Shown piece by piece: positions 1 to 64,000 of a stretch of DNA of 64,000 nucleotides; positions within the stretch are counted from its first letter, which is position 1; every line of letters begins with the position of its first letter. The stretch lies in assembly GCA_963734115.1 (NCBI GenBank), contig CAVTFV010000008.1, forward strand, positions 211,581 through 275,580, read 5' to 3'. Source of the DNA: an uncultured Acidobacteriota bacterium. Lineage in GTDB: Bacteria; Actinomycetota; Acidimicrobiia; Spongiisociales; ZC4RG35. The notes under the pieces are model-generated. The model ran no database searches. It was not told the origin of the DNA and saw nothing but the letters and a program-made list of their open reading frames with translations. The position numbers and the translations under genes are program-made.

Positions 1-480
1 CCTCGATCGGCCCCAAGCCCTCGAGGGCGATGACTGCGGACAGCATGCTGAAAGAGCCGGCGAGCCAGAGCCCGGGGATTATCAAGGCGAACAAGCCCGC
101 GACGACCAGGACGATGGCGACGAGCCCGGCGACGATGAGTGGGATGAACCGCGCCAGGGCCTTGGAGGATGCGTCTCTTGCGCCCACGGGCTCGCCGGCG
201 AGCTCCGACGCCACGATGCGATGCACGGTGAGGTTCAGGAACCCGGTTCCCAGAAGTTGGAAGACGAGCACGATCGACCCCGCCTGCAGAAGTAGCAGGC
301 CCGCTTCGGTGACCTCAGCCTCACCCATCGCCTGAAACGCCGCGGGATCGCTCAGTAGCAGCTGAAGGACGGCGTCGGCCCCGGTCAGCACGAAGGCCGC
401 GATCGTCATAGCCCCGATGACGACGAAAACCCAGAAGGCGGGTGCCAGGATTCGCCTCCACACCCTCCCCAGCATCGTCA
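1..480 (-). CDS. integral membrane protein, N-terminal part only (gene continues beyond the window start)
   Basis: My own translation of the minus strand from the ATG at 480..478 gives an open frame to position 1. The protein is hydrophobic and multi-helix (AFWVFVVIGAMTIAAFVLTG, IPLIVAGLVAIVLVVAGLFALIIPGLWLAG). It is not in the ORF track because it is partial, and the plus-strand ORF 30..335 is its antisense artefact. Confidence 0.45.
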
Positions 481-567
481 TGCCCTCACCGAGGATCTCA
501 CCAAACGGCTTGGGGGCTATCTCCATTGGCCCGGGTACGGTAACCAGCCCTCGACCCGGAGCCTTGC

Positions 568-1411
568 TTGCCCGAGCTGCCAGAAGTGGAGATCACCCGG
601 CGTCATCTGGACGATGCGATGGCGGGGCGCCGACTGGTCAGCGTGCGCACCACTCACCCCCGCACGGCCCGCAACAACGCCGGTGGCCCCAAGGAGATCG
701 ACGAGCGGCTCCAGGGGCGGACGGTTCTCGGAGTCGGCCGAAAGGGGAAGTTCCTCGCCGCCCCACTCGATGACGGGCAGACACTCGTCGCCCACCTGGG
801 AATGTCTGGCCGGTTCTCCGATCGGCGACCCTTCCGAGGCCGAGCCTGCGCACACTCATTTCCGGGCGCGGCTGGATGACGGTCTCGAGGTCCGCTTCAT
901 CGACCCTCGCACGTTCGGTTTCGTGGCCGTCGTCACCAGCGATGAGATCGGGGACTCGGGGTTCGCTCGCATTGGGCCCGACGCCTGGGACACAACACCC
1001 TCCGCGGAGGAACTGACGGAGGCACTCGCCAGGAGATCCGCCCCCGTCAAGGCACTCCTTCTCGACCAGGTCATCGTCTCCGGTCTTGGCAACATCTACG
1101 CCGACGAGGCGCTGCACATGTCCGGGATCCACCCGTTGCGGCCCGGCGGTGATCTGACCGAGGCCGAATTGGGCCGGCTGCTGCAAGCCACCCGCAGCGT
1201 TCTCGGCGATGCCATCGACAACGGTGGGACCAGTCTCGATGACCTGGCATATCTGTTGCCCGATGGCCGGGCGGGGGAGAACCTGGACCGACTCCGCGTG
1301 TATGGCCGAACCGACCTGCCGTGCCCCAACTGTGGCACTCCGATCCAGCGCATCGTCATCAGGGCGAGATCGAGCCATTTCTGCCCTGAGTGTCAGCCGG
1401 AGAGGCCTTGA
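568..1411 (+). CDS. fpg: formamidopyrimidine-DNA glycosylase (Fpg/MutM), reading frame broken by a 1-nt indel near 825-835
   Basis: N-terminus MPELPEVE...LVAHLGMSGRF is in the frame of ORF 568..879. The remainder, ...PAHTHFRARLDDGLEVRFIDPRTFGF...CPNCGTPIQRIVIRARSSHFCPECQ (zinc finger), is in the frame of ORF 614..1411. The length 844 nt is 3n+1. Confidence 0.8.
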
Positions 1412-1701
1412 TCAAAGCGGCTCATGCCTTTGTCTCGGGGCACGTGCAGCAGGTCGGATACCGCCAGAGCTGCCGCCAAATGGCGCGCTCGCTTGGTCTC
1501 GTTGGCTGGGTGAGGAACGTCGCCGACGGCCGTGTCGAGGTCTTTGCCCAGGGTCCGCCTGACGGGGTGGACCGACTCGTGGGGTGGCTTTGGGCCGGCC
1601 CGTCCTCGGCCATGGTGGCGGGCGTGGAATCGGACGCGGTGGCCCCGGACCAGACCTTGCGGGACTTCTTCATCTACCCCAATCCGATGAAGAGCGACTG
1701 A
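1390..1701 (+). CDS. acyP: acylphosphatase
   Basis: 103 aa with the motifs VSGHVQQVGYRQ and GWVRNVADGRVEV typical of acylphosphatase. The GTG start overlaps the fpg 3' end. Confidence 0.7.
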   Translation: MSAGEALIKAAHAFVSGHVQQVGYRQSCRQMARSLGLVGWVRNVADGRVEVFAQGPPDGVDRLVGWLWAGPSSAMVAGVESDAVAPDQTLRDFFIYPNPMKSD

Positions 1702-1755
1702 GCCCTGAGCCGCTGTTAGCCTGCTTCGGGTAATCACAGTCGTGTCATTTGCCAG

Positions 1756-4700
1756 GTGTTTACTGTGTATTTGAAGTCACTGAAGCTCGTCGGTTTCAAG
1801 TCGTTCGCCGACCGGACCCGACTCGAGTTCCGACCCGGGGTGACCGTGGTCGTTGGCCCCAACGGCTCTGGCAAGTCCAACCTGGTCGACGCGCTGTCCT
1901 GGGTGATGGGGACACAATCCACCAAGGCGCTGCGGACCGGGAAGATGGAGGACGTCGTCTTCGCCGGCACAGCCACCCGACCTTCGCTGAACCGGGCGGA
2001 GGCCACTCTGATCATCGACAATGCCGAGCGGAGGCTGCCCCTGGATCTCGACGAGGTGGCGCTCACCCGTCGCCTGTACCGGGACGGCTCGTCCGACTAT
2101 GAGATCAACGGAGTGGGGTGCAGGCTGCTCGATGTGCAGGAGTTGCTCAGTGACTCCGGCGTGGGGCGTCATCAACATGTGATCATCGGGCAGGGTCAGG
2201 TCGACGAGGTGCTGAGCGCCTCACCCGAAGATCATCGCGCCGTGATCGAGGAGGCAGCGGGCATCCTCAAGCACCGTCGCCGCAAGGAGAAAGCCGAACG
2301 CCGTCTCGAACGGACCGACGAGGACGTGCTCCGGCTTCAGGACCTCATCGGCGAGATCGAGCGGCAGTTGAGACCGCTCCGTCGGCAAGCGCGGGCAGCG
2401 GAGCGGTATCAGGGCCTGAAATCCGAAGTGCGCGATCTCACCCTCTATCTCGCAGGGCTGGCCCTGGATTCCTACGAAACCGAGATGGAGACCGGTGGCC
2501 TGACTCTGGCAACTCTGACCGGTCAGATCGAGTCGGACGAGTCGCTGTTGGGCGCGTTGACGGCATCGGTCGAGGCGTTGACGGCTCGGGCATCGTCGGT
2601 CGGGGTCGACCTCGATCGCGACACCGGGGCCGCGGCCCGTCTCGAAACGACGATCGAGCGACTGCGGCGCCTGGGTGCTGTGGCCCAGGAGCGCAGTCGG
2701 GCGGTCAGCGGCAGGCGGCAGGCCGGGATCGAGCGCCGGTCTGACCTTCTGCAGGAGCTCGGTGGGATCGCCGAGGAGCTCAGCGGGGTAATCGCATCCG
2801 AGACCGAGGCGACGGGGAGTGCCGAGGCAATGGAGGCTCGATTCAGGCGGCTGGAAGACGAAGAGCGGGCCATCGCCACCCAAAACGCATTGTCTCCGGA
2901 AGGGGCGCTCGCTGCGGTGCGTGGCGAGCTGTCGGTCCTCCAGGCTGCCGGTGTGCGAGACACCCGCGAGGTCGAGGCGGTCGAGCGCAGGCTCGATGTC
3001 GTGGACTCCCAGCTCGGTGACGAATCGGGTGAGATATCGCGGATCAACGATGAGATCCGTGTCCTCGATGAGGAGGTGTCCGGGCTCCAGGATGGCTATC
3101 AGAAGGCAAACCGACGACGGGAGTCCGATCAGAAGACCTGGTCCGGCGCAGAGGAGGTGATCACCGCGGCAAGACTGACTGTGGCGGCCGCCGATGCCAG
3201 GGTCGACGCCTTGGAAGCAGCTCTGTCCGGCAGCCTCGACATCGAAGCGAGGCGCACTGTGGAGAAGGTGGATGGGGCTCTCGGTGCCCTCGTCTCGCGT
3301 CTCGACATCCCGGCGGGTCTCGAGAAAGCAGTCGACGCGGCGCTGGGCCGGTGGGCCGACGCCGTCGCCTTCCAAAATGTCGATCGGCTGAAGGGCGCGG
3401 TGGAGGTCGTGAAAGCCTCGGGTGGGGGCGGCGTGCCAGTCGTGTCCGCTGTGAACCGCGGGTCGGCGCCGGCGTCCGAGGTAGCTTCGGCATCGGGAGT
3501 CGAGGCGTTGGTCGATCTGCTTGGGCCGCGCGCCGATCTCGGCCTGGGCCGCCACCTCCTCGGCGACGTCCTCCTGGTAGAGGGATGGGCCACCGCGCTC
3601 GCGCTGGTTGCCCGTCATCCCGCTCTGAGGGCGGTGACACCCGAAGGCGACTTGATCTCGATAGACGGCGTCCAGATCGCCCAGCCCGATGGCGCCGGTC
3701 CGGCCATGCTCGAGACCGCCCGGGCGACGGCCGAGCAGGCGAAGACCGATCTTTCCCGGGCATCGTCTATCCACACTGCCGCCAAGCGTGATTTCGAGAA
3801 GAGCCGTGACCTGGAGCGGGCAGCGCTGGAGAAGCTCGAGTCGGCCGAGACAACGCTGGCTGGACGCGCCGAGGCGATGGGCCGGCTCCAGAAGTCGGTC
3901 GATGCTCTCGAAGGAGAACGAGCACGTCTCAAGGAGCGCCTTGGCTCGATCGAGGAGGGTGTGGCCGGCAGAGAGGGTCAAATTGCGGACCTGGCCGGGC
4001 GTCTCCAGGCCCTCGAAGGGGAAGAAGCCAGCCGGATGCGGGTCTGGGAGGAGTTGGAGAGCCGACGCATCCAGATCGCCGCCGATCGGGAGATCGCCCG
4101 ATCCGACTGGCAGGAAGCAACCTCCGCACTGGGAGTCGTATCCGAGCGTCGTCGGCTCCTCGAGGAGCGTGTTTCGAGGATCGAGGCGGACCTGGCTCGG
4201 GTCGATGGCGACGACCCGGCCCCTATCGCGGTCGAGCGGCTGGATGTGGTCGACAGATATGCTCGCCGCGCCGTCGACATCCTCCAAGGCAGGCTTGCAA
4301 TCTTGCGGGAGCGTCAGGCCGGTCTCCGCGCCGAGAACGAGGGCACCGTCGCGGAGCTGTCCCGGGCACACGCCGACATGGACGAGAGACGAAACGCGGT
4401 GGCCGCGTCACGTGAGACGGTTGCTGCTCTCCAGGTGCGTTTGACCGAGTTGCGTCTCATGAAGGAGAACGTCATCGAGAGCGTCCGTCGTGACGCCGAT
4501 GCCGATGCCGAGGCGGCTCGCGGCGCGCCCCGCCCGCCGTATCCAGACGACGCCGATCTACCCGCGGTTCTCGAGGAGCGATCGGCTCAGCTTCGTCGGT
4601 TGGGCCCGATCAACCCACTGGCGGCCGACGAGTTCACCGAGCTTGACGAGCGACACACCTTCCTGGTCGACCAGCTCGGCGATGTCGAATCGTCACGCTC

Positions 4701-5214
4701 GGAGCTTCGGAAGGTGATCAGGGCGCTGGAGGATGAGATCGAGCTCCGATTCCGGGAGGCATTCGCCGAGGTGGCCGAGGCATATCAGCGCTACTTCACG
4801 GTGCTCTTCCCGGGCGGGAGGGGGCGCATCCGGCTCGCCGAACCCGACGACCCGCATTCGGGGTTGATGATCGAGGCGCAACCACTGGGCAAGAAAGTCA
4901 GCCAGCTCACCCTGCTCTCGGGTGGGGAACGGAGTCTTGCGGCTCTCGCCTTTCTCTTCTCCATATTCGAGGCCAGACCGAGCCCGTTCTACGTGCTCGA
5001 CGAGGTCGAGGCCGCCCTCGACGATGCCAATCTGCGGCGCTTCCTCCGCATCGTCGACGAATTCCGTCAGAGGGCGCAATTGCTGATCGTGACCCATCAA
5101 CAGCAAACGATGGAGGCAGCCGATGTGCTGTACGGGGTCACGATGGAGCCGGGTGGGTCATCCCAGGTGGTCCGAAAAGACATGACCTCGGTCGGTGTCG
5201 ATCTCGCCGTCTAA
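1756..5214 (+). CDS. smc: chromosome segregation protein SMC
   Basis: 1152 aa. Walker A GPNGSGKSN at the N-terminus, long coiled-coil middle, and C-terminal LSGGERSLAALAFLFSIF...YVLDEVEAALD signature and Walker B. Confidence 0.95.
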   Translation: MFTVYLKSLKLVGFKSFADRTRLEFRPGVTVVVGPNGSGKSNLVDALSWVMGTQSTKALRTGKMEDVVFAGTATRPSLNRAEATLIIDNAERRLPLDLDEVALTRRLYRDGSSDYEINGVGCRLLDVQELLSDSGVGRHQHVIIGQGQVDEVLSASPEDHRAVIEEAAGILKHRRRKEKAERRLERTDEDVLRLQDLIGEIERQLRPLRRQARAAERYQGLKSEVRDLTLYLAGLALDSYETEMETGGLTLATLTGQIESDESLLGALTASVEALTARASSVGVDLDRDTGAAARLETTIERLRRLGAVAQERSRAVSGRRQAGIERRSDLLQELGGIAEELSGVIASETEATGSAEAMEARFRRLEDEERAIATQNALSPEGALAAVRGELSVLQAAGVRDTREVEAVERRLDVVDSQLGDESGEISRINDEIRVLDEEVSGLQDGYQKANRRRESDQKTWSGAEEVITAARLTVAAADARVDALEAALSGSLDIEARRTVEKVDGALGALVSRLDIPAGLEKAVDAALGRWADAVAFQNVDRLKGAVEVVKASGGGGVPVVSAVNRGSAPASEVASASGVEALVDLLGPRADLGLGRHLLGDVLLVEGWATALALVARHPALRAVTPEGDLISIDGVQIAQPDGAGPAMLETARATAEQAKTDLSRASSIHTAAKRDFEKSRDLERAALEKLESAETTLAGRAEAMGRLQKSVDALEGERARLKERLGSIEEGVAGREGQIADLAGRLQALEGEEASRMRVWEELESRRIQIAADREIARSDWQEATSALGVVSERRRLLEERVSRIEADLARVDGDDPAPIAVERLDVVDRYARRAVDILQGRLAILRERQAGLRAENEGTVAELSRAHADMDERRNAVAASRETVAALQVRLTELRLMKENVIESVRRDADADAEAARGAPRPPYPDDADLPAVLEERSAQLRRLGPINPLAADEFTELDERHTFLVDQLGDVESSRSELRKVIRALEDEIELRFREAFAEVAEAYQRYFTVLFPGGRGRIRLAEPDDPHSGLMIEAQPLGKKVSQLTLLSGGERSLAALAFLFSIFEARPSPFYVLDEVEAALDDANLRRFLRIVDEFRQRAQLLIVTHQQQTMEAADVLYGVTMEPGGSSQVVRKDMTSVGVDLAV

Positions 5215-5230
5215 TTAGCTTGGCGTAGCA

Positions 5231-6229
5231 ATGGGAACGAGCGAATGGGCCCTGATCCTCGTCATCGTCGCGCTCGTCGTCGTGATCGCGATCGTCCTGG
5301 TGGTCCGTCGCCGGCGTCGGTCCGATCGTCAACTGCCGGCAGTGGAGGCGAAACGGCCTTCCCGAATCGGGCGGAGTGCTACTGCCCTTGGATCTTCGCT
5401 GCGGAAGGCTTGGGGCACCGGTCTGGATGACCACACTTGGCTGGAGCTCGAGGAGGCGCTCCTCGCCGCCGACGTCGGGCTCGAGGCTACGACCTCTGTG
5501 GTGGCCGGGGTCAGGTCGGCCGCCCCCGAAACGCCGGAAGAGGCACGTCAGGTGCTGGCGACGAAGTTGAGGGCGGAGCTCGGCAACAAGGACCGCGAGC
5601 TGCATCTGGCCGGTGCTCCGGCGGTGATCCTCGTGGTGGGTGTCAACGGGACCGGGAAGACGACCACCATCGCCAAGCTGGCCGCCCGACTCCAGAGCGA
5701 AGGCAGCGGAGTCGTTATCGCCGCTGGAGACACATTCCGGGCCGCCGCCGGCGCCCAACTGGAGACGTGGGGGGATCGGCTCGGGGTGAAGGTGATCTCG
5801 GGGCAGGAGGGGGGGGACCCGGCCTCTGTGGCGTTCGACGCCATCGGGTCGGCGCGTGCCCGTGGTGACGACGTCGTGATCATCGACACCGCCGGCCGCC
5901 TTCACGCCAAGAAGAACCTCATGGCCGAGTTGGGGAAGATCCATCGCGTGGCCGCTGGGGACCGTGACGGGGTCGATGAGGTTCTGCTGGTGCTCGATGC
6001 AACCGGCGGCCAGAACGGGGTCACCCAGGTGCGCGAGTTCTCCGCCGCGGTCCCGATCAGTGGCATCGTGCTAACCAAGCTCGACGGGACGGCCAAAGGA
6101 GGCATCGTCGTCGCGATCGAGCGTCAACTCGGTGTCCCGATTAAGTTCGTCGGGCTGGGTGAGGGGATCGACGATCTCGTGCCCTTCGACCCGGACTCAT
6201 TCGTCGCCGATCTCCTGGAGCAGTCGTGA
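5231..6229 (+). CDS. ftsY: signal recognition particle receptor FtsY
   Basis: N-terminal TM helix plus R-rich region, then the SRP GTPase domain ([27 protein letters not shown]). It sits immediately downstream of smc, as in other actinobacteria. Confidence 0.95.
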
Positions 6230-6615
6230 ATCGAGATGAACTAGTGGCTGCAGCTCGCGCCGCTGCCGAGAATGCGTACTCGCCGTATTCGCACTTTCGA
6301 GTCGGTGCGGTGGTCGTCGCGCCAGATGGAGGGACCTTCACCGGGGCCAACATCGAGAACGCGGCATATCCATCCTCCAATTGCGCCGAGGCCACCGCCA
6401 TCCACACCGCAGTCGCTGCCGGGATTCGCAAGATCGACACCCTTGCCGTCTCCTGCATCGATGCAACCGACGTGCGGGGGGCATACCCTTGCGGACGCTG
6501 TCGTCAGATAATGGCCGAGTTCGGGGTTGACACGGTCGTCGTGGCGGCGGGTGAGGGATCCGAGGTACGGGAGCACACCCTCGACGAGCTTCTGCCCTAT
6601 CGCTTTAGCCTCTGA
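6226..6615 (+). CDS. cdd: cytidine deaminase
   Basis: 129 aa with YSPYSHFRVGA and CAEATAI...PCGRCRQ zinc-binding motifs. The GTG start overlaps the ftsY stop (GTGA). Confidence 0.85.
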   Translation: MNRDELVAAARAAAENAYSPYSHFRVGAVVVAPDGGTFTGANIENAAYPSSNCAEATAIHTAVAAGIRKIDTLAVSCIDATDVRGAYPCGRCRQIMAEFGVDTVVVAAGEGSEVREHTLDELLPYRFSL

Positions 6616-6617
6616 GA

Positions 6618-7040
6618 TCAGGCAGCGGGCCAGCCCTCGCGATTCTCCTTGCGGACAACGAACCGGAGACCCGACCAGGTCTCGTCGACTGCTACCACCT
6701 TGTTGTCCACCATTCCCGTCGGAAGGAATAGGTCCCGCAGCGTCTGCTCGGTCAGGTCGGTGTCCACGCCCGAGCTCTTCTTGGGCCAGAACACCCAGAT
6801 CGCCCCGTCCGCCGGCAGAGCGGTGATCGCAGTCTGAAACCCGCGTTCGGCCTCATCCGAGCGCTCGGCGAACACGATGAAGACTTCCGCCGGGAAGTCA
6901 CCGCGGTGGACCTGGACATCGGCGGGAAGATCGCCCAGGTCGAGGTCGTAGTAGTTGGGCATGTTGAGGATGCCCACCGTCATCCCCTCTTTGATGCCCA
7001 GCTTCTGGACGAGCGGTGTTCCGCTATATCCCGCCATCAT
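6618..7040 (-). CDS. DUF3052-family conserved actinobacterial protein
   Basis: I placed the start at the internal ATG, giving MAGYSGTPLVQKLGIKEG, the typical family N-terminus. This ATG overlaps the stop of the upstream pirin gene in an ATGA arrangement. Confidence 0.55.
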   Translation of the reverse strand: MMAGYSGTPLVQKLGIKEGMTVGILNMPNYYDLDLGDLPADVQVHRGDFPAEVFIVFAERSDEAERGFQTAITALPADGAIWVFWPKKSSGVDTDLTEQTLRDLFLPTGMVDNKVVAVDETWSGLRFVVRKENREGWPAA

Positions 7041-8059
7041 CCCGCCGGGATCATGTCCCGATGCTCCACCCTTCCGTCGGCATGAATGGCGAACCGCCCT
7101 TCTCTTCGCGGATGGACCGGATCGCGGCGCGACCACGGCCAGCCGCCGAACTGGGTGCGGTGGTAGTCGTCGACAGCCTGCCGCAGCTCCTCGGCCGAGT
7201 TCATGACGAAGGGGCCCAATTGGAAGACGGGAGCGCCGATCGGCTGACCTTGGAGAAGGAGGAAGGCGGCCGGCTCACCGTGGTTCTCGATGATGGTTGA
7301 TATCTCAGGTCGAAGCCTGACCCCGACCTTCTGGCCGAAGCGATCGGCGCCGATGCGCACATCGTCTCCCTGGACGCAGTGGAGCATCCGATTCACCCCG
7401 ACGGGTGCGAGTGGCATCTCCCAGCGGGCGCCGGGCTCGAGGGTGATGTGCCAGATGGCGAGATGTGAGTCGCTCTGCGACCCCCACGAGTCAGGCGGGG
7501 GAGAGGGTGGACGATTGGACCCGATGGTGCCGGCCATGACCTCGACCTCGACACCTGGGGACGGGGAGATCCTCGGGATGTCCTCGCCCCAGAGCATCCC
7601 GAAATACGCCGGGACCATCTTCGACTCGGGCGGAAGGTTCAACCAGATCTGGAACAGCTCCATCGGGTTGGGCCCGTCGGGGTCGAGGAGGGGAAACATC
7701 TCGGCGTGCATGATCCCGCTCCCGGTGGTGAGCCATTGCACGTCACCCTGGCCGTACCGGGCGGTGGCGCCGAGGGAATCGGAGTGGTCGACATATCCAC
7801 GGCGGACCACGGTGACGGTCTCGAACCCACGATGAGGGTGCTGGGGGAATCCGGGCACCACGTCCCCGTGATACATGCTCCAACCGTCGAGATAGGAGAA
7901 GTCGACTCCGATGTCACGCCCGCCGAGCGAAGCGGCCGGGCCGAGGTCGTCGTTTCCTTCCGGGTAGGCATCGAAGTGGTGGACAGTGAAGATGAACGGG
8001 TCGAGACCGGGCCAGGGGAATCCCAGTTCAACGAGTTCGATGACAGATTGTGTCGTGAT
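7037..8059 (-). CDS. pirin-family cupin protein; probable non-AUG (ATC) start
   Basis: HPHRGFETVT...GSGIMHAEM pirin motifs. The conserved N-terminal LDPFIF...HF segment extends 61 codons upstream of the first ATG (7876). An in-frame TAG lies 5 codons upstream of an ATC codon (8059..8057). That ATC is preceded by AAGGAG with 5-nt spacing. Confidence 0.75.
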   Translation of the reverse strand: MTTQSVIELVELGFPWPGLDPFIFTVHHFDAYPEGNDDLGPAASLGGRDIGVDFSYLDGWSMYHGDVVPGFPQHPHRGFETVTVVRRGYVDHSDSLGATARYGQGDVQWLTTGSGIMHAEMFPLLDPDGPNPMELFQIWLNLPPESKMVPAYFGMLWGEDIPRISPSPGVEVEVMAGTIGSNRPPSPPPDSWGSQSDSHLAIWHITLEPGARWEMPLAPVGVNRMLHCVQGDDVRIGADRFGQKVGVRLRPEISTIIENHGEPAAFLLLQGQPIGAPVFQLGPFVMNSAEELRQAVDDYHRTQFGGWPWSRRDPVHPRREGRFAIHADGRVEHRDMIPAG

Positions 8060-8096
8060 GGCGCTCCTTGCCTATTGGGGGAATGCCCAGCGAATG

Positions 8097-8720
8097 TTAT
8101 CGGGGTGGTCGGGTCATCAACCAATAGGTCGGCCCGCCCGGCATCAATTCGATTCCCTGTTGGTCGATCTCGAAACCGGCCCGAAGATAGAAGGGCACCG
8201 CTTTCTCATTCGAGGTCTCCAGATAACACGGGATGCGATCGCGGTCGGCGAGGCCAAGCGCCGGCTCGAGGAGACGGCCCCCAACTCCGAGTCCTTGCGC
8301 TTCGGGGCTGACCCCGATCACCTGGAGGTACCAGACAGACGTTTCAGGAAAATGGGAGTCGATGTTGGATCCGAACTTGATCAGGTCACGGAGCGATCTC
8401 GGTGCATGTCGGAGGACTGAGAACATGGCCGGCAAAGCTCGGAGGTTCCGAACCATCGACCACGGGTAGCGACCCGGCGCCTGCCAGGCAGCGACGCCGA
8501 GCAGGATGGCCCCATCGGTCGCCATCCAACAGTTGCCTTCCGCCTGGCTGTCGCGTACCGGGGCGCGCATGAAGCCGCGCAGAGCGTCCCTGCGTGCGTA
8601 GGGGTCCGGGAACATGTGGGTGTAGTCGGGTGTCGTCTCGAAGCTGCGGGCGAGGAGCTCGGCTGCCTGATCGATCCCGTCTGGCCGGAGCTTTTCGATC
8701 CGGACCGTGTTTCGCTGCAT
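8097..8720 (-). CDS. GNAT-family N-acetyltransferase
   Basis: 207 aa with an acetyl-CoA binding region ([19 protein letters not shown]). Confidence 0.75.
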
Positions 8721-8763
8721 CCCTCAGGTGCTACCCGGACGGGAAGAAGCTCAAACGGTGCGA

Positions 8764-9711
8764 CTATCTGCCCTCCAGCGCCTCGATGAGCTTGGGAAGC
8801 ACTTTGTGCACATCACCCACGACACCGAGGTCGGCGATGGAGAAGATCGGGGCATCTGCGTCCTTGTTGATGGCGATGATGGTCTTGGAGTCCTTCATCC
8901 CGACCAGGTGCTGCATTGCTCCTGAGATCCCACAGGCGATGTAGACGTCGGGTTTGACCGTCTTTCCGGTCTGTCCCACCTGCTTGGCGTAGGGGACCCA
9001 CCCGGCGTCGACGATGGCGCGGGTTGCCCCGGTGGCTGCCTTCAGCTGCTTGCCCAGCTTCTCCACCAGCTCATAGGCCTCCGGCGAGCCGAGCCCACGA
9101 CCTCCGGAGACAATGATCGAGGCGTCACCGAGCTGGGGGCCCTCCCTCTCTTCGACGTGAGACTCGGCGATCTTCGCCTCCGCCGCCCCGGCCTCGGGCA
9201 GCTCCAGCTTCTCGACCTGTGGGGCTCCGCCGCCAATAGCCTCGGCGACGAACGACTTGGGCCGGGCCAGCACGATGTATGGCCCCTGGGATGCACTGGC
9301 AGTGGCGATCTGCGTCCCGCCGAGGATCTCGTGGTCGGTCTCGACCCCTCCACCATTCAGCCGGACGTCGCTGGCATTGGAGAGAACGCCCACCCCAAGC
9401 CTGGCGGCAAGACGCCCGGCGATATCTCGGTCGTTGTACGCCTGGCCGAGGAGGATCAGGTCAGGGGAGTTGGCCGCCACTCGTTCAGCCAGGGCAGCCG
9501 CCACCGGGGCAGCGGGCAATCGATCGCCGCTGTCCACGTGCAGGACCGTCTTCGCTCCGTGGTCGCCGAGCGTCGAGAAGATGGCATCCGAACCGGAGCC
9601 GAGGAAGATGGCGGTGACGTCTCCGAGCTCGCCGGCCTTTGCCAACAGCTCCAGTCCCAATGCCGTGGGCTTCTCGTCTTCCTGCTCGATAAAGACCCAT
9701 ACCGAGGCCAC
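8764..9711 (-). CDS. etfA: electron transfer flavoprotein alpha subunit
   Basis: 315 aa with a C-terminal FAD-binding region ([19 protein letters not shown]). Confidence 0.9.
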
Positions 9712-10470
9712 TCAGATCACCTTCCTCTCGGAGAGGAGGGTGACGATCGCCTGATGCGCCTCCCCGTCGTCCTCGATCTTTTGCCCGCCTGTGCGCTCTG
9801 GGGCGTCGACGATAGAGAGGACGAGTTGCTCCGGGGCGCGCTTCGCTCCGAGATCTCCCATCGAGAGTGTCTCGATGGGCTTCTTCTTGGCGTCCATGAT
9901 CCCTTTGAACGTCGGGTAACGAGGCTCGACGACGCCGGCCGTGACGGACACGACAGCGGGGAGGTCCGCGGTCACGACGTCGTATCCGGCCACAGTCTGG
10001 CGGTGGATTGTCACCGTGCCGTCACCGGTCTCGACTTGGGTCGCGTAGGTGAGTGCCGGCACTCCGAGGATCTCGGCCAGCATCTGGGGCACGACGCCGG
10101 AGTAGCCATCGGTGGACTCAGTGCCGGCAATGACCAGATCGAATTCATTGCGGCCGATCGCCGCTGCCAACACCCTCGCTGTCGTCAGGGCGTCCGACCC
10201 TCTGAGGGATCCGTCTTCGATGAGGATCGCATCGTCTGCTCCCATCGCCAGCGCCTGCCGGATTCCCTGCCCGGTGCCGGACGGGCCCATGCTCACGACG
10301 GTCACGGTCCCGTCGGTGGCCTGGGCGATCTGCAGACCCATCTCCACTCCGTACCGGTCAGTGTCATCGAGGATCTGCTCCTCGGGACGGATCAACCAGT
10401 TGCTGCCCTCCTCGAGACGATAGGGGGTAGCCGGGTCGGGGATTTGCTTTACGCAGACCATGACTTTCAT
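9712..10470 (-). CDS. etfB: electron transfer flavoprotein beta subunit
   Basis: 252 aa beginning MKVMVCVKQIPD. It lies directly upstream of etfA with 1-nt spacing. Confidence 0.9.
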   Translation of the reverse strand: MKVMVCVKQIPDPATPYRLEEGSNWLIRPEEQILDDTDRYGVEMGLQIAQATDGTVTVVSMGPSGTGQGIRQALAMGADDAILIEDGSLRGSDALTTARVLAAAIGRNEFDLVIAGTESTDGYSGVVPQMLAEILGVPALTYATQVETGDGTVTIHRQTVAGYDVVTADLPAVVSVTAGVVEPRYPTFKGIMDAKKKPIETLSMGDLGAKRAPEQLVLSIVDAPERTGGQKIEDDGEAHQAIVTLLSERKVI

Positions 10471-10572
10471 CCGCGGACCTTCATCTCCATGTCTTGGTGG
10501 TCAGATGCCGGGCGATGGTAACGAGCAGTCACCGCTCGGCTAATTGGACCGACCGTGGCCCCGCTCGTGTGA

Positions 10573-11877
10573 TTACGAGGCTTCGATTCGTTCCCTGACG
10601 AGGTCCTGTGGTTTCGGCGGCGTATCTTCGATGGCCCAAGCCGAGGCGAGGGATTCTTCTTGAGCCTGCCAGCGGGCGGAGTCGTTGTACTGAACCCGCG
10701 CCAGGGTTTGCCCGGCTGCGACCCGGTCCCCGACTTTGGCTTCGAGGCTGATGCCGACTCCTGTGTCGATCAGGTCCTCCTGATGCTCTCTCCCTGCCCC
10801 GAGCCTCGTGGCCACCACTCCGATCGTCAGGGCATCACAACGCGTCACAAAGCCTGCGTGAGGCGCGGTGACAGCCGCCTCCTGCGAGCATTTCGGGAGG
10901 AGGCCTGGATCCTCTATGAATGAGGGATCCCCACCCTGTGCGGCGACGACGTCGATCAGCTTCTGCAGTGCCTTGCCTGAGTCGATGGCATCCTCGAGAG
11001 CGGTCCGTCCCCCGTCGATGCCGGCCAATTCCATCATGACCTCGCCCAGGCTCATGGTGAGCTCGACGACATCGGCCGGGCCCTGCCCGCGGAGCACGTC
11101 GATCGATTCGCTCAACTCGTTGGCGTTCCCCACCTCCTGCCCGAGCGGCTGGTCCATCCCGGTGATCAAGGCGATCGTCCGCACTCCGTGTCTGGCACCG
11201 ATCTCGACCATGGTGTGGGCGAGCAGACGTGACCCTTCGAGGTCTTTCATGAAGGCGCCGGAGCCGGTCTTCACGTCGAGTACCAGTCCGTCGAGGCCTT
11301 CGGCCAGCTTCTTCGACATGATCGATGAAGATATGAGGGGCAGCGAGGGGACGGTGGCGGTGGCGTCGCGAAGGGCGTAGAGCTTTCGGTCGGCCGGGAC
11401 CAGAGTTTCGGTCTGTCCCGCGAACACCATGCCGTGATCGGAAAGCACTTCCCGAAATCGGTCGGGTTCAAGACGGGTGGTGAACCCGGGAATCGTCTCC
11501 AGCTTGTCGAGGGTCCCGCCGGTGTGCCCCAACCCACGCCCTGACATCATCGGCACCACCACCCCGACCGAGGCCACCAGTGGGGCGAGGGGGATCGAGA
11601 CCTTGTCGCCAACCCCGCCGGTCGAGTGCTTGTCGACCTTGGCTGCGCCGATGTCGCTCAGATCGAATACCTCTCCGGAATGGAGCATTGCGGTGGTCCA
11701 GGCAGCGAGCTCAGCGGAGCTCATGCCTTTGAGAAAGATGGCCATCGCCAGTGCCGCCATCTGGTAGTCCGGAACGTCCCCGGCGGTGTATCTCTCGATC
11801 AACCACTCGATGGCCTCCGGGCTCAGCTCCCGGCCGTCCCTCTTGGCCTCGATCAGCTCGACTGCGGTGAATGCCAT
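10573..11877 (-). CDS. deoA: thymidine / pyrimidine-nucleoside phosphorylase
   Basis: KHSTGGVGDKVSIPLAPLVAS and SGRGLGHTGGTLDKLE motifs. I placed the start at the internal ATG (MAFTAVELIEAKRDG). Confidence 0.85.
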   Translation of the reverse strand: MAFTAVELIEAKRDGRELSPEAIEWLIERYTAGDVPDYQMAALAMAIFLKGMSSAELAAWTTAMLHSGEVFDLSDIGAAKVDKHSTGGVGDKVSIPLAPLVASVGVVVPMMSGRGLGHTGGTLDKLETIPGFTTRLEPDRFREVLSDHGMVFAGQTETLVPADRKLYALRDATATVPSLPLISSSIMSKKLAEGLDGLVLDVKTGSGAFMKDLEGSRLLAHTMVEIGARHGVRTIALITGMDQPLGQEVGNANELSESIDVLRGQGPADVVELTMSLGEVMMELAGIDGGRTALEDAIDSGKALQKLIDVVAAQGGDPSFIEDPGLLPKCSQEAAVTAPHAGFVTRCDALTIGVVATRLGAGREHQEDLIDTGVGISLEAKVGDRVAAGQTLARVQYNDSARWQAQEESLASAWAIEDTPPKPQDLVRERIEAS

Positions 11878-11902
11878 GCGACGAGACGTTATCGACAGAC
11901 CA

Positions 11903-12544
11903 CTAGGCGGCGGTGGGACCGGTTGGGGCCAGCCCTCGAAGGGTGGTGGCGAGAGCCTGGCGGAACACGTCCCCTCCGGCATCGGGGGAGTCGATCAGCC
12001 AGCCAGACAGTGGTCGGCGAGCGGCGTGGGTCAGCTCCAGACTCACCGCACCATGGGCCGCAGTCCACAGCGTGTAGGCCGCGACGAGAGGGCTCTCGGC
12101 CACGATCATCTCTTGTTCCATTGCCTCGCTCACCGCCTCGAACACCATCGAGAACGTCGATTCGAGCACATCTGAACGCTGCTGGGGCGGCGGGTCGAAG
12201 CCGACGATTCGCTCGAACATCAACGAGTAAAGGGCGGGATTGGCCACAGCGAACCGGCGATAGGCGAGTCCCAGCTCGATGATCCGGCGCAGCGGGTCCC
12301 GGCGATGCTCGACCGTCGCCATGGCCAGGGCGAGACGCTCGAAACCAGCGGCGTACACCGCGTTGAGAAGTCCCACCTTGTCGCCGAATCGCGAATAGAC
12401 ACACATGGTCGAGACATGGGCGGCAGATGCGACCCGACGCAGGACCAAGGCCTCGGTGCCCTGGTCGGCGAGAAGACGGATCGCCGCTTCGATCAGCTCG
12501 GTCCGAACGGTGTCGCGTTCACGCGTGGGGGTTGCCATATTCAA
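11903..12544 (-). CDS. TetR-family transcriptional regulator
   Basis: N-terminal HTH (LVLRRVASAAHVSTMCVYSRFGDKVGLL). It is divergent from the Mo-oxidoreductase gene. Confidence 0.8.
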   Translation of the reverse strand: MNMATPTRERDTVRTELIEAAIRLLADQGTEALVLRRVASAAHVSTMCVYSRFGDKVGLLNAVYAAGFERLALAMATVEHRRDPLRRIIELGLAYRRFAVANPALYSLMFERIVGFDPPPQQRSDVLESTFSMVFEAVSEAMEQEMIVAESPLVAAYTLWTAAHGAVSLELTHAARRPLSGWLIDSPDAGGDVFRQALATTLRGLAPTGPTAA

Positions 12545-12554
12545 TAACGCGGAG

Positions 12555-12570
12555 TATAACGAGTGTTATA
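12555..12570. promoter_or_regulatory. inverted repeat TATAAC-GAGT-GTTATA in the tetR / Mo-oxidoreductase divergent intergenic region; candidate TetR operator
   Basis: Perfect 6-bp arms with a 4-nt spacer in a 60-bp divergent promoter region. Confidence 0.35.
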
Positions 12571-12605
12571 GCGGAAGTGTAGAGCAGTCATCAACGAGGA
12601 AGGTC

Positions 12606-13598
12606 GTGGGTCGCAGGACGAATCTAGCGCTGGCGGTGTTGCTGGTCACTGCAGTGGTCTCAGGTCTGGCCAGTCAGGCGATCGGGGTCGATTGGCCACT
12701 CGACACCGCCGTCATCCATGGGGCGGTCGCCCTGGCGATCCTGCTCTTGTCGCCGTGGAAGACCGGCATCGTCCGGCGTGGGTTGAGTAAGAAGCGACCG
12801 GGACGCGTCTTCTCTCTGGCCCTTCTCACAATCGTCCTGATCACGCTCGCCTCGGGTCTCCTCCATGCCCTCGGCGCGATCTCGCGCATCGGCCCGCTGA
12901 CGGTGATGCAGATCCATGTGGGAGGCGCCGTCCTCGCACTCGGTCTCGCCACCGACCATTTCCGGCGTCATCCGGTCACACCCAAGCACTTCGATGTCGA
13001 CCGGCGTGCATTTCTCCGGACCTCGGTCCTGTCCGTGGCCGCGGCCGGTATCTGGCTCGCCTGGGAGGGGACCCTCCAGGCGCTGGAGGCGCCGGGGAGG
13101 GAGCGCCGATTCACCGGCATGCACCAGAGAGGTTCGCATGACCCTGCCGGTCTGCCCACGACCTCCTGGCTCGATGACCGTGTGCCGACGATCGAAGGCA
13201 ATGAATGGGCAGCGGTCATCGCGGGACATGAACTGAGTCTGGCCGACCTCGAGACGATGCCTCAGGACACCTTCCCGGCCATCCTCGATTGCACCGGGGG
13301 CTGGTATTCGGAGCAAGAGTGGGCCGGAGTCAGACTCGATCGATTGATCGATCCCGCAGGCAGCCGCAGCTTCGTCGCCTGGTCGGCGACCGGGTATGCA
13401 CGAAGATTCCCGATCGCCGACCTGGAGAGCACATGGCTGGTGACACGTCTCGGCGGCGAGCCCCTGAGCCCGGGACACGGCTTCCCGGCTCGGATCGTGG
13501 CGCCGGCTAGACGTGGGTTCTGGTGGGTGAAGTGGGTAACCCGGATCGAGCCCTCACCGGTGCCGTGGTGGCTTCAGTCGCCGTTCCCGCTCACCTGA
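12606..13598 (+). CDS. membrane-anchored sulfite-oxidase-family molybdopterin oxidoreductase (MsrP/YedY-like catalytic domain fused to an N-terminal 4-helix His-containing membrane domain)
   Basis: C-terminal GHGFPARIVAP..RGFWWVKWVTRIE Moco-domain signature. N-terminal hydrophobic helices carry conserved His residues. GTG start with GGAAGG upstream. Confidence 0.75.
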   Translation: MGRRTNLALAVLLVTAVVSGLASQAIGVDWPLDTAVIHGAVALAILLLSPWKTGIVRRGLSKKRPGRVFSLALLTIVLITLASGLLHALGAISRIGPLTVMQIHVGGAVLALGLATDHFRRHPVTPKHFDVDRRAFLRTSVLSVAAAGIWLAWEGTLQALEAPGRERRFTGMHQRGSHDPAGLPTTSWLDDRVPTIEGNEWAAVIAGHELSLADLETMPQDTFPAILDCTGGWYSEQEWAGVRLDRLIDPAGSRSFVAWSATGYARRFPIADLESTWLVTRLGGEPLSPGHGFPARIVAPARRGFWWVKWVTRIEPSPVPWWLQSPFPLT

Positions 13599-13603
13599 CG
13601 AGG

Positions 13604-14440
13604 TCAGCCCCTCTCGACCGGGACGTTCACCAGCGATCCATACTCCGTCCAGGACCCGTCGTAGTTCTTGACATCCTCGTGGCCGAGGAGTTCGGTCAGG
13701 ACGAACCAAGTATGTGAGGACCGCTCGCCGATGCGGCAGTAGGCGATGATCTCGCCGCCAGTGACGCCGGCCCCCTCGTACAGCTCCTTCAACTCGTCCA
13801 CCGACTTGAAAGTGCCGTCCTCGTTGGCTGCCTTGCCCCACGGGATGTTCTTCGCCCCTGGCACGTGCCCCGCCACGTACGGCTGCTCCTGAGGGAGATG
13901 GTCCGGGGCGATCTTCTCGCCACTGAACTCCTCCGGTGAGCGGACGTCGACGAGCGTGGCCTGTCCCTGCACTTCGAGCACATGGTCCCGGAACGAGCGG
14001 ACCTCGGGTCGCTCTGCCCCGGTGATCGAGAACTCGGTCGGTGCGATGTTCGGGGACTCCGACTCGAGGGGCAACGAGTCGATCTGCCACTTCTTGCGGC
14101 CCCCGTCGAGCAGCTTCACGTTCTCGAAGCCGCGGTACTTGAGCAGCCAATAGGCATACGCGGCAAACCAATTGTTGTTGCCGCCGTAGAGGACGACCGT
14201 CGTGTCGGGACCGACCCCGGCCGCGGACAACAGCTTGCTGAAGCCCTCCTGGTCGAGATAGTCACGGCGCGTTGGGTGGTGGAGGTCGTCGGACCAGCTC
14301 CAGGCGATGGCGCCGGGGATGTGGTCTTTGTCGTAGACCGTGGCGTCCTCGTCTACCTCGATGACCCGGATGTTCGGGTCACTCAGATTGGCTTTGAGCC
14401 AGTCGGTGGTGACGAGGGCGTCGGGGTTTGCATAAGCCAT
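13604..14440 (-). CDS. sseA: thiosulfate/3-mercaptopyruvate sulfurtransferase (two rhodanese domains)
   Basis: 278 aa with two rhodanese domains and an active-site Cys in CRIGERSS. Confidence 0.85.
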   Translation of the reverse strand: MAYANPDALVTTDWLKANLSDPNIRVIEVDEDATVYDKDHIPGAIAWSWSDDLHHPTRRDYLDQEGFSKLLSAAGVGPDTTVVLYGGNNNWFAAYAYWLLKYRGFENVKLLDGGRKKWQIDSLPLESESPNIAPTEFSITGAERPEVRSFRDHVLEVQGQATLVDVRSPEEFSGEKIAPDHLPQEQPYVAGHVPGAKNIPWGKAANEDGTFKSVDELKELYEGAGVTGGEIIAYCRIGERSSHTWFVLTELLGHEDVKNYDGSWTEYGSLVNVPVERG

Positions 14441-14648
14441 GTGTCATTGCTCCTTTGACATGCGATAGATGGTGAGACGCCGGAGAGGTCTTGGCTCTCG
14501 GGTGGTGGCGTCTTCAGGAGCGCTGACGGTGTGCGGCGTCGGCGCCCGGGCTGACCACCCGAGAGCTCTCACAGAGACACGCGCACATCGTCATTCGAGA
14601 CACACCGGAACGTTATGCACAGGTCTGGGCGAAGTCAATGTGGGCCGG

Positions 14649-14849
14649 TCACCCGAAGAAACCGACAACGATCAGGGCCACCACGATCGACATGAAACCG
14701 GCTACCAAGGTGAGCTGCATCCGATCGAAGCGATCCGACAGGTGACGGATCGCTGCACGGAACTCCGCCTGCAACCCGTCACGCACCGCGTAGAGATCGT
14801 CCCTGGTCGCAAAGGCGGTTTCGGGGCTCACCCTGCCACCTTGCCGCAT
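14649..14849 (-). CDS. small tail-anchored hypothetical protein
   Basis: About 66 aa starting MRQGGRV, with a C-terminal TM helix LTLVAGFMSIVVALIVVGFFG. It lies just downstream of argC. This is a weak call. Confidence 0.3.
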   Translation of the reverse strand: MRQGGRVSPETAFATRDDLYAVRDGLQAEFRAAIRHLSDRFDRMQLTLVAGFMSIVVALIVVGFFG

Positions 14850-14877
14850 GGACGCCTCGACTGCAAAGGGTTTGCCA

Positions 14878-15801
14878 TCAGTTGAGGCCCTCGAACTCGG
14901 GCAGACCCAAGGCCAGGTTGATGTTCTGCAACGCCTGCACCGCCGCCCCCTTGAGCAGATTGTCCTCGGCGGCGATAACCACTGCGTTGTGGCCATCGGC
15001 GCTGGTCTCGAATCCACCGACAATCACGCCCTGGTGTTCCGCCCCGTCTCTCAATTCCGGGATCGTGTTCCGGATCTCGATCAGTGGCTCCTCGCCGTAC
15101 ATCTCCTCATAGCGCGCCATGATCTCGATAGAGGTCATAGCCCGACCCAAGGGGATGTGGGCCGTCACGAGGAGACCACGGAAAGCCGGGTGGACGTGGG
15201 GGATGAACCGCACCGGGATCCCGAGATGTCTGACCGTCTCCCGCTCGTGGTTGTGTCCCACCAGCTTGTACGGCATCAGATTGTCTCGAAGTTGGTCGGG
15301 ATCGTTGCGCGGTCCGGGCGTGGTCCCCGCGCCGGAGTACCCGGAAACCCCGAACACCGCCGGCACGCCGGAGATGGCCTCGAGTAGGGGAGCGAGCGCG
15401 ATCTGGGTTGCAGTGGCGTAGCACCCCGGGTTGGCGATCCGCCGCGCCCCGTTCAGCTTCTCCCGGAAAAGCTCTGGCAGACCGTACGCCCAGGTGTCGT
15501 CGAATCGATGATCCGCGGAGATATCGACGATCACGGTCTCTTCGTCGATGCCGTCCACATAGGGGTCGCCGGCACCATCGGGGAGGGCCAGGACCACAAC
15601 GTCCAGGTCGCGCCCCGCCAGATCCTCAGAACCGATCGACTCGTAGCGGACGTCATCCAGCCCTGGCACTGGCTCACCGGCCAGTTCCCGGGACGCGGCG
15701 AAGACGAGCTCTAGAGACGGTTGATCCCTGATCAACCGCACCAACTCCGCTCCAGTGTGGCCGCGGGCTCCCACCACGCCAACGCGGTAAGAGTCACTCA
15801 T
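14878..15801 (-). CDS. argC: N-acetyl-gamma-glutamyl-phosphate reductase
   Basis: Start MSDSYRVGVVGARGHTG, active-site GCYATA. The ATG overlaps the stop of the upstream gene (ATGA). Confidence 0.9.
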   Translation of the reverse strand: MSDSYRVGVVGARGHTGAELVRLIRDQPSLELVFAASRELAGEPVPGLDDVRYESIGSEDLAGRDLDVVVLALPDGAGDPYVDGIDEETVIVDISADHRFDDTWAYGLPELFREKLNGARRIANPGCYATATQIALAPLLEAISGVPAVFGVSGYSGAGTTPGPRNDPDQLRDNLMPYKLVGHNHERETVRHLGIPVRFIPHVHPAFRGLLVTAHIPLGRAMTSIEIMARYEEMYGEEPLIEIRNTIPELRDGAEHQGVIVGGFETSADGHNAVVIAAEDNLLKGAAVQALQNINLALGLPEFEGLN

Positions 15802-17143
15802 CGTCGTCGCCGACGAAGGATGGGGGCAGGGTCGCGATCGACTCGACACGGGGTGCGATGCGGTCGAAGTTCGTCTCGCCTTTCCAGAATACGGTCCACG
15901 GCCCACGCTTCACGGAGCCATCGGCCTCGTCGACATAGAAGGAGTTGAACCGATTGTCGGTCCGCGACCGCCAGTAGAGCACAGGGTGATCGGCGATCAG
16001 CTGTGCCCAGACGGTCCTGGCCAGCCCCTCACCACGGGCGTCCTCGAGGATGGCGAACTTGTCCAGGTACGAGACGTCGCCGACACGGCTGACGATGGCC
16101 CCGGCTCTGAGGCTCTCCGATAGATAGGCGCTGTGCAGGTCGAGGTGCTGCCACCACCCTTCTTTCAAAGGCCGCCCGAATGCCTCCTCGACCAGCTTGA
16201 CCACCTGACTCCCGTCGATCGAGTCGGGATCGGTGATTCGATCGATGAGCTCTCCCTTCCGCACCAGAGTGCCCGACCCGCCATGGGTGAAAAGCTCTTT
16301 GACCAGGCCCGACGGGGTGGTGATGGAGACGGAGGTGGAAAGCGGAGTGTCGTCCAGCAGCCGTTTGATCTCGGCCAGCTTTAGCCGCATCCCGGAGTGG
16401 ACCCAGTCCTGGGTCATGAGGTGGTCGTAGTCGGAGGCGAGGTTGATCGACTCGATCGGCCGCGCATCGTCGTCGAGGAGGCCACCGACATCGACCAGGA
16501 AGATGATCTTCAGGGGCTGCACCGCATGTACGAGCGCTCGGGTCGCTGCGTCGGCGTTCATGTTGACGATCTGCCCGCCCGGGGCGACACCGAGACAGGT
16601 CAGGATGGGAATCGCACCGGAATCGACGATGGAGCGGATGAGGGCGATGTGCACCTCCGTCGGCTCGCCGACGAGCCCGTACTTGTCCCGGTCGACGTAG
16701 TCGGCTTCGAAGGCGCCGGCCGTGAGACCGTGGGCGGCAACCCCCTGCTCCCTTATCGCCTCGACGAGGAGGATGTTCTGCTCGATGAAGGTGTCGCGGG
16801 CCGCGTCGAGCACGTCGGGCTCGGTGACTCTGAGCCCGTCGATCCTGCGGCTCTCGATCCCACGCTGGTCGAGTGCACGGTCCAGCTGCGTGCCGCCACC
16901 GTGAATCACGATCGGGGTCAGCCCGACGGTATGGAGAAAGGCCAGGGCAGCGGCCGTCTCTTCCAGATGCTCGGCGAGGATCGCTCCACCGATCTTGATC
17001 ACGGCGAAACGTGACCGGTCAACTTCGGAGAACCGTTGCAGGTAGGAGCGGATCTCCCTCCCATCACTCATGTTGGAGAGGAGATGGACGATGGTCTGGC
17101 GCACGTCCCGGCTCTGTGAAGCCGGAACCCGATCTTCGCTCAT
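15794..17143 (-). CDS. argA: ArgA-type N-acetylglutamate synthase with fused amino-acid-kinase and GNAT domains (possibly bifunctional NAGS/NAGK)
   Basis: AAK domain (FAVIKIGGAIL, IVIHGGGTQLD) followed by a C-terminal acetyltransferase domain. I placed the start at the internal ATG (MSEDRVPASQ). Confidence 0.8.
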   Translation of the reverse strand: MSEDRVPASQSRDVRQTIVHLLSNMSDGREIRSYLQRFSEVDRSRFAVIKIGGAILAEHLEETAAALAFLHTVGLTPIVIHGGGTQLDRALDQRGIESRRIDGLRVTEPDVLDAARDTFIEQNILLVEAIREQGVAAHGLTAGAFEADYVDRDKYGLVGEPTEVHIALIRSIVDSGAIPILTCLGVAPGGQIVNMNADAATRALVHAVQPLKIIFLVDVGGLLDDDARPIESINLASDYDHLMTQDWVHSGMRLKLAEIKRLLDDTPLSTSVSITTPSGLVKELFTHGGSGTLVRKGELIDRITDPDSIDGSQVVKLVEEAFGRPLKEGWWQHLDLHSAYLSESLRAGAIVSRVGDVSYLDKFAILEDARGEGLARTVWAQLIADHPVLYWRSRTDNRFNSFYVDEADGSVKRGPWTVFWKGETNFDRIAPRVESIATLPPSFVGDDDE

Positions 17144-18138
17144 TGCCCGATCAGATTGGTCATGATCGCTTTCTGGACGTGGAGACGGTTCTCGGCTTCG
17201 TCGTAGGCCATGCAGCTCGAGCTGTCGAACACGTCGTCGGTCATGATGACGTTGCGTCTCATCGGGAGGCAGTGGCTCACCACCGCATCGCTTGTCATCG
17301 CCATCTTGCGCGAGTCGACGATGAAATCCTGGTACTTGTCCCGGATCGGCTTTTCCTCCTCCCACCGCCCGAAGAAAGGGATCGCTCCCCAGCTCTTGGC
17401 GTACACGACATCGGCTCCCTCGTAGCCGGTCTCGATGTCATAGGTCACGGTCACGCTTCTCCCGTTTGCCCCTGCATCGCGGGTGGCGATGTTCATGTAC
17501 CGGTCGTCGAGCAGAAAATCCTCCGTCGGGCAGAGCAGGGTGACGTTCATCCCGAACTTGGCGGCGATCAGGAGTGCAGAATTTGCCACCGCTGTGTTCA
17601 ATGGTTTGGGGTGGTAGCTCCAGGTCAGCAGATAGCGCTTGCCGTCGAGTGGCCCGAGACGCTCTTGGAGGGCCATGACGTGGGCCAGCTCCTGACAGGG
17701 ATGGGTGATGGTCTCCATGTTGATGACGGGAACGTCGGCGTGCGTGGCGAAGGCCTGGAGGATGGTGTCCTTGCGGTCCTCCTCCCAGTTCTCGAATTTG
17801 GGAAACGCCCTGATCCCGATCAGGTCGCAGTAACGGGAGAGGACCTTGGCCGCCTCTTTGACGTGCTCCTCGGCGTCATCGAGCATGATCGCCCCGTCTT
17901 CGAACTCGAGCGGCCACATACCGCCGGAGGGGGAGAGCACGACTGCGTGCCCTCCCAGCTGGTTGGCGCCGACGTCGAAGGACGTGCGCGTTCGCAGCGA
18001 GTTGTTGAGGAAGAGCAGGGCGACGGTCTTCCCCTCGAGTGCCTTGCCATATGGTGATTCCTTGAGACGGCGCCCCTCGTCAACCATCGACTGAAGCTCG
18101 GGTCGGGTCCAATCGAAGGTGTTCAGGAAGTGGCGCAT
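17140..18138 (-). CDS. argF: N-acyl-ornithine (AOTCase/SOTCase-like) carbamoyltransferase
   Basis: SLRTRTS carbamoyl-phosphate motif, HPCQ and HCLP motifs. It lacks the DxxxSMG ornithine-binding motif of classical OTCase. I placed the start at the internal ATG (MRHFLNTFDW). Confidence 0.8.
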   Translation of the reverse strand: MRHFLNTFDWTRPELQSMVDEGRRLKESPYGKALEGKTVALLFLNNSLRTRTSFDVGANQLGGHAVVLSPSGGMWPLEFEDGAIMLDDAEEHVKEAAKVLSRYCDLIGIRAFPKFENWEEDRKDTILQAFATHADVPVINMETITHPCQELAHVMALQERLGPLDGKRYLLTWSYHPKPLNTAVANSALLIAAKFGMNVTLLCPTEDFLLDDRYMNIATRDAGANGRSVTVTYDIETGYEGADVVYAKSWGAIPFFGRWEEEKPIRDKYQDFIVDSRKMAMTSDAVVSHCLPMRRNVIMTDDVFDSSSCMAYDEAENRLHVQKAIMTNLIGQ

Positions 18139-18332
18139 CGTCGCAGTTTGATTGGGCAAACCGCGAAATCCAAGAGAGCTGGCATTGCCTTGGAGCGGCA
18201 GCCCCGGCCGACCGGCGTCTGTTCGCCCTGAGGTGTGGGGCGGGGCGAACTTGAACCCCTGGAGGAGTGAGGGTTGCCGAAGGGCAAAGTCGGCCGGCAA
18301 TCAAGGCAGCCGCCACTCGACGGCAAGTCTCG

Positions 18333-19670
18333 CTACCCGCGTTGGGTCTCGTAACCCTTCTCCGCCCACTCTGTGATGCCCCCGGTGATGCTGTGGGCGT
18401 CCCGATAGCCGAGTGAGTTGATGTAGAGCACCCCAGGCAGGGAGATGTTGCCACGGGCGCAGACGATCAGCACCGGGGTGTCGAGACCTGCGGGCAGCTG
18501 GTCCTGGTTGTCCGGTAGCTCCATGAGAGGGATGTTGATGGCTCCCGGGATGTGCTCCTGAGCGAACTCCTCGGCCGATCTGACATCGACCACGAAGGGC
18601 CTCTCTGCCTCCCACCGGTCGTGGGCCGCTTCGGCATCGACGGTGAGATGGGGGTTGTGCCGGGTGTGCTCGATGATGGCGTCGAACAGCTCTTCCCGGC
18701 GGCTCTTGGCCCGAGGCAGCGCCGTTGGAGCCAGCCCGGGGATGTGCCTGGCCATCGACGAGGCGTACTTGAAGGCGTTGTCCGGGAACATCACGACGAC
18801 CCTGGTCCCGGGCGCATCGGGAACCATCGCCAGGGCGCCGGCGAGAGCCATCCCCGAGCTCGGCCCGGCAGGGATGCTCTCCTCGCGGTTGAGTCGCAAC
18901 GTAAGCGCGTAGGCGTCCTCGTTGCCGATCTCGATCATCCCGTCGTATTCATCGGGGAGGAAGAACTCGGTCTGCTTGAGCTGGCGGATGCTGCGCACTC
19001 CGGGGATGTCGTGGCCCTCGCCCGGGTGGACCCCGATGACCTGCACGCTGGAGCTTTGCTCCTTGAGGAACCGCCCGGTACCCGTGATCGTGCCGCAGGT
19101 CCCCATCCCGGCCACGAAATGGGTGATCGCCCCGTCCATCTGACGCCAGATCTCCGGCCCGGTGGTCCGATAGTGGGCATCGGGGTTCGACGGGTTCCGG
19201 TACTGGTTCAGCATGAGGAAGTCCGGCTTCTCGGCGATCTCCGTCGCCCGGGCGATCGCACCCTCGGGTGCCCACGGAGCGGGGCAGAGGTCGTCCTCCA
19301 ACTCCTCGACGTTGGCACCGAAGAATCGGAGCATCGTCCGCTTCTCGATGGGGATGGCGCTGGACAGCGGAGTGGTCAGGTCATAGCCGAGGAGATTGCC
19401 CATCATGACCAGGCCGAGACCGGTGTTGCCTGACGTTGGCTCGACCAGATCTTCGTCGGTCAGTTCACCCTGCTCCCGGGCCTGCTGGATCATGTTGGAG
19501 GCGATTCGGTCCTTGACGGAGCCGAACGGGTTGTACCACTCGAGCTTGACGTAGACCTCGGTGTGCTGGAACGGGACAACGTGGTTGAGCTTGACTATCG
19601 GAGTCGGGTTCTCGGCGTTCGAGAGCAGCCCGAGCATCGAGTCGTAGATGCGGCGTGAGTGGTCGTTCAA
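18333..19670 (-). CDS. cysteine synthase (PLP fold-type II, CysK/CysM-like) fused to a C-terminal rhodanese domain
   Basis: N-terminal region with the catalytic Lys in PFGSVKDRIA and EPTSGNTGLGL. C-terminal region FVVDVRSAEEFAQEHIPGAINIP...VCARGNIS with the rhodanese catalytic Cys. TTG start. Confidence 0.85.
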   Translation of the reverse strand: MNDHSRRIYDSMLGLLSNAENPTPIVKLNHVVPFQHTEVYVKLEWYNPFGSVKDRIASNMIQQAREQGELTDEDLVEPTSGNTGLGLVMMGNLLGYDLTTPLSSAIPIEKRTMLRFFGANVEELEDDLCPAPWAPEGAIARATEIAEKPDFLMLNQYRNPSNPDAHYRTTGPEIWRQMDGAITHFVAGMGTCGTITGTGRFLKEQSSSVQVIGVHPGEGHDIPGVRSIRQLKQTEFFLPDEYDGMIEIGNEDAYALTLRLNREESIPAGPSSGMALAGALAMVPDAPGTRVVVMFPDNAFKYASSMARHIPGLAPTALPRAKSRREELFDAIIEHTRHNPHLTVDAEAAHDRWEAERPFVVDVRSAEEFAQEHIPGAINIPLMELPDNQDQLPAGLDTPVLIVCARGNISLPGVLYINSLGYRDAHSITGGITEWAEKGYETQRG

Positions 19671-19707
19671 TTGCGCTCGCCTGTTGCCACTCTCAAGGAT
19701 AGGAGAG

Positions 19708-19725
19708 CCGGGGGTATTCCCCCGG
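19708..19725 (-). terminator. GC-rich hairpin CCGGGGG-TATT-CCCCCGG about 7 nt after the SIMPL gene stop; candidate intrinsic terminator
   Basis: 7-bp perfect stem with a 4-nt loop, followed on the minus strand by a CUCUCCUAUCC tract. Coordinates are good to +/-3 nt. Confidence 0.35.
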
Positions 19726-19731
19726 GGCGGT

Positions 19732-20358
19732 TTACTCCCGGAATCCGAACTCCACCTGGAGTGTTACCGTCACCGATGATGTCCCCGGCTGGATCGGGGT
19801 CGATGCTCTCTCAGGCGCCATGTCGGCAGCCATCATCCTCGGCATCGGCAGCACCGGACCCTGGATCGTCTCAGTTATGGAGGTCGCCTTACCGAGCGTG
19901 TGCCCGGATAGGGCCGCCAGTTGCTCTGCCTTGGCCTTGGCGTCGTTCCAGGCCGCTTCCCGCGCCCTTGCCAGGAGTGACGTCTCGTCGGCGACGCCGA
20001 AGGTGAGGCCGTTGACCCTGGTCTCGTCGCCCCCGGCGGAGGCTATGGAGTCGAGCAGTGGGCCGGTGGTTGCGATGTCACGAAGCTTGGCTCGGACGGT
20101 GTTGCTCACTCGATAACCCAGCAACCGCTGGCTGTTGGTGGAGTAGTCGTACTCGGGGCGGATGGAGTATTCGGTGGTCGCCATGTCGTCGGCGGCAATA
20201 CCACCCGCGGTGAGGGCCGAGGACACAGCCTCCGCCCGTTCCGCTGCAATCCGCGTGGCCTCCTGAACTGTGTCGGAGAGGGCCGAGACACCGACATCTA
20301 ATTCGACGATGTCCGGGGCGGCGCTTGCCTCCCCGGCAGCTGAAACCGCGATACCCAC
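19732..20358 (-). CDS. SIMPL/DUF541-domain protein (no signal peptide)
   Basis: LLGYRVSNTVRAKLRD...AWNDAKAKAEQLA core. It is a paralog of the next gene but lacks the N-terminal roughly 58 aa. Confidence 0.75.
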   Translation of the reverse strand: MGIAVSAAGEASAAPDIVELDVGVSALSDTVQEATRIAAERAEAVSSALTAGGIAADDMATTEYSIRPEYDYSTNSQRLLGYRVSNTVRAKLRDIATTGPLLDSIASAGGDETRVNGLTFGVADETSLLARAREAAWNDAKAKAEQLAALSGHTLGKATSITETIQGPVLPMPRMMAADMAPERASTPIQPGTSSVTVTLQVEFGFRE

Positions 20359-20397
20359 AAACGACCTCCAGATCGCGCCTGCGGTGGAGCCTATCCC

Positions 20398-21177
20398 TCA
20401 GCCGGCGAGGCCGAACTGGACCTGGAGTGTGATGGTCACAGCCGACGTCCCCGGCTCGATCGGGGTCTCGACCGCCCGCTCGGCCGCTGCATCAGCGGCG
20501 TAGGGGATCGGAATCGGAGGCATGCTCACAGTCTCGGTGATCGTGGTTGCCTCGCCCAGCGTCTGCCCGGAGAGCTCGGCGAGCTGGCTGGCCTTGGTCA
20601 TCGCGTCATTCCATGCCGCCTCCCTGGCGGCGGCGACCAATTCGTCGTTGTCCTCGATGCTGAATGAGAGCCCGTTGACTACGACATCGTCCCCACCTGC
20701 GACAGCGGCTGCGTCCAGGACTGCGCCAGTGCTGTCGAGGTCCCGGATCTTCGCTTCGACCGTGTTGCTGACCCGATACCCGATGAGCCGCTGTTCGTTG
20801 CTCGAGTAGTCGTATTCGGGGTATATCGAATAGTCGGTGGTGGTGATGTCCTCTTCGGCGACACCGTTGGAGGTCAGTGAATCGATGAGTGCCTGGGCCT
20901 TCTCAGCCGCCGTGGTGGCTGCCTGGTCGACGGTCTCACCGAGGACCGAGACACCGAGGCCGACCTCGACGGTGTCTGGCGTGCCGGTCACCTCGCCCAT
21001 CCCCGATACCGAGATGCCCGAGGTTGCCTCTTGCGATGTGTTCACCGTGATCTCTTGTGGCGTCGACCCGGCTGCGGTGCCACAGGCGGCGAGAATGACG
21101 GCCAGGCCGCCAATAAGTGCGATGTTGCGAGGGCGTGTGGTCCATGTCATGCCGCTTGGACGAGTGGGCGGCCTCAA
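20398..21177 (-). CDS. SIMPL/DUF541-domain lipoprotein
   Basis: Signal peptide with lipobox (LAVILAACG), then LIGYRVSNTVEAKIRD...AWNDAMTKASQLA. Confidence 0.8.
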   Translation of the reverse strand: MRPPTRPSGMTWTTRPRNIALIGGLAVILAACGTAAGSTPQEITVNTSQEATSGISVSGMGEVTGTPDTVEVGLGVSVLGETVDQAATTAAEKAQALIDSLTSNGVAEEDITTTDYSIYPEYDYSSNEQRLIGYRVSNTVEAKIRDLDSTGAVLDAAAVAGGDDVVVNGLSFSIEDNDELVAAAREAAWNDAMTKASQLAELSGQTLGEATTITETVSMPPIPIPYAADAAAERAVETPIEPGTSAVTITLQVQFGLAG

Positions 21178-21452
21178 CGGTTCCTGGTGCCGACGACCTT
21201 TCCATCTATGACGAGGATGCCCTCAGACTTGAGGAGGTCCGCCTGTCTTTCCTTGCCGGGGGTGCGGATGACTCCGCGGGCGCCGACCACACGCCACCAA
21301 GGGACGTCCCCATCGCAAGTTCGGAGAACCGTGCCCACCGCACGCGCCGCACCAGGGAACCCTGCCTGATCGGCGACCTCGCCATAGGTGACCACCTCGC
21401 CCCGCTCCAGCGAGGTGATGACCTCGAGCACGGCGTCTTCAAAAGCGGTCAC
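21174..21452 (-). CDS. atl: alkyltransferase-like protein (MGMT DNA-binding domain with Trp replacing the catalytic Cys)
   Basis: 92 aa. PWWRVVG occupies the position of the PCHRV motif. Confidence 0.75.
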   Translation of the reverse strand: MTAFEDAVLEVITSLERGEVVTYGEVADQAGFPGAARAVGTVLRTCDGDVPWWRVVGARGVIRTPGKERQADLLKSEGILVIDGKVVGTRNR

Positions 21453-22069
21453 AGGGTCCCGAAAAGCCGGTCTCCCATGTCCCCGAGACCAGGTGCGATG
21501 TAGAAGCTGGGGTTCAGCTCGCGGTCGAGGGCGGCGGCCACGATGCGGACGTCCGGGTGTTTCTCTTCGATGACCGCCAGGCCTTCAGGGGCGGTGACGA
21601 CGCACACGGCGGTGATGTCCTTTGCGCCGTTCTCCTTTACCTTGTCGATGGCCCACGAGAGGGAGCCGCCGGTGGCCAGCATCGGCTCGAGAATGAGGAC
21701 TCGGGCCGAGGAGAGCTGGGGGAACTTGGTGTAGTACTCGATGGGCTCGGCCGTCTCCTCGTTCCTCTGCACGCCGGCGAAGCCGATGGCGGCATCCGGC
21801 ACAAGAGTCAGCACCGACTCGAGGAGCCCCAGCCCGGCGCGGAGGACGGCGACGGCGACCACCGGTCGCCGTAGCTGACGGCCGCTTGTCTTCTCGAGAG
21901 GGGTCTCGATCTCGACTTCGACTGTCGTCATGTCCGAGAGAGCCTCGGCCACCAGCAAGTAGCCGAGTCGTCCCGCGATCTGTCGAAACTCCGGTGGCTC
22001 GGTGTCCTTGCTGCGAAGAATGGCGAGGAGGTCGGCGGCGAGGGGGTGGTCGAGGATGGTTACGGGCAT
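21449..22069 (-). CDS. upp: uracil phosphoribosyltransferase
   Basis: 206 aa with a PRPP-binding loop (VLILEPMLATGGS). Confidence 0.9.
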   Translation of the reverse strand: MPVTILDHPLAADLLAILRSKDTEPPEFRQIAGRLGYLLVAEALSDMTTVEVEIETPLEKTSGRQLRRPVVAVAVLRAGLGLLESVLTLVPDAAIGFAGVQRNEETAEPIEYYTKFPQLSSARVLILEPMLATGGSLSWAIDKVKENGAKDITAVCVVTAPEGLAVIEEKHPDVRIVAAALDRELNPSFYIAPGLGDMGDRLFGTL

Positions 22070-22084
22070 GGGGCCGGAGATTAT

Positions 22085-24793
22085 CTAACCGGTGTTTCGC
22101 ATCCCGGCCGCGATCCCGTTGACGGTGAGGAGGAGGGCGCGGTCGAGGTCGTCGCCCACCTCGCCGTCCCGGCTGCGGGCGAGGAGGGATACCTGAAGGT
22201 AGCTGATGGGGTCGAGATAGACGTCGCGCACGCCCAGGGTGCGTCGCAATAGCGGCAGATCTCCCAACAGGTCCGGTTGGTGGCGAAGGGCGAGGATCTC
22301 CTCGGTGGCCAGCTCGCACTCGGCCCGGATCAGGTCCAGAAGCCCGCGATGCTCCTCCGCCACCAGGCTGGCCACATAGCGGCCCGCTATCTCGAGATCG
22401 GTCTTGGCCAATGTCATCTCGACATTGGAGAGGAACGTCTGGAAGAAACCCCATTCTCGTGCCATCTCGTCCAGCACATCGCCGAATCCTGCCTTCCTGG
22501 CCGCCCTGATCCCGGTTCCGACCCCGAACCAGCCAGGGACGATCTGGCGGGTCTGGGTCCAGCCGAACACCCAGGGGATGGCCCGGAGGTCCTCGATTCC
22601 GCCCACGCCACCGGGGCGTCGGGAGGGCCGGCTCCCCAGGTTGAGACGGCCCAGCTCCTCGACCGGGGTGGAGCTCAGGAAATAGGGGACCAGGCTTGGG
22701 TGCTGGACGAAGTCCCGGTATGACGAGTAAGCCTCGGCGGAGAAGAAGTCCATGGCCTCGGTCCATCGGTCGAGTGTCTCTTTGGGCTTGCGTGAGCGCC
22801 GATGAAGAAGCGAGGACTCCAGGACCGCGGAGAGGGCGAGCTCGAGGTTTCGGGCGGCGATGGCAGGGTGCCCGTATTTCTCCGAGATCACCTCGCCCTG
22901 CTCGGTGACCTTCAATTCACCGTCCACGGTGCCAAACGGCTGGGCCAGGATGGCGGCGTTGGTAGGCCCACCCCCGCGACCGATGGTGCCTCCGCGGCCG
23001 TGGAACAGCCGCAGATGGACTCCGTGCCGCTCGGCGACGTTCCGCATCGAGCGTTGGGCCTTGTAGATCTCCCATTGCGATGTGGTGATCCCGCCCTCCT
23101 TGTTGGAGTCGGAGTAGCCGAGGACGACCTCCTGGCTGTTGCCCCGGAGCTCGAGGATCTGTCGGTAGGGGGGATCATTGAAAAGAGCCTCCAGGAGTCC
23201 GCCGGCGTTCCGGAGATCGTCGATTGTCTCGACCAGGGGCACCAGACCGATCCGGGCGATGCCTCGATGAAGGTCGATCAGACCGGCCTCCCGGGCCAGA
23301 ACTGCCGTCTCGAGGACGTCGGCGGGGCTCTCGGTCATCGAGATGATGTACGACTCGATGACCTGATCCCCATAGAGGTCCTGGGCCTCCCTGATCGAGC
23401 GAAAGGCGCCGAGGGTGAGATCTGCCTGCTCGCTCAGCGTTGTGGTCAGGCCGCTCAGAGGCCGGCTGCCTTGTAGCTCGGCCGAAAGCACGTTGGATCG
23501 CAGGTCGTCCGCCATCGTCCGGTAGTCGACACCGACCAGGGAGAACAACTCGGTGACTGCGTCGCGATGCTTGCTCGCGTGCTCGCGGACATCGAGGGTC
23601 GCCATTTGAAATCCAAACGTCTCCACCGACCGACGCATCCGAGACACGGCCCCGTGGGCGATCAATTCCCCGCGGGCGCGGGAGAGTGACTCCGCCATCA
23701 GGTCGAGATCGGCGATGAGCTCATCGGGGTGGGCATAGTCCCTGCGATCGAAATGGGGCAGGCCTTGCTGAAGCCGCCGGTTGGTGTTGACGAGTCGGGC
23801 CCGGATATAGGAGCACTCGAGGCGGTAGGGCTCGGCAGCCGTTCGTCGACCCTCGCGCTGCCAGACCTCGGGTAGCGCCTCGCGGTCCGATGCCAAGGAC
23901 GCCCTCATCTCGTCACTGATCGGTGCCAGGCGCTCGGACACCGAGAGCTCGTCGGCGAGTTCTTCGATGAGTCCGATGAGGTGGCGGATTCCGCGATCGT
24001 GCTGGAGGAGAAGGGTTTCGAGTGTGGTCTCCGGAGTGACGCCAGGGTTTCCATCACGATCGCCCCCCACCCATGACCCGAATCGGATGGGGCTCCTGCC
24101 GACGACGACTCCAAGCCGAGCCATCTCGAGTGCCACTCTCTCGCTCAGCGCGGGCATGACCTCCGATGCGATCTGCACCAGGTAGTAGAGGGCGGAGCGG
24201 GCCTCCTCGACCGGGTTTGGCTTCTCGAGCCGCAGCTCGTCGGTCTGCCAGATTTGATCGATCAACTCGGCGGAGCGGCGGTCCACGAGGATCAGATCGG
24301 AATCAGCCGCGTCGAGTCGCTGCCCGATCAGCTCGGCGAGGCGGGCGGTCTTGGTCAGTATCGAACGTCTTGCCGCTTCGGTGGGATGGGCCGTGAACAC
24401 CGGCCTCATCTCGAGTCTTTGCAGGACCTCGGCCAGGACATCGGGCTCGACGCCGGCCTCGAGGACGCGGTCAACCGTGGCCGAGAGGCCGAGCTCGGCG
24501 ATGGCGAGCTGGTCGATCCGGTGGACCTGCTCGGCGACATTGGCCAAATAGAAGTAAGTGGTGAACGCCCTGACCAGCGGGATCACCTCGTCGATCTCCA
24601 GATCGGCGAGCCGGTGGTCGAGTTGTGCAGCAGCCTCGGTGCTCCCGCCCCGGCGGGACGACTTGCCCAACGCTCGGACCTCTTCGACCAGTTCGAGGAG
24701 CTCGGGGCCGTGCTGACGAACCAGGGCATCGCCTAGCTGGTTGCCGAGACGTCTGATGTCGGCCCGAAGTGTCTCATCCGAGGTGGGTGTCAC
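22085..24793 (-). CDS. ppc: phosphoenolpyruvate carboxylase
   Basis: 902 aa with VFTAHPTE and FHGRGGTIGRGGGP motifs. GTG start. Confidence 0.95.
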   Translation of the reverse strand: MTPTSDETLRADIRRLGNQLGDALVRQHGPELLELVEEVRALGKSSRRGGSTEAAAQLDHRLADLEIDEVIPLVRAFTTYFYLANVAEQVHRIDQLAIAELGLSATVDRVLEAGVEPDVLAEVLQRLEMRPVFTAHPTEAARRSILTKTARLAELIGQRLDAADSDLILVDRRSAELIDQIWQTDELRLEKPNPVEEARSALYYLVQIASEVMPALSERVALEMARLGVVVGRSPIRFGSWVGGDRDGNPGVTPETTLETLLLQHDRGIRHLIGLIEELADELSVSERLAPISDEMRASLASDREALPEVWQREGRRTAAEPYRLECSYIRARLVNTNRRLQQGLPHFDRRDYAHPDELIADLDLMAESLSRARGELIAHGAVSRMRRSVETFGFQMATLDVREHASKHRDAVTELFSLVGVDYRTMADDLRSNVLSAELQGSRPLSGLTTTLSEQADLTLGAFRSIREAQDLYGDQVIESYIISMTESPADVLETAVLAREAGLIDLHRGIARIGLVPLVETIDDLRNAGGLLEALFNDPPYRQILELRGNSQEVVLGYSDSNKEGGITTSQWEIYKAQRSMRNVAERHGVHLRLFHGRGGTIGRGGGPTNAAILAQPFGTVDGELKVTEQGEVISEKYGHPAIAARNLELALSAVLESSLLHRRSRKPKETLDRWTEAMDFFSAEAYSSYRDFVQHPSLVPYFLSSTPVEELGRLNLGSRPSRRPGGVGGIEDLRAIPWVFGWTQTRQIVPGWFGVGTGIRAARKAGFGDVLDEMAREWGFFQTFLSNVEMTLAKTDLEIAGRYVASLVAEEHRGLLDLIRAECELATEEILALRHQPDLLGDLPLLRRTLGVRDVYLDPISYLQVSLLARSRDGEVGDDLDRALLLTVNGIAAGMRNTG

Positions 24794-24807
24794 GGGGCCA
24801 GGCTATT

Positions 24808-24850
24808 CAGCGTGTGCAGATGGACACGCTGTACCTGTTCGTCTGCACAC
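24808..24850. other. two overlapping, mutually exclusive inverted repeats (CAGCGTG...CACGCTG and GTGTGCAGA...TCTGCACAC) between the ppc start and the end of the xdhC pseudogene
   Basis: 7-bp and 9-bp perfect arms share sequence, so only one hairpin can form at a time. The region lies in the ppc 5' leader and the 3' end of the cox accessory operon. Confidence 0.3.
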
Positions 24851-24852
24851 GC

Positions 24853-25929
24853 TTATTCGTCCTCGGGTCGTTGCTTGTGGACCCTTCCCTCGATCCCGTG
24901 GAGCGAGAGACCGGTGCCATGTCCATAGCGAACCATGGTCATCTCGGCCAGGATGGAGACCGCCACCTCCTGCGGGCTCTCGGCGCCGATATCTAGGCCT
25001 ACCGGGCCCCGCACACGGGCTATGTCCTCCTCCGAGAAACCCATCTCATGCAGTCGCCCGACTCTGAGATCCTGCGTTCGACGGCTCCCCATGCATCCGA
25101 TGTAGCGCACCGGGCTCTTCAGACGCGGCCTCCAGCACCGGGTCTTCGTGGGGCGGGGCATGAGACAGGATGACCACCCATGTACGCCGATCGAGATCGA
25201 CTTGGCCGATGACCCTCTCCGGCCACCCGACCAGGACCCGGGCGGTAGGGAAGCGCTCCGGTGTGGCGAAGGCGCCCCGCGAGTCGATCACCGTCACCCG
25301 GTAGCCCATCTGGCCGGCGAAGTTGGCGAGAGCCTGACCGATATGGACCGCGCCCACGATCAGCATCTCCTGGGGCGGGGCGAGCGACTCGATGAACACC
25401 CCATGGGGTGGGTACTCCATGGCACGGTGCTGCTCATGATCCATGAGCACCAGGGCATCCGCCGTCACATCGGCGGCGATCTCCGATGGGAGCTCCCCGG
25501 ACACCTGCTGACCGGTGGAATCGAGAACCACCTTGGACCCCAATGATGGTCCGTCGACGAAGGTGACGACTGACCCGTACTCCTCGCGATCGAGGATGCC
25601 CTGGACCGCCTCGAGCGGCTTCACCAGGGCTCGATGAAGACGTCGATGGTCCCGCCGCAGGCCATGCCTACTTCGAAGGCGTCGTCGTCGGCGATCCCGT
25701 AGGTGACGGTCTTCGGCTTGCCCGACTCGATCACCTCTTGGGCGTGGAGGAAGACATCGTTCTCGACGCACCCGCCACTGACCGACCCTTCCATGTCTCC
25801 GGCATCCGAGACCAGGAACTTGGAGCCCTCGGGCCTGGGGGCGCTGCCCTGGACCCGGATCACCGTTGCGACGGCGACCTTCTTCCCTTCCGATGCCCAT
25901 CGGTTGCGCACTTCGATCTGATTTCTCAT
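24853..25929 (-). pseudogene. XdhC/CoxI-family accessory protein with two compensating frameshifts
   Basis: N-terminal domain (ORF 25621..25929, ...[12 protein letters not shown]). The middle Rossmann part (VKPLEAV...[29 protein letters not shown]) is in another frame. The C-terminal part ([10 protein letters not shown]...[19 protein letters not shown]) returns to the first frame. The first break maps to a C-run (FIEP-L-VKPLE is restored by adding one C). Confidence 0.7.
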
Positions 25930-27038
25930 CGCCTCGCTCCAGCCACTGAATCGAGCACCCGCACCACCCCCCGGAAGTCACTGACGCTAGCGGCGGGCAA
26001 TAGCCGATCGATGCTCGGCATCACCGCCTGCATGCCACGCGTCAGCGGCTGATATGAGGCCCTCGCCGCGAGGGGGTTGAGCCAGATCACCTGATGGACC
26101 GATCGGGCGAGTCGGGCCATTTCCGACGAGAGGACGGCGGGGTCGCCGCAATCCCAGCCGTCGGAGAGAATCATCACGACCGGGCCGCCCCTGGCCAGAC
26201 GACGGCTCCACCGTCGATTCCACTCGGCGAGAGCGTCACCGATCTGGGTCCCCCCCGACCAGTCGGTCACTCGATCGGCGACGCGGGCCAGTGCGGCCTT
26301 GGTGTCCCGACGGCGCATGTCCTCGGTGATGCGGCTGAGATGGGTGGAGAAGGTGAAGATCTCGACTTCACGCAGCCGACGCTGGGCAGCGTGGGCGAAT
26401 ACGAGGAATATGTCGGCGTACTTCTCCATCGACCCGGAGATGTCGGCGATGATGATGAGGGGGCGCTCCTTCCGCCGGCGCTGCTTCCAGCTCATAGTCA
26501 TCATGTCCCCGGTCGGTCCCACCGCGTCCCGCAGGGTGCGGCGCAGGTCGGGCCTGACCCCATCGCCGGGTGTCCATCGCCGGGTCCTGTAGTCGGTGGG
26601 ATGCCACATCATCGTCATCACCAGGCGTCGCGCCTCCTGGAGGTCCTCGTCATCGAGATCGGCGAAATCCCTGGTTGAGATCCTCTCCACCGCCGAGGCG
26701 CCACCCTGGTCGGTGACCGGCGCCACGCTGGACCCGGCCGAGCCCTGGATCGCATAACTCGACGCGTCGGTGCCCGGCTCATCCGGGTGCCGGTCGACCC
26801 ATGATGGCAGGAGGCGCCCGAAGAAGATCTCGAACTCCCGGTCGAACACCGGGATCTGATCGGGGTCGGTGACGGTCAACGAGCGCAGAGCGGCTTCGGC
26901 CTGCGACCGCCGGCTCATGTCGACCATGGAGAGGGCGCGGGCCATGTCGGTGGTCTGGTCGGAGGTGACCGTGAGACCGCGATTACGCAGGGCCGCTGAG
27001 AAGAGACTCAATTGGTCGATCAGCCCGGGCCGGCTCAT
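25926..27038 (-). CDS. coxE: VWA-domain CoxE-like accessory protein
   Basis: DISGSM MIDAS motif, C-terminal VWA. The start ATG overlaps the coxD stop (ATGA). Confidence 0.85.
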
Positions 27039-27913
27039 CCCACCAAGCTGTCGACTCCGGCGGACCGGACCATGTCGATGTCGTCCTTGTACTTGAGCAC
27101 GACGCCGATCGTGCGGTCGATCGTTGCCGGAGACAGCTCGCCCGCCTCCAGCAAACGCAACGACTCTGCCCAATCGAGTGTTTCTGCCACTCCGGGGGGC
27201 TTGAAGAGCTCCATCTCCCTGAGCCTCCTCATCGCCTCGGCCAGAGATACCGCCAGACGCCCCTCGAGATCGGGCACCTTGCGGATGATGATCTCGGCCT
27301 CCTTGGCCGCGGTTGGATAGTCGATCCAGTGATACACACAACGACGTTTGAGGGCGTCGTGTATCTCCCGGGTGCGGTTCGACGTGAGGACGACGATCGG
27401 CCTGCTCAGTGCCTTGATCGTTCCGATCTCGGGAATCGTTATCTGGAAATCGGACAGCAACTCGAGGAGAAAGGCCTCGAACTCCTCGTCCGCCCGGTCC
27501 AACTCGTCGATGAGAAGCACCGGACGGTGCCCCTCGGTGCTGGCCTCGATCGCCTGGAGCAGGGGACGAGCGATCAGGTAGTCCCGACTCATTATGTCGT
27601 CGGGGGTGGCTTCAGCGCCCTGTCCCCTTGCCTCGAGAAGGCGGATCGCCATCATCTGGCGGGCGTAATCCCACTCGTATAGCGCCTGGCCGACGTCCAG
27701 ACCCTCATAGCACTGGAGACGGATGAGCTCGGTCCCGCCCATGGCCGCCAGGACCTTGGCCACCTCGGTCTTGCCAACTCCGGCCTCCCCCTCCAGGAAA
27801 AGCGGTCTCCCCAGTTGAACTGCGAGGTGGATGGCCACTACGAGGCTCTCGTTGGCGAAGTAGTCCTGCTCGTCGAGACGTTTCTCGAGCTCGCCGATCG
27901 TGTCGGGGATCAC
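27035..27913 (-). CDS. coxD: MoxR-family AAA+ ATPase (CoxD-like)
   Basis: Walker A GEAGVGKT, Walker B LLIDELDRAD, and the MoxR C-terminal domain. Confidence 0.9.
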   Translation of the reverse strand: MIPDTIGELEKRLDEQDYFANESLVVAIHLAVQLGRPLFLEGEAGVGKTEVAKVLAAMGGTELIRLQCYEGLDVGQALYEWDYARQMMAIRLLEARGQGAEATPDDIMSRDYLIARPLLQAIEASTEGHRPVLLIDELDRADEEFEAFLLELLSDFQITIPEIGTIKALSRPIVVLTSNRTREIHDALKRRCVYHWIDYPTAAKEAEIIIRKVPDLEGRLAVSLAEAMRRLREMELFKPPGVAETLDWAESLRLLEAGELSPATIDRTIGVVLKYKDDIDMVRSAGVDSLVG

Positions 27914-27948
27914 CGGATGAAGCCTAAACGTCGCCGTACAATCGGTCT

Positions 27949-28872
27949 GTGTACGGGGTGGCGCTCACGGTTCTCGCCTGTCTCCGCTCGGGAACCCGCG
28001 CCGACGTGGCGTGGCTGGTCGAGGCGGAAGGATTGCCCGTGACGGACTGGTCCGATGCAGTCGTGTTCACCCCTGGCGGCGGCCGGATCGGAGGATTGGC
28101 GGGCGGCGCAGTGGATGGGCAGCTGGCCGACGAGGCGGGTCGAAGGGACGTCGGTCGACTGGTCGATATCGAGGTGAGCGAGATCGACGCCTTGATCGCC
28201 GGCCTGTCGTCGGCCGGCTCCGCAAGATGCCTGCTCGTGCCGGCAGACACGCTTCCTCGAGAACTCTGGGACCTGGCGGTCGCACGGGAGCCGATCTGTC
28301 TGATCTGCAATGTCGAAGGCGGCGAAGTGGGAGACGTCAGCGTCTACACGACCGCCACGGCGGCGGGTGGCGGGGAAATCGTCGAGGGTTTGTTCGCTGC
28401 CGGCAAGAGCGGGTCGACAGTCACCGGAGATCAGGTGATCTCTGTGTTTCGGGCAGTGCCTCAGTTGGTCGTGGTGGGGGACACCGACGTCGCCACCGCT
28501 CTGGTCGAGCTGGCATCCCGGATCGGCTGGAACGCCCGCCTGGCGGCCGACTCCGGTTCGGCCACCGGCATGATCGCCACGCTGTCGGGTCAGGACAAGG
28601 TCGTGGTGACCGCGCACGATCTCGAGTTTGCGGGGACTGCGCTCAAGGCTGCCCTGGAGAGCGATGCCGGCTACATCGGGGCGATGGGCGCTCGACGGAT
28701 GCAGGAGAACCGTGCCGACTGGCTCGCCTACCGGGGGGTGACGGATCTCTCTCGAATCCATGGTCCCGCCGGACTCGACATCGGCGCCGAAACACCGGCC
28801 GAGATCGCTGTCTCGATCCTCGCCGAAGCGATCGCAGAGAACGCTGGGAATCATGTCGTTTCCAGCAGCTAG
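27949..28872 (+). CDS. XdhC/CoxI-family molybdoenzyme maturation factor (intact)
   Basis: 307 aa with the C-terminal YIGAMGARRM...GLDIGAETPAEIAVSILAE signature. Divergent from coxD. Confidence 0.85.
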   Translation: MYGVALTVLACLRSGTRADVAWLVEAEGLPVTDWSDAVVFTPGGGRIGGLAGGAVDGQLADEAGRRDVGRLVDIEVSEIDALIAGLSSAGSARCLLVPADTLPRELWDLAVAREPICLICNVEGGEVGDVSVYTTATAAGGGEIVEGLFAAGKSGSTVTGDQVISVFRAVPQLVVVGDTDVATALVELASRIGWNARLAADSGSATGMIATLSGQDKVVVTAHDLEFAGTALKAALESDAGYIGAMGARRMQENRADWLAYRGVTDLSRIHGPAGLDIGAETPAEIAVSILAEAIAENAGNHVVSSS

Positions 28873-28937
28873 CCATGGAGTACACAGGTGACCGTCACTA
28901 CACTCGATGATGGACGAGACCTTCCCGGGAGGACTGG

Positions 28938-29189
28938 ATGACCGCCCAATACGAGACCACGGCAGAGGCCCTGAAGTCGATTTGGATCAGCAGTCACGAC
29001 CACGACCCGCTCGACGAGGACTGCAGCCCCACCAAGGCCTGTCGCAACATGAAAGACGTCACATTCGACGGTTATGCCGAGCCGGGCACTGACCTCGGCG
29101 CCGCCTGGCGGGCCAAGCTGGCGCGGGAGGGAAAGCTGTCCACGTCCGGGGGGAGTGTCCGCGACCTGATCCTCGGTCAGGGCGAATAG
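28938..29189 (+). CDS. hypothetical small protein (83 aa)
   Basis: ATG-initiated ORF between xdhC and the second MoxR gene. I do not recognise a domain. Confidence 0.4.
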   Translation: MTAQYETTAEALKSIWISSHDHDPLDEDCSPTKACRNMKDVTFDGYAEPGTDLGAAWRAKLAREGKLSTSGGSVRDLILGQGE

Positions 29190-29230
29190 CCCTGGGCAAC
29201 GACGACCTCTCACCCACGCGGGATCACGCC

Positions 29231-30121
29231 GTGAGCGCCGATGGGGCATCCACACCGCCTGCGAGCGTCGATGAGGTGATCGCGCGTCTCGGCGAGGGTC
29301 GCTATCTGGCCGACCGCGGCCTGGCCACCGCCGTCTACGTCGCGCTGACACTGGGTCGCCCGCTCCTCCTCGAAGGTGAAGTGGGAGTGGGCAAGACAGA
29401 AGTGGCCAAGGTTCTGGCCACGGTCCTGGGGCGCCGCCTCATCCGTCTCCAGTGCTACGAGGGGATAGACACCAACCAGGCCCTCTACGAGTGGGACTAC
29501 GCCCGACAGATGCTCCAGATCAGGGCGCTGTCGGAACGCGAGCTGGCCGAAGACCATGTCGACAAGCTCTTCGGACCCAAATTCCTGCTCGAGCGTCCGC
29601 TGCTGACCGCGGTCAGGGAAGGTGACCGGGCGGTGCTGCTCATCGACGAGATCGATCGGGCCGACGACGAATTCGAGGCCTTCCTGCTCGAGTTGCTGTC
29701 CGACTATCAAATCACCATCCCGGAGATCGGCACTATCTCTGCCTCAGCCCCCCCGCTTGTCATCCTCACATCCAATCGCACCCGCGAGCTACACGACGCG
29801 TTGAAGCGGCGGTGTCTCTATCACTGGGTCGGATATCCGAGCGCCGAACGCGAAGTGGAGATCGTCCTGGTCCGTGCCCCTGGTGCCAGCGAAACCCTGG
29901 CCCGCAAGGTCGTCGCCGCCGTCGGCCATCTCCGCCAGCTCGATCTGGCAAAGCCACCCGGGGTTGCCGAGACGCTCGACTGGGTCGCCACTTTGAACGT
30001 TCTCGGCTCGGAAGACCTCGATGCCGGGACCGTGGAGGACACCCTCGGTGCCGTGGTCAAGGAGCGCGACGACCTCGAAACGGTCCTCGACCACCTCGAG
30101 GAGCTCGTCGCCGATGGCTGA
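29231..30121 (+). CDS. MoxR-family AAA+ ATPase, second copy
   Basis: Walker A GEVGVGKT, Walker B LLIDEIDRAD. About 60% identical to the first copy by eye. Confidence 0.9.
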   Translation: MSADGASTPPASVDEVIARLGEGRYLADRGLATAVYVALTLGRPLLLEGEVGVGKTEVAKVLATVLGRRLIRLQCYEGIDTNQALYEWDYARQMLQIRALSERELAEDHVDKLFGPKFLLERPLLTAVREGDRAVLLIDEIDRADDEFEAFLLELLSDYQITIPEIGTISASAPPLVILTSNRTRELHDALKRRCLYHWVGYPSAEREVEIVLVRAPGASETLARKVVAAVGHLRQLDLAKPPGVAETLDWVATLNVLGSEDLDAGTVEDTLGAVVKERDDLETVLDHLEELVADG

Positions 30122-31265
30122 ACAGTCGATCGCGGTTGATGACCGGACGTCTTTCATAGGGATGCTGGTCGGCTTCGGGGACGAGCTGCGGGACGCTGGA
30201 GTCCCGGTCGGCTCGGGAGATGTCCTCACCTATTGCGCAGCGATGGCGTTGCTCGACCCGGGCGATGTCCTCGATCTCTACTGGGCCGGCCGAACCTCGC
30301 TGGTGACACGGCGGGATCACATCCCGACATACGACCGTGTGTTCCGTACCTATTTCCTCGACCAACCTGCGAAGCCGAAGGGTCCGGCCCTCGCGATTCT
30401 GAAGCAGTCGCTCATCGAGAACCAATCGGTGATCGAGGTACCCGCCGCCGAGCCGGCACGGCCGGGCAAGGAGGAGGAGGCACGACTCGGGCTGATGGCC
30501 TCCGACATCGAGATCTGGCGGAACAAGGCATTCGCCGCCTGCACCGATGAGGAGCTCGCGGCGTTGCGCCGGATCATGAACCAGGTCAAAGTGATCCCAC
30601 CCCGACGACGCTCCCGACGAACGACCCAGTCTCGGTCCGGGAGCAGACCCGACCTTCGTCGCACCGTCCGCACCACGATGCGCACTCATGGCGAGCCCTC
30701 GGAGTTGTTTTGGCGACAGCGACGGCTTAAGACGCGACCGTTGGTCCTCATCCTCGATGTGTCGGGCTCGATGGCCGATTACTCCCGCAACCTCCTCCAG
30801 TTTGCCTATTCGACCCGGCGGGCTGCCACCAAGGTCGAGGTGTTCTGCTTTGGGACGCGGCTCACTCGCATCACGCGGGCCTTGGAGCGACGTCGCCCTG
30901 ACGATGCTCTGGACCAAGCGGCGAAGTCGGTCTTCGACTGGGAGGGCGGTACCCGGATCGGCGAATCGATCGACACCTTCGTCCGCCAGTGGGGTCGCAG
31001 GGGGATGAGCCGGGGAGCGATCGTCGTCATCTGTTCGGATGGGCTCGATCGTGGTGACCCGGCGGTCCTGGCCGCGGCCATGGAGCGGCTGTCCCGGCTA
31101 TGCCACAAGGTGGTGTGGATGAACCCCCACAAGGGCAATGACCCTGAGTTCAAGCTGACGACGCTGGGGATGATGGTTGCGGAGCCATACATCGACTTGC
31201 TTCTCTCCGGGCACGATCTGGCCAGTCTCGAGGAGCTCGCCGAGCGGCTGCCGGAGTTGAGGTGA
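30114..31265 (+). CDS. VWA-domain CoxE-like protein, second copy
   Basis: I placed the start at the internal ATG (MAEQSIAVDD), overlapping the MoxR stop by 8 nt. DVSGSM MIDAS motif. Confidence 0.85.
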   Translation: MAEQSIAVDDRTSFIGMLVGFGDELRDAGVPVGSGDVLTYCAAMALLDPGDVLDLYWAGRTSLVTRRDHIPTYDRVFRTYFLDQPAKPKGPALAILKQSLIENQSVIEVPAAEPARPGKEEEARLGLMASDIEIWRNKAFAACTDEELAALRRIMNQVKVIPPRRRSRRTTQSRSGSRPDLRRTVRTTMRTHGEPSELFWRQRRLKTRPLVLILDVSGSMADYSRNLLQFAYSTRRAATKVEVFCFGTRLTRITRALERRRPDDALDQAAKSVFDWEGGTRIGESIDTFVRQWGRRGMSRGAIVVICSDGLDRGDPAVLAAAMERLSRLCHKVVWMNPHKGNDPEFKLTTLGMMVAEPYIDLLLSGHDLASLEELAERLPELR

Positions 31266-31269
31266 GCCA

Positions 31270-31563
31270 GTGAGATGGAGTGTCTCCCTCCAGACCGAGG
31301 GTGATCGTGTGATCGAGCTAGACGAGGTGGTCGAGCTCGCTGACGCGGTGGCCGCCAGCGATGGGATCGCTTCGGGGATGGGCACCTATGGATACGGGGT
31401 CCAGGTCGTCGTTGAGGCCGATGACAGTGGTCACGCCGTGGAGCTGGCCATGGCGGTGCTCGCCGGGGCCGTGGAGAAGTCGGGTCTCCCGTCCTGGCCG
31501 GTGGTGACCATGGAGACCATCGCCGAGGACGAAGAGATGTTCTACGACATGGTCGAAGAGTGA
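31270..31563 (+). CDS. hypothetical small acidic protein (97 aa)
   Basis: The ORF lies 4 nt after the VWA gene. No recognisable motif. Confidence 0.45.
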   Translation: MRWSVSLQTEGDRVIELDEVVELADAVAASDGIASGMGTYGYGVQVVVEADDSGHAVELAMAVLAGAVEKSGLPSWPVVTMETIAEDEEMFYDMVEE

Positions 31564-31605
31564 TCCGTCTCGGATCGCTCGCCGGGTATCCCTTCGAGGG
31601 GCCGC

Positions 31606-32034
31606 GTGTTCTCGGGGGTTGGACCGCGCCGGAAGCGCCCGCCGTGTTTCGCGGTCATGTACAAGCCGGACCCGTCCCGTAAGCCCGAGGAGTACGGCGG
31701 TCCTCTACGTCGGGCATTCCGACGATCTCTCGACGCGAACGGCTCCCGTTCAACCACCCCAGCGCCGCATGCTGGCTCGAGCCGGGTGGGTGGGAAGAAG
31801 TTCGACCTCTACATCGGCACCTACGAGGCGCCCGGCGCCAACTCTGCGGCACCGCGAGCAGATCGTCCGAGAGCTGGTCGCGATCTACAAGCCGGGCTGC
31901 AACCCCGATCAGTACGACCAGGCCTGGGAGGATCACTGGATCGGGGATTACCAGACCCCGGGCACCACCGGCCCGCTGACGACTCGACGAGAGCCGCCTG
32001 GGGCCGGTGGCTGAAGATACCGACTAAGGCGTGA
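31606..32034 (+). pseudogene. decayed ORF with coding-like segments alternating between two frames and an internal repeat (AVMYKPDPSRKPEEYGG / VAIYKPGCNPDQYDQAW)
   Basis: ORFs 31606..32034 and 31619..32014 overlap in different frames. Each carries plausible segments (a YVGHSDDLSTR-like segment in one frame) and low-complexity junk in the other. Confidence 0.3.
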
Positions 32035-32876
32035 TCACCAGGGTGTCGAGAACGTCCTGCAACTCGGTCACGTCCTCCTCCGGTGACGATCCGGGCGCCC
32101 AGCTCGCCTCGATCATGACCGGGGTGCCCTCCACATCGAGGAACCAGTATTCGACCATATCGGCTGGGTCGTACCAACGCTCGTGGTCGAAAACGGGGCC
32201 CGTCCAGGCCGGTTTGACGTCACCGCCGCACCCGGCAGGCACCTCTCCGACCAGGTGGTACCCGTTGTGGCCGAAGGCATTGACCGGCGCCAACGCCTCC
32301 CGGACCGTCAATCCATTGGTGGCGATCTGGTTGGCCAGATCGGCCGCCGTCGTCCCCGCCGCCACCGGAGCGGTCGGCTCACATACCGATGACCACACCT
32401 CGTCGACCTCGACGACCAAAAGCGACAACAGAGTGCTCGCCGCCACCACCCTCTTTTAGCGCCCCGGATGAAAACACGTCCGTCCACCCGTCACCTTCGA
32501 TGACGAACGTGCCACGAGTCGCCGTCTCCTCGTTGCCGTCGGTGTCGGCGAAGTAGGCGCCGGGGGCGAGGGGCTGAAACTCGTCCGTCAGTTCAGTGGC
32601 ATTCGGGGCCGGCTCGGCCACCGAGGTGTCGTCCCTGGTCAAGAACAGGACGAGCCCTGCGACCAGGATCACCGCCGCCGCCGCCGCGATCCCGACCAGG
32701 GGGCCCCGCCGGCGATTGCGGTCCGCCTGGACCTCAGTCGGTCTGTCATCGATCTGCATTTCCGTTCTCCTCTCGAGAAGGGTCGTGAGGACGGGCACAT
32801 CCACAGGCTCGAGGGCGTTCAGGTCCGGCAGAGGATTTGCCTTGCGGACCATGCGATCGATCTGATCGTGTGTCAT
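32024..32876 (-). pseudogene. anti-sigma-like membrane protein with extracytoplasmic domain, copy 1 (one frameshift near 32440)
   Basis: MTHDQIDRMVRKANPLPD...TM helix (GPLVGIAAAAAVILVAGLVLFL) in the frame of ORF 32379..33437. The C-terminal domain continues in the frame of ORF 32024..32449. Total length is 3n+1. Confidence 0.6.
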
Positions 32877-33437
32877 GTCGCTCCTTCCTCGGCGACCGGA
32901 GGGGAAGGGATCGGCTTGATGAGGGGCTGGAGAGCCCGAGCGAGTCTCTGGTAGGAACGGTGGATTCTCTGGTCGACCGCGGACCTGGTCATGCCCATGA
33001 TCTCGGCGATGTCGTCCCTGGGCAGATCCTCCCAGGCGTAGAGCATCACGATCTCGCGGTCTCGTCGGGCTCAGGTTCCTAACCGCCGCTGCGACGTCGG
33101 CGTCGTCAGAGCTCTGGACGACGAGGAACGCCGGGTCGACCGGGGGAGCGACACCCAGGTTGCGCAACTTCTCGTCGAGACGTGATCTGCGACGAAAAGA
33201 TCGGGTGTGATTGGAGACCACCTTGCCCGCGATGCCGTAGATGTAGAGGAGGGTCTTGGGCGGCGGTGGAATCTCGTCGATCCGGCGCCATACCACCAGG
33301 AATATCTCGGCACAGACGTCGTCGGCATCGTGTGCTGCGACCCTTCGTATGCAGTAGGCGCGCACCTTCAGCGAGTGCTCGGCCCAAATCGCTTCGAAGC
33401 GAGCCCTCCGCTCCATGTCCACCGTCGTCGTCATCAA
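32873..33437 (-). pseudogene. ECF (sigma-70 family) sigma factor, copy 1 (frameshift between region 2 and region 4 near 33065)
   Basis: Region 2 (FLVVWRRIDEIP...LLYIYGIAG) is in one frame. Region 4 (DREIVMLYAWEDLPRDDIAEIMGMTRSAVDQRIHRSYQRL) is in another. The stop overlaps the anti-sigma ATG (ATGA). Confidence 0.65.
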
Positions 33438-33522
33438 TCAGTTCCTGTCCGGATACGACACCCCGTTGACAGGATTCTGTTCGAATCTCCACCCCTATGC
33501 CTGTAGGCGGGGATACAAATGA

Positions 33523-33552
33523 GGAACGGGTCGGCGTGTGCCGACCCGTTCC
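33523..33552 (-). terminator. perfect 13-bp GC-rich hairpin (GGAACGGGTCGGC-loop-GCCGACCCGTTCC) downstream of copy 2; candidate intrinsic terminator
   Basis: Sits in the roughly 150-bp spacer between copy 1 and copy 2, about 40 nt after the copy-2 stop. On the minus strand it is followed by UCAUUUGUAU. Confidence 0.4.
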
Positions 33553-33590
33553 GTGGATAAATCGATGGTGGCTGCCCGACTAGGGGGTGA

Positions 33591-34427
33591 TCACCAGAGT
33601 GTCGAGCACCGCTTGGAGCTCGGCCACATCCTCTTCCGGGGAGCTGGCGAACGAGGCCGCTTCGACCATGACCGGGGTCCCCTCCACATCGAGGAACCAG
33701 TAATCCACGACCTGACCGGTGCCTGGTAGAAGCGCCCGAATGTGGGTCCTTCCCAGACCGGGACTCTGGTCGCCCAGCGCACCCGGTAGGGATCTCGACC
33801 ACCAGGTGGTAGCCCGTCATGGCCAAAGGCAGTGACCGGTGCCAACGCCTCCCGGATTGTGAATCCAGCGGCGGCGAACTGGTTGGCCAGGGTCCTCCGC
33901 AGTCGATCCCGGCAGCCAGGGGTTCACCACCGCCACACGCCGGCGACCACACCTCGTCGACCTGGACGACCAGGAGCGAGACAAAGTCCTCGCCAAATGC
34001 CTTTCTCGCCCCCGCTGGCATGCGATGACCACCCGCTGTCTTCGATCACGAAAGTGCCTCCGAGCGACGACGCCTCGTCTCCGTCGGTGTCGACGAAGTA
34101 GGCGCCGGGCGCGAGCCCGAATCCATCTCGTCTGGGCTGATCCGGGTCGCATTCGGGGCCGGCTCGGCCACCGGGCGTGTTATCCTTGGTCAGTAAGAAG
34201 ACGAGCCCTGCGATCAGGATCACAGCCGCCGCCGCGATCCCGACCAGGGGGCCACGCCGGCGATTGCGGTCCGCCTGGACCTCAGTCCCGGGTCTGTCAT
34301 CGATTTGCATTTCCGTCCTCCTCTCCAGAGGGGTCGTGAGGACAGGCACATCGACGATCTCGAGCGTGCTCGGGTCCGGGATCGGGTTCACCCGGCGGAC
34401 CATCTCTCGGATCTGGTCGTGCGTCAT
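33591..34427 (-). pseudogene. anti-sigma-like membrane protein, copy 2 (heavily decayed C-terminal domain)
   Basis: MTHDQIREMVRRVNPIPD...TM in the frame of ORF 33924..34988. The C-terminal domain is fragmented across ORFs 33434..34021 and 33591..33845. Confidence 0.55.
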
Positions 34428-34988
34428 GTTCACTCCTTCCTCGGCGATCGGAGGGGAATTCAGTGAACTGATCTCCAGGACGGGCACCAGGGCCCGGGAG
34501 AGCTTTTGATAGGCGCGGTGGATCCGCTGATCGACGGCGGCCCTCGTCATGCCCATCACATCGGCGATCTCTGCCCGGGACAGGCCCTCCCAGACGTCGA
34601 GCATCACGATCTCCCGGTCGACGGGCTTGAGCCGTCGGACCGCGTCCGTCACGACCTTGTCGTCGGCGCGCTGCACGACGACGAGCATCGGGTCGGCGGC
34701 AGGCGCCATCCCGAGGTTGGTGAGCTTGGTGTGGAGACGGCCCCTTCGATAGAAGGCTCGCGATCTGATTCGACAGCGATTTTGCGGGCGATCCCGTAGA
34801 GACAAGGAAGGGTCTTGGGGGCCGGCGGTATCTCGTCGATGCGCCGCCACACGACGAGAAACGTCTCGGCGCAGGCGTCCTCCGCATCGGCCGACGAGGC
34901 GCGCCGCAGGCAATAGGCCAGCACCTGGTGCCGGTGTGCGCGCCAGATCGCCTCGAATCGAGACCTGCTGGTCGGTCTGCGAAGTCAT
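34424..34988 (-). pseudogene. ECF sigma factor, copy 2 (frameshifted; region 4 reads through into the anti-sigma frame)
   Basis: Region 2 is in ORF 34649..34924 (FLVVWRRIDEIPPAPKTL). Region 4 is in ORF 33924..34988 (DREIVMLDVWEGLSRAEIADVMGMTRAAVDQRIHRAY). There is no stop before MTHDQ. Confidence 0.6.
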
Positions 34989-35118
34989 TGCCCCTTAGTG
35001 TCCACCCGTGGTGGATCGCTGACGAGATTCTTGCTCAGATCTCGTGTCATGGGTCGCGGTCACCCGGACACAAACGGGTTGCCGGAACACCGGTCAGGTG
35101 ATCCGGAGGGGAAAGAGA

Positions 35119-35143
35119 TGGGCCGGGTCGGCCCCGGCCCATC
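35119..35143 (-). terminator. perfect 10-bp hairpin (ATGGGCCGGG-TCGGC-CCCGGCCCAT) about 35 nt after the stop of the last small membrane protein; candidate terminator of the cox operon
   Basis: GC-rich stem followed on the minus strand by CUCUUUCCCCUCC. Confidence 0.35.
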
Positions 35144-35176
35144 TCGACTAAGAGCACGGAGAGGATGCGACTCGAC

Positions 35177-35588
35177 CTACGAAGGCTCTGACGTATCGGC
35201 CAGGGGGGCGTGGGCCCTGCTCCCTGGGCCGTCCGGCATGTAGCCGATGGCGTCATGCAGACGTGAGCGGCGACGACCGGATGCGGGTACCGCCGGGCCT
35301 CGCTCCGGCACCGTCTCGGGGTCGTAGGTGGCCCCGACCACGATCTTCTCGGCCATCCCATATAGGAGGGGGAGTGCGGCTGCGACGACGCCTCCCGTGC
35401 GGTTCACGTGCTCGAGATTGCCTTCGATCGAAGCGGCGTTGCCGCCGATCTTCTGCACCAGGTCGTTGCACTCCTCGAGATTGGTGGCGATCCGGGTGAG
35501 CTGCCCCCCGACGATCCATAGATAGATCGCCAGCCCGGCGATGAGCAGGACGATGTCGACGACGGTGAAGATGCACCAGGTTGCTCAT
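35177..35588 (-). CDS. small single-pass membrane protein (DUF948-like architecture), 5th of a tandem array; 1-nt frameshift just after the start
   Basis: ATG at 35588 with AAGGTG 6 nt upstream, overlapping the previous stop (ATGA). Removing one base near 35570 gives MSNLVIFTVVDIVLLIAGLAIYLWIVGGQLTRIATNLEECNDLVQKIGGNAASIEGNLEHVNR, continuous with ORF 35177..35458. Confidence 0.5.
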
Positions 35589-35878
35589 GAGCGCACCTTC
35601 CCCAGCACCCGGCCCAGGAAGAGATGGTGCTCGAGACCCTCTGCGAGGACCAGGTCGACTCCGGCAGCAGTGGTGTTCAGCAGCTCGGCATCAGCGGTGT
35701 TGGCCTCGGCCTGGGTCAGGGTCGCTTTGATGTTCTTGACTCTCTTGTCGATTCTGTGGACGAGGAGCACAAGGATCGTGAGCAAGAGCGCTACGGCGAC
35801 CACGACGGCGAGGCCGGCCCAGTTGGCGATCCGCCACAGCGTCTCCTGATTCTCGGTCAGGGCAAAGATCACGGTCAA
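35585..35878 (-). CDS. small single-pass membrane protein (DUF948-like), 4th of array
   Basis: 97 aa with TM helix WAGLAVVVAVALLLTILVLLV followed by a polar helical region. Confidence 0.55.
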   Translation of the reverse strand: MTVIFALTENQETLWRIANWAGLAVVVAVALLLTILVLLVHRIDKRVKNIKATLTQAEANTADAELLNTTAAGVDLVLAEGLEHHLFLGRVLGKVRS

Positions 35879-36135
35879 CCTCCCAACCTCTGCCGGCCCC
35901 GCTTCAAACCCTCGATCACGTTGATCGCCATGGTGTTGGTGGTTGCCAGGTCGGCCAACGCCGCGGTGTTTCGCACCGACTCCTGGAGGCTTTCGTCGAT
36001 CAGCTGGGCCTCGTTCCCGATCTTGCGGGCCAGGACCAGGATCGGCACCACCAGCGCGACCACGACCAGGACGACGACGATCCCGATGATGTATCCGACC
36101 AGCCAGCCCGTGTTTCCCTCGAATAGTTCGCTCAT
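35875..36135 (-). CDS. small single-pass membrane protein (DUF948-like), 3rd of array
   Basis: 86 aa with TM helix WLVGYIIGIVVVLVVVALVVPILVLA followed by a polar helical region. The start overlaps the upstream stop. Confidence 0.55.
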   Translation of the reverse strand: MSELFEGNTGWLVGYIIGIVVVLVVVALVVPILVLARKIGNEAQLIDESLQESVRNTAALADLATTNTMAINVIEGLKRGRQRLGG

Positions 36136-36359
36136 ATCGATTCGCAGAAGTCGCTGACGGGCTTGAGGTTGGCGTTGACCGAGCCCACCACCGCGGGCAC
36201 CGTGCTGGTCTTGTCGGCCACCACTCCGACGCCGCCGGTGAGGGCCCGGAGCGTCCCGAGAGTGGCGCTGAGGTGGCCGATGACCCGCATCAGGCCGAGG
36301 GCCGCCGCGGCGATGATGAGTGTCGCGATCATCAGGGTCACGATTGCTGCTGCAGGCAT
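36132..36359 (-). CDS. small single-pass membrane protein, 2nd of array
   Basis: 75 aa with TM helix AIVTLMIATLIIAAAALGLM. Confidence 0.5.
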   Translation of the reverse strand: MPAAAIVTLMIATLIIAAAALGLMRVIGHLSATLGTLRALTGGVGVVADKTSTVPAVVGSVNANLKPVSDFCESI

Positions 36360-36374
36360 ATGACTCGTCCTCTC

Positions 36375-36629
36375 CTAACCCAGCAACTTCGCCACGGAGC
36401 CGGCGTAGCGGACTGCGCCGGTGGAAACGTCTTCGATCGCCTTGTCGGTGACCGCCAGCAGCTCAGGCACCCTGTCGACCTCGCCGATCAGGGCGACGCC
36501 ACCGCCGAGGATCTCATCAGAGGCACCCCTGATCCGCTCGAGAGCTGCCAGCACCCGATTGAGAAGTGCGACCAACACCGGCACCACCACCAGCAGCAGC
36601 ACCGCATTTCCGATCCACCACCAAGTCAT
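36375..36629 (-). CDS. small single-pass membrane protein (DUF948-like), 1st of array
   Basis: I placed the start at the internal ATG. MTWWWIGNAVLLLVVVPVLVALL TM helix followed by a polar region. It begins 10 nt after coxG. Confidence 0.55.
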   Translation of the reverse strand: MTWWWIGNAVLLLVVVPVLVALLNRVLAALERIRGASDEILGGGVALIGEVDRVPELLAVTDKAIEDVSTGAVRYAGSVAKLLG

Positions 36630-36639
36630 CAGCGCCTCC

Positions 36640-37221
36640 TCAGATCCGGTCGGGTTGGTAGGGGAGAAAGAACCGGCGCCCGACTCTCTTGAGCGCCATC
36701 CATGCCGCCGCGATGGCGATACCGAAGCCACTGGCGGATTTCGTCTGGATCTGGTCGGGTGAGACACCGCGGTCGTAGGCATCGATCCGCGTCTGCATGT
36801 TCGTGGCGAAGTCCCGCATCATCACCGCGCTCACGTCGCTGATCATGCCCCGCCCGTACTGCGCAGCGGCGCCGGACAACTCCAGGTCCTGCTCCACCTC
36901 CACCCTCGTTCCGTTGGCGGTGGGGACGAGGCGGGCAGTCAGCCCGAGGTTCGCCTGACCCCGGCCCTTGTCGTCGGCGCCCGAGGCGTCGACGACGATG
37001 GTCCTGTTGGCGTGATCGCGCTCCTTTACCGCGGCTTGTCCGGCGAATTGCATCTGGACTGGACCGAGCCGGATGCCGACATTCCCTGCGTATTGATCGG
37101 GGCCGATCTCGTCGGTGAGCGAGGCGCCAGGGAGACAGGCGGCGACCTGGGGGATGTCCTGACAGAACTCCCACACCTTGTCTACGTCGACCGGCACCTC
37201 GAAGTCATGTTTGATCAGCAT
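36640..37221 (-). CDS. coxG: CO dehydrogenase subunit G (SRPBCC family CoxG)
   Basis: 193 aa beginning MLIKHDFEVPVDVDKVWEF, with a C-terminal hydrophobic anchor. Confidence 0.85.
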   Translation of the reverse strand: MLIKHDFEVPVDVDKVWEFCQDIPQVAACLPGASLTDEIGPDQYAGNVGIRLGPVQMQFAGQAAVKERDHANRTIVVDASGADDKGRGQANLGLTARLVPTANGTRVEVEQDLELSGAAAQYGRGMISDVSAVMMRDFATNMQTRIDAYDRGVSPDQIQTKSASGFGIAIAAAWMALKRVGRRFFLPYQPDRI

Positions 37222-37222
37222 C

Positions 37223-38173
37223 TCATCCCCTGACTGTCATGTACGCGGAGGGGTCTTTCTCGAAGGCCGCCCGGCATCCCGGGCAGCAGAAGTAATAGGT
37301 CTGACCCTCGTATTCGAACGGGCGACTGCTCTCATCGGCAGGCACGGTCATGCCGCAAACGAGGTCTACGGCGGTGCCTGCGGCTGCGTGCTCATGGCCA
37401 TGACCGGAATGGTGGTGCTCGATGGGCATCGCGTTCGATTCCGCCAGGGGCGCGGGGTCGAAGGCACCCTTGGCCCGAAGCTCCACCAACTCGGCAAGAA
37501 CGGAGACTGCGATTTCGGGATGTGACGTGTGGCCGAGGTCGAGGCCTACGGGGACCCTCACTTGATCCAAGAGGTCACGGGGGACACCCCGTTCGGCGAG
37601 GTAGCCGAGGACCGCCTCGCCACGCTTGGACGAGGCTACGAGCCCCACGAAGGCCGGGCGCGCGTTCACTGCCTGCTCGACCGCCTCCTCGTCACCGTGA
37701 CCCTGAGTGGCGACCACCACGACCGACCAGCTGCCGACATGAGCGGTCTTGAAGTCGGGTACATCGACCAAGTCAGCGCGCCAGCCGACCCCGGCCGCAA
37801 GCTCCACCAGGGTGGCGGCCATTGGGGATCTGCCCACGACCACCAGGTGGGGGCTGGGAAGTACTGGCTCGACATAGAGCTGCAGCGCGCCCTCGGACTG
37901 GCACGACATCTGGACGAACGTCATGCCTTCGGCAACCTCGCCGAACTGGTCGGGGTCGCCGAGCAAGATCAGACGCGGGACCCGTTCTTCGATGGCGCGC
38001 TGCGCCTCCCGAACGACGACCGGCTCGGCACAGGCCCCGCCGATCCAGCCGTGCATCTGGCCGTCGGCAGTGATGATGGCCCGCGACCCTTGCTGCCCTG
38101 AGGAGGGCGCCTGGCGCCAGACCACGGTGGCCAGGGCGAATTCGACGCCCTGGCGGGCGAGATCGCTGGCCAT
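37223..38173 (-). CDS. XdhC/CoxF-family maturation factor fused to a C-terminal YHS (TRASH-like) metal-binding domain
   Basis: XdhC core (VPVGLDLGHTSHPEIAVSVLAE), a His-rich linker (HHHSGHGHEH), then CGMTV...YEGQTYYFCCPGCRAAFEKDP. The start has GGAGG 9 nt upstream. This gene was artificially joined to coxL in the 1183-aa ORF 37223..40774. Confidence 0.8.
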   Translation of the reverse strand: MASDLARQGVEFALATVVWRQAPSSGQQGSRAIITADGQMHGWIGGACAEPVVVREAQRAIEERVPRLILLGDPDQFGEVAEGMTFVQMSCQSEGALQLYVEPVLPSPHLVVVGRSPMAATLVELAAGVGWRADLVDVPDFKTAHVGSWSVVVVATQGHGDEEAVEQAVNARPAFVGLVASSKRGEAVLGYLAERGVPRDLLDQVRVPVGLDLGHTSHPEIAVSVLAELVELRAKGAFDPAPLAESNAMPIEHHHSGHGHEHAAAGTAVDLVCGMTVPADESSRPFEYEGQTYYFCCPGCRAAFEKDPSAYMTVRG

Positions 38174-38208
38174 CTCGATCATCCTCCACCCATCGGCAGG
38201 CTGGGCAC

Positions 38209-40593
<2,385 letters not shown>

Positions 40594-40597
<4 letters not shown>

Positions 40598-41118
40598 CCT
40601 TGATCCTCCAGCTTCTTTGCCGCCCACATGACCGCCTTGACGATGTTCTGGTAGCCGGTGCAGCGGCAGAGATTGCCGCTCAATGCCCATCGGATCTCGT
40701 CCTCGGTCGGGTTCGGGTTCTCCTCGAGCAGGGCCTTGGAGGCCATCATCATCCCGGGAGTGCAGAACCCGCACTGGAGCCCGTGCTCCTCCTTGAACCC
40801 TTCCTGTATGGCGTGCAGCTCACTGGGACCTGCCAGGCCCTCAACGGTCATCACGTCATGCCCGTCGGCTTGGACGGCGAACATCGTGCAGCTCTTCACC
40901 GGCGTGCCGTCGAAGAGCACGGTGCATGCCCCGCAGTTGGAGGTGTCGCAGCCGGTGTGGGTGCCGGTGAGATGGAATCCCTGACGGAGGAGATGGGCGA
41001 GGACGAGACGGGGCTCGACCACGGCTGTTCGGGTCTCGCCGTTGACCGTGACTGTGATCTGCCTCGTCGGCGTCTCCGCGGCCGCCCCCGGGCTGACCTC
41101 TTGGAACAGGCTGGTCAT
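40594..41118 (-). CDS. coxS: CO dehydrogenase small [2Fe-2S] subunit CoxS
   Basis: 174 aa with both cysteine clusters ([11 protein letters not shown] and [10 protein letters not shown]...CRCTGY). Confidence 0.95.
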
Positions 41119-41119
41119 G

Positions 41120-41995
41120 TCAGGCCGCCTCCTCTTCCGATCGAATCAACCCGGTCAGGATCCTGCTGGTGAAGACGCTGACCAGCTGCTTCTTGTAGGA
41201 GGCGCTGCCTCGATGATCGGTCCGGGGTTGGGCTGCCTGCGCCGCCAGCGAGGCGGCCTCACCGATCACATCGGCTGTGAGCGAACTGCCAACCAGCACC
41301 TGGGCGGCATCATCGGCTGAGATGGTCGAAGGACCCACTCCGGTCAGGCCAATGCCCGCCCTGGTGACCTCACGGCCGTTTCGGTCGACGGAAACGGCGA
41401 CCCCGACCGTGGCGAAATCGCCCACGCGGCGCTCCAACTTCAGATAGCCGCCAGCCGGCTCGCCCTGGGGGGCGGGAGCGATCGCCTCCACCACCACCTC
41501 GTCGTAGGCGAGGTTTGTCTGGAACGGGCCGCGGACGAGCTCCTTGACCGGGATTGTCCGCCGGCCACCTTGACCCTGTGCCACAACCGAGGCATCCAAC
41601 GAGACCATCACCGATGCCCAGTCTCCCTGTGGGTCGGCGTGACACAGGGAACCGACCAGAGTGCCGCGATTTCGCACGATCGGGTCGGCGACGAGTGGCG
41701 CCGCCGCAGCCATGGTGGGCTGATGGCCGGCCAGCAACGAAGAGCGCTCCAGGTCGGCGTGACGGCACAGCGCCCCGACGTGGATCGATCCGTCGGCATC
41801 GATCCGGTGATAGTCCAAACCGGCAATCTCGTTGATGTCGACCAGCATCTCCGGGGAAGCGAACCGGAGCTTGATCATCGGGACCAGGCTCTGGCCTCCG
41901 GCCAGCACCTTGGCATCGCCACCCCCGTCGGCCAGGAGCGCGGAAGCTTCCTCGATCGACCTGGGAGCCTCGTAGCGAAATCGAGAGGGGTAGAT
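41120..41995 (-). CDS. coxM: CO dehydrogenase medium FAD-binding subunit CoxM; probable ATC initiation codon
   Basis: FAD-binding motifs ([28 protein letters not shown]). The N-terminus (I)[20 protein letters not shown] aligns to M-I-P-G-S-F-D-Y... of characterised CoxM, so the ATC at 41995..41993 sits at the initiator position. AAGGAGG lies 5 nt upstream. There is no in-frame ATG/GTG/TTG for 75 codons upstream. Confidence 0.85.
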
Positions 41996-42015
41996 GTCTG
42001 CCTCCTTGGTTTGCT

Positions 42016-42462
42016 TCAGGTCTGTGGCCCGAGCTGGTCTTGGGGCCCGGGCTGGGGGGCGGGAGATTCGGGCTCGGGCTGACGGAACGAAGACTGGGGG
42101 TCGGGGACGGCAACGGGTAGGGATTCCGCGGTCGGGTCGGGCCGGGGTTGCTGATGGGGCGGCCAGGGGCCCTGAACCGGCTGACCGGCGACCTTGAAGT
42201 AGTCGATGATCTCCGGCCACGCCCAGATCGTGGGGCTCTCGCCCTCCTTGGGGGCGTTCTCGATCAACTCATACAGCCGGGGATTGCCGCGGCTGTGCCC
42301 GGACGTCTCGACTGCCAAGGTCCACCTCCCAGTCTCGTGGGCCAACCGTTTGCAAACGAACGGCCGGACCACCAATTGCCACAAAGGATTCCGGCTGCAC
42401 CGGAATCCTGCCCGCCGGAACCTTACGCATTCGGCGCCCGTCGCGTCGGCCTTCTTGGCCAT
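42016..42462 (-). CDS. hypothetical protein with Pro-rich C-terminal tail
   Basis: ORF 42016..42522, with the start taken at the internal ATG ([11 protein letters not shown]). The segment [45 protein letters not shown] looks coding-like. This is a weak call. Confidence 0.25.
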
Positions 42463-42551
42463 TACGTCGGCGGCTCGGATCCGGTTCTCGTCGGTACGGC
42501 CAGCACACTTCCGTTTCGGCAAGGATGACCCGAACCTACGATCAGGGTGTC

Positions 42552-43448
42552 ATGACCAACGCAATATCCGTCTCCGGTCTCGTCAAGAACTTCGGGCACG
42601 TCCGGGCCCTCGACGGGCTCGACCTGGAGGTGGCACCCGGCGAGGTTCATGGCTTCCTCGGTCCCAACGGGGCGGGCAAGACCACCACCATCCGCGTCCT
42701 GCTCGGCCTCATCCGCCACGATGCCGGCACAGCTACTTTGTTGGGAGGCGACCCCTGGGCAGGGGCAACCGAGCTCCATCGACGGCTGGCCTATGTCCCC
42801 GGGGATGTGACGCTCTGGCCCAAGCTCACTGGGGGTGAGGTGATCGATCTCCTCGGCCGACTTCGGGGTGGCCTCGACGAGTCGAGAAAGGCGATGCTGC
42901 TGGAGCGATTCGACCTCGACCCCACGAAGAAGGGCCGGACGTACTCCAAGGGCAACCGTCAGAAGGTGGCCCTGATCGCCGCATTGGCCTCGGATGTCGA
43001 GCTCTTGATCCTGGACGAGCCGACTGCCGGTCTGGATCCGCTCATGGAGGAGCAGTTCCGCAAATGCATCGAGGAAGACCGGGCCACCGGGCGCACGGTG
43101 CTGCTGGCCAGTCACATCCTCGCCGAGGTCGAGGCCCTCTGTGACCGGGTCAGCATCATTCGCAAGGGCAAGACCGTGGAGAGCGGGACGCTTTCGGACC
43201 TGCGGCATCTGACACGCACGACCATCAGCGCCGAGTTGAGCTCGGACCCATCACCTGTTGCCGGGCTGTCCGGCGTTCACGACCTACGTCTCCACGATCA
43301 CAAGGTGGAGTTCGAAGTGGACTCCGACCGCCTCGATGAAGTTATCCGGACCCTCGCCCCTCTCGGCGTTCGCAGCCTGGTGAGCCATCCGCCCACACTC
43401 GAGGAGCTGTTTCTCCGGCACTACGAGGACGAAGAGGTCCCGGCGTGA
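42552..43448 (+). CDS. ABC transporter ATP-binding protein
   Basis: Walker [10 protein letters not shown], signature YSKGNRQKV, Walker B LLILDEP. Confidence 0.85.
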
Positions 43449-45037
43449 CCTCCCTGGCGGGTACGGGGAAGCTCATCCGCCTGATCCTCCGCCGCGAGAG
43501 ACTCCGCCTCGGCATATGGGTGGTGGTCCTCGTGGTCGTCCCTGTCTTCACGGCAACTGCTTTCATCGACCTGTACCCCGACCAAGCATCACGCCAGGCG
43601 CTGGCGGCGACGGTCGCTTCCAGCCCAGCGCTCACTGCCCTTCTCGGACCGCTGTACGACTCGGGCATCGGCGGCCTCACCGCCTGGCGCGCCGGCACCC
43701 TGGGTGCGTTTTTCGTGGCCCTCATGGCGATCCTGACCATGATCCGGCACACCCGGGAAGAGGAGGAGACGGGCAGGCGCGAGTTGCTGGGGGCCACCGT
43801 TGTTGGGCGTCACGCCCCGTTGGTGGCTGCGTTGACCGTGACCATCGGAGCGGGTCTCCTCGTGGCCGGCCTGCTCACGGCGGGCTTGGCTGGAGTCGGG
43901 CTCCCGCTGGCAGGATCAATCGCATTCGGGCTGGGTTACGCCGGTGTCGCCGCGGTCTTTGCCGGAGTCGGCGCTGTCGCCGCACAGTTGACCGAGGCGT
44001 CCTCGACGGCGCGCGGGATCGGCGTCGGTATCGCCGGGGTCACCTTTCTCCTCCGCATGGCAGGCGACTCGGGTGGGGAGGCAATGGAGTGGGTGGCGTG
44101 GCTTTCACCGATCGGCTGGTTCAGCCGTTTGCGGCCCTTCGCCGATGAGCAGTGGTGGGTGCTCGTGCTCTGGCTGGGCCTCTCCGTGGTCCTCATCACG
44201 ACCGCCGCCCTGGTCGCCTCCAGACGGGACGTCGGCGCGGGTGCCCTCCCACCTCGGCCTGGCCCTGCCGATGCGGCTCCCGGATTCAGTAGCCCGCTCG
44301 GATTGGCGTGGCGTCTGCACCGCGGCTCCGTCTTGGGCTGGACGATCGGCCTGGCGGTGCTCGGGGCGGTCTATGGGGCCGCCGGAGACAGCATCCAGGG
44401 CATGCTCGAGGGCAATCCCCAACTGCAGGAGATATTCGAGCAAATGGGAGGTGCACAGGGGCTCACTGACACATTCTTCTCCACAGTCGTCGGGATCATC
44501 GCCCTCATCACTTCCGCCTACGCCATTCGAGCCGTTCTCCGTCTCGATGTGGAAGAGGAAGCCATGCGCGCCGAATGGATCCTTGCAACGGCAACTCCAC
44601 GTGCTCGCTTTGCATGGAGCCATTTGATCTTCGGATTGGCAGTGCCGGTCCTCATCCTTGCGGTCGCCGGTCTGGTAGCCGGTGCGACCTACGGGGCGAT
44701 CGTCGGCGATGTCGCCGACCAGGCCATGCGGGTACTCGGCGCGGCGATGCTTCAACTCCCGGCCGTCTGGATCCTCACCGGTACCGCCATGGCCTTGTAC
44801 GGCCTCGCCCCCAAACGTGTGAGCCTCAGCTGGGGGGTGCTGGTGGCGTGTCTGATCCTTGGTCAGCTCGGCCAGATCCTTCGCTTCCCGCAGTGGAGTC
44901 TGAACCTGTCCCCATTCACTCATATCCCGGTGTTCGCCGATGACATCGACGTGTTGCCCTTGGCGGTCCTCCTCGTCGTAGCCGTCGCTCTGATCGCGGC
45001 AGGTCTGGTCGGTTTCCGTCGACGCGACATGACCTAG
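43445..45037 (+). CDS. ABC-2 family transporter permease (multi-pass)
   Basis: 530 aa, about 12 predicted TM helices, translationally coupled to the ATPase gene. Confidence 0.8.
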
Positions 45038-45067
45038 CGGTCACTCGCCACCTACCGTTCGCAGGAC

Positions 45068-46403
45068 ATGTTCGACAGCCTGACCCAACGATTCGAGGAC
45101 GTCTTTGCCTCGCTGCGAGGAAAAGGGCGTCTCTCCGAGAAGGACATCGACGCTGCTTTGCGCGAGGTCCGTCTCGCCCTGCTCGAAGCGGATGTCAACG
45201 TCAAGGTGGTCAAGGACTTCCTGGCTCGGGTCAAGGAACGGGCCATAGGGGAGGATGTCTCCAAGTCGCTCTCACCGGGCCAACAGGTGATCAAGATCGT
45301 CCACGAGGAGTTGGTGAGAACCCTCGGCTCGGAGGCGGTGCCGCTGAAGAAGGCCGCCCCGCCACTGACCATCCTCATGGTCGGGCTCCAAGGCTCGGGT
45401 AAGACCACTACCGCCGGCAAACTCGCCCGTCTGCTCAAGAGCCAGGGCAAGAAGCCATTGCTCGTGGCGGCAGACCTGCAGCGCCCCGCCGCGATCGACC
45501 AGCTCGAAACTCTTGGTGGCCGTATCGACGTCCCGGTCTTCGTCGATCGCAAGGGCAAACCCGCGCGCCTGGTCAAGGCCGCATTGAAGGAAGCGACGCG
45601 GACAGGGCGTGACGTGGTGATCGTCGATACCGCGGGCCGTCTTCAGATCGACCAACAGCTGATGCGTGAATTGGACGATGTCCGGAAGTCCGCCGACCCC
45701 GACGAGGTGCTTCTCGTCGTCGATGCCATGACCGGCCAGGATGCAGTCAATGTCGCTTCCGGCTTCCAGGAGCAGGTTGGCCTCACCGGCGTCGTCCTCT
45801 CCAAGCTCGACGGTGACGCACGAGGGGGGGCCGCGATCTCGGTGCGGGAAGTGACCGGGGCTCCGGTGAAATTCGCCGGCATGGGTGAGGGTCTCGACGA
45901 CCTCGAGCCGTTCTATCCCGACCGGATGGCCTCCCGGATCCTGGGCATGGGCGACGTGATGAGCCTGATAGAGAAGGCCGAGGCGACTTTCGACGAGGCG
46001 GAGGCGGAGAAGACCGCCAAGAAGCTGCAGAAGGGTGAATTCACCCTGGAGGACTTCCTCGCTCAGTTCCAGGCGATGAAGCAGATGGGGCCTCTCAAGG
46101 ACATCCTTGCTATGATCCCGGGTTCCGGTTCGCTCATGCGCGAGGTGGATGTCGACGACCGTGACCTGCGTCGCGTCGAGGCAATCATTCAGTCGATGAC
46201 TCCAGAAGAGCGCCGGAACCCAAAGCTCATCGGCGGCAGCCGAAAGCGCCGTATCGCTGTCCGGTTCGGGCACCAGGCCTCAGGACGTGAATCGGGTGCT
46301 CAAGCAGTTCGTCGACGCGCAGAAGATGATGAAGATGCTGGCCGGCGGCAAAGGGGCCCCCTCGTTGCAGGGTCTCTTCCCGGCACAGCGAACCAAGAGG
46401 TGA
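45068..46403 (+). CDS. ffh: signal recognition particle protein Ffh; single-base frameshift near 46258 in the M domain
   Basis: NG domain is intact ([15 protein letters not shown]). The true C-terminus, [50 protein letters not shown], is in the +1 frame. Removing one base from GCTGTCCGG restores it. This is an essential gene. Confidence 0.9.
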
Positions 46404-46407
46404 ATCG

Positions 46408-46890
46408 ATGGCCGTGAAGATGAGATTGATGCGGATGGGGAAGAAGAAGACCCCTTCGTATCGCGTCGTGGTGGTGGACGGCCGTGCGCCGCGTGATGGC
46501 CGCTACATCGAGCAGATCGGGCGGTACGACCCGCAGCAGGACCCATCGCTCGTCGAGATCGACAATGAGAAGGCCGCTTCGTGGCTGTCGAAGGGGGCAC
46601 AACCCACCGAGGCCGTCGAGAAGCTCCTCAACATCTCTGGGGCGATGAACACGATGAAGGTCCGCACCGGCCAGATCCACACCGTCGGCTCCACGCGCCC
46701 CGCGGCCGAGGAGGCCGCCAGTGGAGTCGCCGAGCCCGCTGCGGCTTCTGCCGCGGTGGATGAGCCGGTGGTCGAGACTTCCGCCTCTGAGGAGGCGGCC
46801 GACACCGAGACCCTGGCTGCTCAGGAGCCGGTAGTCGAAGAGCCGGTTGCCGAGGAGATAGCAGCCGACACGTCCAACGAGGAGGAGTGA
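46408..46890 (+). CDS. rpsP: 30S ribosomal protein S16 with acidic Ala/Glu-rich C-terminal extension
   Basis: [42 protein letters not shown]. Confidence 0.9.
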
Positions 46891-47144
46891 TCTTGGCCAA
46901 AGGCGAGATCGTCGAGCGAGTGGTGACCTATGTGGTCAAGAGCATCGTGGAAGAGCCCGACGAGGTCTCCGTGACGATGGTCGAGCAAGGGCCCGACGAG
47001 GTGGTGGCCGAGGTCCGCACCGCCAAGGGCGACATGGGCCGTGTCATCGGGCGCCGGGGCCGGGTGGCCAAGGCGATCCGTGCTGCCGCGGGTGCGGCCG
47101 GGGACGAAGAGGGCATCAACGCTGGCGTCGAGTTCCTCGACTGA
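46887..47144 (+). CDS. KH-domain RNA-binding protein (YlqC/UPF0109 family)
   Basis: 85 aa with the [20 protein letters not shown] motif, in the conserved position between rpsP and rimM. Confidence 0.8.
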
Positions 47145-47160
47145 TCCCGAGCGATTCGTC

Positions 47161-47640
47161 ATCGGGAGGCTTGGACGGCCTCACGGGCTCGATGGCTATC
47201 TAGGGATCTACGTCGACGAAGAGGACACGGTCAGCCTCCAACCCGGTTCGACCGTCTATCTGGAGGACCGTCCGCATGTGGTGCGGGCGGTTCGTCGCGC
47301 CGACCGTGGTTTCCAGGTGGCATTCGAGGGGGTCGGCAGTAGGGAGGCCGCGGAGGAGATCAGGGGTTCCGTGGTTTCGGTCGATGAGCGCCGGCCGCTA
47401 GGGGATGGTGAGTTCTGGCCCGAGGACCTGATCGGGCTGAGCGTTTTCGAAGAGTCGGGTGCGCCGGTCGGAGTCGTCGAGCAGGTCGTCTTCGGGCCCG
47501 GGCAGGATCGTTTGGTGATCACCACCAACGATGGGGCCAGGTTCGAGGTCCCATTCGTCGACGAGTTGGTCCCGGTGGTCGACCTGGGCGCCCGACGAGT
47601 CGAGATCAACTCGATCCCAGGGTTGATCGAGCCGGGCTGA
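47161..47640 (+). CDS. rimM: 16S rRNA processing protein RimM (start codon unresolved)
   Basis: FVIGRLGRPHGLDGYLGIYV...PRC-barrel C-terminus. No ATG/GTG/TTG lies in frame between the KH gene stop (47144) and the conserved VIGRLG motif. The annotated start is the first in-frame ATC. The true start could be an indel-masked codon near 47145-47160. Confidence 0.7.
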   Translation: MGRLGRPHGLDGYLGIYVDEEDTVSLQPGSTVYLEDRPHVVRAVRRADRGFQVAFEGVGSREAAEEIRGSVVSVDERRPLGDGEFWPEDLIGLSVFEESGAPVGVVEQVVFGPGQDRLVITTNDGARFEVPFVDELVPVVDLGARRVEINSIPGLIEPG

Positions 47641-47700
47641 CACGATCCGGTCACTACTAAATTGAGCGTCTGATCAAAAAATCCTCGACGGGAGCACACC

Positions 47701-48864
47701 ATGCCCGAAGCAGTGATCGTCGCCACCACCCGCTCTCCCATAGGCCGTGCCTACAAGGGGTCACTCATCGACGTCCGCGCCGATGACCTGGCGGGCTTCG
47801 CCATCGACGCCGTGATGTCGAAGGTTCCGGAGGTGGATCGCGCCTCGGTAGCGGATGTGATGATTGGTTGCGCCCTCACCCACCACGAGCAGGGGTTCAA
47901 CGTGGCCCGACCGGCTTCCCTCCTCGGCGGGATGCCAGAGAGTGTGCCGGCCACCACCGTAAATCGCTTCTGCGCTTCGTCTTTGCAGACGATCCGCATG
48001 GCCTTTCACGCCATCGAGCTGGGCGAAGGGGACACGTACGTAGCGGGAGGCGTCGACTCGGTGACCCGGACCTATGGCAAGGGATTCGACAGCGACGACC
48101 TCAATCCGCGATTCACCGACGAGACCCGCGACGACTTCATCGACCAGGTATACATCCCAATGGGAAACACTGCCGAGAACGTCGCGGAGCGATACGGGAT
48201 CACCCGGGAGCGCATGGACGAGTTCGCCAAGCGATCTCAGGACCGGGCGGTCGAGGCACAGAAGAACGGCTTCTTCGACCGGGAGATCACACCGATCGAG
48301 GTGCCCGACGGTCGTACCATCGCCGTCGACGACGGGCCCCGTCCCAACACCACCCTCGAGAAGCTGGCCGAGCTCCCGCCGGTCTTCAAACCCGACGGCA
48401 CTGTGACCGCAGGCAATTCGTGCCCGCTCAATGATGGTTCCGCCGCCGTCCTGGTCATGTCCTCCGACAGGGCGTCGGAACTGGGGCTGCAACCAACGGC
48501 CCGGATCATCGCCTCCTCTGTCGTCGGCCTCGAGCCGGAGTACATGGGAATGGGCCCGGTGGGTGCGGTGAGAGCCGTGCTTGCCCAGGCCGACATGGAG
48601 CTCGGGGACATCGACATCATCGAGATCAACGAGGCGTTTGCCGCGCAGGTCCTGGCCAGCGCCGATGAGCTTGGCATCGACATGGACAAGCTGAACCCTC
48701 ATGGTGGGGCGATCGCCCTCGGCCATCCCTTCGGCATGACCGGAGCCCGGATAATGGGAACCCTGATCAACGATCTCCGGACCCTCGACAAGACAATCGG
48801 CCTCGAGACGATGTGTGTCGGCGGAGGTCAGGGGATGGCGATGATCGTGGAGCGTCTGAGCTAG
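47701..48864 (+). CDS. acetyl-CoA C-acyltransferase (thiolase)
   Basis: 387 aa with active-site NRFCASSLQ, a GNSCPLNDGSAA region, and C-terminal GHPFGMTGAR...CVGGGQG. Confidence 0.9.
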   Translation: MPEAVIVATTRSPIGRAYKGSLIDVRADDLAGFAIDAVMSKVPEVDRASVADVMIGCALTHHEQGFNVARPASLLGGMPESVPATTVNRFCASSLQTIRMAFHAIELGEGDTYVAGGVDSVTRTYGKGFDSDDLNPRFTDETRDDFIDQVYIPMGNTAENVAERYGITRERMDEFAKRSQDRAVEAQKNGFFDREITPIEVPDGRTIAVDDGPRPNTTLEKLAELPPVFKPDGTVTAGNSCPLNDGSAAVLVMSSDRASELGLQPTARIIASSVVGLEPEYMGMGPVGAVRAVLAQADMELGDIDIIEINEAFAAQVLASADELGIDMDKLNPHGGAIALGHPFGMTGARIMGTLINDLRTLDKTIGLETMCVGGGQGMAMIVERLS

Positions 48865-50345
48865 CCGGCCTCAGCGCTACCGGTCATCTCGCCGCGGGCC
48901 CACGCCGTCGCCTCACGCACCCTGTCGTGGCCACTGTTCACCGCCACCATCAGGAAGTCACCCGAGGCGAACACCGTGTCCGCCGTTGGGATCGTTGCCT
49001 TGTGATCCCGGATCATCGTCGTGATCAGCATTCCATCCGGGGGCGGGTTGCTTCCAAGACTGGTGCCGACCAGCGCTAGGTCATCGGTCACCTCGATCTC
49101 GATGAGGTCTACGTCCACGTCTTCCAGCTCCACGGCATCGGCGATGGATTGCCACGCTGGCCGATCGACCACGAGGTCGAGACGCTTGGCGAGGGGCCCA
49201 ATCGTGGTGCCCTGGAGAAGAGCTGACACGAGCACCACGAAGAACACGATGTTGAAGATGGTGTCACCGAGGGCCACTCCCGCAGTGGCCGGGAACGTGG
49301 CGAGGACGATAGGTAGTGCTCCCCGCAATCCTGCCCAGGAGAGAAAGGTCATCTCCTTCCAGGACAATCGGAAGGGGAGCATGGCTAGGACCACCGCCAG
49401 GGGCCGGCCCACCAACAACAAGATGGCGGCCACCGCCAACGCCTCGACTGCGACTCCGGGCAATTCGGCCGGGAACACGAGCAGCCCCAGCAGGAGAAAC
49501 AACGCGATGTCGGCCCCGTTGGCCAGGCTGGCGTGGAAGCTCCGCACGACCCTGCGGTGACGCGGGGCCAGGGCACCGATCATGAGCCCGCAGATGTAGA
49601 CCGCCAGGAATCCCGAGCTCCCGATGTAGGCAGCTACCGCGAAGGTGAGTCCGGCCATGGCCAGGGCCAACAGCGGATAGAGACCGGAAGATCTCAATCG
49701 AAGCCGCAGCAGTCTGGAGCCGATCCAGCCTCCAAGCAGGCCAACCGCAATGCCTCCAATTAGTTGCCGGGCACCAAACAACAGCCAGTCCTCGACGCCG
49801 GGATTCGACCTGGTGACCTCGATGAGACCGATGGTGAGGAGGATGGCGAAGGGGTCGTTCACACCCGACTCGACCTCGAGGATTCCGGCCAGGCGCTTTG
49901 GGATCGGAGTGCGACGGATGACGTCGAACACGACCGCGGCATCGGTGGAGGCGACTACCGCCCCGATGATGAGGGCCGTCTCCCATCCGGTATCGAATAG
50001 AAGCTGCACGCCGGCGGCAACCACACCGGCGCTGACCAGGACGCCGACGTTGGCGAGGACGAATCCCGGTACGCCCGACTCTCGAAGGACGGACGGCTTG
50101 GTGGTGAGGCCGCCCTCGAAGAGGATGATCATGAGGGCGACGACGCTGATGTCCCTGACCATCGCCATGTCGCTGACTTCGACCAGCCCGAGGACATCGC
50201 TTCCGAAGAGGATGCCGATCCCGAGCGAGAGGAGGGCGGCGGGCACCCTGAGCCGATCGGAAGCTCCGACGATGAGGACCCCGATGACCATGAGCCCGGC
50301 TGCGACCAGCAGAATGCCGTCGACCGGGAGGTGTTCGACAGTCAC
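48861..50345 (-). CDS. monovalent cation/H+ antiporter (CPA1 family, NhaP-type) with C-terminal TrkA-C-like domain
   Basis: 494 aa. 12-13 TM helices followed by a soluble C-terminal domain. Confidence 0.85.
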   Translation of the reverse strand: MTVEHLPVDGILLVAAGLMVIGVLIVGASDRLRVPAALLSLGIGILFGSDVLGLVEVSDMAMVRDISVVALMIILFEGGLTTKPSVLRESGVPGFVLANVGVLVSAGVVAAGVQLLFDTGWETALIIGAVVASTDAAVVFDVIRRTPIPKRLAGILEVESGVNDPFAILLTIGLIEVTRSNPGVEDWLLFGARQLIGGIAVGLLGGWIGSRLLRLRLRSSGLYPLLALAMAGLTFAVAAYIGSSGFLAVYICGLMIGALAPRHRRVVRSFHASLANGADIALFLLLGLLVFPAELPGVAVEALAVAAILLLVGRPLAVVLAMLPFRLSWKEMTFLSWAGLRGALPIVLATFPATAGVALGDTIFNIVFFVVLVSALLQGTTIGPLAKRLDLVVDRPAWQSIADAVELEDVDVDLIEIEVTDDLALVGTSLGSNPPPDGMLITTMIRDHKATIPTADTVFASGDFLMVAVNSGHDRVREATAWARGEMTGSAEAG

Positions 50346-50452
50346 GCTATGAGGCTGTGGTCGATGGACATGTCAACTCTCCGGATGAGCCGGGGGAATC
50401 GCCCGGGAACCGAGGATATCGGCGATCTCTGCCCCGCCCTAGCCTTCCCGAC

Positions 50453-51136
50453 GTGCGCATCAACGTGGTGACCATGTTCCCCGGCTTCTTCGATGGCGCT
50501 CTCGGTGTCTCGATCGTGGCTCGGGGAATCGAGGCCGGTCTGCTCGAAGTCGACCTCCTCGACCTGCGCGAGCACGGCCTGGGTCGGCATCGACAGCTGG
50601 ACGACGCCCCCTTTGGCGGCGGGCCGGGGATGGTGATGATGGTCGAGCCTTTGGCCGCCGCATTGGAGCCGCTGGCAGACACCCATCGCGTCCTGTTCAC
50701 CCCTGCAGGGACGGCACTGACCCAGTCCACGCTCGACCGATGGGCCGGAATGCCCGTGATCACGTTCGTTTGCGGTCGATTCGAGGGCGTGGACCAGCGG
50801 GTGGTGGACCACTACGTCGATGAAGAGACATCCGTCGGCGACTTCGTCCTGGCCGGGGGCGAGGTGGTCGCCGCCCTCGCCATCGAGGGCATTGCCCGTC
50901 TGCTACCCGGTGTCGTGGGGAATCCCGACTCGACAGAGAGCGAGTCGTTCCGGGACGGGCTGATCGAGGAGCCGGTGTACACCCGGCCTGCCGACTTCAA
51001 GGGTTGGCAGGTACCCGAGGTGCTGCTCTCGGGCAACCACGCGCTGGTCGAGGAGTGGAGAAGAGAGCAGAGAATACGACGCACCCGGGAGCGCCGACCA
51101 GACCTCCTGCCGGATGGCGAGACTCCGGATACCTGA
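50453..51136 (+). CDS. trmD: tRNA (guanine37-N1)-methyltransferase
   Basis: GTG start giving VRINVVTMFPGFFDG. The SPOUT knot region is VLAGGEVVAALAIEG. Confidence 0.9.
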   Translation: MRINVVTMFPGFFDGALGVSIVARGIEAGLLEVDLLDLREHGLGRHRQLDDAPFGGGPGMVMMVEPLAAALEPLADTHRVLFTPAGTALTQSTLDRWAGMPVITFVCGRFEGVDQRVVDHYVDEETSVGDFVLAGGEVVAALAIEGIARLLPGVVGNPDSTESESFRDGLIEEPVYTRPADFKGWQVPEVLLSGNHALVEEWRREQRIRRTRERRPDLLPDGETPDT

Positions 51137-51193
51137 TACAATTCGCCTCGGCCGGGACTACCGAGCTACTCCCGGCGCCTCTAGGAGTCCTCC

Positions 51194-51538
51194 ATGAACG
51201 ATCTTCACGTAGTTGAGAGCGCGCACGTCCGCGACGATATCCCCGATTTCCGGTCCGGCGACACCGTAAAGGTGCACGTCCGGGTGGTCGAAGGCGGCAG
51301 AGAGCGCGTCCAGATATTCGAGGGACTTGTTATCGCCCGGAACGGGGCAGGGGCACGGGCCTCCTTCACCGTCCGCAAGTTGAGCTTCGGGGTGGGCGTC
51401 GAGCGGGTTTTCCCGGTTCACGCCCCGATCCTCTCCAAGATCGAGGTCGTCCGACGTGGTGACGTCCGTCGCTCCAAGCTGTACTACCTGCGCGATCGGG
51501 TCGGGAAATCGGCCCGCATCAAGGAGCTTCGCGACTGA
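51194..51538 (+). CDS. rplS: 50S ribosomal protein L19
   Basis: 114 aa. AGGAG lies 7 nt upstream of the ATG. Confidence 0.95.
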
Positions 51539-51615
51539 TCTCGCACGACACAGGCCCCATCGACGAGGAGACGGTCCCGCAGACGCCGCCACGTCGGCGT
51601 TCATTCCTCGCCGAG

Positions 51616-52170
51616 TTGCCCGGATTGCTGTTGACGGCACTGGCCATCGCGGTCGTCATCAAGACATTCTTGATCCAGCCGTTCTGGATCCCGTCGGAGT
51701 CGATGCTCCCCACTATCGAGGTCAACGACCGGGTAATGGTCAACAAGCTGGCATATCAGTGGGGTGAGCCACAGCGTGGTGACATCGTTGTATTCCGCGA
51801 TCCCCGCGAGGAGGAGATCGAAGAGTCCATCCCCGAAGCGGTTATTCGCTCTGTCCTCGAGGCGGTCGGCATTCGCACTCGGGGTCATGAGGACCTGATC
51901 AAACGGGTCGTCGGCCTGCCGGGAGAGACCATCGAAGTCACGAACAACCGGGTCGTTGTCGACGGGACTCCGCTCGATGAGCCCTACTTGCCCGACGTCT
52001 TCATGCCAGACGAGCCGGCTGTCACCGTCGGGGCCGACGAGGTGTTCCTCATGGGAGACAACCGCGATGCGTCCTTCGACAGCAGGCGCTTCGGCCCGAT
52101 ACCGCTCGAAGACCTCATCGGGAGGGCCTTCGTGACCATTTGGCCCGTCTCACACATCGGCGGCCTTTAG
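51616..52170 (+). CDS. lepB: signal peptidase I (LepB); N-terminus may extend upstream to about 51538
   Basis: Catalytic IPSESMLPT (Ser) and KRVVGLPGE (Lys) boxes. The annotated TTG start omits the in-frame RRRSFLAELPG positive n-region. That region has no canonical start upstream except the ATC overlapping the rplS stop (TGATC). Confidence 0.85.
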   Translation: MPGLLLTALAIAVVIKTFLIQPFWIPSESMLPTIEVNDRVMVNKLAYQWGEPQRGDIVVFRDPREEEIEESIPEAVIRSVLEAVGIRTRGHEDLIKRVVGLPGETIEVTNNRVVVDGTPLDEPYLPDVFMPDEPAVTVGADEVFLMGDNRDASFDSRRFGPIPLEDLIGRAFVTIWPVSHIGGL

Positions 52171-52279
52171 AGGCGCGTCTCTATTCACCGACAGACGACT
52201 GAAAACGTCACCGGATTGTTAGCCGTTAAGTAACGAGCCGTGCATATGATCTTTTGTCGGCCTGTGTGAAGAGGAGAGC

Positions 52280-52576
52280 ATGGAAGAAGACCTGGAGCGG
52301 TACGAATCCGAGGTTGAGCTCAAGATCTACAAGGAGTACCACGACGTCCTTCCGATGTTCCGGTACGTGGTGGAGACCGAGCGCCGCTTCTATCTGGCCA
52401 ACCACGTCGATCTCCAGGTGCGTGAGGCCAACGGATCGGTCTTCTTCGAGGTCGAGATGAAGGATGCATGGGTATGGGACATGTTCCGACCGGCCCGGTT
52501 CCTGGAACACGTCAAGGTCCTGACATTCCGCGACGTGAACGTCGAAGAGCTGGAGCAGCAAGAGATCTCGATCTGA
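52280..52576 (+). CDS. DUF2469-family conserved actinobacterial protein
   Basis: 98 aa, sitting immediately after lepB as in other actinobacteria. It is preceded by an AT-rich spacer with a TATGAT box. Confidence 0.7.
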   Translation: MEEDLERYESEVELKIYKEYHDVLPMFRYVVETERRFYLANHVDLQVREANGSVFFEVEMKDAWVWDMFRPARFLEHVKVLTFRDVNVEELEQQEISI

Positions 52577-52599
52577 CCGATCGGGCGAAGGTTGGGGAG

Positions 52600-52896
52600 T
52601 TGGGCGAGCGGATCGCCGCCACATTCCTTACCAGCCACGGGCTCGATGTGGTCAGACGCAACTTCGAGGTTGGCTGTGGCGAGCTCGACCTTCTCGCCCT
52701 CGACCGGGGACAACGGGTTGTCGTCGAGGTGAGGGCCATAACTTCCGATCGCGACCCCATCGATGCCATAGGGCCAAGCAAGCGACGACGGGTCTCCCGG
52801 CTGGCTGGCGCAGTGGGTGCCTCACGTGTCGATCTCCTTGGAATCCGGATCGGGCCCGATGACGTGGTGGTCCATTGGGTGCCGGGACGTGGTTGA
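52600..52896 (+). CDS. YraN-family (UPF0102) endonuclease
   Basis: GERIAATFLTSHGLDVVRRNFEVGCGELDLLALDRGQRVVVEVRA. I placed the start at the in-frame TTG after the DUF2469 stop. The start is uncertain. Confidence 0.6.
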   Translation: MGERIAATFLTSHGLDVVRRNFEVGCGELDLLALDRGQRVVVEVRAITSDRDPIDAIGPSKRRRVSRLAGAVGASRVDLLGIRIGPDDVVVHWVPGRG

Positions 52897-52929
52897 CTGC
52901 CCGGCCATGTCGCATGACCGGCTCCCCGA

Positions 52930-53829
52930 GTGAACCTGACCAATCCTGCGATAGAGATCGAGGGTCTGGTCAAGCGGTACAAGTCGACTACCGCGCTGGA
53001 TGGTCTCGATTGCGTGCTCCCTTCGGGAGCCATCACCGGGCTGCTCGGACCGAACGGGGCCGGCAAGACGACGCTGTTTCGCTCGCTCCTTGGCCTCACC
53101 AGGACCGATGCCGGGCGCATCCTCGTCCTCGATCAGGAGATTCCCCGTGGCCTGGTCGAGGTAACGAAGAAGATCGGGGCGATCATCGAGGAGCCTGGTC
53201 TGATCAGGGCGCTCACCGGGCGTGTCAATCTCCAGGTTGCGGCCGACCAACTCGGCTTCGGCCACGATCGCATCGATGAGTTGCTCGACTTCGTCGGCCT
53301 GCAGGGCGATGCGGGGCGCAAGGTCGACGAGTACTCCAAGGGAATGCGGCAGCGTCTCGCCCTTGCCGCGGCGCTGATCGGTGACCCTCAGCTCCTGCTG
53401 CTCGACGAGCCTCTCGACGGGCTCGACCCTGCCGGGCAGATGGCGTTTCGGGCACGTCTCCGTGAGATCGCGGACAGCGGCCAAACGGTCGTGGTTTCGA
53501 GTCACGACCTGGCCGATATCGAGGCGCTGGCCGACTATGTGGTGGTCCTCAACCACGGGAAGCTGGTTACGGAAGGTCCTTTGGAGGACATGCTGTCTGG
53601 CGGCGCCACCCGGGTGGTCACCGACAACAGGGATGCCGCAATTGCCGCCCTGTCGACGGCCGGCATCGATGTCAGTCAGGACGGCGGGGCGCTGATGGTG
53701 GATGAGAGTGACGGAAGCCGGGTGGTCAGAGTGTTGGCCGAGGCGGGCATCTATCCAAGGGAGATCGGGCCGGCCCGATCGACCCTGGAGTCCGTGTTCC
53801 TCGGTATGACCGGCGAGGAACGGTCGTGA
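52930..53829 (+). CDS. ABC transporter ATP-binding protein
   Basis: Walker [10 protein letters not shown], signature YSKGMRQRL, Walker B LLLLDEP. Confidence 0.85.
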   Translation: MNLTNPAIEIEGLVKRYKSTTALDGLDCVLPSGAITGLLGPNGAGKTTLFRSLLGLTRTDAGRILVLDQEIPRGLVEVTKKIGAIIEEPGLIRALTGRVNLQVAADQLGFGHDRIDELLDFVGLQGDAGRKVDEYSKGMRQRLALAAALIGDPQLLLLDEPLDGLDPAGQMAFRARLREIADSGQTVVVSSHDLADIEALADYVVVLNHGKLVTEGPLEDMLSGGATRVVTDNRDAAIAALSTAGIDVSQDGGALMVDESDGSRVVRVLAEAGIYPREIGPARSTLESVFLGMTGEERS

Positions 53830-54590
53830 GTCTGATTCATGCCGAATACCTGAAGCTGAGCCGTCGCCGGCTCTACTACATGATGGTGGTCATCCTGGCC
53901 GCGCTGGTCGGCTTGCTCGCCTTCTTCTTGTTGATCTTCGCCCAGATCGCCCCCGAGCTGGCCGAAGACGTGCCGCTGCTGAGGAAACCCGTCGCCTACG
54001 TCTTCGGCGCCCAGCAGGTGGCAGGGCAGACTTGGTTCCCGCTGATCCTGGCCGTTGTAATGCTGGGGAGCGAGTTCGGGAGCACGGTGTGGGCCACGGC
54101 GTTGACCAGGGATCCGCGTCGGGTCAGCCAGATCTCCGCCCGTTTCTTGGTTCTGGCCCTCGCCTCGCTGCTCGCGATCGCGGCCGGCATCGCCGGGTGG
54201 TCGATCGTCACAGCGATCGCCGTGCCGGGCGAAGGTGGTCCCGGCGTCGAGGAATGGCTGAACCTGGTGTGGAAGGTCGGGCTGATCGAGCTGGCGTGGA
54301 CTGCGATTGGCCTCGGGGCCGTGGCTCAGCTTCGATCGGTCGGGCCTGCGATCGGAGCTGCGCTCGCCCTCTACTTCATCGACCCGATCCTCGGCCTCTG
54401 GGGACCTTGGGAAACCGTCTCCCTGTCTGCAGCTAGCAGCGCGCTCTTCCAGATCGACATCCCCGGCGGGTTCGGTGCCTTCCTACCCGGGACAGACTTG
54501 TCACTGCCTCACGCGGTGGCGGTCATGTTGGGCTGGACCGCTCTCGGACTGTTTCTGACCTGGTGGGGTCTTCACCGCCGCGACGCCTGA
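53826..54590 (+). CDS. ABC-2 family transporter permease
   Basis: 254 aa, 6 TM helices, start overlapping the ATPase stop. Confidence 0.7.
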   Translation: MSLIHAEYLKLSRRRLYYMMVVILAALVGLLAFFLLIFAQIAPELAEDVPLLRKPVAYVFGAQQVAGQTWFPLILAVVMLGSEFGSTVWATALTRDPRRVSQISARFLVLALASLLAIAAGIAGWSIVTAIAVPGEGGPGVEEWLNLVWKVGLIELAWTAIGLGAVAQLRSVGPAIGAALALYFIDPILGLWGPWETVSLSAASSALFQIDIPGGFGAFLPGTDLSLPHAVAVMLGWTALGLFLTWWGLHRRDA

Positions 54591-54879
54591 GCGCCAAATC
54601 GCCGCCGCATCTCCTTGTGCCAGCACCCGTGATGCCAGTGCCGTCGTAGGTCGGGCTCGTGGTCGGGCACGACCACCAGATGAAACATGCCGGGAGCAAT
54701 GATGGTGTTGCAGCCGGGACAGATGTACTCCTTGCGCGCCGCATAGGGCTGCACTGGGGAGACGGTCACCCCGAGAAGATCGCCCACGCCAGGACCGCGA
54801 ATATCGCCAGGAACGCGACCACCACCGCGACGATGTCGGCCGTGCTCTTCTCGTGATCGCGAAACGGGTTGAACCCCAT
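54572..54879 (-). CDS. membrane-anchored zinc-ribbon protein; frameshift in a G-run near 54770
   Basis: MGFNPFRDHEKSTADIVAVVVAFLAIFAVLAWAIFSG (TM helix), then after a shift VTVSPVQPYAARKEYICPGCNTIIAPGMFHLVVVPDHEPDLRRHWHHGCWHK. Adding one G to GGGG restores one ORF. Coordinates are good to +/-2 nt. Confidence 0.5.
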
Positions 54880-54920
54880 GCTCGGAACGGTAACCAAGGC
54901 CGGCGCTGTCTACCGTCATC

Positions 54921-55703
54921 GTGGTGAGCTGGTTGCACACCGAGGATCGCGAGCTAGTGCGCTGGCTCACGATCGATCGCCCCGACAGGAAGAACGCCAT
55001 CCCGTTCGATGGCTGGGGCGAGCTGCGGGCGGCCTTCGATACATTCGAGGCATCGGAACAGCGGGTGCTGGTGATCACCGGTTCCGGTGGAGAGTTCTGC
55101 GCCGGGGCCGACCTGGACCCGGCGCGGGTGGATCGGCTGCAATCCGTCGAGGACCGTCATTCACGGATGAAGGAGGTGGCGGCCGCCGCCATGGCCCTGC
55201 ATCGGTTGACCAAGCCGGCCATCGCCGCCGTCGACGGGGTCGCCGTGGGGGCGGGCTTGAACCTCGCCCTCGGCTGTGACGTCGTCGTCGCCACCGAGCG
55301 GGCCCGGTTCTCCGAGATCTTCGTGAGAAGAGGACTCACGGTGGACTTCGGCGGGTCGTGGCTGCTGCCCCGGGCGGTCGGTATGCAGCGGGCCAAGGAG
55401 TTGGCGCTTTCGGGGCGGATCGTGGAGGCCGATGAGGCTGCGCGGATCGGCCTCGTCACCGAGGTGGTCCCGGTCGAGGCCCTCGAACCGCGGGTCACCG
55501 AGATCGCTCAGAGCTTTCTCGCCGGCGCTCCCGTGGCTCAGATGTTCGCCAAGCAGACGCTCAACGCCAGCTTTCAAATGGGCCTCGCCGATGCCTTGTC
55601 TTGGGAGGGCGAGGCTCAGTCCGTGGCTCTCGGCACCGAGGATGCCGCCGAGGGATTGCTCGCCTTCCTCGAGAAGCGGGACCCGGAATGGAAGGGGAGA
55701 TAG
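54921..55703 (+). CDS. enoyl-CoA hydratase/isomerase (crotonase family)
   Basis: 260 aa with the oxyanion-hole region (GSGGEFCAGADL and AAVDGVAVGAGLNLALGCD). Confidence 0.85.
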   Translation: MVSWLHTEDRELVRWLTIDRPDRKNAIPFDGWGELRAAFDTFEASEQRVLVITGSGGEFCAGADLDPARVDRLQSVEDRHSRMKEVAAAAMALHRLTKPAIAAVDGVAVGAGLNLALGCDVVVATERARFSEIFVRRGLTVDFGGSWLLPRAVGMQRAKELALSGRIVEADEAARIGLVTEVVPVEALEPRVTEIAQSFLAGAPVAQMFAKQTLNASFQMGLADALSWEGEAQSVALGTEDAAEGLLAFLEKRDPEWKGR

Positions 55704-55775
55704 GGGCTCGGCCCGCCCAAGGCCTGCGCTGCATTACGCGCAACTGAGGACAATGCTGTGCAACGCGGTCACCCG

Positions 55776-56219
55776 TTAGACCTCTCCGATGTCCTCGTTC
55801 CACAGATCTGGCCGTGCTTCGATGAACCCCGTCATCATGTCGACGCAGCGCTGATCGTCGACGACGACGACCTCGACGCCATTGGATCTGAGCAGGTCCT
55901 CGGCGCCGAGGAAGGTCCGATTCTCCCCGATCACCACCTTGGGGATCCCGTACAGCAGGATGGCCCCGGTGCACATGTGACATGGGGAGAGCGTGGTGTA
56001 GATCGCCGAGCGCCGATACTCAGCGGCGACGAGACGCCCGGCGTTCTCCAGGGCATCCATCTCACCGTGGAGGATCGGGCTCCCCTTCTGCACTCGACGG
56101 TTGTGACCACGACCCACGACCTCGCTGTCGACCACGAGCACTGCCCCGATCGGGATCCCGCCTTCAGCCAACCCGAGCCCGGCCTCGTCGATGGCAGCGT
56201 CGAGGAACGGGTCGGGCAC
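55776..56219 (-). CDS. CDA-fold zinc-dependent nucleoside/tRNA deaminase (TadA/guanine deaminase-like)
   Basis: HGEMDAL and SPCHMCTGA zinc-binding motifs. Confidence 0.75.
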   Translation of the reverse strand: MPDPFLDAAIDEAGLGLAEGGIPIGAVLVVDSEVVGRGHNRRVQKGSPILHGEMDALENAGRLVAAEYRRSAIYTTLSPCHMCTGAILLYGIPKVVIGENRTFLGAEDLLRSNGVEVVVVDDQRCVDMMTGFIEARPDLWNEDIGEV

Positions 56220-56249
56220 GTGCAGATCCTACGTCCCCGACCCCATCCC

Positions 56250-56876
56250 TCACTGGCCCGGGTAGGCCTCGACGAACCGCTCGGTGTTGATCTGGTAGAG
56301 GTCGAGGATCACCTGGTCCACATCGACCTCGCGGTTGAACATAATCTCGGCGTCCGCTGGATGGTGGGTCCCAACCCATCTGGCGAAGACCTCGAATGAC
56401 TCCGGTATCCACTGGCTGCGGAAGTTCTCGTCCTTGTCGATTACAGCAGTAATGCCCGTGTCGCCGAACTCCATCACGTGCACGCCGACGATCGGCTCCA
56501 GACCCATTGCATCAGACCAGTCATTGCGTGCCGCAACCCTGCACTCGATCCCACCGCCGTCGATCTCGAGGCATTGGTCGAGACTCCACTGCCAGCCGGT
56601 TGCCTCATACCAGTCGAACTGACGTTCAAGTGACCACGCACGACCGAACAAACTCACCTCCTCGGATCCGGCCGCAGCAGGGTCCAGGTACGAGATGGCC
56701 GTCTCCCGATCACCAGCCGACACCGCCATCCAGAAAGCTGTCGCACGATCCAGTGGTGCGGCGACTTGAGGCCCGCGAGTCGCAATCAGCGCGCCGATCC
56801 CGATGGCGATCACCACCGCCGCCACCGCTGCAGCCACCAAAGGCCCCCGGCTCCGATCCGGACGCGATTCGCTCAT
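56250..56876 (-). CDS. hypothetical N-terminally anchored protein; its soluble domain is paralogous to the C-terminal domain of the adjacent anti-sigma-like protein
   Basis: TM helix LVAAAVAAVVIAIGIGALIA. Its ...FEVFARWVGTHHPADAEIMFN...ERFVEAY segment resembles ...FAEFRSWVQGNHPDDESVMYS...IDEFVAEV in the 56873..57685 gene. Confidence 0.5.
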   Translation of the reverse strand: MSESRPDRSRGPLVAAAVAAVVIAIGIGALIATRGPQVAAPLDRATAFWMAVSAGDRETAISYLDPAAAGSEEVSLFGRAWSLERQFDWYEATGWQWSLDQCLEIDGGGIECRVAARNDWSDAMGLEPIVGVHVMEFGDTGITAVIDKDENFRSQWIPESFEVFARWVGTHHPADAEIMFNREVDVDQVILDLYQINTERFVEAYPGQ

Positions 56877-57685
56877 CCGTCTACCTCCGCCACGAACTCA
56901 TCGATGTATTGCTTCCAAAGACCTAAGGACTCGGGCTCGACGGCTGCGTAGTCATTCGCGTACGGGGTCTGCCGGGTATCCGGTGGGGTCGAGTACATGA
57001 CCGATTCGTCGTCAGGGTGGTTCCCCTGCACCCATGACCGAAACTCGGCGAACGACTCATCCATGCTGCTCGATTCGGGCCAGGTCTCGACAGCGCGCAC
57101 GATTTCACCGCCGCTGACGTACACCGTGTATGTCCCTTCAGTGGCCCCGAGCCCGAGAGCCTTCGTCAGGTCGTGCTGAAGTGCCCAGGAGCACTCGACC
57201 GGGGTTGCCTCTCTGCCTGCGTAAGAAATCGGCGGGCGCTCCACGCAATTGACGCCTGTGTACTCGAAGCCCAGTGCCCGATTGAGATCGGTGACTGCCG
57301 GCCATAGGTCGGGGTTCCACATGAGTTCCTGGTCCTCGAGCGCATACATTCCTCGGATTGCCATTCCATCGTGCTCATTGATCGCCGCCATGAACCCATT
57401 CGCCACCTGCTCGGCACGTGTCGGATTCGCGGCCAGCGGCGTCACGTTGATCAAGATCGGGATCGCCACCACGAGGACTGCGATCATGGCCATCGCCGCC
57501 GCAAGCTTGGGCCGGCCCGGCCGGGAAACGGTGGTCTGGATCGTCTTTTCTGTCAGATCACCCCTCGTGACGGATCGAGTCTTGATGGAATCGATGTCCA
57601 CCGGCTCGATCGGATCGAGCAGATCCACCGAGGGCACCGGGTTCGCCCGGGCGAAGAGAGCAGCCGCCTGATCTTCGATGTTCAC
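56873..57685 (-). CDS. anti-sigma-like membrane protein with extracytoplasmic domain (intact paralog of the decayed copies at 32-35 kb)
   Basis: GTG start (VNIEDQAAALFARANPVPSVDLLDPIEP). It overlaps the sigma gene stop (GTGA) and has one TM helix (LAAAMAMIAVLVVAIPILINV). Colinear with MTHDQI..NP.PD..LEPVDVPVLTT of the decayed copies. Confidence 0.65.
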   Translation of the reverse strand: MNIEDQAAALFARANPVPSVDLLDPIEPVDIDSIKTRSVTRGDLTEKTIQTTVSRPGRPKLAAAMAMIAVLVVAIPILINVTPLAANPTRAEQVANGFMAAINEHDGMAIRGMYALEDQELMWNPDLWPAVTDLNRALGFEYTGVNCVERPPISYAGREATPVECSWALQHDLTKALGLGATEGTYTVYVSGGEIVRAVETWPESSSMDESFAEFRSWVQGNHPDDESVMYSTPPDTRQTPYANDYAAVEPESLGLWKQYIDEFVAEVDG

Positions 57686-58227
57686 GATCGACCTCCGTTC
57701 CGAGCAGCGGGGGGTTGACGATCTTCGGTGAGCTTGTGGTACTCGGCGGCCAGGTTGCGCCGAGCGCGATAGGCCCGTTCTTTGACCGCGGTGATGGCGA
57801 TTCCGAGAACGAGGGCGACATCGGCGTGGGTCAGCTCCTCCCACAAGGTGAGACGGAGGATCTCCTGATCGATGGGCCGGAGACGAGCGGCGGCGTCGAG
57901 GACGTCCCGGTATTCCTCGTTTCTGAGCACTACGACGTCGGGTGAAAAGGTGTCGATCTGGGCAAGCCCTTGCAGGCGTTGCAGGAGCCGCCGGCTGCGG
58001 GCCTTGTGCCTCCATTGATGAGAAAGGACCCTGTAGGCGACGGCGTAGAGCCAGGGCAGAGCGGCATCACCGTCCGGAATCTGATCAACTCTTCGCCAGG
58101 CCACGAGGAAGACGTCGGCGACTGCATCGGCAACCTGTGAGCCGGCAGTGCGACGAGCGCAGTACGCCTGTATGGGCTGGGCGTAGCGGCGGTAGATCTC
58201 GACAAATCGCGCTTCGTCGTCGGTCAT
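57682..58227 (-). CDS. ECF-type RNA polymerase sigma factor
   Basis: Region 2 (ADVFLVAWRRVDQIP...PWLYAVAYRV) and region 4 (LTLWEELTHADVALVLGIAITAVKERAYRARRNL). Confidence 0.8.
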   Translation of the reverse strand: MTDDEARFVEIYRRYAQPIQAYCARRTAGSQVADAVADVFLVAWRRVDQIPDGDAALPWLYAVAYRVLSHQWRHKARSRRLLQRLQGLAQIDTFSPDVVVLRNEEYRDVLDAAARLRPIDQEILRLTLWEELTHADVALVLGIAITAVKERAYRARRNLAAEYHKLTEDRQPPAARNGGRS

Positions 58228-58408
58228 TGCGGCCCGAGGTTGGGTGCCGGTCCTCATCACCGATCCTTGTGCCCGTACCTGGTGCCTGGTAACCGTATCT
58301 TTTCCGTTACCCGATCAGGGAAGCGGGCATTGTCCACACGGAGCAACCGGGGGGTTGCCAGGCGAGCACCACGTTCCCGGGACGTGGAGCCCGTCCCGAC
58401 GGGGAAAC

Positions 58409-59413
58409 CTACTGAGCGGGAAGTGGCTGACCGGCGCTGAAGGCGTTGAGCACGTCGGTTGCCGCCGGCTCGGAGCGCACCAGATAGGCGACCCCGCCCT
58501 CCTCGGCGCCGACTACCGGAAGCGTCATGGACTCGGTGACGTCGGCCGAGCGCATGTCCCAGCCGGTCCTCGCCAGGTCGAAAAGGGTCAGATCGGAATC
58601 GGCGGTGAGGTGGGAACCGACAGCAGTCACTACAAGCGGGCTCCGCACCGCGCCCGAGGGCGAGGACGCCTCGGCCATGATCTTGGTCAGCACCTCGCGC
58701 TGTCGGGCCGCCCTGGCGATATCGCCACCACCCTGAGGGACCCAGACGCCATCGATGAACTCTTCGTAGCTACGCGAGCGGGCATACGCCAGCGCGGTGG
58801 CGCCATCGACCTTCTGCACACCCGCTTCGACGTTCAACCCCGACTTTGCATCTCGGGCCGGATAGGGGATGTCGAGCTCGATACCACCCAATGCATCGAC
58901 GATTCCGGCGAACCCGCCGAACTCGACCTCCATGTAGTGATTGGGTCGTATCCCGGTGGCGTTGGCCACTGTCTCGACGAGGAGATCCGGACCACCGAAG
59001 GCGTAAGCGGCGTTGATCCGATTGACCCCCTGGCCGGGGATCTCCACTTTGAGGTCGCGGGGAATGGAGAGCAGCTGCCTTCGCCCGTCCACCACTTGGG
59101 CCAGGATGATGACGTCGGCCCGTGAGCCGGCGAAGTCTCCGAAGTTGCCTTGGTTCAGGTCGTCGGGCAAGTTCTCACGGCTGTCGGTTCCGACGATGAG
59201 ATAGACCCCGTCCCCGGCGGCCAGCGAAGGCATCGGCCCCGCGTCCTCCATCTGGAAGTCGGCCAGCACTGTCATCCCGACCAGGAGGGCCAGCGCCAGC
59301 ACCAGGAACAGAAGGATCCGGATGGTCCAGCGCTGACCGCGGCTGTAGCGACGACGCTTCGTTGTCGACGGCGCAGGACGTGGCTGGGTCTTGGTCGTGG
59401 GGTTGTGGCTCAT
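58409..59413 (-). CDS. LytR-CpsA-Psr (LCP) family cell-envelope phosphotransferase
   Basis: N-terminal TM helix, then the LCP core (LIVGTDSR...RADVIILAQV...RINAAYAFGG). Confidence 0.8.
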   Translation of the reverse strand: MSHNPTTKTQPRPAPSTTKRRRYSRGQRWTIRILLFLVLALALLVGMTVLADFQMEDAGPMPSLAAGDGVYLIVGTDSRENLPDDLNQGNFGDFAGSRADVIILAQVVDGRRQLLSIPRDLKVEIPGQGVNRINAAYAFGGPDLLVETVANATGIRPNHYMEVEFGGFAGIVDALGGIELDIPYPARDAKSGLNVEAGVQKVDGATALAYARSRSYEEFIDGVWVPQGGGDIARAARQREVLTKIMAEASSPSGAVRSPLVVTAVGSHLTADSDLTLFDLARTGWDMRSADVTESMTLPVVGAEEGGVAYLVRSEPAATDVLNAFSAGQPLPAQ

Positions 59414-59525
59414 GGCGAATCGGCACCAGGGTGCCGGTAAGACGGTAAACCTGACCTAACAGTTAGTCGCGTACCTGCGGCACAGACCCCTTCCAACCAG
59501 AGTTTCCGCCTCGTACGTTCGGGCC

Positions 59526-60999
59526 ATGTATGCAGCCGCCACTTCGGTGGCGCTAGTCGGAGGGGAGGCGCGACCGGTCCGCGTCGAGGCCCACGTCGGG
59601 CGTCAGATTGAGGCATTCAAACTGTCGGGACTTCCCGACACCGCGGTTCGGGAGGCCAAGGATCGGGTGCGAGCGGCGGTCGCTTCGGCCGGGATCCGCT
59701 TCCCCAACAGGACGGTCACCGTGAATCTTGCACCCGCCGACCTTCCCAAGGGCGGGACCGACTACGACCTCCCGATCGCATTGGGGATCCTCGCCGCCAG
59801 CAAGGAGATCCCGCCCCTACGTGAAGCCGTTGTGGTGGGCGAGCTCGCCCTCGACGGTGCGGTCAGACCGGGCTCCAACGCATTTGGCGCAGGCGTGCTG
59901 AGTGCCCGGCAGAAGGTGCCCTGTCTCGTGGCCTCATCGGTGGTCGGTGAGTCGGCATCCATCCCCGGGGCCAGGGCCTATGGCGTCGACAGCCTTGCGG
60001 CCGCGGTGGACCTACTCCGTGAGGGTCTGGGAAACGTCGAGCCGGCGGAACCCGGCGCTCCCATCGTCGGGGAGAAGGCGCCCGACCTGGCCGACATCAG
60101 GGGCCAGCCAATGGCGAGACGGGCGCTCGAGGTGGCGGCGGCAGGCGGTCATCACCTCCTGATGCATGGTCCGCCCGGGTCGGGCAAGACGATGTTGGCC
60201 CGGCGGATCATCGGCATCCTCCCTCCTCTCGAGATCGAGCATGCCGTGGAGACGGCGATGCTCTGGGCGGCGGCGGGCCGGCGCCGGGGGCTGGTGGTGA
60301 CGCCGCCGTTTCGCTCTCCTCATCACACGGCCTCCAAGGCGGCCCTGGTCGGGGGCGGCAGTGGCAATCCGGTCCCGGGAGAAGTTTCCTTGGCACATCG
60401 AGGTGTGCTCTTCTTGGACGAGCTGGCCGAGTTCCCCCGCAGTCATCTCGACACGCTCCGCCAGCCGTTGGAAGAAGGTGTCGTGTCGGTCGCCCGCCGG
60501 GGATCCTCTCTCGATTTCCCGGCTTCGTTTCAACTGCTGGCTGCAACCAACCCGTGCCCCTGCGGTTTCTACGGAGACGGGCGACGACCGTGCGACTGTC
60601 GTCCGGCCATCCTCGGCCGCTATCGGTCCCGCATCTCCGGACCTCTGATCGACCGGTTCGACCTCATCGTCCGCGTAGGCCGCGTCGATGCAGCGGAATA
60701 CTCGGGGCCACGGGGCGAGGCGAGCGCTTCGGTCGCCGCCCGCGTCGAGCAGGCCCGTGAAGCGCAAATGCGACGAGGGCAGATCAATCGCTACCTGGAC
60801 CCTCAGTGACGGTCGCGAGTCGGAAGCTGCCGGCCGATTGGTTGCCATGGCCGTCGGCAACGGGGTCCTGACGGCCCGCGGTGGAGACCGTGTCCGGCGA
60901 GTGGCGCGCACCATTGCCGACCTGGACGGGGTGGATCAGGTCGAAGAGCAACATATGGCCGAGGCGATCGGCCTCCGCGGCGAGTGGCGGGATGAATGA
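59526..60999 (+). CDS. yifB: YifB/ComM-family Mg-chelatase-like AAA+ ATPase; frameshift near 60790
   Basis: Lon-like N-domain, Walker A GPPGSGKTMLA, sensor motifs. The C-terminal LTARGGDRVRRVARTIADLDGVDQV...AEAIGLR lies in the frame of ORF 60688..60999. Total length is 3n+1. Confidence 0.85.
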
Positions 61000-61822
61000 C
61001 GTTCGAGTGATGGCCCCGGACGGGCCTGACTATCCCATGGGCCTGCTCGATCTGGAGGACCCTCCTCGGTTGTACGCAATCGGGGATACCACCACGGCGC
61101 CGGCAGTGGCAGTAGTCGGCACACGCAGGTGCACCAGATATGGCCTCAATCTCGCCGATGCCTTCGGCCACGCCCTGTCCCGCGCCGGGTGGACCACCGT
61201 GAGCGGTCTGGCCCGCGGCATCGACGCCGCCGCTCATCGAGGGACGCTGCAAGGCCCCGGCGACGCCGTGGCGGTGCTGGGGTCCGGTGTCGACGTCGTC
61301 TACCCGGTGGAGAACACCGATCTCTATCGGGCGATCTTGCGGAGCCGCGGGGCGATCTTGTCCGAGTACCCACCAGGGACCAGGCCCGACCGATGGCGGT
61401 TTCCGGCGCGGAACCGGATCATCGCCGGCATCTCCTCGGCTGTCGTCGTGGTCGAGGCCGGGGAGAAGGGGGGAGCGCTGATCACGGCGCGGCTGGCGGC
61501 CGAGCTGGGAAGGCCGGTGTTCGTGGTCCCGGGCGACATCGATCGGCCCGCCTCCGTTGGCTGCAATCGGCTGATCCGGGATGGTGCCCATCCGGTCCTG
61601 GGAGTCGACGACTTTCTGGCCGAGCTCGAGTTGATCCTCGGCAAACCGCCCAACCAGGTGCCGCCTTCAGAGGGAGTCATCCCGGCGACTGGTCTCGCCA
61701 TTGACGATCTTCCCTCGTTCTGGGACTGCACCCCAGCCGAGGCCCTGGCCCGTCTCGCTCGCATGGAGATCGCGGGCGAGGCGCGTCGCGTGGGGGATCT
61801 GGTGCTCCCGGGCTCGGGTTGA
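60992..61822 (+). CDS. dprA: DNA-processing protein DprA (Smf)
   Basis: AVAVVGTRRCTRYG...GIDAAAHRG...VVEAGEKGGALITARLAAELGRPVFVVPG Rossmann core. The ATG overlaps the yifB stop. Confidence 0.8.
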   Translation: MNDVRVMAPDGPDYPMGLLDLEDPPRLYAIGDTTTAPAVAVVGTRRCTRYGLNLADAFGHALSRAGWTTVSGLARGIDAAAHRGTLQGPGDAVAVLGSGVDVVYPVENTDLYRAILRSRGAILSEYPPGTRPDRWRFPARNRIIAGISSAVVVVEAGEKGGALITARLAAELGRPVFVVPGDIDRPASVGCNRLIRDGAHPVLGVDDFLAELELILGKPPNQVPPSEGVIPATGLAIDDLPSFWDCTPAEALARLARMEIAGEARRVGDLVLPGSG

Positions 61823-61874
61823 CGGGTCCGGGGACCGCCCCGCCAATAGCATCTCCAATGTGAGGATTCCCCCC

Positions 61875-62748
61875 ATGCCGGACTGGGCGGTGGTGCCCGT
61901 CGACGGATATCTCGATCGGATGCGTGACCAGCGAGAGCTCTCGCCGCACACCCTCGAGGCATACCGGCGTGACCTGGCCCAATTCTTCGCCTACTGCGAC
62001 GACGAAGGGGTGAGCTCGATCGGCGCCGTGCGCCGACAGCATGCCCGCCGGTATCTCGGTTCCCTCTCCGCCCAGGGCTACTCGAAGCGGTCGATGACCC
62101 GCAAGGCCTCCGCCGTTCGCTCCTTCTACAACGACGCCGGCCGCCGCAATTCGGCGACGGTCAACCCATTCGAGGGTGTCTCCCGGCCCCGTCTCGACAA
62201 GCCTCTGCCCCATGCCCTACCCAGTCGGATCCTGGTGCACGCCATCGAGTCGATCGATCCCACCACCCCAGAAGGGCTTCGCGACCGAGCCCTGATCGAC
62301 ACGCTTTACTCGACCGGTCTCCGGGTCTCCGAGCTCGCCTCGCTTTCTATCGACGACGTGGGCGATGAAATGGTGACGGTGGTCGGAAAAGGCAGGAAGA
62401 CCCGTCGTGTTCCCGTGGGCAGGCCGGCCCAGGAGTCGGTGCGCCGCTATCTCGGTCAGGGGACGGCCAAAACTGGCCGGCCCGGACGCAGGGAACGCCC
62501 TTTGGGTCGGTTTGCGGGGCGGTCCGCTGGGGACGCGGGGCATCCGCTCGGTGGTGAGAAAGCGTGTCGCCACCTTCCCCCACGCCCTCAGACACAGCTT
62601 CGCCACTCATCTCCTCGAAGGTGGCGCCGATCTCCGATCCGTGCAGGACCTGCTCGGTCACACCGACCTGGCGACGACCCAGATCTACACTGCCGTCACC
62701 CGGCAGCACCTGAGAGGAACATATGACCGAAGCCACCCGAGGGCCTGA
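61875..62748 (+). CDS. xerC: tyrosine recombinase XerC/XerD-type; frameshift in a G-run near 62455
   Basis: N-terminal core-binding domain ([17 protein letters not shown]). The catalytic C-terminus ([39 protein letters not shown], Tyr in IYT) lies in the frame of ORF 62407..62748. Removing one G from CAGGGGAC restores [13 protein letters not shown]. Confidence 0.85.
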
Positions 62749-63502
62749 GACCGGTCAGGTCGATGCCCTATGGGAGCGCTTCAAGGCATCGGCGGACGCC
62801 GACGCCCGTGAGCGGCTGATCCTGCACTACTCGCCCCTGGTCAAGTACGTGGCGGGTCGGATCGGAGCCGGGCTGCCGCGTTCGGTCGATCAGAACGATC
62901 TCGCCAGCTACGGGCTGTTCGGCCTGATCGACGCCATCGACAAATTCGAGCTCGAGCGTGGCTTCAAGTTCGAGACGTATGCCATCAACCGCATCAGGGG
63001 AGCCATCCTCGACGAGCTTCGGGCCCTCGACTGGGTTCCTAGATCGGTCCGCTCGCGGGCCCGCCAGATCGAGACCGCCGTCGCCGAGCTGGAGCACAGC
63101 CTGCAGCGGGCACCCACCGACCAGGAGCTGGCCGACACTCTCGACATGGACGTCGGTGATCTGCAGGGCGCCCTCGCCGAGATCGGCCGCTCGGGGATCG
63201 CCGCGCTCGACGAATTCGTCGGATCCGACTCGTCGACGTCGGTGGGCGACATGCTGGCCGACCCGACCGGGGTATCGCCGGAGACCGCATTCCAGGCGGA
63301 GGAGACCCGGCATGGATTGGTCGACGCCATCAATCGTCTGCCACAGCGGGAGCGGCTGGTGGTCACCCTCTACTACTACGAGGGCATGACCCTGGCCGAG
63401 ATCGGCGACGTGCTCGGGGTCACCGAGTCGCGGGTCTGCCAGATCCACGCCAAGACGATGATGTCGCTCCGCAATCGCCTCGGCGAGCCGTCCTGGCAAT
63501 AG
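62723..63502 (+). CDS. whiG: RNA polymerase sigma factor, FliA/WhiG (sigma-28) family
   Basis: Regions 2.x ([15 protein letters not shown]...[14 protein letters not shown]), 3 and 4 ([34 protein letters not shown]). Confidence 0.8.
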
Positions 63503-63667
63503 CGTTCGTCGCACGTTTTACGTTCTACGTGAATCGTCCATAGACTTCGCGCCATCACACACGCTTGCTGACCCTCACTGGTCGGGCGAGTCCCGAAAGA
63601 GGGTCATCCGTGCAAAACGGGTAGGCACTGGCCGGCAGGCGGAGGAACAACCAGGAAAGGAGCAGCT

Positions 63668-64000
63668 TTGGCTGTCTCGATGAAGCAACTCTTGGAGGCT
63701 GGTGTCCATTTCGGGCATCAGACCCGCCGCTGGAATCCCAAGATGCGCCCCTACATCTATGGGGAGCGCAACGGGATCCACATAATCGACCTGCGGCAGA
63801 CGGTGGACCAGACCGCCGCCGCTGCCGACTACGTGAGGAATCTCACCTCCGATGGGGGCGTGGTCCTGTTTGTTGGCACCAAGAAGCAGGCCCAGGCGGC
63901 CGTCGCCGAGCACGCCGACCCGTTCCGGCATGCCCTACGTCAACTATCGCTGGCTCGGTGGGATGCTCACCAACTTCCAGACCATCCAGAAGCGCATCTT
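63668..64000 (+). CDS. rpsB: 30S ribosomal protein S2, N-terminal part (gene runs off the window end); frameshift in a C-run near 63918
   Basis: TTG start with AAGGAG 5 nt upstream. The protein begins [26 protein letters not shown] and continues in the +2 frame as [23 protein letters not shown]. Removing one C from GACCCG restores it. Confidence 0.85.

Follow-up and report, generated by a model that had tools for sequence, protein, structure and literature searches.

Are two adjacent regulatory cassettes, both riddled with frameshifts, genes in decay, or genes that the assembly has misread? The question is raised by the minus strand of the 64,000-nt stretch of DNA analysed here (this whole stretch is referred to as the window), which carries two tandem cassettes, each encoding an ECF sigma factor followed by a single-pass anti-sigma-like membrane protein (Table 1). 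An earlier note on this DNA had described a tandem-duplicated module undergoing decay.

Table 1. Features of the tandem cassettes, their surroundings and the distant third pair (window coordinates)
Feature	Position	Strand	Description
Copy 2 (upstream) cassette	34988..33580	-	ECF sigma and anti-sigma-like gene
Copy 2 ECF sigma	34424..34988	-	ATG at 34988; repaired stop overlaps anti-sigma ATG
Copy 2 anti-sigma-like gene	33580..34427	-	MTHDQIREMV..., one TM helix, PsbP/Mog1-like outer domain
Copy 1 (downstream) cassette	33434..32024	-	ECF sigma and anti-sigma-like gene
Copy 1 ECF sigma	32873..33434	-	single +1 C insertion at 33069
Copy 1 anti-sigma-like gene	32024..32876	-	single +1 T insertion at 32425
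Intrinsic-terminator-like hairpin between cassettes	33523..33552	-	13-bp perfect stem, ACAC loop, T-rich tail TCATTTGTAT
Upstream region of copy 2 sigma	34998..35043	-	conserved; putative promoter (GAGATCTGAGCAAGAATCTCGTCAGCG...GGACAC)
Upstream region of copy 1 sigma	33441..33489	-	putative ECF-type promoter (GAGATTCGAACAGAATC...CGTATCC)
Flanking hypothetical gene	35177..35588	-	136 aa in L001; +1 at 35574 cuts off its ATG; edge of indel patch
Flanking hypothetical gene	31560..32011	+	149 aa in L001; outside cassette, inside indel patch
Third ECF sigma	57682..58260 (alternative start 58227)	-	intact, 192 aa
Third anti-sigma-like gene	56873..57685	-	GTG start overlaps sigma stop (GTGA)
Membrane protein	56250..56876	-	start overlaps third anti-sigma stop

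The two-gene organisation proposed in the earlier note is borne out: the sigma matches TIGR02937, and the bitopic partner starts with MTHDQI... and has one hydrophobic helix. At the DNA level the two copies share 74% identity over 1353 nt (32020-33330 versus 33576-34889, blastn). While the tandem repeat itself stands, the suggested unit size of ~1.45 kb does not: repeat families that are in register between the units are spaced 1545-1559 nt apart, yielding a period of ~1552 nt, i.e. ~1.55 kb. In both copies the stop codon of the sigma gene and the start codon of the anti-sigma gene overlap within an ATGA, which in copy 2 requires the removal of a single extra A. The alignment shows the same overlap in the relatives L001 and L002, and the anti-sigma-like gene lies directly 3' of the sigma gene in every related locus. 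The perfect hairpin that had been noticed between the units indeed has 13 uninterrupted pairs, with a folding energy z-score of -4.8. The region upstream of the copy 1 sigma gene is almost invariant among orthologous loci; GAGAATC-N15-CGT is the candidate promoter motif for the sigma genes. A sigma-70 promoter scan produced no hits, as expected for ECF promoters, and an Rfam search of the 31-36 kb region returned one hit only, at chance level. The tandem pair is located within a molybdenum-hydroxylase (xanthine/CO-dehydrogenase-family) gene cluster of soil Acidimicrobiia-like bacteria.

How old is the duplication? In L001, a syntenic relative of the window with a regional mean DNA identity of 86%, the downstream copy is 94% identical to copy 1 and the upstream copy 85% identical to copy 2, whereas identity between the two window copies is 72%, and wherever a genome carries both an upstream and a downstream copy, these are 70-72% identical. 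This pattern is not that of a recent tandem duplication: as judged by these identities, the duplication is ancient, and the difference between the copies is old paralog divergence. Once repaired, the sigma proteins show the same correspondence, with 96% identity between copy 1 and the downstream sigma of L001 and 93.5% between copy 2 and the upstream sigma of L001, which is intact. The upstream/downstream pair is present in at least eight related Acidimicrobiia-like assemblies (L001, L002, L004, L005, L006, L008, L010 and L015), and the stem of the spacer hairpin is kept in these same assemblies, although its loop varies. That the duplication is itself an assembly artefact, through false expansion of a repeat or chimerism between two strains, is thus very improbable: tandem repeats are notorious for misassembly and L002 does show a mosaic arrangement of both cassettes, but the pair, its copy-specific orthology and the spacer hairpin recur in at least eight assemblies made independently, one of which is the short-read MAG L005. 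We also rejected a collapsed or expanded repeat, since the pair is conserved in eight other assemblies and copies that are only ~72% identical are too different for an assembler to collapse or expand.

Alignment with the orthologs resolves the frameshifts individually. Copy 1 has two, one per gene, exactly as had been described, and both are +1 relative to the orthologs (33069 and 32425). Copy 2 has 12 frame-disrupting indels: nine 1-nt insertions (34967, 34783, 34763, 34430, 34176, 34022, 33906, 33892 and 33812), a 2-nt insertion at 33773, a 1-nt deletion near 34100 and a 4-nt deletion near 33718. The first four insertions fall in the sigma gene and the remaining eight indels in the anti-sigma gene; the extra A at 34430 joins the two frames, in agreement with the earlier observation of a multiply frameshifted copy whose sigma reads into the anti-sigma frame. 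The two anti-sigma copies seemed at first to change frame at one and the same position, but a frameshift inherited by both from a common ancestor was rejected, as the inserted bases at 32425 and 34022 differ and are unique to the window in the ortholog alignment.

The breaks extend beyond the cassettes. The flanking gene on the plus strand is broken by five +1 insertions (31646, 31697, 31736, 31778 and 31846), and the patch of indels, which spans 3.9 kb from 31646 to 35574 and contains 20 events (14 of them in the cassettes, and nearly all of the 20 single-base insertions), breaks two unrelated flanking genes in all. Elsewhere, the ~16.5 kb compared contains one gene-breaking event only, at 25124. 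Window-specific indels of a length other than a multiple of three comprise, in a three-way alignment, 24 insertions (21 of them single-base) versus 3 deletions. For the window as a whole we discarded a frameshift scan based on GC3, the third-position GC of ~0.8 making the filter too crude, and replaced it with a check of Pfam domain coverage, which found complete domains in nine of ten suspicious overlapping ORFs.

Nearly all of the frameshifts are single-base insertions found in the window alone, and removal of the window-only bases restores full-length, stop-free sigma and anti-sigma genes in both copies. The repaired copy 2 anti-sigma has 277 aa and is 86% identical, at 100% coverage, to the intact 279-aa protein P0047; its repaired copy 1 counterpart is matched at 100% coverage by more than 200 intact proteins of ~280 aa, with up to 88-89% identity. 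The dN/dS values of repaired copy 2 (sigma 0.087 with a dN of 0.021, anti-sigma 0.34) compare with 0.136 and 0.44 for the copy 1 sigma and anti-sigma, respectively, and with 0.04-0.17 for neighbouring genes. We found no sign of relaxed selection in repaired copy 2, which has no stops and is 85% identical to its ortholog against a regional 86%. Estimated in this way from the repaired alignments, the copy 2 genes are under purifying selection, with dN/dS no higher than that of copy 1 or of the intact paralogs.

These results bear directly on the possibility that both cassettes and the two small flanking genes have very recently become true pseudogenes through many small insertions. The frameshifts are present in the deposited record as split gene calls (the copy 1 anti-sigma-like gene is represented by P0083, 165 aa, and P0122, 134 aa), the breaks crowd strongly into a single tract of 3.9 kb and spare the long genes nearby, and most of the insertions do not extend homopolymers. 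The repaired genes, however, contain no nonsense codon in ~460 codons. Substitutions usually outnumber indels in bacterial pseudogenes, and 12 neutral indels would predict tens of neutral substitutions, which is not what the low dN and dN/dS of the copy 2 sigma show. Bacterial pseudogenes are, moreover, deletion-biased, whereas the spectrum here consists almost purely of +1 insertions. With a similar signature breaking housekeeping genes in the sibling assembly L002 and the short-read relatives intact, we regard pseudogenisation as unlikely. A variant of this explanation takes all 20 indels to be real and attributes them to a local burst of +1 mutation, for example in an error-prone repair tract, that very recently disabled six adjacent genes together, both ECF cassettes among them, with no sign of relaxed selection; this we consider improbable.

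Do the assemblies themselves explain the insertions? Frameshifts affect 12 of 34 cassette genes from loci named contig_N or MFD (Nanopore), as against 0 of 16 from short-read (k141-type) loci (Fisher p = 0.005). L001 is contig_24478 of MFD00962.bin.2.52, and the syntenic relatives carry contig naming and MFD isolate names as found in Microflora Danica MAGs. The Microflora Danica assemblies are Nanopore-only, made with metaFlye and given one round of Medaka polishing (PMC12313526); the naming of L001 fits these assemblies, and the source of the relatives counts in favour of sequencing error. Each assembly shows an indel bias of its own: L002 has 61 insertions (57 single-base) versus 10 deletions, grouped in patches where housekeeping genes, among them xanthine-dehydrogenase-family, VWA and AAA genes, are broken. 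L015, from a second MFD assembly, has an independent +1 at the spot of the copy 1 sigma frameshift, a multi-allelic position at which eight other loci are in frame. Together, the relatives and the error signature suggest that the window's contig is likewise of Nanopore origin.

The indels share with the residual errors of Nanopore-only MAGs an assembly-specific bias, a patchy distribution of single-base insertions and their absence from short-read MAGs. They differ from the typical errors of such MAGs in being concentrated in one 3.9-kb patch and in lying mostly outside homopolymers: of 19 insertions, only ~5 lengthen a homopolymer, unlike the homopolymer errors for which Nanopore data are best known. 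Furthermore, the remaining window is of good quality, and the resulting 85-fold local excess of errors in the patch calls for a cause, which counts against an origin by error. We do not claim a strain-mixture consensus as that cause: 9 of 14 insertions lie close to polymorphic columns, no significant excess over the 7.8 expected at random (p = 0.35). The promoter-like regions and the hairpin, on the other hand, are intact in the window, which speaks for error. Weighing these observations, we consider it likely that the locus consists of two old paralogous cassettes, most likely functional, and that the 14 indels within them are consensus errors of a Nanopore-type metagenome assembly; polishing would most likely make the frameshifts vanish. 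Of the earlier proposal of real divergence plus pseudogenisation, the divergence thus holds, as that of old paralogs, while the decay is not supported in view of almost exclusively window-unique +1 insertions, repairable frames under purifying selection, breaks that spill into the neighbours, the same signature in a sibling assembly and intact short-read relatives.

A further alternative is functional recoding, in the form of programmed ribosomal frameshifting or of copy 2 being a deliberate sigma-anti-sigma fusion. It could draw on the in-frame fusion created by the extra A at 34430 and on the recurrence of a +1 at the copy 1 sigma position in a second assembly. It is nonetheless hardly credible: the frameshift sites show no conservation, the ATGA overlap and open frames persist in all other relatives, 12 shifts within one 1.4-kb unit are not decodable, and no slippery motif recurs at the sites.

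A third pair is encoded elsewhere in the window, as the earlier note had pointed out, but its relationship to the tandem cassettes is only a distant one: the third sigma is 34% identical to the copy 1 sigma, and the third anti-sigma-like protein is 24% identical to those of copies 1 and 2 over the N-terminal ~125 residues only, the outer domains being unrelated. The adjacent stand-alone membrane protein does prove to be paralogous to the outer, C-terminal domain of the third anti-sigma-like protein (26% over 200 aa, E = 3e-8).

What would the repaired cassettes encode? The copy 1 sigma, 186 aa after repair, scores 60.9 bits with TIGR02937 (cutoff 42.9), 50.4 bits with Sigma70_r4_2 (cutoff 25.7) and 21.6 bits with Sigma70_r2, slightly below the cutoff of 24; with regions 2 and 4 only, it belongs to the ECF sigma-70 family. 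It falls in no named ECF subgroup, as all NCBIfam subgroup models score below cutoff (the best, TIGR02983, 67 bits against 141.55), and its closest sequence relatives of solved structure in the PDB are all ECF sigma factors: CnrH, SigH, SigL, SigW and SigE. The partner begins with ~60 residues ahead of a single membrane helix, and its outer domain is PsbP/Mog1-like (MTC28/LpqN-like). The hydrophobic stretch GPLVGIAAAAAVILVAGLVLFL of the partner is modelled as a helix at residues 65-83, and the fold of the domain beyond it (residues 95-282) is predicted with confidence; for the N-terminus, AF2 predicts one short helix only, at low confidence. The protein probably has its N-terminus in the cytoplasm and the other domain outside. 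It matches no Pfam family, no anti-sigma family model scores above cutoff (NF052375 'antisigma', 18.1 bits against 100), a profile search of the PDB returned nothing at E <= 1, and the HxxxCxxC zinc motif is absent. Gene context and topology nevertheless point to a putative anti-sigma factor. In such a system, the cytoplasmic N-terminus of the partner would keep the sigma inactive, a cue at the outer domain would lead to its release, and the released sigma would drive transcription from its own promoter and from target promoters.

For annotation, the locus is a caution: in metagenome bins built from long reads, 'pseudogenes' full of frameshifts can turn out to be local consensus errors. It is also an example of how a three-way comparison of relatives (indel spectrum, dN/dS once the frames are repaired, and breaks in neighbouring genes) permits a diagnosis that does not require the reads. 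Should the breaks be true after all, the lineage would be shedding two envelope-signalling modules together by an unusual mutational process. On the preferred reading, with the indels as consensus errors, the locus represents an uncharacterised yet ordinary type of regulator: two ECF sigma factors encoded in a conserved tandem arrangement, each alongside a membrane partner without an assigned family.

As in the SigD-RsdA, SigK-RskA and SigE-RseA pairs of M. tuberculosis and the CnrH-CnrY pair of C. metallidurans, the sigma is limited to regions 2 and 4, and the gene of its partner is translationally coupled to it. The likeness to ECF (group 4) sigma/membrane anti-sigma pairs, whose two genes are co-transcribed, extends to the partner's short, presumably cytoplasmic N-terminus, single TM helix and outer domain, and to the conserved upstream region, which is consistent with autoregulation. 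Unlike RsdA, RskA, RseA and CnrY, the partner matches no anti-sigma domain family (zf-HC2/ZAS, RskA, RsdA or CnrY-type). Its outer domain resembles the PsbP/Mog1-like actinobacterial domains of MTC28/Rv0040c (PDB 4pws), LpqN (6e5d) and a Jonesia protein (3lyd) at only 9-11% sequence identity, and while those domains are free-standing, the one described here is anchored by a membrane helix and paired with a sigma factor.

Two head-to-tail direct repeats occupy the minus strand in the middle of the window, whose G+C content is ~65% throughout. As judged by blastn, 32020-33330 and 33576-34889 are 74% identical with 81 gap positions, and repeat families in register are spaced 1545-1559 nt apart, giving a period of ~1.55 kb rather than the ~1.45 kb of the earlier note. 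Three-frame translation and ORF listing revealed an identical gene order in both units, an ECF sigma gene followed by a gene for an MTHDQI... membrane protein (hereafter the partner), with the sigma stop overlapping the partner ATG in each; the two adjacent cassettes that the earlier note described are thus borne out. So is the perfect hairpin between them (see table), which has a folding energy well below that of shuffled sequence (z = -4.8) and keeps its stem among related loci, with a variable loop. Conservation is higher in the regions upstream of both sigma genes than in the coding sequence, and these regions carry GAGAATC, ~15 nt and CGT(A/C), a motif compatible with an ECF-type autoregulated promoter. 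A separate intergenic element, CCCCTCCGGATCACCTGACCGGTGTTCCGGCAACCCGTTTGTGTCCG, located ~100 nt upstream of the copy 2 sigma gene, is kept even in the distant single-cassette relatives L012, L013, L014 and L016, and has no Rfam family match.

Coordinates of features in the window
Feature	Position	Strand	Remark
Copy 1 (downstream cassette)	33434..32024	-	
Copy 2 (upstream cassette)	34988..33580	-	
Hairpin between cassettes	33552..33523	-	13-bp perfect stem, then T-rich tail
CCCCTCCGGATCACCTGACCGGTGTTCCGGCAACCCGTTTGTGTCCG element	35065-35111	-	
149-aa hypothetical gene	31560..32011	+	broken by five window-unique single-base insertions
136-aa hypothetical gene	35588..35177	-	one insertion, codon ~5, cuts gene off from its ATG
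XdhC-like gene	~25124	-	one window-unique single-base insertion
Third sigma/partner pair	58260..56873		
Gene next to third pair	56876..56250		
Sigma-like ORF	62723-63502	+	
Pirin-like gene	7037-8060	-	

The related loci L001 and L002 are collinear with window positions 22029-44403 at ~86% identity, and each carries an upstream and a downstream cassette. Pairwise DNA identities among the six units (two copies each from the window, L001 and L002) are 94% for copy 1 and L001 downstream and 85% for copy 2 and L001 upstream, versus 70-72% between the upstream and downstream copies of any one genome. A scan of species-representative genomes located the same pair in L004, L005, L006, L008, L010 and L015, and single cassettes in more distant relatives. 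Judged from these comparisons, the duplication is old and the inter-copy substitutions are paralog divergence predating these lineages. The numerous substitutions stressed in the earlier note are therefore genuine divergence but not decay, as each copy has its own L001 ortholog.

In the six-unit alignment almost all frame-breaking differences are bases unique to the window. As previously noted, copy 1 has one frameshift per gene, an extra base at 33069 (sigma) and at 32425 (partner), and copy 2 has several: nine 1-nt insertions, one of 2 nt and two deletions. Removal of the window-unique columns ('repair') yielded, for each copy, a complete sigma and a complete partner that contain no stop codon and align residue for residue with their orthologs. 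On repaired genes, dN/dS is 0.087 (dN 0.021) for the copy 2 sigma, 0.136 for the copy 1 sigma, and 0.34 and 0.44 for the copy 2 and copy 1 partners, respectively; the corresponding values are 0.36-0.44 between intact partner paralogs and 0.04-0.17 for eleven neighbouring genes. Over 200 proteins of ~280 aa align with the repaired copy 1 partner (283 aa) at 100% coverage; identity reaches 88-89%, and the named proteins are from Acidimicrobiia. The repaired copy 2 partner is 86% identical to intact proteins, also at 100% coverage. One unbroken gene encodes the partner in relatives. Two database entries, P0083 (165 aa) and P0122 (134 aa), are the copy 1 partner halves exactly as in the window, and because both were deposited on one 456,119-nt NCBI/ENA contig, this frameshift sits in the deposited record.

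Polarised by three-way alignment of the window, L001 and L002, the window-specific non-3n events comprise 24 insertions (21 single-base; the 24 include those at 44087 and 42516, which fall where L001 is absent and are not polarisable) versus 3 deletions. Twenty events are concentrated in 31646..35574, affecting the four cassette genes and the two flanking hypothetical genes, and the remaining ~16.5 kb compared contains a single gene-breaking event, in the XdhC-like gene; long genes intact outside the patch include those for a 1124-aa molybdenum hydroxylase and a 690-aa PEP carboxylase. L002 has 57 single-base insertions versus 10 deletions, likewise patchy, which split housekeeping genes intact in the window and L001. 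An indel bias that differs from one assembly to the next reflects technique rather than biology. Compared with random positions, the insertions show no significant tendency to lie close to polymorphic columns (p = 0.35), so a strain-mixture consensus is only a guess at the cause of the patch, and only ~1/4 of them extend a homopolymer. A real, very recent inactivation of the cassettes is a minority possibility. We consider it unlikely: in bacterial pseudogenes, twelve neutral indels would normally come together with numerous neutral substitutions and a number of nonsense codons, and repaired copy 2 contains neither.

L001 corresponds to contig_24478 from isolate MFD00962.bin.2.52, and other contig_N relatives also bear MFD names, a naming that agrees with the Microflora Danica study (PMC12313526), whose metaFlye assemblies were built from Nanopore data only and polished once with Medaka. 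Across all fetched loci, cassette genes are split between frames in 12/34 cases at Nanopore-type loci including the window (8/30 excluding it) versus 0/16 at short-read loci (Fisher p = 0.005 and 0.037, respectively). An independent +1 occurs in L015 at the multi-allelic position of the copy 1 sigma frameshift, where eight other loci are in frame. We infer that the window is of Nanopore origin. With repaired genes free of stops and low in dN/dS, breaks hitting unrelated genes and short-read relatives intact, the decaying duplicate of the earlier note is most likely a misreading, and the locus is a conserved, unexceptional pair of paralogous ECF cassettes with probable consensus errors.

The pirin-like gene has its N-terminal ~60 residues in frame with the ORF, but these residues lack an ATG, GTG or TTG start downstream of the preceding stop, so the listed ORF starts at Pfam Pirin profile position 37; a start codon of non-canonical type or a wrong base could account for this. 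The MFD assemblies L003, L004, L006, L008, L010, L015 and L016 carry the title 'uncultured Acidobacteriota bacterium'; all of the nearest named relatives, both of these loci and of the proteins, belong to Acidimicrobiia (Actinomycetota), and the deposited label looks wrong or generic. Comparison of L002:9444-12391 with L001:7898-10849 revealed that, set against L001 and the window, the two partner genes of L002 carry each other's outer (sensor) halves: its upstream cassette combines a sigma of up type with an outer domain of down type (93-97% identity with the L001 downstream copy), the combination in its downstream cassette is inverted (95-99% identity with the L001 upstream copy), and the switch point is close to the conserved region of the membrane helix. 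Either the tandem paralogs have truly exchanged sequence or the assembly is chimeric here. Copy 2 itself contains a short down-type tract at 34225-34300 (cf. copy 1 32677-32750): across alignment columns 721-800 its identity is 92% with the L001 downstream copy and only 71% with its own ortholog, and a 63-nt stretch within the tract is 98% identical between the window copies, which suggests gene conversion around the juxtamembrane region.

The third pair, presented earlier as an intact homologue 22 kb away, is indeed intact but distant: its sigma is 34% identical to the cassette sigma, and its partner 24% identical to the cassette partner, over the N-terminal ~125 residues only. Its partner's outer domain is related to the product of the next gene (E = 3e-8), in line with the paralogy proposed for the C-terminal domain. 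Part of the sigma-like ORF (63317-63448) matches the cassette sigma in a region-4-like stretch, with 44% identity over 45 aa, and the window holds at least four sigma-70-family genes.

The cassettes are embedded in a conserved cluster (22000-31300 and 35600-42200), its synteny common to L001 and L002, of molybdenum-hydroxylase genes (FAD-binding, 2Fe-2S and large subunits), CoxG, two AAA/VWA (CoxD/CoxE-like) pairs and several XdhC-like maturation genes. A regulatory link from the sigma factors to this cluster is possible.

The partner, from an uncharacterised family, matches neither a Pfam family nor any PDB sequence, and we infer only from context and topology that it is an anti-sigma factor. 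Its cytoplasmic N-terminus would sequester the sigma, its outer domain would sense an envelope or ligand cue, and the sigma, once released, would transcribe its own cassette and targets. The repaired copy 1 sigma exceeds the threshold of the ECF superfamily model (TIGR02937, 60.9 bits versus 42.9) and scores 50.4 bits for Sigma70_r4_2; the cassette sigma is a standard two-domain ECF sigma, its nearest solved sequence relatives being CnrH, SigH, SigL, SigW and SigE.

Follow-up and report, generated by a model that had tools for sequence, protein, structure and literature searches.

The 64,000-nucleotide stretch of DNA analysed here (the window) carries a CO dehydrogenase locus in which the structural genes are followed by a long run of small genes and the coxL reading frame is interrupted, and the question it raises is whether these features set one genome apart or belong to a known enzyme system in its usual form. 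Taken as a whole, sequence comparison makes it likely that this is a typical form-I system for aerobic CO oxidation, of the kind seen in Acidimicrobiia and other Actinomycetota, in the layout standard for its clade, with frame breaks that are sequence or assembly errors. As a CO dehydrogenase locus it therefore adds little to what is known, and the small membrane proteins are its only potentially new part. The features are listed in Table 1.

That the enzyme is a form-I Mo-Cu CO dehydrogenase, as the initial annotation had proposed, is borne out by its active-site loop, its gene order and the relatives of its large subunit. Once its frame is repaired, CoxL scores 1101.9 bits against TIGR02416, the NCBI model of the aerobic CO dehydrogenase large subunit (cut-off 991.15), and its closest PDB entries, 8uem, 1ffu and 1n5w, are the three form-I enzymes solved by crystallography or cryo-EM, at 917-962 bits, the next family, quinoline oxidoreductase, following at 449 bits, roughly half the form-I scores. 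The VAYRCSFR loop, whose cysteine we take to be the Cu ligand of the Mo-Cu site, aligns to the VAYACSFR loop of Mycobacterium smegmatis 8uem. The order coxM-coxS-coxL is that of form I; King and Weber are said, in 2007, to have given form II the order coxS-coxL-coxM. The form-I accessory genes coxD (AAA+), coxE (VWA), XdhC-like coxF/coxI and coxG all lie nearby. The start codon of coxM is an ATC located 5 nt downstream of AAGGAGG, and across loci the orthologous start is ATC in 21 cases, ATG in 43 and GTG in 5. The literature already records form-I cox genes from Acidimicrobiia, and by analogy scavenging of atmospheric CO as a trace gas by the host would be plausible.

Table 1. Features of the CO dehydrogenase locus and its surroundings (positions in the window).
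Feature	Position	Strand	Remarks
Upstream ORF, 100 aa	42016..42318	-	upstream of coxM; TTG start, GGGAGG Shine-Dalgarno
coxM, FAD-binding medium subunit	41120..41995	-	Pfam FAD_binding_5 3e-43 (from residue 5), CO_deh_flav_C 4e-22
coxS, [2Fe-2S] small subunit	40594..41118	-	Pfam Fer2_2 7e-34, Fer2
coxL, Mo-Cu large subunit	38209..40597	-	Pfam Ald_Xan_dh_C, MoCoBD_1, MoCoBD_2; repaired product 795 aa
VAYRCSFR active-site loop	39479..39502	-	CoxL residues 366-373 (motif stretch 364-373)
Extra base A breaking coxL frame	38634	-	CTGC[A]GGCT; missing in 11/11 aligned relatives
XdhC-YHS fusion	37223..38212	-	start GTG 38212 (overlaps coxL stop) or ATG 38182
His-rich linker of XdhC-YHS	37417..37388		found in only 6 loci
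YHS domain (TRASH-type, Cys-rich)	37369..37226		49.2 bits vs gathering cut-off 30.3
coxG, SRPBCC-type putative quinone carrier	36640..37221	-	Pfam COXG 4e-16, 59.5 bits vs 22.2
sm1, 84 aa	36375..36629	-	N-terminal transmembrane helix and cytoplasmic helical part (predicted)
sm2, 75 aa, single-pass	36132..36359	-	colinear in 57/57 loci
sm3, 86 aa, single-pass	35875..36135	-	paralogue of sm4
sm4, 95-97 aa, single-pass	35585..35878	-	C-terminus EGLxHHLFLGRVL conserved
sm5, ~136 aa	35177..35588	-	ATG overlaps sm4 stop; frame broken
Second extra base, near start of sm5	35572		missing in 9/9 relatives aligned across the site
Terminal hairpin	35115..35145	-	13-nt perfectly complementary arms 35115-35127 / 35133-35145, 5-nt loop
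Two ECF sigma/anti-sigma pairs	32024..34988	-	Sigma70_r2, Sigma70_r4_2 fragments; between both cox operons
Convergent maturation operon	27949..32010	+	XdhC_C, coxD, coxE, two conserved ORFs (Pfam for first three)
XdhC_C protein, convergent operon	27949-28872	+	Pfam
coxD AAA+, convergent operon	29231-30121	+	Pfam
coxE VWA, convergent operon	30021-31265	+	Pfam
Second, divergent maturation-type set	25046..27913	-	Pfam
AAA+, divergent set	27035-27913	-	Pfam
VWA_CoxE, divergent set	25926-27341	-	Pfam
XdhC_C, divergent set	25046-25981	-	Pfam
smc and ftsY	1756-6229		
ffh	45068-46417		

The coxM-coxS-coxL order, the XdhC-YHS fusion, coxG and the five small single-pass ORFs had all been described in the initial annotation and are present. 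Together with the ORF upstream of coxM they form a tightly packed set of eleven genes that is read on the minus strand, starting at 42 kb and ending at 35 kb. The upstream ORF is separated from coxM by 20 nt; the coxM/coxS junction is +1 nt and the others are -4, -4, +1, +10, +15, -4, -4 and -4 nt, a spacing that is consistent with one operon whose genes are probably translationally coupled. A perfect terminal hairpin had also been reported and does exist, but with a stem of 13 bp rather than 10 bp. It lies 32 nt after the sm5 stop and is followed by TTTCCCC, its core is detected by a terminator scan, and it is kept in three relatives (L001, L002 and L013). Four features go beyond the initial annotation: the extra base in sm5, the ORF upstream of coxM, the two maturation sets and the ATC start of coxM.

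As written, coxL would give a product cut off ahead of its last 142 codons (160 of the 795 aa), a part to which the region of the GIGE glutamate belongs. Removal of one base restores the reading found in the relatives, and at this site L001 and L002 agree with each other against the window. Such events recur: about 19 single-base changes are specific to the window, all of them 1-nt insertions in non-homopolymer contexts with not a single 1-nt deletion, a pattern that differs from natural bacterial indel spectra. One insertion falls in the essential gene ffh, where its removal restores a tail identical to that of L001. Against L001, coxL shows 148 synonymous and 16 non-synonymous codon changes ahead of the shift, and 18 and 2 beyond it. 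Three observations, the insertion in ffh, the restriction to insertions and this signal of selection in the post-shift codons, lead us to judge the coxL break an artefact. For coxL and sm5 alike, an error of sequence or assembly is the most likely cause of the break, rather than pseudogenisation; the shifted stretches of both genes are free of further lesions. The single-base frameshift noted in the initial annotation is thus real as a break in the sequence but unlikely to be a biological feature, and a biological reading of frameshifts in this window is to be avoided.

Were the operon instead a truly decaying pseudogene cluster, the coxL and sm5 frameshifts would be real and CO oxidation would have been lost in the lineage. 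Such decay would fit the presence of two breaks within one operon and of numerous others in the neighbouring maturation and sigma/anti-sigma ORFs. It would also fit their clustering: 16 insertions lie in 31.6-35.0 kb, whereas smc and ppc, which jointly span 6 kb, are unbroken. However, decay would have to have produced insertions alone and to have struck ffh as well, while leaving the ratio of synonymous to non-synonymous changes in coxL the same after the shift as before it and a repaired CoxL that is 98% identical to that of L001, and we regard it as very unlikely for the operon. Real decay confined to the sigma/anti-sigma genes could nevertheless have occurred. A programmed frameshift in coxL was also considered and rejected, as GTG CTG CAG GCT holds no slippery motif, the extra base is missing in the relatives aligned at the site, and 80 relatives are continuous across CoxL. 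A scan of metagenome contigs for the exact pattern around the coxL break, with or without the extra base, gave no match, and therefore no independent copy of the strain was found.

Is the downstream gene string, called unusually elaborate in the initial annotation, a peculiarity of this genome? The relatives compared were gathered through a CoxL search and are all at least 87% identical in amino acids, a sampling that cannot reveal lineages without the locus. In 80 of them repaired CoxL (residues 1-795) is matched as a single tblastn stretch that covers every residue or stops only a few short of the ends. Wherever enough flanking sequence was present, sm1-sm5 follow in the same order (57 of 57 loci) and the upstream ORF directly precedes coxM (70 of 70). 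Within the 57 loci coxG is missing once (L014), leaving 56, and XdhC-YHS is in place in 50 and has moved elsewhere in 7. These 57 loci span Acidimicrobiia and several genera of Actinomycetes, and hence two classes of Actinomycetota. Throughout the CoxL clade this layout is the norm and no peculiarity of the present genome, so that the tail of small genes is its standard, if unstudied, arrangement.

The coordinates confirm that the locus lies between ftsY and ffh, as had been noted. The further suggestion that it is probably accessory finds no clear support in these data. A recently acquired island at this place could draw on the ~39 kb that separate ftsY from ffh and on a CoxL clade at or above the 87% identity threshold between Acidimicrobiia and Actinomycetes genera, the latter hinting that transfer took place at some deep level in the past. 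Several observations count against recent acquisition: the GC content is flat at ~0.65, tRNA and Rfam scans of the window were empty, and the Pfam matches of the ORFs scanned in the block fall into ordinary metabolic families, with no integrase or transposase families among them. Moreover, the adjacency of cox and ffh is common to 13 of the CoxL-selected relatives, whose DNA is only ~75-92% identical. Recent acquisition is therefore very unlikely.

The best solved relatives of the present CoxL and CoxG are the Mo-CO dehydrogenase (8uem; E 1.5e-288 for CoxL against 8uem_A) and CoxG (8uds; E 5e-25 against the N-domain, 8uds_D) of M. smegmatis. That system is likewise form-I and from Actinomycetota, and the genes predict the same logic of CoxL to CoxS to CoxM to CoxG and menaquinone for the present locus. 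Two differences stand out: the loop reads AYACSFR there and AYRCSFR here, and the C-terminus of CoxG, a predicted transmembrane helix in M. smegmatis according to Kropp et al. (PMC12202499), is here a weakly hydrophobic tail with a 19-mer hydropathy of 1.12. In M. smegmatis, CoxG ferries menaquinone from membrane to CoxM and back (Kropp et al. 2025, PMC12202499); term searches of that paper turned up neither small membrane proteins nor a fusion of XdhC with YHS nor an upstream ORF.

Oligotropha (Afipia) carboxidovorans (coxBCMSLDEFGHIK; 1n5w) shares with the present locus the coxMSL order, VAYRCSFR, coxD, coxE, coxG and the XdhC-like coxF/coxI, and its CoxL matches at 917 bits. There, coxDEFG follow coxL on one strand and CoxB, CoxC, CoxH and CoxK are multi-pass membrane proteins. 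The present locus, in contrast, has its maturation genes in a convergent operon with a second set further on, a YHS domain joined to its XdhC and, after coxG, genes for five single-pass proteins.

The fusion protein is encoded directly after the large subunit and, like the XdhC, CoxI and CoxF chaperones, contains XdhC_CoxI (5e-16) and XdhC_C (3e-22), both above the Pfam gathering score; unlike them, it adds a C-terminal YHS domain (5e-13) and scores below the NCBIfam equivalog cut-offs, with 30 against 161.6 bits for XdhC and 102.6 against 350 for the AOR maturation factor. By these scores it classifies as a member of the XdhC family that is neither of the two equivalogs. In all 62 of 62 loci XdhC and YHS share one ORF, and nearly all of the tails shown from these loci retain the VCGM...FCCxGC cysteines, with one FCA and one FCS. 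The literature searched gave no mention of a YHS domain alongside CO dehydrogenase or XdhC. With moderate confidence, we infer that the fusion is a chaperone for cofactor insertion with its own Cys-rich metal-binding domain, the metal being putatively Cu, a link taken from the domain annotation alone.

Upstream of coxM, the 100-aa ORF is similarly conserved, its alignment having 33 invariant columns that include GPWPPHQ.PRPDP. Its L001 ortholog matched nothing in Pfam or NCBIfam and a PDB sequence search gave nothing significant; it falls among 1641 protein clusters, the named ones all being 'hypothetical', and its AF2 model, of low confidence (pLDDT 61, pTM 0.30), combines short helices with an extended tail rich in Pro.

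Five small ORFs of 75-136 aa complete the operon. Each has one strong N-terminal hydrophobic segment, whose best 19-residue Kyte-Doolittle mean is 2.5-3.5; Lys and Arg are absent before it and occur just after it, those of the ARK in sm3 falling just inside the scored segment. AF2 predicts sm5 as one continuous helix over residues 2-81 (pLDDT 85-98) followed by a disordered tail. The identity of sm1 across 69 loci is 65-99%. In hhalign, sm3 and sm4 are related with a probability of 97.1% (E 6e-11); paralogy of all five was rejected, the other pairs reaching at most 32%. Pfam, NCBIfam and PDB sequence searches with sm1-sm5, those with sm2 in Pfam and NCBIfam included, returned nothing significant, sm5 matched nothing in a plasmid collection, and no family, structure or paper was matched in the databases and literature searched. 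Of 4908 sm1 clusters at 90% identity, the 120 listed contain no Pfam domain and all names given are 'hypothetical', and sm5 gave only 163 clusters at 50% identity among 1.84 billion proteins.

On the basis of synteny, topology and the one monomer model, the five would be single-pass proteins in an N-out, C-in orientation, and their long cytoplasmic helices may, at low confidence, bundle together as a stalk anchored in the membrane, or as a dock, for CoxG and CO dehydrogenase. Weak but consistent matches to DUF948 and ATP-synt_B, all below threshold, fit this picture. That they are undescribed subunits or partners of the enzyme in this sense, possibly together with the Pro/Trp-rich upstream protein, is a tentative proposal that we hold to be possible. 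The proposal can be placed within a scheme whose core, oxidation of CO at Mo-S-Cu and passage of the electrons via [2Fe-2S] to FAD, is established for Mo-Cu CO dehydrogenases and is transferred here to the present locus. CoxL would oxidise CO at the Mo-S-Cu site, with Cu held by the Cys of VAYRCSFR, and CoxS, with its two [2Fe-2S] clusters, would relay the electrons to FAD in CoxM. XdhC-YHS may insert the cofactor, its own YHS domain binding the metal. CoxG would shuttle menaquinone between membrane and CoxM, as shown for M. smegmatis (PMC12202499), and the bundled helices of sm1-sm5 might anchor CoxG or the enzyme at the membrane. If so, the connection from the soluble enzyme to the respiratory chain would be complete.

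It is also conceivable, if unlikely, that sm1-sm5 are functionally unlinked to CO dehydrogenase and form a general membrane or stress module of the DUF948/YoxC kind that shares the transcript. DUF948/YoxC (COG4768) and the b-type stalks of ATP synthase have, like the small proteins, an N-terminal membrane anchor and a long cytoplasmic helix; among 145 members, 13 matched DUF948 (PF06103) at E <=1 (best 6.5e-4) and 12 matched ATP-synt_B, in every case below threshold. The five proteins of the window itself gave no DUF948 match. Distant sm5 homologues carry the JGI labels 'YoxC' or 'HAMP', and those in Pseudonocardiaceae are stand-alone genes away from cox neighbours, so the fold of sm5 is not specific to CO dehydrogenase. 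Unlike DUF948/YoxC, however, the small proteins are encoded beside coxG as an unvarying group of five, colinear with it across the two classes, and they stay where XdhC-YHS has moved and where coxG is missing. Their genes overlap at start and stop codons, and the cox-linked type of sm5 retains its own RRSRLH..VGY tail.

An alternative that keeps the tie to the enzyme is that the small proteins, XdhC-YHS and the upstream ORF act in maturation, for example by handing membrane-derived Cu or Mo to the apoenzyme, and not in electron transfer or docking. The conserved YHS/TRASH cysteines and a conserved Cys in NLEEC of sm5 would suit such a role, and Cu insertion in O. carboxidovorans is reported to involve membrane-bound CoxE and soluble CoxF (PMC4240915). 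On the other hand, sm1, sm3 and sm4 are without conserved metal-ligand motifs and two sets of dedicated coxD, coxE and XdhC-like genes are already present, and we find this role rather improbable. The docking proposal aside, the locus is of value as a clear-cut case of a gene string that does not vary among at least 57 genomes of Actinomycetota, with a universal XdhC-YHS fusion and eight conserved genes that lack family, structure and annotation (the upstream ORF, sm1-sm5 and two ORFs encoding 97-aa and 149-aa proteins), which are candidates for membrane attachment of CO dehydrogenase and CoxG and for copper loading in oxidisers of atmospheric CO.

The last two of these genes follow coxE in the convergent operon, have no assigned family, and correspond to proteins of those lengths in L001; the 149-aa ORF is broken in the window by five single-base insertions at 31649-31845. 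Together with CoxD and CoxE, they are present in 57-62 of 80 loci, and the coxD/coxE operon as such in about 58. The ECF sigma/anti-sigma ORFs are heavily frame-broken in the window, with 11 window-specific single-base insertions, are intact in L001, and occur in only 4 of 80 loci. Cultured carriers of the gene string are found, for example, in Angustibacter, Planosporangium, Actinoallomurus and Pseudonocardia.

Pfam matches together with ORF reading resolve the region 35177-42000 of the window into a single minus-strand gene string, and the features that the initial annotation had listed there (the structural genes, an XdhC-family chaperone ORF with a C-terminal YHS domain (XdhC-YHS), coxG and five small single-pass membrane ORFs, here sm1-sm5 in gene order) were all recovered. 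Neighbouring genes overlap by 4 nt or are separated by gaps of 1-15 nt, and the perfect hairpin reported at the end of the set begins 32 nt past the string, with arms longer than the 10 bp first described. Frame-repaired CoxL (795 aa) scores 1101.9 bits against NCBIfam TIGR02416, 'aerobic carbon-monoxide dehydrogenase large subunit' (cut-off 991.15), and its best solved relatives, scoring 917-962 bits, are form-I enzymes, namely M. smegmatis Mo-CODH (8uem, E 1.5e-288) and those of Hydrogenophaga (1ffu) and Oligotropha (1n5w); quinoline 2-oxidoreductase, the next-best family, reaches 449 bits. The CoxG product aligns with the solved M. smegmatis CoxG (8uds, E 5e-25). Taken with the M-S-L gene order and the VAYRCSFR loop at CoxL residues 366-373, these matches place the predicted enzyme in form I of the CO dehydrogenases. 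The locus was correctly spotted, and is an ordinary form-I CODH locus.

Features of the cox region and the ftsY-ffh block (window numbering)
Feature	Position	Strand	Remarks
smc + ftsY	1756-6229		
Sulfite-oxidase-type molybdoenzyme domain protein	12405-13598	plus	ftsY-ffh block
Double-rhodanese protein	13604-14440	minus	ftsY-ffh block
CysK-rhodanese fusion	18333-19670	minus	ftsY-ffh block
Second AAA+ (CoxD-like)/VWA_CoxE/XdhC_C set	25046-27913	minus	divergent from plus-strand set
Convergent maturation operon	27949-32010	plus	XdhC-like/coxD/coxE part 27949-31265
Two conserved ORFs 3' of coxE	31261-32010	plus	97 and 149 aa in L001 (L001 18949-19688)
Terminal hairpin	35115-35145		13-nt perfectly complementary arms, 5-nt loop
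sm1-sm5	36629..35177	minus	ORFs 3' of coxG; 84, 75, 86, 95, ~136 aa
coxG	37221..36640	minus	Pfam COXG
XdhC-YHS	38212 or 38182..37223	minus	Pfam XdhC_CoxI, XdhC_C, YHS within single ORF
coxL	40597..38209	minus	Pfam Ald_Xan_dh_C, MoCoBD_1, MoCoBD_2
coxS	41118..40594	minus	Pfam Fer2_2, Fer2
coxM	41995..41120	minus	Pfam FAD_binding_5, CO_deh_flav_C
Upstream ORF, 100 aa	42318..42016	minus	Shine-Dalgarno GGGAGG; start TTG; 20 nt between stop and coxM
ffh	45068-46417		

A CoxL-based genome scan yielded 80 loci of 87-98% amino-acid identity, mostly from Acidimicrobiia MAGs and also from Angustibacter, Planosporangium, Actinoallomurus and Micromonosporaceae. Layout was counted in the 57 loci having at least 3.6 kb after coxL: sm1-sm5 are all present and in the same order in every one, coxG is present in 56, and XdhC-YHS lies between coxL and coxG in 50. 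Judged by gene order, the operon described as unusually elaborate is not unusual, and its tail is typical of the clade. The sole locus without coxG between XdhC-YHS and sm1 (L014, DATBMA010000033.1) keeps all five small genes. The nearest relatives of the window include MAGs with MFD isolate labels.

Each small protein has one strongly hydrophobic N-terminal segment (2.5-3.5, against 1.12 for the weakly hydrophobic tail of CoxG). Because Lys/Arg are absent before this segment and present just after it (in sm3 an ARK sits just within the scored hydropathy window), an N-out, C-in topology is expected for all five. None of them has a significant match in Pfam, NCBIfam or the PDB. Sm3 and sm4 are paralogous (hhalign 97%, E 6e-11), and relatedness was not demonstrable for the other pairs. 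The sm1 family comprises 4908 clusters at 90% identity, the named ones among the matches listed being all 'hypothetical'; for sm5, 1.84 billion representatives yield no more than 163 clusters at 50% identity. Distant homologues of sm5 bear mostly Pseudonocardiaceae labels and stand alone, at a distance from cox; JGI names some of them YoxC or HAMP. In the AF2 model of sm5, a single uninterrupted helix of 80 residues (pLDDT 85-98) leads into a disordered tail, in which the conserved RRSRLH..VGY motif sits. In a natural fusion of 325 aa (P0201), an sm5-like N-terminal module precedes another transmembrane segment and then a long 'IN.TA..I'-type helical repeat array, an architecture that hints at a wider class of repeat-helix membrane proteins with the sm5 helix among its members.

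In all 62 cases XdhC and YHS are fused within a single ORF. A His-rich linker between the two domains (HHHSGHGHEH, 37388-37417, minus strand) occurs in only 6 of these 62 homologues; many others instead terminate in a C-terminal Cys (...TRC, ...ATC). About 58 loci carry the convergent operon (XdhC-like, coxD, coxE, a 97-aa ORF and a 149-aa ORF), which usually adjoins sm5; its last two ORFs follow coxE in about 57 of the 80 loci and have no Pfam or NCBIfam match. Since the window holds two divergent AAA+/VWA_CoxE/XdhC_C sets, the maturation machinery appears to be duplicated here; the second set may serve another molybdoenzyme. From the positions of these sets the cox system extends over about 25.0-42.3 kb, with intervening sigma/anti-sigma genes that are common to only 4 loci.

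Related enzymes oxidise CO at the CoxL Mo-S-Cu site and pass the electrons through CoxS and CoxM-FAD. Two papers describe further steps: CoxG draws out menaquinone and offers it to CoxM (PMC12202499), and the S and Cu of the cluster are put together by CoxD, CoxE and CoxF (PMC4240915). XdhC-YHS would pair a Cys-rich metal site with a role in cofactor insertion. The strict synteny of sm1-sm5 with coxG, the overlapping start and stop codons, the shared topology and the long-helix model make it conceivable, if rather doubtful, that these proteins form a membrane-anchored helical bundle where CoxG/CODH would dock. They might instead have a role in maturation, or be an unrelated DUF948-like membrane module; 145 family members give weak, sub-threshold matches to DUF2561, DUF948 and ATP-synt_B. 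No description of the conserved small genes or of the XdhC-YHS fusion was found in the searchable literature, and these genes are the sole lead worth following.

The conserved ORF just 5' of coxM was found in 70 of 70 loci with enough flank, with 33 invariant columns that include GNP, TxWxWP and GPWPPHQ.PRPDP. Its ortholog in L001, one of the two closest relatives of the window, has no match in Pfam or NCBIfam, and all names given among the matches listed are 'hypothetical'. The AF2 model, of low confidence, shows short helices together with a Pro-rich tail that is extended; it is compatible with a partner-binding peptide, but such a role is only a guess. There is no ATG, GTG or TTG near the coxM N-terminus in the window; the codon aligned with the orthologue starts is ATC (41993-41995, minus strand), 5 nt past AAGGAGG. 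Among the 70 loci the orthologous start is ATG in 43, ATC in 21 and GTG in 5, and the ATC loci all fall within the Acidimicrobiia-dominated top 37, the higher-identity half. ATC here appears to be a non-canonical start codon that has been conserved.

The single-base frameshift reported in coxL is present in the sequence, with an extra base at 38634 (GTG CTG CAG GCT, against CTG CGG/AGG CTN in 11 aligned relatives), but is unlikely to be a biological feature. A three-way alignment with the two closest relatives, L001 and L002 (nucleotide identity about 89-92% and 85%), revealed some 19 single-base insertions that only the window has, in non-homopolymer contexts where L001 and L002 agree with each other, and no 1-nt deletion unique to the window was seen. 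The essential ffh carries one at 46258, deletion of which yields a C-terminal tail identical to that of L001; another at 35572, absent from the initial annotation, disrupts sm5 five codons past the ATG. Sixteen cluster in 31.6-35.0 kb (sites 31649-34971), disrupting two ECF sigma/anti-sigma pairs and the 149-aa ORF; L001 has intact copies of all these genes. Compared with L001, coxL codons after the shift show 18 synonymous and 2 non-synonymous differences, and those before it 148 and 16. The frameshift may be a very recent real mutation, but given the insertion-only spectrum, the ffh insertion and a selection signal that does not change, it is probably a sequence or assembly error. The window-specific insertions in ffh, sm5, the 149-aa ORF and the sigma/anti-sigma pairs, with no 1-nt deletions, suggest local sequence-quality problems.

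Placement of the locus between ftsY and ffh is as originally described; the view that it is probably accessory fared less well. GC is flat across the window (0.63-0.68), window scans found no tRNA or Rfam elements, and the cox-ffh adjacency is common to 13 relatives, which were ascertained through CoxL, so that absence of cox in sister lineages is not visible among them. Nothing marks the locus as recently acquired. The block itself contains ordinary metabolic genes (ETF, ppc, upp, arginine and cysteine genes, rhodanese), and its sulfite-oxidase-type, double-rhodanese and CysK-rhodanese genes are sulfur- or Mo-related and, as far as seen, without link to cox.

Follow-up and report, generated by a model that had tools for sequence, protein, structure and literature searches.

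In soil and marine Actinomycetota, Mo-CODH acts as a major sink of atmospheric CO, and the wiring of this soluble enzyme to the membrane quinone pool has been explained only recently, through CoxG and in one model organism. CoxG is described as carrying menaquinone between membrane and CODH, with membrane contact required for quinone exchange, and a C-terminal transmembrane (TM) anchor has been reported for the M. smegmatis protein; the statement in an earlier note on the present DNA that CoxG tethers CODH is therefore outdated, the protein now being described as a shuttle and not just a tether (PMC12202499). Similarly, the DUF948 family, which the same note had compared with the proteins discussed below and whose function it held to be unknown, includes FacZ of S. 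aureus, in which an Arg-rich motif in the disordered tail binds the partner GpsB (PMC10914604).

The stretch of DNA analysed here (64,000 nt in full, referred to as the window) carries on its minus strand the gene order coxM-coxS-coxL (form I)-xdhC/YHS-coxG, followed by five small genes, S1 to S5, and then by a 13-bp GC hairpin:

41120..41990, minus strand: coxM, FAD-binding medium subunit, start uncertain (PF00941 and PF03450 matches on ORF 41120-42220)
40594..41118, minus strand: coxS, [2Fe-2S] small subunit (PF01799, E 7e-34; PF00111)
38209..40597, minus strand: coxL, form I, with the AYRCSFR active-site loop in translation (PF01315, PF02738 and PF20256 over two frames)
37223..38212, minus strand: xdhC/coxI-family maturation factor fused to a C-terminal YHS/TRASH metal-binding domain (PF02625, PF13478, PF04945)
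36640..37221, minus strand: coxG, SRPBCC/START quinone carrier (PF06240, E 4e-16)
36375..36629, minus strand: S1, 84 aa, N-terminal TM helix and cytoplasmic helical part, motifs WWIGN, LLNRVLAALERIR and GAVRYAGSVAKLL
36132..36359, minus strand: S2, 75 aa, N-terminal TM helix, invariant His29, C-terminal LKPV(R/S)DFCESI
35875..36135, minus strand: S3, 86 aa, TM helix and long helix, NTAAL layer, C-terminal GLxRGRxRLGG, paralogue of S4
35585..35872, minus strand: S4, 95 aa, GTG start, TM helix and one long helix, invariant C-terminus EGLxHHLFLGRV
35177..35588, minus strand: S5, 136 aa with one inserted base removed, TM helix, helical hairpin, disordered tail with PASGRRRSRLHDxVGY
35115..35145, minus strand: GC-rich hairpin, 13-bp stem, 31 nt past the S5 stop, followed by UUUCCCC

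The features of a form I Mo-CODH cluster are all found in the window, namely adjacent coxM, coxS and coxL with their Pfam domains, the AY(X)CSFR loop and an SRPBCC/START CoxG, which matches M. smegmatis CoxG (PDB 8uds_D) at E 5e-25. The GTG start of the xdhC-YHS gene overlaps the coxL stop, and the coxL reading frame is broken by a 1-nt insertion (an extra A at about 38634, by comparison with loci L097 and L014). The coxG stop and the ATG of S1 are 10 nt apart, with GGAGG in front of the ATG, S2 starts 15 nt after S1, the S2/S3 and S4/S5 junctions are ATGA overlaps, and the GTG of S4 at 35872 lies 2 nt past the S3 stop, which is the commonest spacing among relatives; read from this GTG, the S4 product is 100% identical to database protein P0285, while an alternative start, TTG at 35878, would lengthen the product to 97 aa and make the junction a 4-nt overlap. 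The 4-nt overlaps that the earlier note saw throughout thus apply to two or three junctions, with gaps of 10-15 nt at others. The S5 frame is broken by an extra G at about 35574, at codon 5/6 (alignment with L001, L002 and L007; the G is absent in close relatives), so that the 1-nt correction called for in that note is indeed needed, but its site is after codon 5 and not directly after the third codon. The 86-nt hairpin region has a folding energy of -39.2 kcal/mol (z = -3.4; equal stability in 0/200 shuffles) and, together with the UUUCCCC, is likely to be the operon terminator; an Rfam scan of the whole window gave no match. The extent first proposed for the array, from just past coxG to the hairpin, agrees with these coordinates and with the fold. 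On this sequence evidence, S1 to S5 are best regarded as genuine accessory proteins, predicted to be co-transcribed and probably translationally coupled, that belong to the form I Mo-CODH gene cluster of actinobacteria.

The array is widely conserved, as 4304 S5 homologues were found, with a homologue in at least 576 species genomes, together with 3022 homologues of S4. The survey of related cox loci that had been suggested at the outset decisively found the array in other cox loci: in a synteny sample of 80 loci, taken from representatives of species in several actinobacterial orders, coxG-S1-S2-S3-S4-S5 occurs in fixed order in 76, with gaps of -4 to +16 nt, and a form I CoxL with AYxCSFR is present in 71. 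Every longer contig examined has the array after coxG with equal sizes and order, and the carrier taxa include Acidimicrobiia, Nocardioides, Micromonosporaceae, Pseudonocardiaceae and Actinomadura. In PLSDB plasmids, S5 has no homologue and the CoxG matches belong to other XOF systems. The short metagenome contigs bearing distant S5 homologues yielded no informative gene neighbourhood. ECF sigma genes lie 3' of the array in Acidimicrobiia; an anti-sigma or regulatory role was rejected, since this neighbourhood is lineage-specific while the link to coxG is general. The searchable literature yielded no account of the array, in agreement with the earlier remark that it is not a described part of cox operons.

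Selection on the five genes is visible at the nucleotide and protein levels. The pN/pS values of S1-S5 are 0.09-0.18 (S1, 0.09) vs 0.15 for CoxG, and their amino-acid identity with distant orthologues is 0.63-0.78 vs 0.63 for CoxG, so by these sequence measures S1-S5 are conserved as strongly as CoxG or more so. The mean column identity of the S1 orthologues (n=31) is 80%, S2 is 75 aa long in nearly all orthologues (max 77), S5 is intact in relatives at 118-136 aa, and third-position differences exceed second-position differences 2-4x in S1-S5. Because the five ORFs are conserved with this coding signature and low pN/pS, they go beyond what chance would give, and the initial claim holds that these are true genes, added to the cox operon and co-directional with it. 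It is very improbable that they are spurious or decaying, that is, long ORFs of high-GC DNA in which the S5 and coxL frameshifts mark a dying operon. The 1-nt insertions in coxL and S5 and the many overlapping alternative ORFs of this 65% GC region would fit such decay, but intact homologues exist in thousands, the codon-position and pN/pS signatures are those of purifying selection, and both coxL and S5 are intact in the close relatives L097 and L014. Since many of the close relatives come from MAG records with the label MFD, which we take to be long-read assemblies, the 1-nt insertions are more likely to stem from consensus indel errors. For the family, the spurious-ORF reading is already contradicted.

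The neighbourhood of coxG raises a different alternative, in which S1-S5 form a membrane-associated maturation scaffold that helps CoxD (MoxR AAA+), CoxE (VWA) and XdhC/CoxF-type factors to supply the [CuSMoO2] site with Cu (and S) and has no part in electron transfer. The XdhC + YHS/TRASH fusion is usually immediately upstream of coxG, and two sets of coxD/coxE/xdhC genes flank the cluster. In addition, candidate ligand residues occur in the array, including the invariant His-His of S4 (EGLxHHLFLGRV), a near-invariant Cys40 in S5 (NLEEC), and the invariant His29 and mostly conserved DFCESI Cys of S2, which would suit metal handling equally well. These residues are few, however, and scattered across four different proteins, and Pfam/NCBIfam scans detected no recognised metal-binding domain in S1-S5. 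The array is also predicted to be co-transcribed with the structural genes and coxG, whereas the coxD/E set is on the opposite strand. Moreover, it keeps its place beside coxG in loci whose coxL-coxG interval showed no xdhC-like ORF (L040, L052, L053, L058, L078, L087, L091 and L092), and its tie is therefore to coxG and not to the xdhC maturation factor. A maturation role is accordingly judged unlikely.

A single strongly hydrophobic segment lies close to the N-terminus of each of the five proteins (19-residue Kyte-Doolittle mean 2.6-3.5), with an excess of K/R on the C-terminal flank of the TM segment, and this bias implies an N-out/C-in orientation, with the helical parts on the cytoplasmic side, on which CoxG and CODH work. 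The 52-56 residues past the TM segment show an in-phase, heptad-type 3.5-residue hydrophobic periodicity in S1-S5, which is greater than in at least 99.8% of shuffles for S1, S2, S3 and S5 and in 95% for S4, and an in-register layer about 20 residues past the TM segment is common to all five (GGGV, GGVG, RNTA, ANTA, GGNA). Hydrophobicity and periodicity therefore bear out the build first read from the ORFs, one N-terminal TM helix followed by a helical segment. AF2 predicts S4 as a single helix (3-94, pLDDT 72) and S5, at low model confidence, as two helices (2-51 and 58-83) in a poorly packed hairpin with a disordered tail containing RRRSR. An isolated long helix such as that modelled for S4 and a poorly packed hairpin such as that modelled for S5 are typical of subunits that would require partners. 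The top PDB matches of the S5 profile are designed antiparallel coiled coils (E 2e-5), and these matches reflect helical periodicity and no homology. PDB profile searches with S1, S4 and S5 found no genuine relative, and Foldseek of the low-confidence S5 model against PDB gave nothing at E<=0.001.

Kinship within the array is narrower than the tandem set of five paralogues that had been proposed. S3 and S4 are paralogous (hhalign probability 99.4%, E 2.7e-21; reciprocal HMM matches at E 2e-9 and 4e-21), while all other pairs are non-significant at hhalign probabilities of 0.2-46%, the best-scoring of them (S1-S4 and S1-S3) being aligned mainly in the N-terminal TM region. An HMM cross-search of the window likewise gave a mutual match between S3 and S4 only, and S1, S2 and S5 are, as judged from these profiles, separate families with a common build only. 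No Pfam or NCBIfam model reached threshold in scans of S1-S5 and their orthologue sets, the sub-threshold matches (VirB8, ATP-synt_B, DUF948, pilin, anti-sigma) were TM-driven, and curated NCBIfam cut-offs gave zero matches or scores far below them. In databases, all five are annotated as 'hypothetical' or with misleading weak COG names. The giant YadA_stalk-repeat proteins P0134 and P0198 match S5; they were rejected as homologues, the match being attributed to repetitive N-rich coiled-coil sequence.

The likeness to DUF948 that had been drawn for all five is architectural only and applies mainly to S5, whose TM helix, cytoplasmic coiled coil and basic disordered tail correspond to the DUF948 architecture, whereas S1-S4 have no tail; membership is not borne out by the Pfam threshold or by hhalign. 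DUF948 (PF06103; gathering threshold 37.2 bits) gave no match at E<=1 to the five proteins of the window, sub-threshold matches to 3/31 S5 orthologues (best E 0.09), 13-16 bits to stand-alone S5-like proteins and 24.3 bits to the fused protein P0199, and no precomputed Pfam domain is present in any of the 120 listed stand-alone S5 relatives. Against WP_032490094, a bona fide DUF948 protein of pAO1, S5 reached an hhalign probability of 9.4% (6.2% with the alignment built by the tool itself) and S1-S4 reached 0.1-5.4%, and the comparison with the 78-aa neighbour of this protein was non-significant. Distant S5-like genes also stand alone outside cox clusters, some with GVGYLD motifs, and the S5 scaffold is therefore not intrinsically CODH-specific. 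These stand-alone genes are one argument for the possibility that S1-S5 are generic DUF948/FacZ-like or stress-type coiled-coil adaptors anchored in the membrane, serving spatial organisation, for instance by recruiting a general cellular partner through the VGY/Arg-rich tail, and linked only loosely to CO oxidation. The FacZ build of S5 as modelled by AF2 (PMC10914604), the sub-threshold DUF948 matches in S5 and its stand-alone relatives, the IMG label 'YoxC' on some relatives, and the pAO1 DUF948 gene, which encodes the ending PATGRRSR and is nicotine-induced along with XOF enzymes (PMC6214936), also agree with it. A cox-independent role is hard to square with a fixed five-gene order right behind coxG in 76 of the 80 loci, and with DUF948 membership failing by both measures this alternative seems distinctly improbable.

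The scaffold or anchor idea appears to be the most plausible reading, and the tail of CoxG suggests where such a scaffold might act. The CoxG tail of the window has a 19-residue Kyte-Doolittle mean of 1.1 (max 0.6-1.5 in 30 orthologues), and array-linked CoxG proteins share a conserved tail (GF.IGLRA.RMAL.RV.RRFFLPYQP) that reads as a weakly hydrophobic basic amphipathic helix, compared with a classical C-terminal TM segment (score 2.5) in the CoxG-like protein of pAO1. Array-linked CoxG therefore seems to have no convincing TM anchor of its own, a contrast drawn with one non-CODH CoxG-like protein and with a statement in the literature. In the proposed mechanism, each array protein would have a TM anchor with a very short outside N-terminus and would send 50-110 residues of amphipathic helix into the cytoplasm, and S1-S5 would assemble into one hetero-oligomeric, membrane-anchored coiled-coil bundle that stands on the cytoplasmic face as a short stalk or platform. 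CoxG and, via CoxG, soluble CoxLMS would dock there, with the basic amphipathic C-terminal helix of CoxG packing on the bundle without spanning the bilayer and the conserved basic tail of S5 (PASGRRRSRL..VGY) serving as a recruiting peptide, so that menaquinone would be extracted, and electrons passed on to the respiratory chain, at a defined position on the membrane. What the sequences show is that the genes are real and conserved, that they are syntenic with coxG, and that their products carry topology signals and helical periodicity; the explanation as a whole, in which the oligomerisation, the partner and the role in docking and electron transfer are all inferred, is a best guess put forward tentatively, with slightly less than even confidence. 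In mycobacterial cox clusters, a different gene, rv0368c, follows coxG and CoxG is functional there (PMC13525633); the need for the array may thus not be universal.

A conserved coxG-adjacent module in hundreds of species that belongs to no described family suggests that membrane-side components have been missed by current models and annotation pipelines. The module also offers a directly testable handle in culturable carriers such as Nocardioides and Actinomadura, and the array is a sequence marker that sets this type of cox cluster apart.

Among known systems, the CoxG coupling of M. smegmatis and O. carboxidovorans shares the coxMSL (form I) and coxG core with the window, but the published model gives CoxG its own C-terminal TM tether and mentions no further membrane subunits, whereas the window combines an amphipathic CoxG tail with five bitopic proteins (PMC12202499). 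FacZ and DUF948 (PF06103; YoxC, COG4768) resemble S5 in their short external N-terminus, one TM helix, membrane-proximal coiled coil and positively charged Arg-rich tail, a likeness extended by weak in-register matches, by 'YoxC' labels among S5 relatives and by the PATGRRSR end of the pAO1 protein vs PASGRRRSR in S5; FacZ differs as a predicted homo-oligomer of cell division in Firmicutes, while S1-S5 are five different proteins in a fixed coxG operon of Actinomycetota. Similarly, ATP synthase b/b' (PF00430) has one N-terminal TM helix and then a single long helix, as do S3 and S4 (for S4, by AF2), and PF00430 matches S4 at 17.6 bits (E 0.004; threshold 28 bits) and 13/31 S4 orthologues below threshold, but S3 and S4 are half as long and lie outside any ATP synthase context, and the EGLxHHLFLGRV end of S4 is unique. 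Many S4 homologues carry the IMG label 'ATP synthase subunit b/b''. CoxB, CoxC, CoxH and CoxK, extra membrane proteins reportedly described by Santiago et al. in 1999 in the cox cluster of O. carboxidovorans, are polytopic and proteobacterial, and are likened to S1-S5 by description only, no similarity having been noticed. A conceptual analogue, again set beside the array by description, is HucM, a membrane-associated helical stalk that, reportedly in the work of Grinter et al. in Nature in 2023, links the soluble mycobacterial [NiFe]-hydrogenase Huc, an oxidiser of trace gas, to the menaquinone pool, as a single protein forming a homotetramer and not as five bitopic proteins. A more far-reaching and rather doubtful version of the stalk reading would make a hetero-pentameric, membrane-anchored coiled-coil stalk the physiological CoxG/Mo-CODH receptor in most non-mycobacterial Actinomycetota; S1-S5 would then be membrane subunits, so far unrecognised, of the machinery that oxidises atmospheric CO, and the stalk, functionally analogous to HucM, might also shape the exit of menaquinone from the bilayer.

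Beside the already known coxMSL/coxG core, the cox cluster in the window contains a membrane module of five subunits that is undescribed and widely conserved, encoded by five small minus-strand genes directly 3' of coxG (S1 to S5, the array).

Cox operon and array (minus strand; cox genes assigned with Pfam)
About 41120-41990, minus: coxM (FAD_binding_5/CO_deh_flav_C)
40594-41118, minus: coxS (Fer2_2)
38209-40597, minus: coxL (Ald_Xan_dh_C, MoCoBD_1/2)
37223-38212, minus: maturation-factor gene of the xdhC/coxI family, with a YHS/TRASH metal-binding domain fused at the C-terminus
36640-37221, minus: coxG (PF06240, E 4e-16)
36375-36629, minus: S1, 84 aa
36132-36359, minus: S2, 75 aa
35875-36135, minus: S3, 86 aa
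35585-35872, minus: S4, 95 aa from GTG (97 aa from an alternative TTG at 35878)
35177-35588, minus: S5, 136 aa once one base is removed
35115-35145: GC-rich hairpin of 13 bp, then UUUCCCC, 31 nt past the S5 stop

The translated CoxL contains the form I loop AYRCSFR, CoxG is matched by the M. smegmatis CoxG crystal structure 8uds_D (E 5e-25, PDB search), and an HMM search of the window finds a single array. As the earlier note described, S1 begins 10 nt past coxG (GGAGG precedes its ATG) and the array ends before a strong hairpin, the 86-nt region of which has a folding energy of -39.2 kcal/mol (z = -3.4). The 4-nt overlaps claimed for the whole array occur as ATGA at S2/S3 and S4/S5; the coxG/S1 and S1/S2 junctions are gaps of 10 and 15 nt, and S3/S4 is a gap of 2 nt measured from the S4 GTG, which follows a correctly spaced GGAGG. 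Directly downstream of the array (32379-34988, minus strand) lie two tandem pairs of ECF sigma and membrane anti-sigma-like genes, a neighbourhood seen in Acidimicrobiia relatives only; one of the two sigma genes encodes region 4 in another frame (32873-33049). The remainder of the cox cluster occupies 25621-32034, and its small ORFs recur as genes without a Pfam match in the related loci L007, L010 and L097.

Rest of the cox cluster
25621-27913, minus: second coxD/coxE/xdhC set
27949-28872, plus: xdhC-like gene
28938-29189, plus: 83-aa ORF
29231-30121, plus: coxD
30021-31265, plus: coxE
31270-31563, plus: conserved 97-aa ORF
31606/31619-32034, plus: ORF of about 131-142 aa

The number of homologues, the S5-type clusters, the codon-position and pN/pS signature and the sharply conserved motifs show that S1 to S5 are real genes. 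At E<=0.01, a collection of 5.8 billion proteins yields 4304 homologues of S5 and 3022 of S4, and phmmer, run over all of 1.84 billion cluster representatives, finds 178 S5-type clusters. Differences between the window and its orthologues cluster at codon position 3, and pN/pS against 15-21 orthologues (amino-acid identity 63-78%) is 0.09 for S1, 0.17 for S2, 0.18 for S3, 0.14 for S4 and 0.15 for both S5 and CoxG. Conserved motifs include WWIGN, LLNRVLAALERIR and GAVRYAGSVAKLL in S1, LKPV(R/S)DFCESI and an invariant His29 in S2 (75 aa long in almost every orthologue, maximum 77), NTAAL and GLxRGRxRLGG in S3, ANTAD and the invariant EGLxHHLFLGRV in S4, and NLEEC, HINRTGGVVAGALPLLYGMAE and the tail PASGRRRSRLHDxVGY in S5.

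The long S5 frame has no usable start in the window, and alignment with three related contigs reveals an extra G at about 35574 (S5 codon 5/6) in the window only, which bears out the 1-nt correction proposed earlier; without this base S5 starts MSNLVIFTVVDIV... and reaches 136 aa, as long as its top homologues in the database. Similarly, coxL is split over two frames by an extra A at about 38634 (CTGC[A]GGCTGG versus CTGCGGCTGG in L097 and L014), and the ECF sigma gene at 32379-33437 likewise appears frame-shifted. The insertions may reflect decay specific to this strain, but the joint occurrence of all three lesions, the intact state of the same genes in the close relatives L097 and L014, and the many MFD-labelled MAG records among the closest genomes, which we take to be long-read assemblies, make consensus/assembly indel errors rather than pseudogenes the probable explanation in S5 and coxL.

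Similar arrays, which the earlier note proposed to seek in other cox loci, are present there. With each GTDB species represented by one genome, a pattern scan detects an S5 homologue in at least 576 species, and among the best 80 of these loci, with genes mapped by phmmer, CoxG and S1 through S5 lie on the same strand in that order in 76 (modal gaps from coxG through S5 of 10, 16, 10, 2 and -4 nt) and an AYxCSFR CoxL is found in 71. Among these 80 loci are representatives of Acidimicrobiia, Nocardioides, Pseudonocardiaceae, Actinomadura, Micromonosporaceae (Rhizocola, Virgisporangium, Planosporangium) and a Mycobacteriales MAG; certain MAG records whose genes are almost identical have "Acidobacteriota" in the title, a label that seems doubtful. 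Every longer contig encoding one of S1 to S5 has the order coxM-coxS-coxL-xdhC/YHS-coxG, followed 3' of coxG by called genes of 84, 75, 86, 93-97 and 118-136 aa. The XdhC-YHS fusion is kept between coxL and coxG in most related loci, not all, and the array still stands behind coxG where no xdhC-like ORF is detected between them (e.g., L052, L078, L091). PLSDB plasmids contain no S5 homologue. The array of a different cox cluster (L096:8676-10978) is a variant with an additional DUF1059-like 61-aa gene and an S5 homologue lengthened to 325 aa, to which a further TM helix and a long coiled-coil module rich in N-x-T have been added; three more uncharacterised genes come next.

No description of S1 to S5 was found in the searchable full-text literature on coxG with Acidimicrobiia, gene clusters, small membrane proteins or stalks, in agreement with the earlier view of the array as an undescribed part of cox operons. 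Recent surveys and the CoxG paper (PMC12202499) cover coxMSL, coxG and coxD/E/F-type genes only, and in the mycobacterial cluster, the experimental model, a different gene is reported to follow coxG (PMC13525633), which would explain why the array went unnoticed.

Each of the five proteins has, as first described, one N-terminal TM helix (19-residue Kyte-Doolittle mean 2.6-3.5) and a helical segment, with a basic residue directly past the TM, 52-56 residues of in-phase 3.5-residue periodicity (exceeding at least 99.8% of shuffles in four proteins and 95% for S4) and, about 20 residues past the membrane, a small/polar layer in register (GGGV, GGVG, RNTA, ANTA and GGNA in S1 to S5). Their description as five paralogues holds for S3 and S4, the only mutual matches in an HMM cross-search, with an hhalign probability of 99.4% (E 2.7e-21) between orthologue profiles. 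All other pairs reach at most 46%: S1-S4 46%, S1-S3 35%, S3-S5 19%, S2-S5 17% (E 1.4e-3, in register), S1-S2 2.7% (E 0.017, in register), S1-S5 2.4%, and S2-S3, S2-S4 and S4-S5 below 1%. Very old common ancestry or a shared packing constraint could each account for the common build, which does not prove paralogy of the five.

None of S1 to S5 reaches a Pfam-A or NCBIfam model. The proposed DUF948 likeness does not amount to family membership because Pfam scores are sub-threshold and hhalign gives 6-9% between S5 and the bona fide DUF948 protein of pAO1, and less for S1 to S4. DUF948 is the top sub-threshold match for 3 of 31 S5 orthologues (best E 0.09) and for distant stand-alone S5-like proteins (13-16 bits versus a cut-off of 37.2), and P0199, the fused S5 variant of L096, scores 24 bits, with the match in the additional module at its C-terminus; IMG names some relatives "YoxC" or "HAMP domain-containing". 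Two giant trimeric-autotransporter (YadA-stalk) proteins, P0134 and P0198, give repeated S5 matches (E 1e-27 and 1e-11), which are attributed to repetitive N-rich coiled coil in both and rejected as homology. The stand-alone S5-like proteins of Pseudonocardiales (L094:10001-10396; P0245, P0229, P0239, P0243, P0268) have between one and three GVGY(L/M)D motifs at the C-terminus, and their genes are located away from cox clusters, in a neighbourhood of the ahpC/aceE/fabD type. Such genes would suit a generic DUF948-like organiser loosely tied to cox, a distinctly unlikely reading of S1 to S5 that fits poorly with the strict synteny.

Together, coxG and S1 to S5 form six consecutive genes whose products combine a membrane-interacting helix with cytoplasmic parts, and the fixed order and number of S1 to S5, several of them start/stop-coupled, is a pattern typical of stoichiometric subunits. 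Array-linked CoxG ends in a conserved basic amphipathic stretch, GF.IGLRA.RMAL.RV.RRFFLPYQP (30 orthologues, L007-L091; window 36640-36740), and its best 19-residue hydrophobicity of only 0.6-1.5 is, by this measure, too weak for a classical TM helix. Mo-CO dehydrogenase (CODH, CoxLMS) is soluble and requires menaquinone exchange with the membrane (PMC12202499). Because of the six membrane-helix genes, the subunit-like pattern and the weakly hydrophobic CoxG tail, we tentatively propose that S1 to S5 could assemble as a hetero-oligomeric, membrane-anchored coiled-coil platform, which would dock CoxG and through it CODH, with the S5 tail as a recruiting peptide. The main rival to the docking platform, and an unlikely one, is a maturation or metal-handling scaffold, which would be favored by the invariant HH in S4, a Cys in S5, a His and a Cys in S2, and the adjacent xdhC-YHS fusion.

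In FacZ, the single DUF948 protein that has been studied, a TM helix is joined to a coiled coil close to the membrane and to a disordered, basic tail in which an Arg-rich motif binds GpsB (PMC10914604). S5 has the same functional look of TM, helical part and disordered tail; its AF2 model (pLDDT 63) has helices at residues 2-51 and 58-83, with a loop between them, ahead of a tail that is disordered. The AF2 model of S4, which draws weak "ATP synthase b" labels, is a single long helix at residues 3-94 (pLDDT 72). The nicotine-catabolism cluster of pAO1 from Paenarthrobacter nicotinovorans (L098) is rich in xanthine-oxidase-family enzymes and includes a CoxG-like gene and, at L098:3441-4067, the bona fide DUF948 gene with a 78-aa bitopic ORF. 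The pAO1 CoxG-like protein has a classical C-terminal TM (score 2.5), unlike array-linked CoxG. [quoted passage not shown]

Follow-up and report, generated by a model that had tools for sequence, protein, structure and literature searches.

We propose, with a probability of about 0.6, that a gene of the window (the whole 64,000-nucleotide stretch of DNA analyzed here) encodes a CoxF orthologue of the form-I CO dehydrogenase (CODH) whose tethered YHS domain delivers Cu(I) to the Mo-S-Cu site of the enzyme. Aerobic CO dehydrogenase is a worldwide sink for atmospheric CO, and the only model for how copper reaches its buried Mo-S-Cu site is built on one alphaproteobacterial CoxF together with a phytase motif and 'MCPSHGTM', both speculative. 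Outside the Alphaproteobacteria, most CoxF orthologues carry a dedicated and conserved YHS domain, and this fusion likely marks CoxF as the carrier of copper into the Mo-S-Cu site.

The cox locus and the coxF-YHS gene

The genes at the locus are ordered coxM-S-L-F-G on the minus strand, and coxD and coxE are located elsewhere in the cluster, within about 8 kb of coxF-YHS, which coxG adjoins. The cluster contained the following features:

41120..41990, minus strand, coxM, FAD-binding medium subunit (Pfam FAD_binding_5, CO_deh_flav_C); ORF open to 42220, start approximate
40594..41118, minus strand, coxS, 2x[2Fe-2S] small subunit (Pfam Fer2_2, Fer2)
38209..40597, minus strand, coxL, form-I CO dehydrogenase large subunit with AYRCSFR; 1-nt insertion at 38634
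37223..38212, minus strand, coxF-YHS, 329 aa with a GTG start (based on translation, Pfam, and the starts of relatives)
36640..37221, minus strand, coxG, SRPBCC family (Pfam COXG, E 3.9e-16), starting 1 nt past the coxF-YHS stop
36375..36629, minus strand, small conserved ORF 3' of coxG (about 84 aa; hydrophobic helix at the N-terminus)
27949..28872, plus strand, XdhC_b, second XdhC-type paralogue (Pfam XdhC_C only; no YHS)
29231..30121, plus strand, coxD-like MoxR AAA+ ATPase (Pfam AAA_5, AAA)
30118..31265, plus strand, coxE-like VWA protein (Pfam VWA_CoxE, E 4.5e-56); ORF listed from 30021, likely start near 30118

The coxL start overlaps the coxS stop (ATGA). XdhC_b is located upstream of coxD-coxE, convergent with coxMSLFG, and the same layout was found in many related loci.

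Translation of 38173..37223 on the minus strand yielded a 316-aa protein containing HHHSGHGHEH and CGMTV...YEGQTYYFCCPGCRAAFEKDP. The original prediction had placed this same protein at 37223-38173, although it missed the first 13 codons. The start of coxF-YHS is most likely GTG 38212 rather than the predicted ATG 38173, because relatives keep the upstream start (at -39/-42) and the intervening peptide, and many of them lack the Met at 38173. The 13 extra N-terminal codons are kept as protein in relatives (DGW..[IV]E), and the internal Met is often missing there (e.g., MVEKA, ILEKA); ATG 38173 was rejected on this basis even though GGAGG sits 8 nt upstream of it. The coxL stop and GTG 38212 share the sequence GTGA, and coxF-YHS is translationally coupled to coxL.

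The coxL frame is not intact in the window. The extra base at 38634 is missing from the coxL of eight relatives, and its deletion restored an intact 795-aa CoxL. The gene had originally been described as hidden inside a chimeric 1183-aa ORF; such an ORF does exist, and it arises because base 38634 puts the N-terminal part of coxL into the coxF frame. The insertion is probably an assembly error, because a frameshift, near 46260, likewise breaks the essential gene ffh of the window. A true coxL pseudogene is unlikely for the same reason, and related long-read MAG loci have breaks of their own. A genuine CoxL-XdhC fusion was rejected, since the last 140 coxL codons are correct only in another frame and the eight relatives are without the extra base.

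Relationship to CoxF

The only place on plasmid pHCG3 matched by CoxF-YHS in tblastn was CoxF (34840-35682). In BLASTP, the match to pHCG3 CoxF covered the full core with 34% identity (122 bits, E 2e-37), compared with 21% identity for pHCG3 CoxI (42 bits, E 9e-9), and an identity as CoxI was rejected on this similarity and on synteny. The genomic context is that of CoxF, with an AYRCSFR-bearing coxL adjacent and coxG, coxD, and coxE in the cluster. Both XdhC Pfam domains scored above the gathering score and the XdhC fold was recovered, as in members of the XdhC family, and a role in Moco binding and hydroxylase maturation may be presumed from the place of the gene inside a cox operon. The product is, as judged from its sequence, the CoxF orthologue of the form-I CODH operon. 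The CoxI role in the window is more likely filled by XdhC_b than by CoxF-YHS, the CoxF/CoxI type of XdhC_b itself being ambiguous.

CoxF of Oligotropha (Afipia) carboxidovorans OM5 (pHCG3, WP_013913733.1, 280 aa) has the same XdhC_CoxI and XdhC_C core, likewise comes from a form-I cox cluster, in which coxG follows directly, and shares both conserved core cysteines, one of them in 'MCPSHGTM'. Unlike CoxF-YHS, it has neither a YHS domain nor a Cys-rich C-terminus, and the RHGQRQS 'phytase' motif in its C-terminal tail has no counterpart in CoxF-YHS. The gene order also differs, being coxL-D-E-F-G on pHCG3 and coxL-F-G in the window, with coxD/E elsewhere. XdhC proteins of the CoxI/Rv0376c type (pHCG3 CoxI; PDB 2we7/2we8; 3on5) have the two Pfam domains and the fold in common with CoxF-YHS, but they lack a YHS domain and carry a longer insertion between the two domains. 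CODH from the O. carboxidovorans F::km strain contains Mo and sulfane sulfur and lacks Cu (Pelzmann 2014, PMC4240915), and the motif 'M107CPSHGTM' of its CoxF was proposed as a copper site by Pelzmann et al. (PMC4240915).

Modular organization of CoxF-YHS

The Pfam search confirmed an architecture of XdhC_CoxI, XdhC_C, a disordered linker, and YHS, with all Pfam domains above their cut-offs. The parts of the protein, numbered on the 329-aa form as are all single residues below (C61, C104, D283, and so on), are as follows:

37970..38158, minus strand, XdhC_CoxI domain at the N-terminus (residues 19-81 of 329), holding the conserved GGAC61 motif
37487..37846, minus strand, XdhC_C Rossmann domain, residues 123-242 (Pfam PF13478)
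37370..37465, minus strand, flexible linker, residues about 250-281, pLDDT <50 at 256-276 (AlphaFold)
37388..37417, minus strand, His-rich stretch HHHSGHGHEH inside the flexible linker
37235..37369, minus strand, YHS domain, residues 282-326, with putative ligands D283, C286, M288, C309, and C313

On the 316-aa product, whose numbering is used for the Pfam matches, the search identified XdhC_CoxI (PF02625, residues 6-68, E 5e-16, 58.8 bits, cut-off 24.3), XdhC_C (PF13478, residues 110-229, E 3.5e-22, 79.7 bits, cut-off 29.7), and YHS (PF04945, residues 269-313, E 5.1e-13, 49.2 bits, cut-off 30.3), the last spanning profile positions 2-45 of 47. The XdhC core, His-rich linker, and YHS domain predicted directly after form-I coxL were thus all seen in the Pfam search and the translation, and the C-terminal 45 aa can stand as a YHS domain because they score above the PF04945 cut-off. 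C61 of the GGAC61 motif is conserved in at least 90% of 150 representatives. A second conserved motif, MSC104QSEG, is found between the two core domains, just upstream of XdhC_C, and aligns with 'M107CPSHGTM' in the alignment to pHCG3 CoxF.

The AlphaFold model (mean pLDDT 82) showed two confidently folded domains with a disordered linker between them (256-276). The YHS domain itself reached a pLDDT of 85-94, and its placement relative to the core is without confidence (pTM 0.61). The top Foldseek matches of the XdhC fold were 2we8 and 3on5, both with a probability of 1.00. The sites in the YHS domain follow the pattern Asp-x2-Cys-x-Met ... Cys-x3-Cys. Canonical TRASH (C-X2-C-X19-22-C-X3-C) is a related small Cys-rich metal-binding fold with the C-X3-C half-site in common, and TRASH_HVO_1752_C was borderline on CoxF-YHS (27.4 bits, cut-off 27). 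The canonical motif is absent, since CoxF-YHS reads C286-x22-C309-x3-C313 and has C286-G-M288 in place of the C-X2-C half-site; CPxCGM was present only in a few distant representatives.

Distribution of the fusion

A survey of form-I cox loci for the same fusion, proposed with the original prediction, identified a YHS domain on CoxF in 80 of 80 related genome loci examined, as well as in other phyla. The form-I coxL (AYRCSFR) is directly upstream in all 76 related loci with enough flank, coxG follows coxF-YHS in 79 of the 80 (the contig ends in the remaining one), and the order coxM-S-L-F-G is kept. Distant fusions were found in the form-I cox clusters of Thermomicrobium roseum, Natronorubrum bangense, Deinococcus sp. 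AJ005, Paraburkholderia aromaticivorans, and Caballeronia, and two low-GC representatives are also cox-linked. The link of the CoxF-YHS fusion to form-I cox clusters is strict and spans different phyla, with one archaeon among the carriers.

Caballeronia was at first taken as an exception without form-I coxL, which we rejected, as the search with AYxCSFR had missed the variant AYRCSFM in an otherwise complete cox cluster. In the copy of Deinococcus sp. AJ005 (PVDGEE), the first Cys and the Met are gone, and the YHS domain falls below the Pfam cut-off. A profile search seeded with the distant fusions added little diversity and was dominated by actinobacterial sequences.

The fusion is widespread, a possibility already raised, and it is annotated, although only under generic database names ("XdhC family" or "YHS/TRASH domain-containing"). 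Our literature search for a link of XdhC or CoxF with YHS or TRASH found none, and 'CoxF' matched mainly materials science. A widespread and generically annotated fusion is less novel, and the functional inference is unaffected.

Interchange and putative ligands of the C-terminal module

A search with the core only returned 105 CoxF-family representatives with a full-length core, of which 77 carried YHS, about 9 a Cys-Cys tail, and 1 HMA as the C-terminal module. The HMA-bearing representative, P0235, takes the place of CoxF in a coxMSL-G-D-E cluster that has AYRCSFR, and one Cys-Cys-tail representative is also in a form-I cluster. The HMA domain of P0235 contains GMSCAHC exactly where CoxF-YHS has its YHS domain. 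HMA, as in copper chaperones of the CopZ/Atx1 type, is the classic Cu(I)-trafficking fold; it differs from YHS in fold and ligand set (MxCxxC), and the window protein has no HMA domain. Because the HMA domain of P0235 occupies the YHS position in a form-I cox cluster, the analogy suggests that the two domains may be equivalent in function. We regard the conserved YHS domain on most orthologues outside the Alphaproteobacteria, together with its replacement by HMA or Cys-Cys tails in some lineages, as 'Rosetta-stone' evidence for CoxF itself as the copper carrier. Alphaproteobacterial CoxF proteins, including that of O. carboxidovorans, the only one studied by experiment, function with no C-terminal Cys module; the YHS domain is therefore not universally required.

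Over 81 representatives, the putative ligands of the YHS domain were conserved as Asp in 75, the first Cys in 81, Met in 78, and the following two Cys in 80 and 81, respectively. D283, C286, C309, and C313 were invariant in 36 relatives, and C310 is variable. The linker varies in length and sequence among relatives; of 176 close relatives, only 41 had three or more His residues in it, as did 2 of 77 representatives. The His-rich linker was accordingly rejected as a conserved metal site and is, judging from its occurrence, a lineage-specific extra.

Proposed copper delivery and alternative roles of the YHS domain

The view of CoxF-YHS as a candidate Cu(I)-delivery factor, advanced in the original prediction, gained from the comparison. 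The role is strengthened because knocking out the orthologous CoxF of O. carboxidovorans gives a Cu-free CODH with Mo and sulfane sulfur, because the fusion accompanies form-I cox clusters in different phyla and in one archaeon, because HMA or a Cys-Cys tail replaces YHS in other lineages, and because the Asp/Cys/Met/Cys/Cys set of the YHS domain is nearly invariant. The proposed copper delivery is thus well supported comparatively. That this YHS domain would bind Cu(I) we infer from the adenylyl cyclase of Mycobacterium phlei (PMC4626032) and from the HMA and Cys-Cys substitutions, and the transfer, with its direction and target, is likewise a proposal.

In the proposed mechanism, the protein would act as three parts, namely an XdhC core, a disordered linker of about 25-30 residues that is His-rich in this lineage, and the C-terminal YHS domain. 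The YHS domain would take up Cu(I) from the cytoplasmic copper pool while the XdhC core would dock on CoxL. As a tethered arm, the YHS domain could then pass copper, directly or via the XdhC core, to the sulfurated Mo site [MoO2-SH] of an otherwise folded CODH, and the Mo-S-Cu-S(Cys) cluster would be completed after CoxD-dependent sulfuration.

One alternative is that the YHS domain senses copper or acts as a switch and does not donate the metal. Bound copper would then license the XdhC core by allostery, for instance to release the sulfurated site or to engage CoxE, and the copper of CODH would come from another carrier. The adenylyl cyclase of Mycobacterium phlei, the sole YHS biochemistry that we found, shows copper-specific activation through its YHS domain, with one Asp and three Cys proposed as ligands (Linder 2015, PMC4626032). 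This domain and the YHS domains of Cu-transporting P-type ATPases belong to the same PF04945 as that of CoxF-YHS, and its Asp and three Cys pattern corresponds to D283, C286, C309, and C313 here. In the cyclase and the ATPases the YHS domain regulates an enzyme or a pump, whereas CoxF-YHS has it tethered to a maturation factor for a molybdoenzyme. That alphaproteobacterial CoxF functions without YHS would also agree with a sensor. However, the replacement of YHS by HMA in one lineage and by bare Cys-Cys tails in others is at odds with this role, and the flexible tether in the AlphaFold model suits delivery more than allostery, so we consider a sensor unlikely.

Equally unlikely in our estimate is a zinc ribbon of purely structural use, which would only dock the protein on CoxL, CoxE, or CoxG and carry no cargo metal. 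YHS/TRASH folds can hold structural zinc, and weak Pfam matches to the zinc-finger-like TRASH and zf-FCS were obtained. In addition, the local Foldseek matches of the YHS domain were the C-terminal YHS-like regions of toluene/o-xylene monooxygenase and phenol hydroxylase, the latter of which holds a Cys4 zinc site. Nevertheless, the Met beside the first Cys is retained in nearly all representatives, and a Met in that place is typical of Cu(I) rather than Zn sites. The HMA and Cys-Cys swaps are hard to square with a specific docking surface, and the domain is confined to the copper-containing form-I system.

A further explanation is an ordinary XdhC chaperone of Moco insertion and sulfuration whose YHS domain would sequester stray copper or another thiophilic metal, protecting Moco or its sulfido ligand, and would not build the Mo-S-Cu site. 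One paper reportedly addresses the susceptibility of xanthine oxidoreductase family enzymes to metals. XdhC proteins are known Moco chaperones that guard the sulfido ligand (PMC4240915), but such protection would be equally useful to other XdhC paralogues, yet among the 120 best relatives of XdhC_b, taken from these clusters as a negative control, none had YHS, and no non-CODH XdhC among the plasmid matches aligned over the YHS region, which leaves this explanation very improbable.

Beyond the preferred reading of CoxF-YHS as a copper-delivering CoxF, we tentatively suggest, at slightly less than even odds, that CoxF-type XdhC proteins form a modular metallochaperone class, with a scaffold that recognizes the folded, sulfurated CODH and a swappable, tethered, thiol-rich Cu(I) module (YHS in most lineages), of which the alphaproteobacterial form would be a derived, module-less member. 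If so, module-less alphaproteobacterial CoxF would depend on copper from a separate source, and this would account for the lasting obscurity of the copper route. The fusion might also aid the heterologous production of active Mo-Cu CODH, and its cultured sources include T. roseum (WP_143714800.1), Rhizocola hellebori, Planosporangium flavigriseum, P. aromaticivorans, and N. bangense. Additionally, the small ORF at 36375..36629, which had no match in the Pfam search and belongs to no known family, was found by tblastn after coxG in most related loci.

Gene organization and domain composition of coxF-YHS

The original prediction placed an XdhC-family product of 316 aa at 38173 to 37223, and translation of this interval on the minus strand yielded that product. 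The proteins of relatives start 13 codons further upstream, as M..AQPADGWRMIEMASDL, and an ATG or GTG at -39/-42 is conserved among them. The DGW..[IV]E peptide of this N-terminal extension is still conserved at 60-65% identity, and the Met at the 38173 position is missing in many relatives (e.g., MVEKA, ILEKA). Therefore, the start was moved to the GTG 13 codons upstream. The cox genes considered here are as follows:

coxM, minus strand: Pfam FAD_binding_5 and CO_deh_flav_C
coxS, minus strand: Pfam Fer2_2
coxL, 40597 to 38209, minus strand: form-I signature in the translation, directly upstream of coxF-YHS as predicted
coxF-YHS, 38212 to 37223, minus strand: 329 aa
coxG, minus strand, downstream of coxF-YHS: Pfam COXG
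XdhC_b, 27949 to 28872, plus strand: second XdhC paralogue, upstream of coxD-coxE

Neighboring cox genes adjoin each other or share 1-4 nt, with ATGA at coxS/coxL and GTGA at coxL/coxF-YHS, where the GTG start overlaps the coxL stop. A small ORF of approximately 84 aa (36375 to 36629, minus strand) begins 11 nt past coxG and encodes a hydrophobic N-terminal helix. It matched no Pfam family, is conserved in most of 80 related loci, and may represent an undescribed cox accessory protein.

The 1183-aa chimeric ORF reported to hide the gene exists as an ORF, and its source is a single extra base at 38634 in coxL, where the window has CTGCAGGC versus CTGC-GGC in eight relatives. Without this base, coxL encodes an intact CoxL of 795 aa. 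The essential signal-recognition-particle gene ffh (45068 to 46417, plus strand) is also frameshifted near its C-terminus (around 46260, after RKRRIA), and related long-read MAG loci carry their own coxL breaks. Therefore, the indels in the window are most likely assembly errors.

The proposed XdhC core and YHS domain were both recovered in Pfam searches (residues in 316-aa numbering):

Residues 6-68, minus-strand gene: XdhC_CoxI, E 5e-16
Residues 110-229, minus-strand gene: XdhC_C, E 3.5e-22
Residues 269-313: YHS, E 5.1e-13, 49.2 bits against a cut-off of 30.3
Borderline match: TRASH_HVO_1752_C, 27.4 bits against 27

An NCBIfam search gave only sub-threshold XdhC-type matches. The domain had been described as YHS/TRASH-like, of which the YHS assignment held; the canonical TRASH first half-site is C-X2-C, whereas C-G-M occurs here. 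In the AlphaFold model (36-sequence alignment, mean pLDDT 82.4), both the XdhC core and the YHS domain (pLDDT 85-94) were predicted with confidence, and a disordered segment (residues 256-276) holding the His-rich stretch joins them. This stretch is present in the window protein as predicted, but it is not a conserved feature, with at least three His in 41 of 176 close relatives. Foldseek matched the core to the XdhC structures 2we8 and 3on5, and the YHS part gave only short local matches to the C-termini of toluene and phenol monooxygenases.

Over 81 representatives, the putative ligands (329-aa numbering) were near-invariant: D283 (75/81), the first Cys C286 (81/81), its adjacent Met M288 (78/81), the 'FC' Cys C309 (80/81), and the last Cys C313 (81/81). 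The second Cys of 'CC', C310, was found in 52 of 81. The Asp and three Cys proposed as the copper site in the YHS domain of Mycobacterium phlei adenylyl cyclase, which responds specifically to copper, are matched here (PMC4626032). Many CoxF-YHS relatives carry an extra terminal Cys (..EARC, ..QEAQC, ..EEAAC; e.g., P0034, P0047, P0090, P0102, and locus L042); the window protein ends in ..MTVRG, without a terminal Cys.

Relationship to CoxF of Oligotropha carboxidovorans

The cox cluster of O. carboxidovorans pHCG3 contains two XdhC-type genes, coxF (280 aa, between coxE and coxG) and coxI (335 aa). The sole match in a tblastn search of pHCG3 with the coxF-YHS protein was CoxF. BLASTP gave 122 bits (E 2e-37, 34% identity across the whole core) against CoxF and 42 bits (E 9e-9, 21% identity) against CoxI. 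In both organisms coxG follows directly. The O. carboxidovorans CoxF has neither a YHS domain nor a Cys-rich C-terminus. Mutants in coxF and coxE produce CODH that is full in Mo and carries sulfane sulfur but lacks Cu, and CoxF has been proposed as the copper supplier from its sequence motifs (Pelzmann et al. 2014, PMC4240915). A structure search turned up no experimental structure for CoxF-type proteins or for an XdhC-YHS fusion.

Distribution of the XdhC-YHS fusion

XdhC and YHS occurred together in all of the best 120 protein matches (66-90% identity to the window protein), which were named, where a name was given, 'XdhC family protein' or 'xanthine dehydrogenase accessory factor'; in a later profile search, a few relatives went under 'YHS domain-containing protein' or 'TRASH domain-containing protein'. 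In a scan of one genome per species, relatives were encoded at 513 loci. YHS was present at each of the best 80, which belong to Acidimicrobiia, Micromonosporaceae, Streptosporangiaceae, and Pseudonocardiaceae and include loci of cultured species (Rhizocola hellebori, Planosporangium flavigriseum, and Virgisporangium aurantiacum); a coxL with AYRCSFR lay immediately upstream in 76/76 loci with enough upstream flank. Related loci keep the gene order coxM-S-L-F(YHS)-G-small ORF, often with XdhC_b-coxD-coxE convergent to coxMSLFG exactly as in the window.

Distant cox clusters with the fusion were found in five further genera:

Thermomicrobium roseum (Thermomicrobiota): CoxF-YHS, form-I cluster
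Natronorubrum bangense (haloarchaeon): CoxF-YHS, form-I cluster
Deinococcus sp. AJ005: CoxF with degenerate YHS, form-I cluster
Paraburkholderia aromaticivorans: CoxF-YHS, form-I cluster, classical slot after coxD-coxE
Caballeronia: CoxF-YHS, form-I cluster, CoxL motif AYRCSFM

In Deinococcus sp. AJ005 (p380k, L084 7974-9035), the first Cys and the Met of YHS are replaced (PVDGEE) and 'FCC' has become 'FTC', with a Pfam score of 29.1, just below the cut-off. In Caballeronia sp. SBC1 (pSBC1_2, L086 2764-5178), the CoxL active-site motif is AYRCSFM in place of AYRCSFR, and the cox cluster, with its CoxF-YHS, is complete in other respects.

The caveat that such fusions might be widespread and already annotated proved apt: the window gene is an unremarkable case among many, and the architecture is common and recorded in databases under generic names. 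This architecture is undescribed in the literature found, as full-text searches returned no paper joining XdhC with YHS or TRASH, and the CoxF literature retrieved discussed only the YHS-less alphaproteobacterial protein.

Exchange of C-terminal modules and proposed function

A core-only query (residues 1-250) against 1.84 billion cluster representatives gave 9887 matches at E <=1e-3 and 327 at 1e-30, and C-termini were classified in the 105 full-length cores among the best 150. YHS was found in 77 of these, and several others were frameshifted or truncated YHS copies. Approximately nine ended in a short Cys-Cys tail (..SCCQG, ..GCCGG, ..HCCHD, ..SCCGGEK), and YHS-less CoxF-type proteins with such tails include P0269, P0276 (L089 8001-8870), P0306, P0313, P0319, P0325, P0326, and P0330; the one checked lay in a form-I cluster. 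One representative, P0235, carried an HMA domain with GMSCAHC in place of YHS. The protein with this CopZ-like domain is encoded at the CoxF position of a cox cluster with the order coxM-S-L-G-D-E-[XdhC-HMA]-mocA, and AYRCSFR is present in the CoxL of that cluster (L087 8001-9038, AP019797.1; also L088). Two very divergent low-GC YHS versions were also cox-linked.

No such C-terminal module was found in alphaproteobacterial CoxF from Oligotropha, Bradyrhizobium, Roseivivax, and Marivivens. On a Marivivens sp. JLT3646 plasmid, a 40-aa hypothetical protein ending in ..VKFPCC (L094 7755-7877) lies between the YHS-less coxF and coxG and may correspond to a Cys-Cys tail that has been split off.

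XdhC_b served as a control paralogue from the same clusters: its position is conserved in many related loci, it has only the Rossmann half (PF13478) with no XdhC_CoxI domain detected, and YHS was absent from all 120 of its best relatives. Likewise, for non-CODH XdhC and YqeB matches on plasmids, no alignment reached across the YHS region.

The best-supported reading of the sequence data is that the window protein is a CoxF with a tethered, putative copper-binding arm. The XdhC core would dock onto the folded, sulfurated enzyme, and Cu(I) from the YHS domain would complete the Mo-S-Cu site. This reading is suggested by comparative arguments, namely the orthology to a gene needed for Cu insertion, the strict association of the fusion with the form-I, Cu-containing system in different phyla and domains, the near-invariant soft-ligand residues, the occurrence of an HMA domain or Cys-Cys tails where YHS would otherwise stand, and the lack of YHS in the paralogous XdhC. 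The YHS domain could instead act as a copper-sensing switch, as a structural zinc docking module, or as a protective scavenger, but each of these roles fits the interchange of modules less well than the tethered copper arm. Since CoxF of the model organism works without YHS, the module is an accessory and not central to CoxF catalysis. One preprint lists a CtaG-type gene for copper assembly within a Parageobacillus cox cluster, in line with the notion that different copper modules have been recruited in different lineages. With these results, concrete experiments can address how copper is inserted into CODH.

Additionally, 25046 to 27913 (minus strand) holds a second set of MoxR ATPase, VWA (CoxE-like), and XdhC-like genes, the last with a partial XdhC_C match only and apparently frameshifted. 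At 32379 to 34988, minus strand, two similar sigma-factor/anti-sigma-like ORFs of 352 and 354 aa lie in tandem; they share near-identical segments and are apparently disrupted by frame changes.
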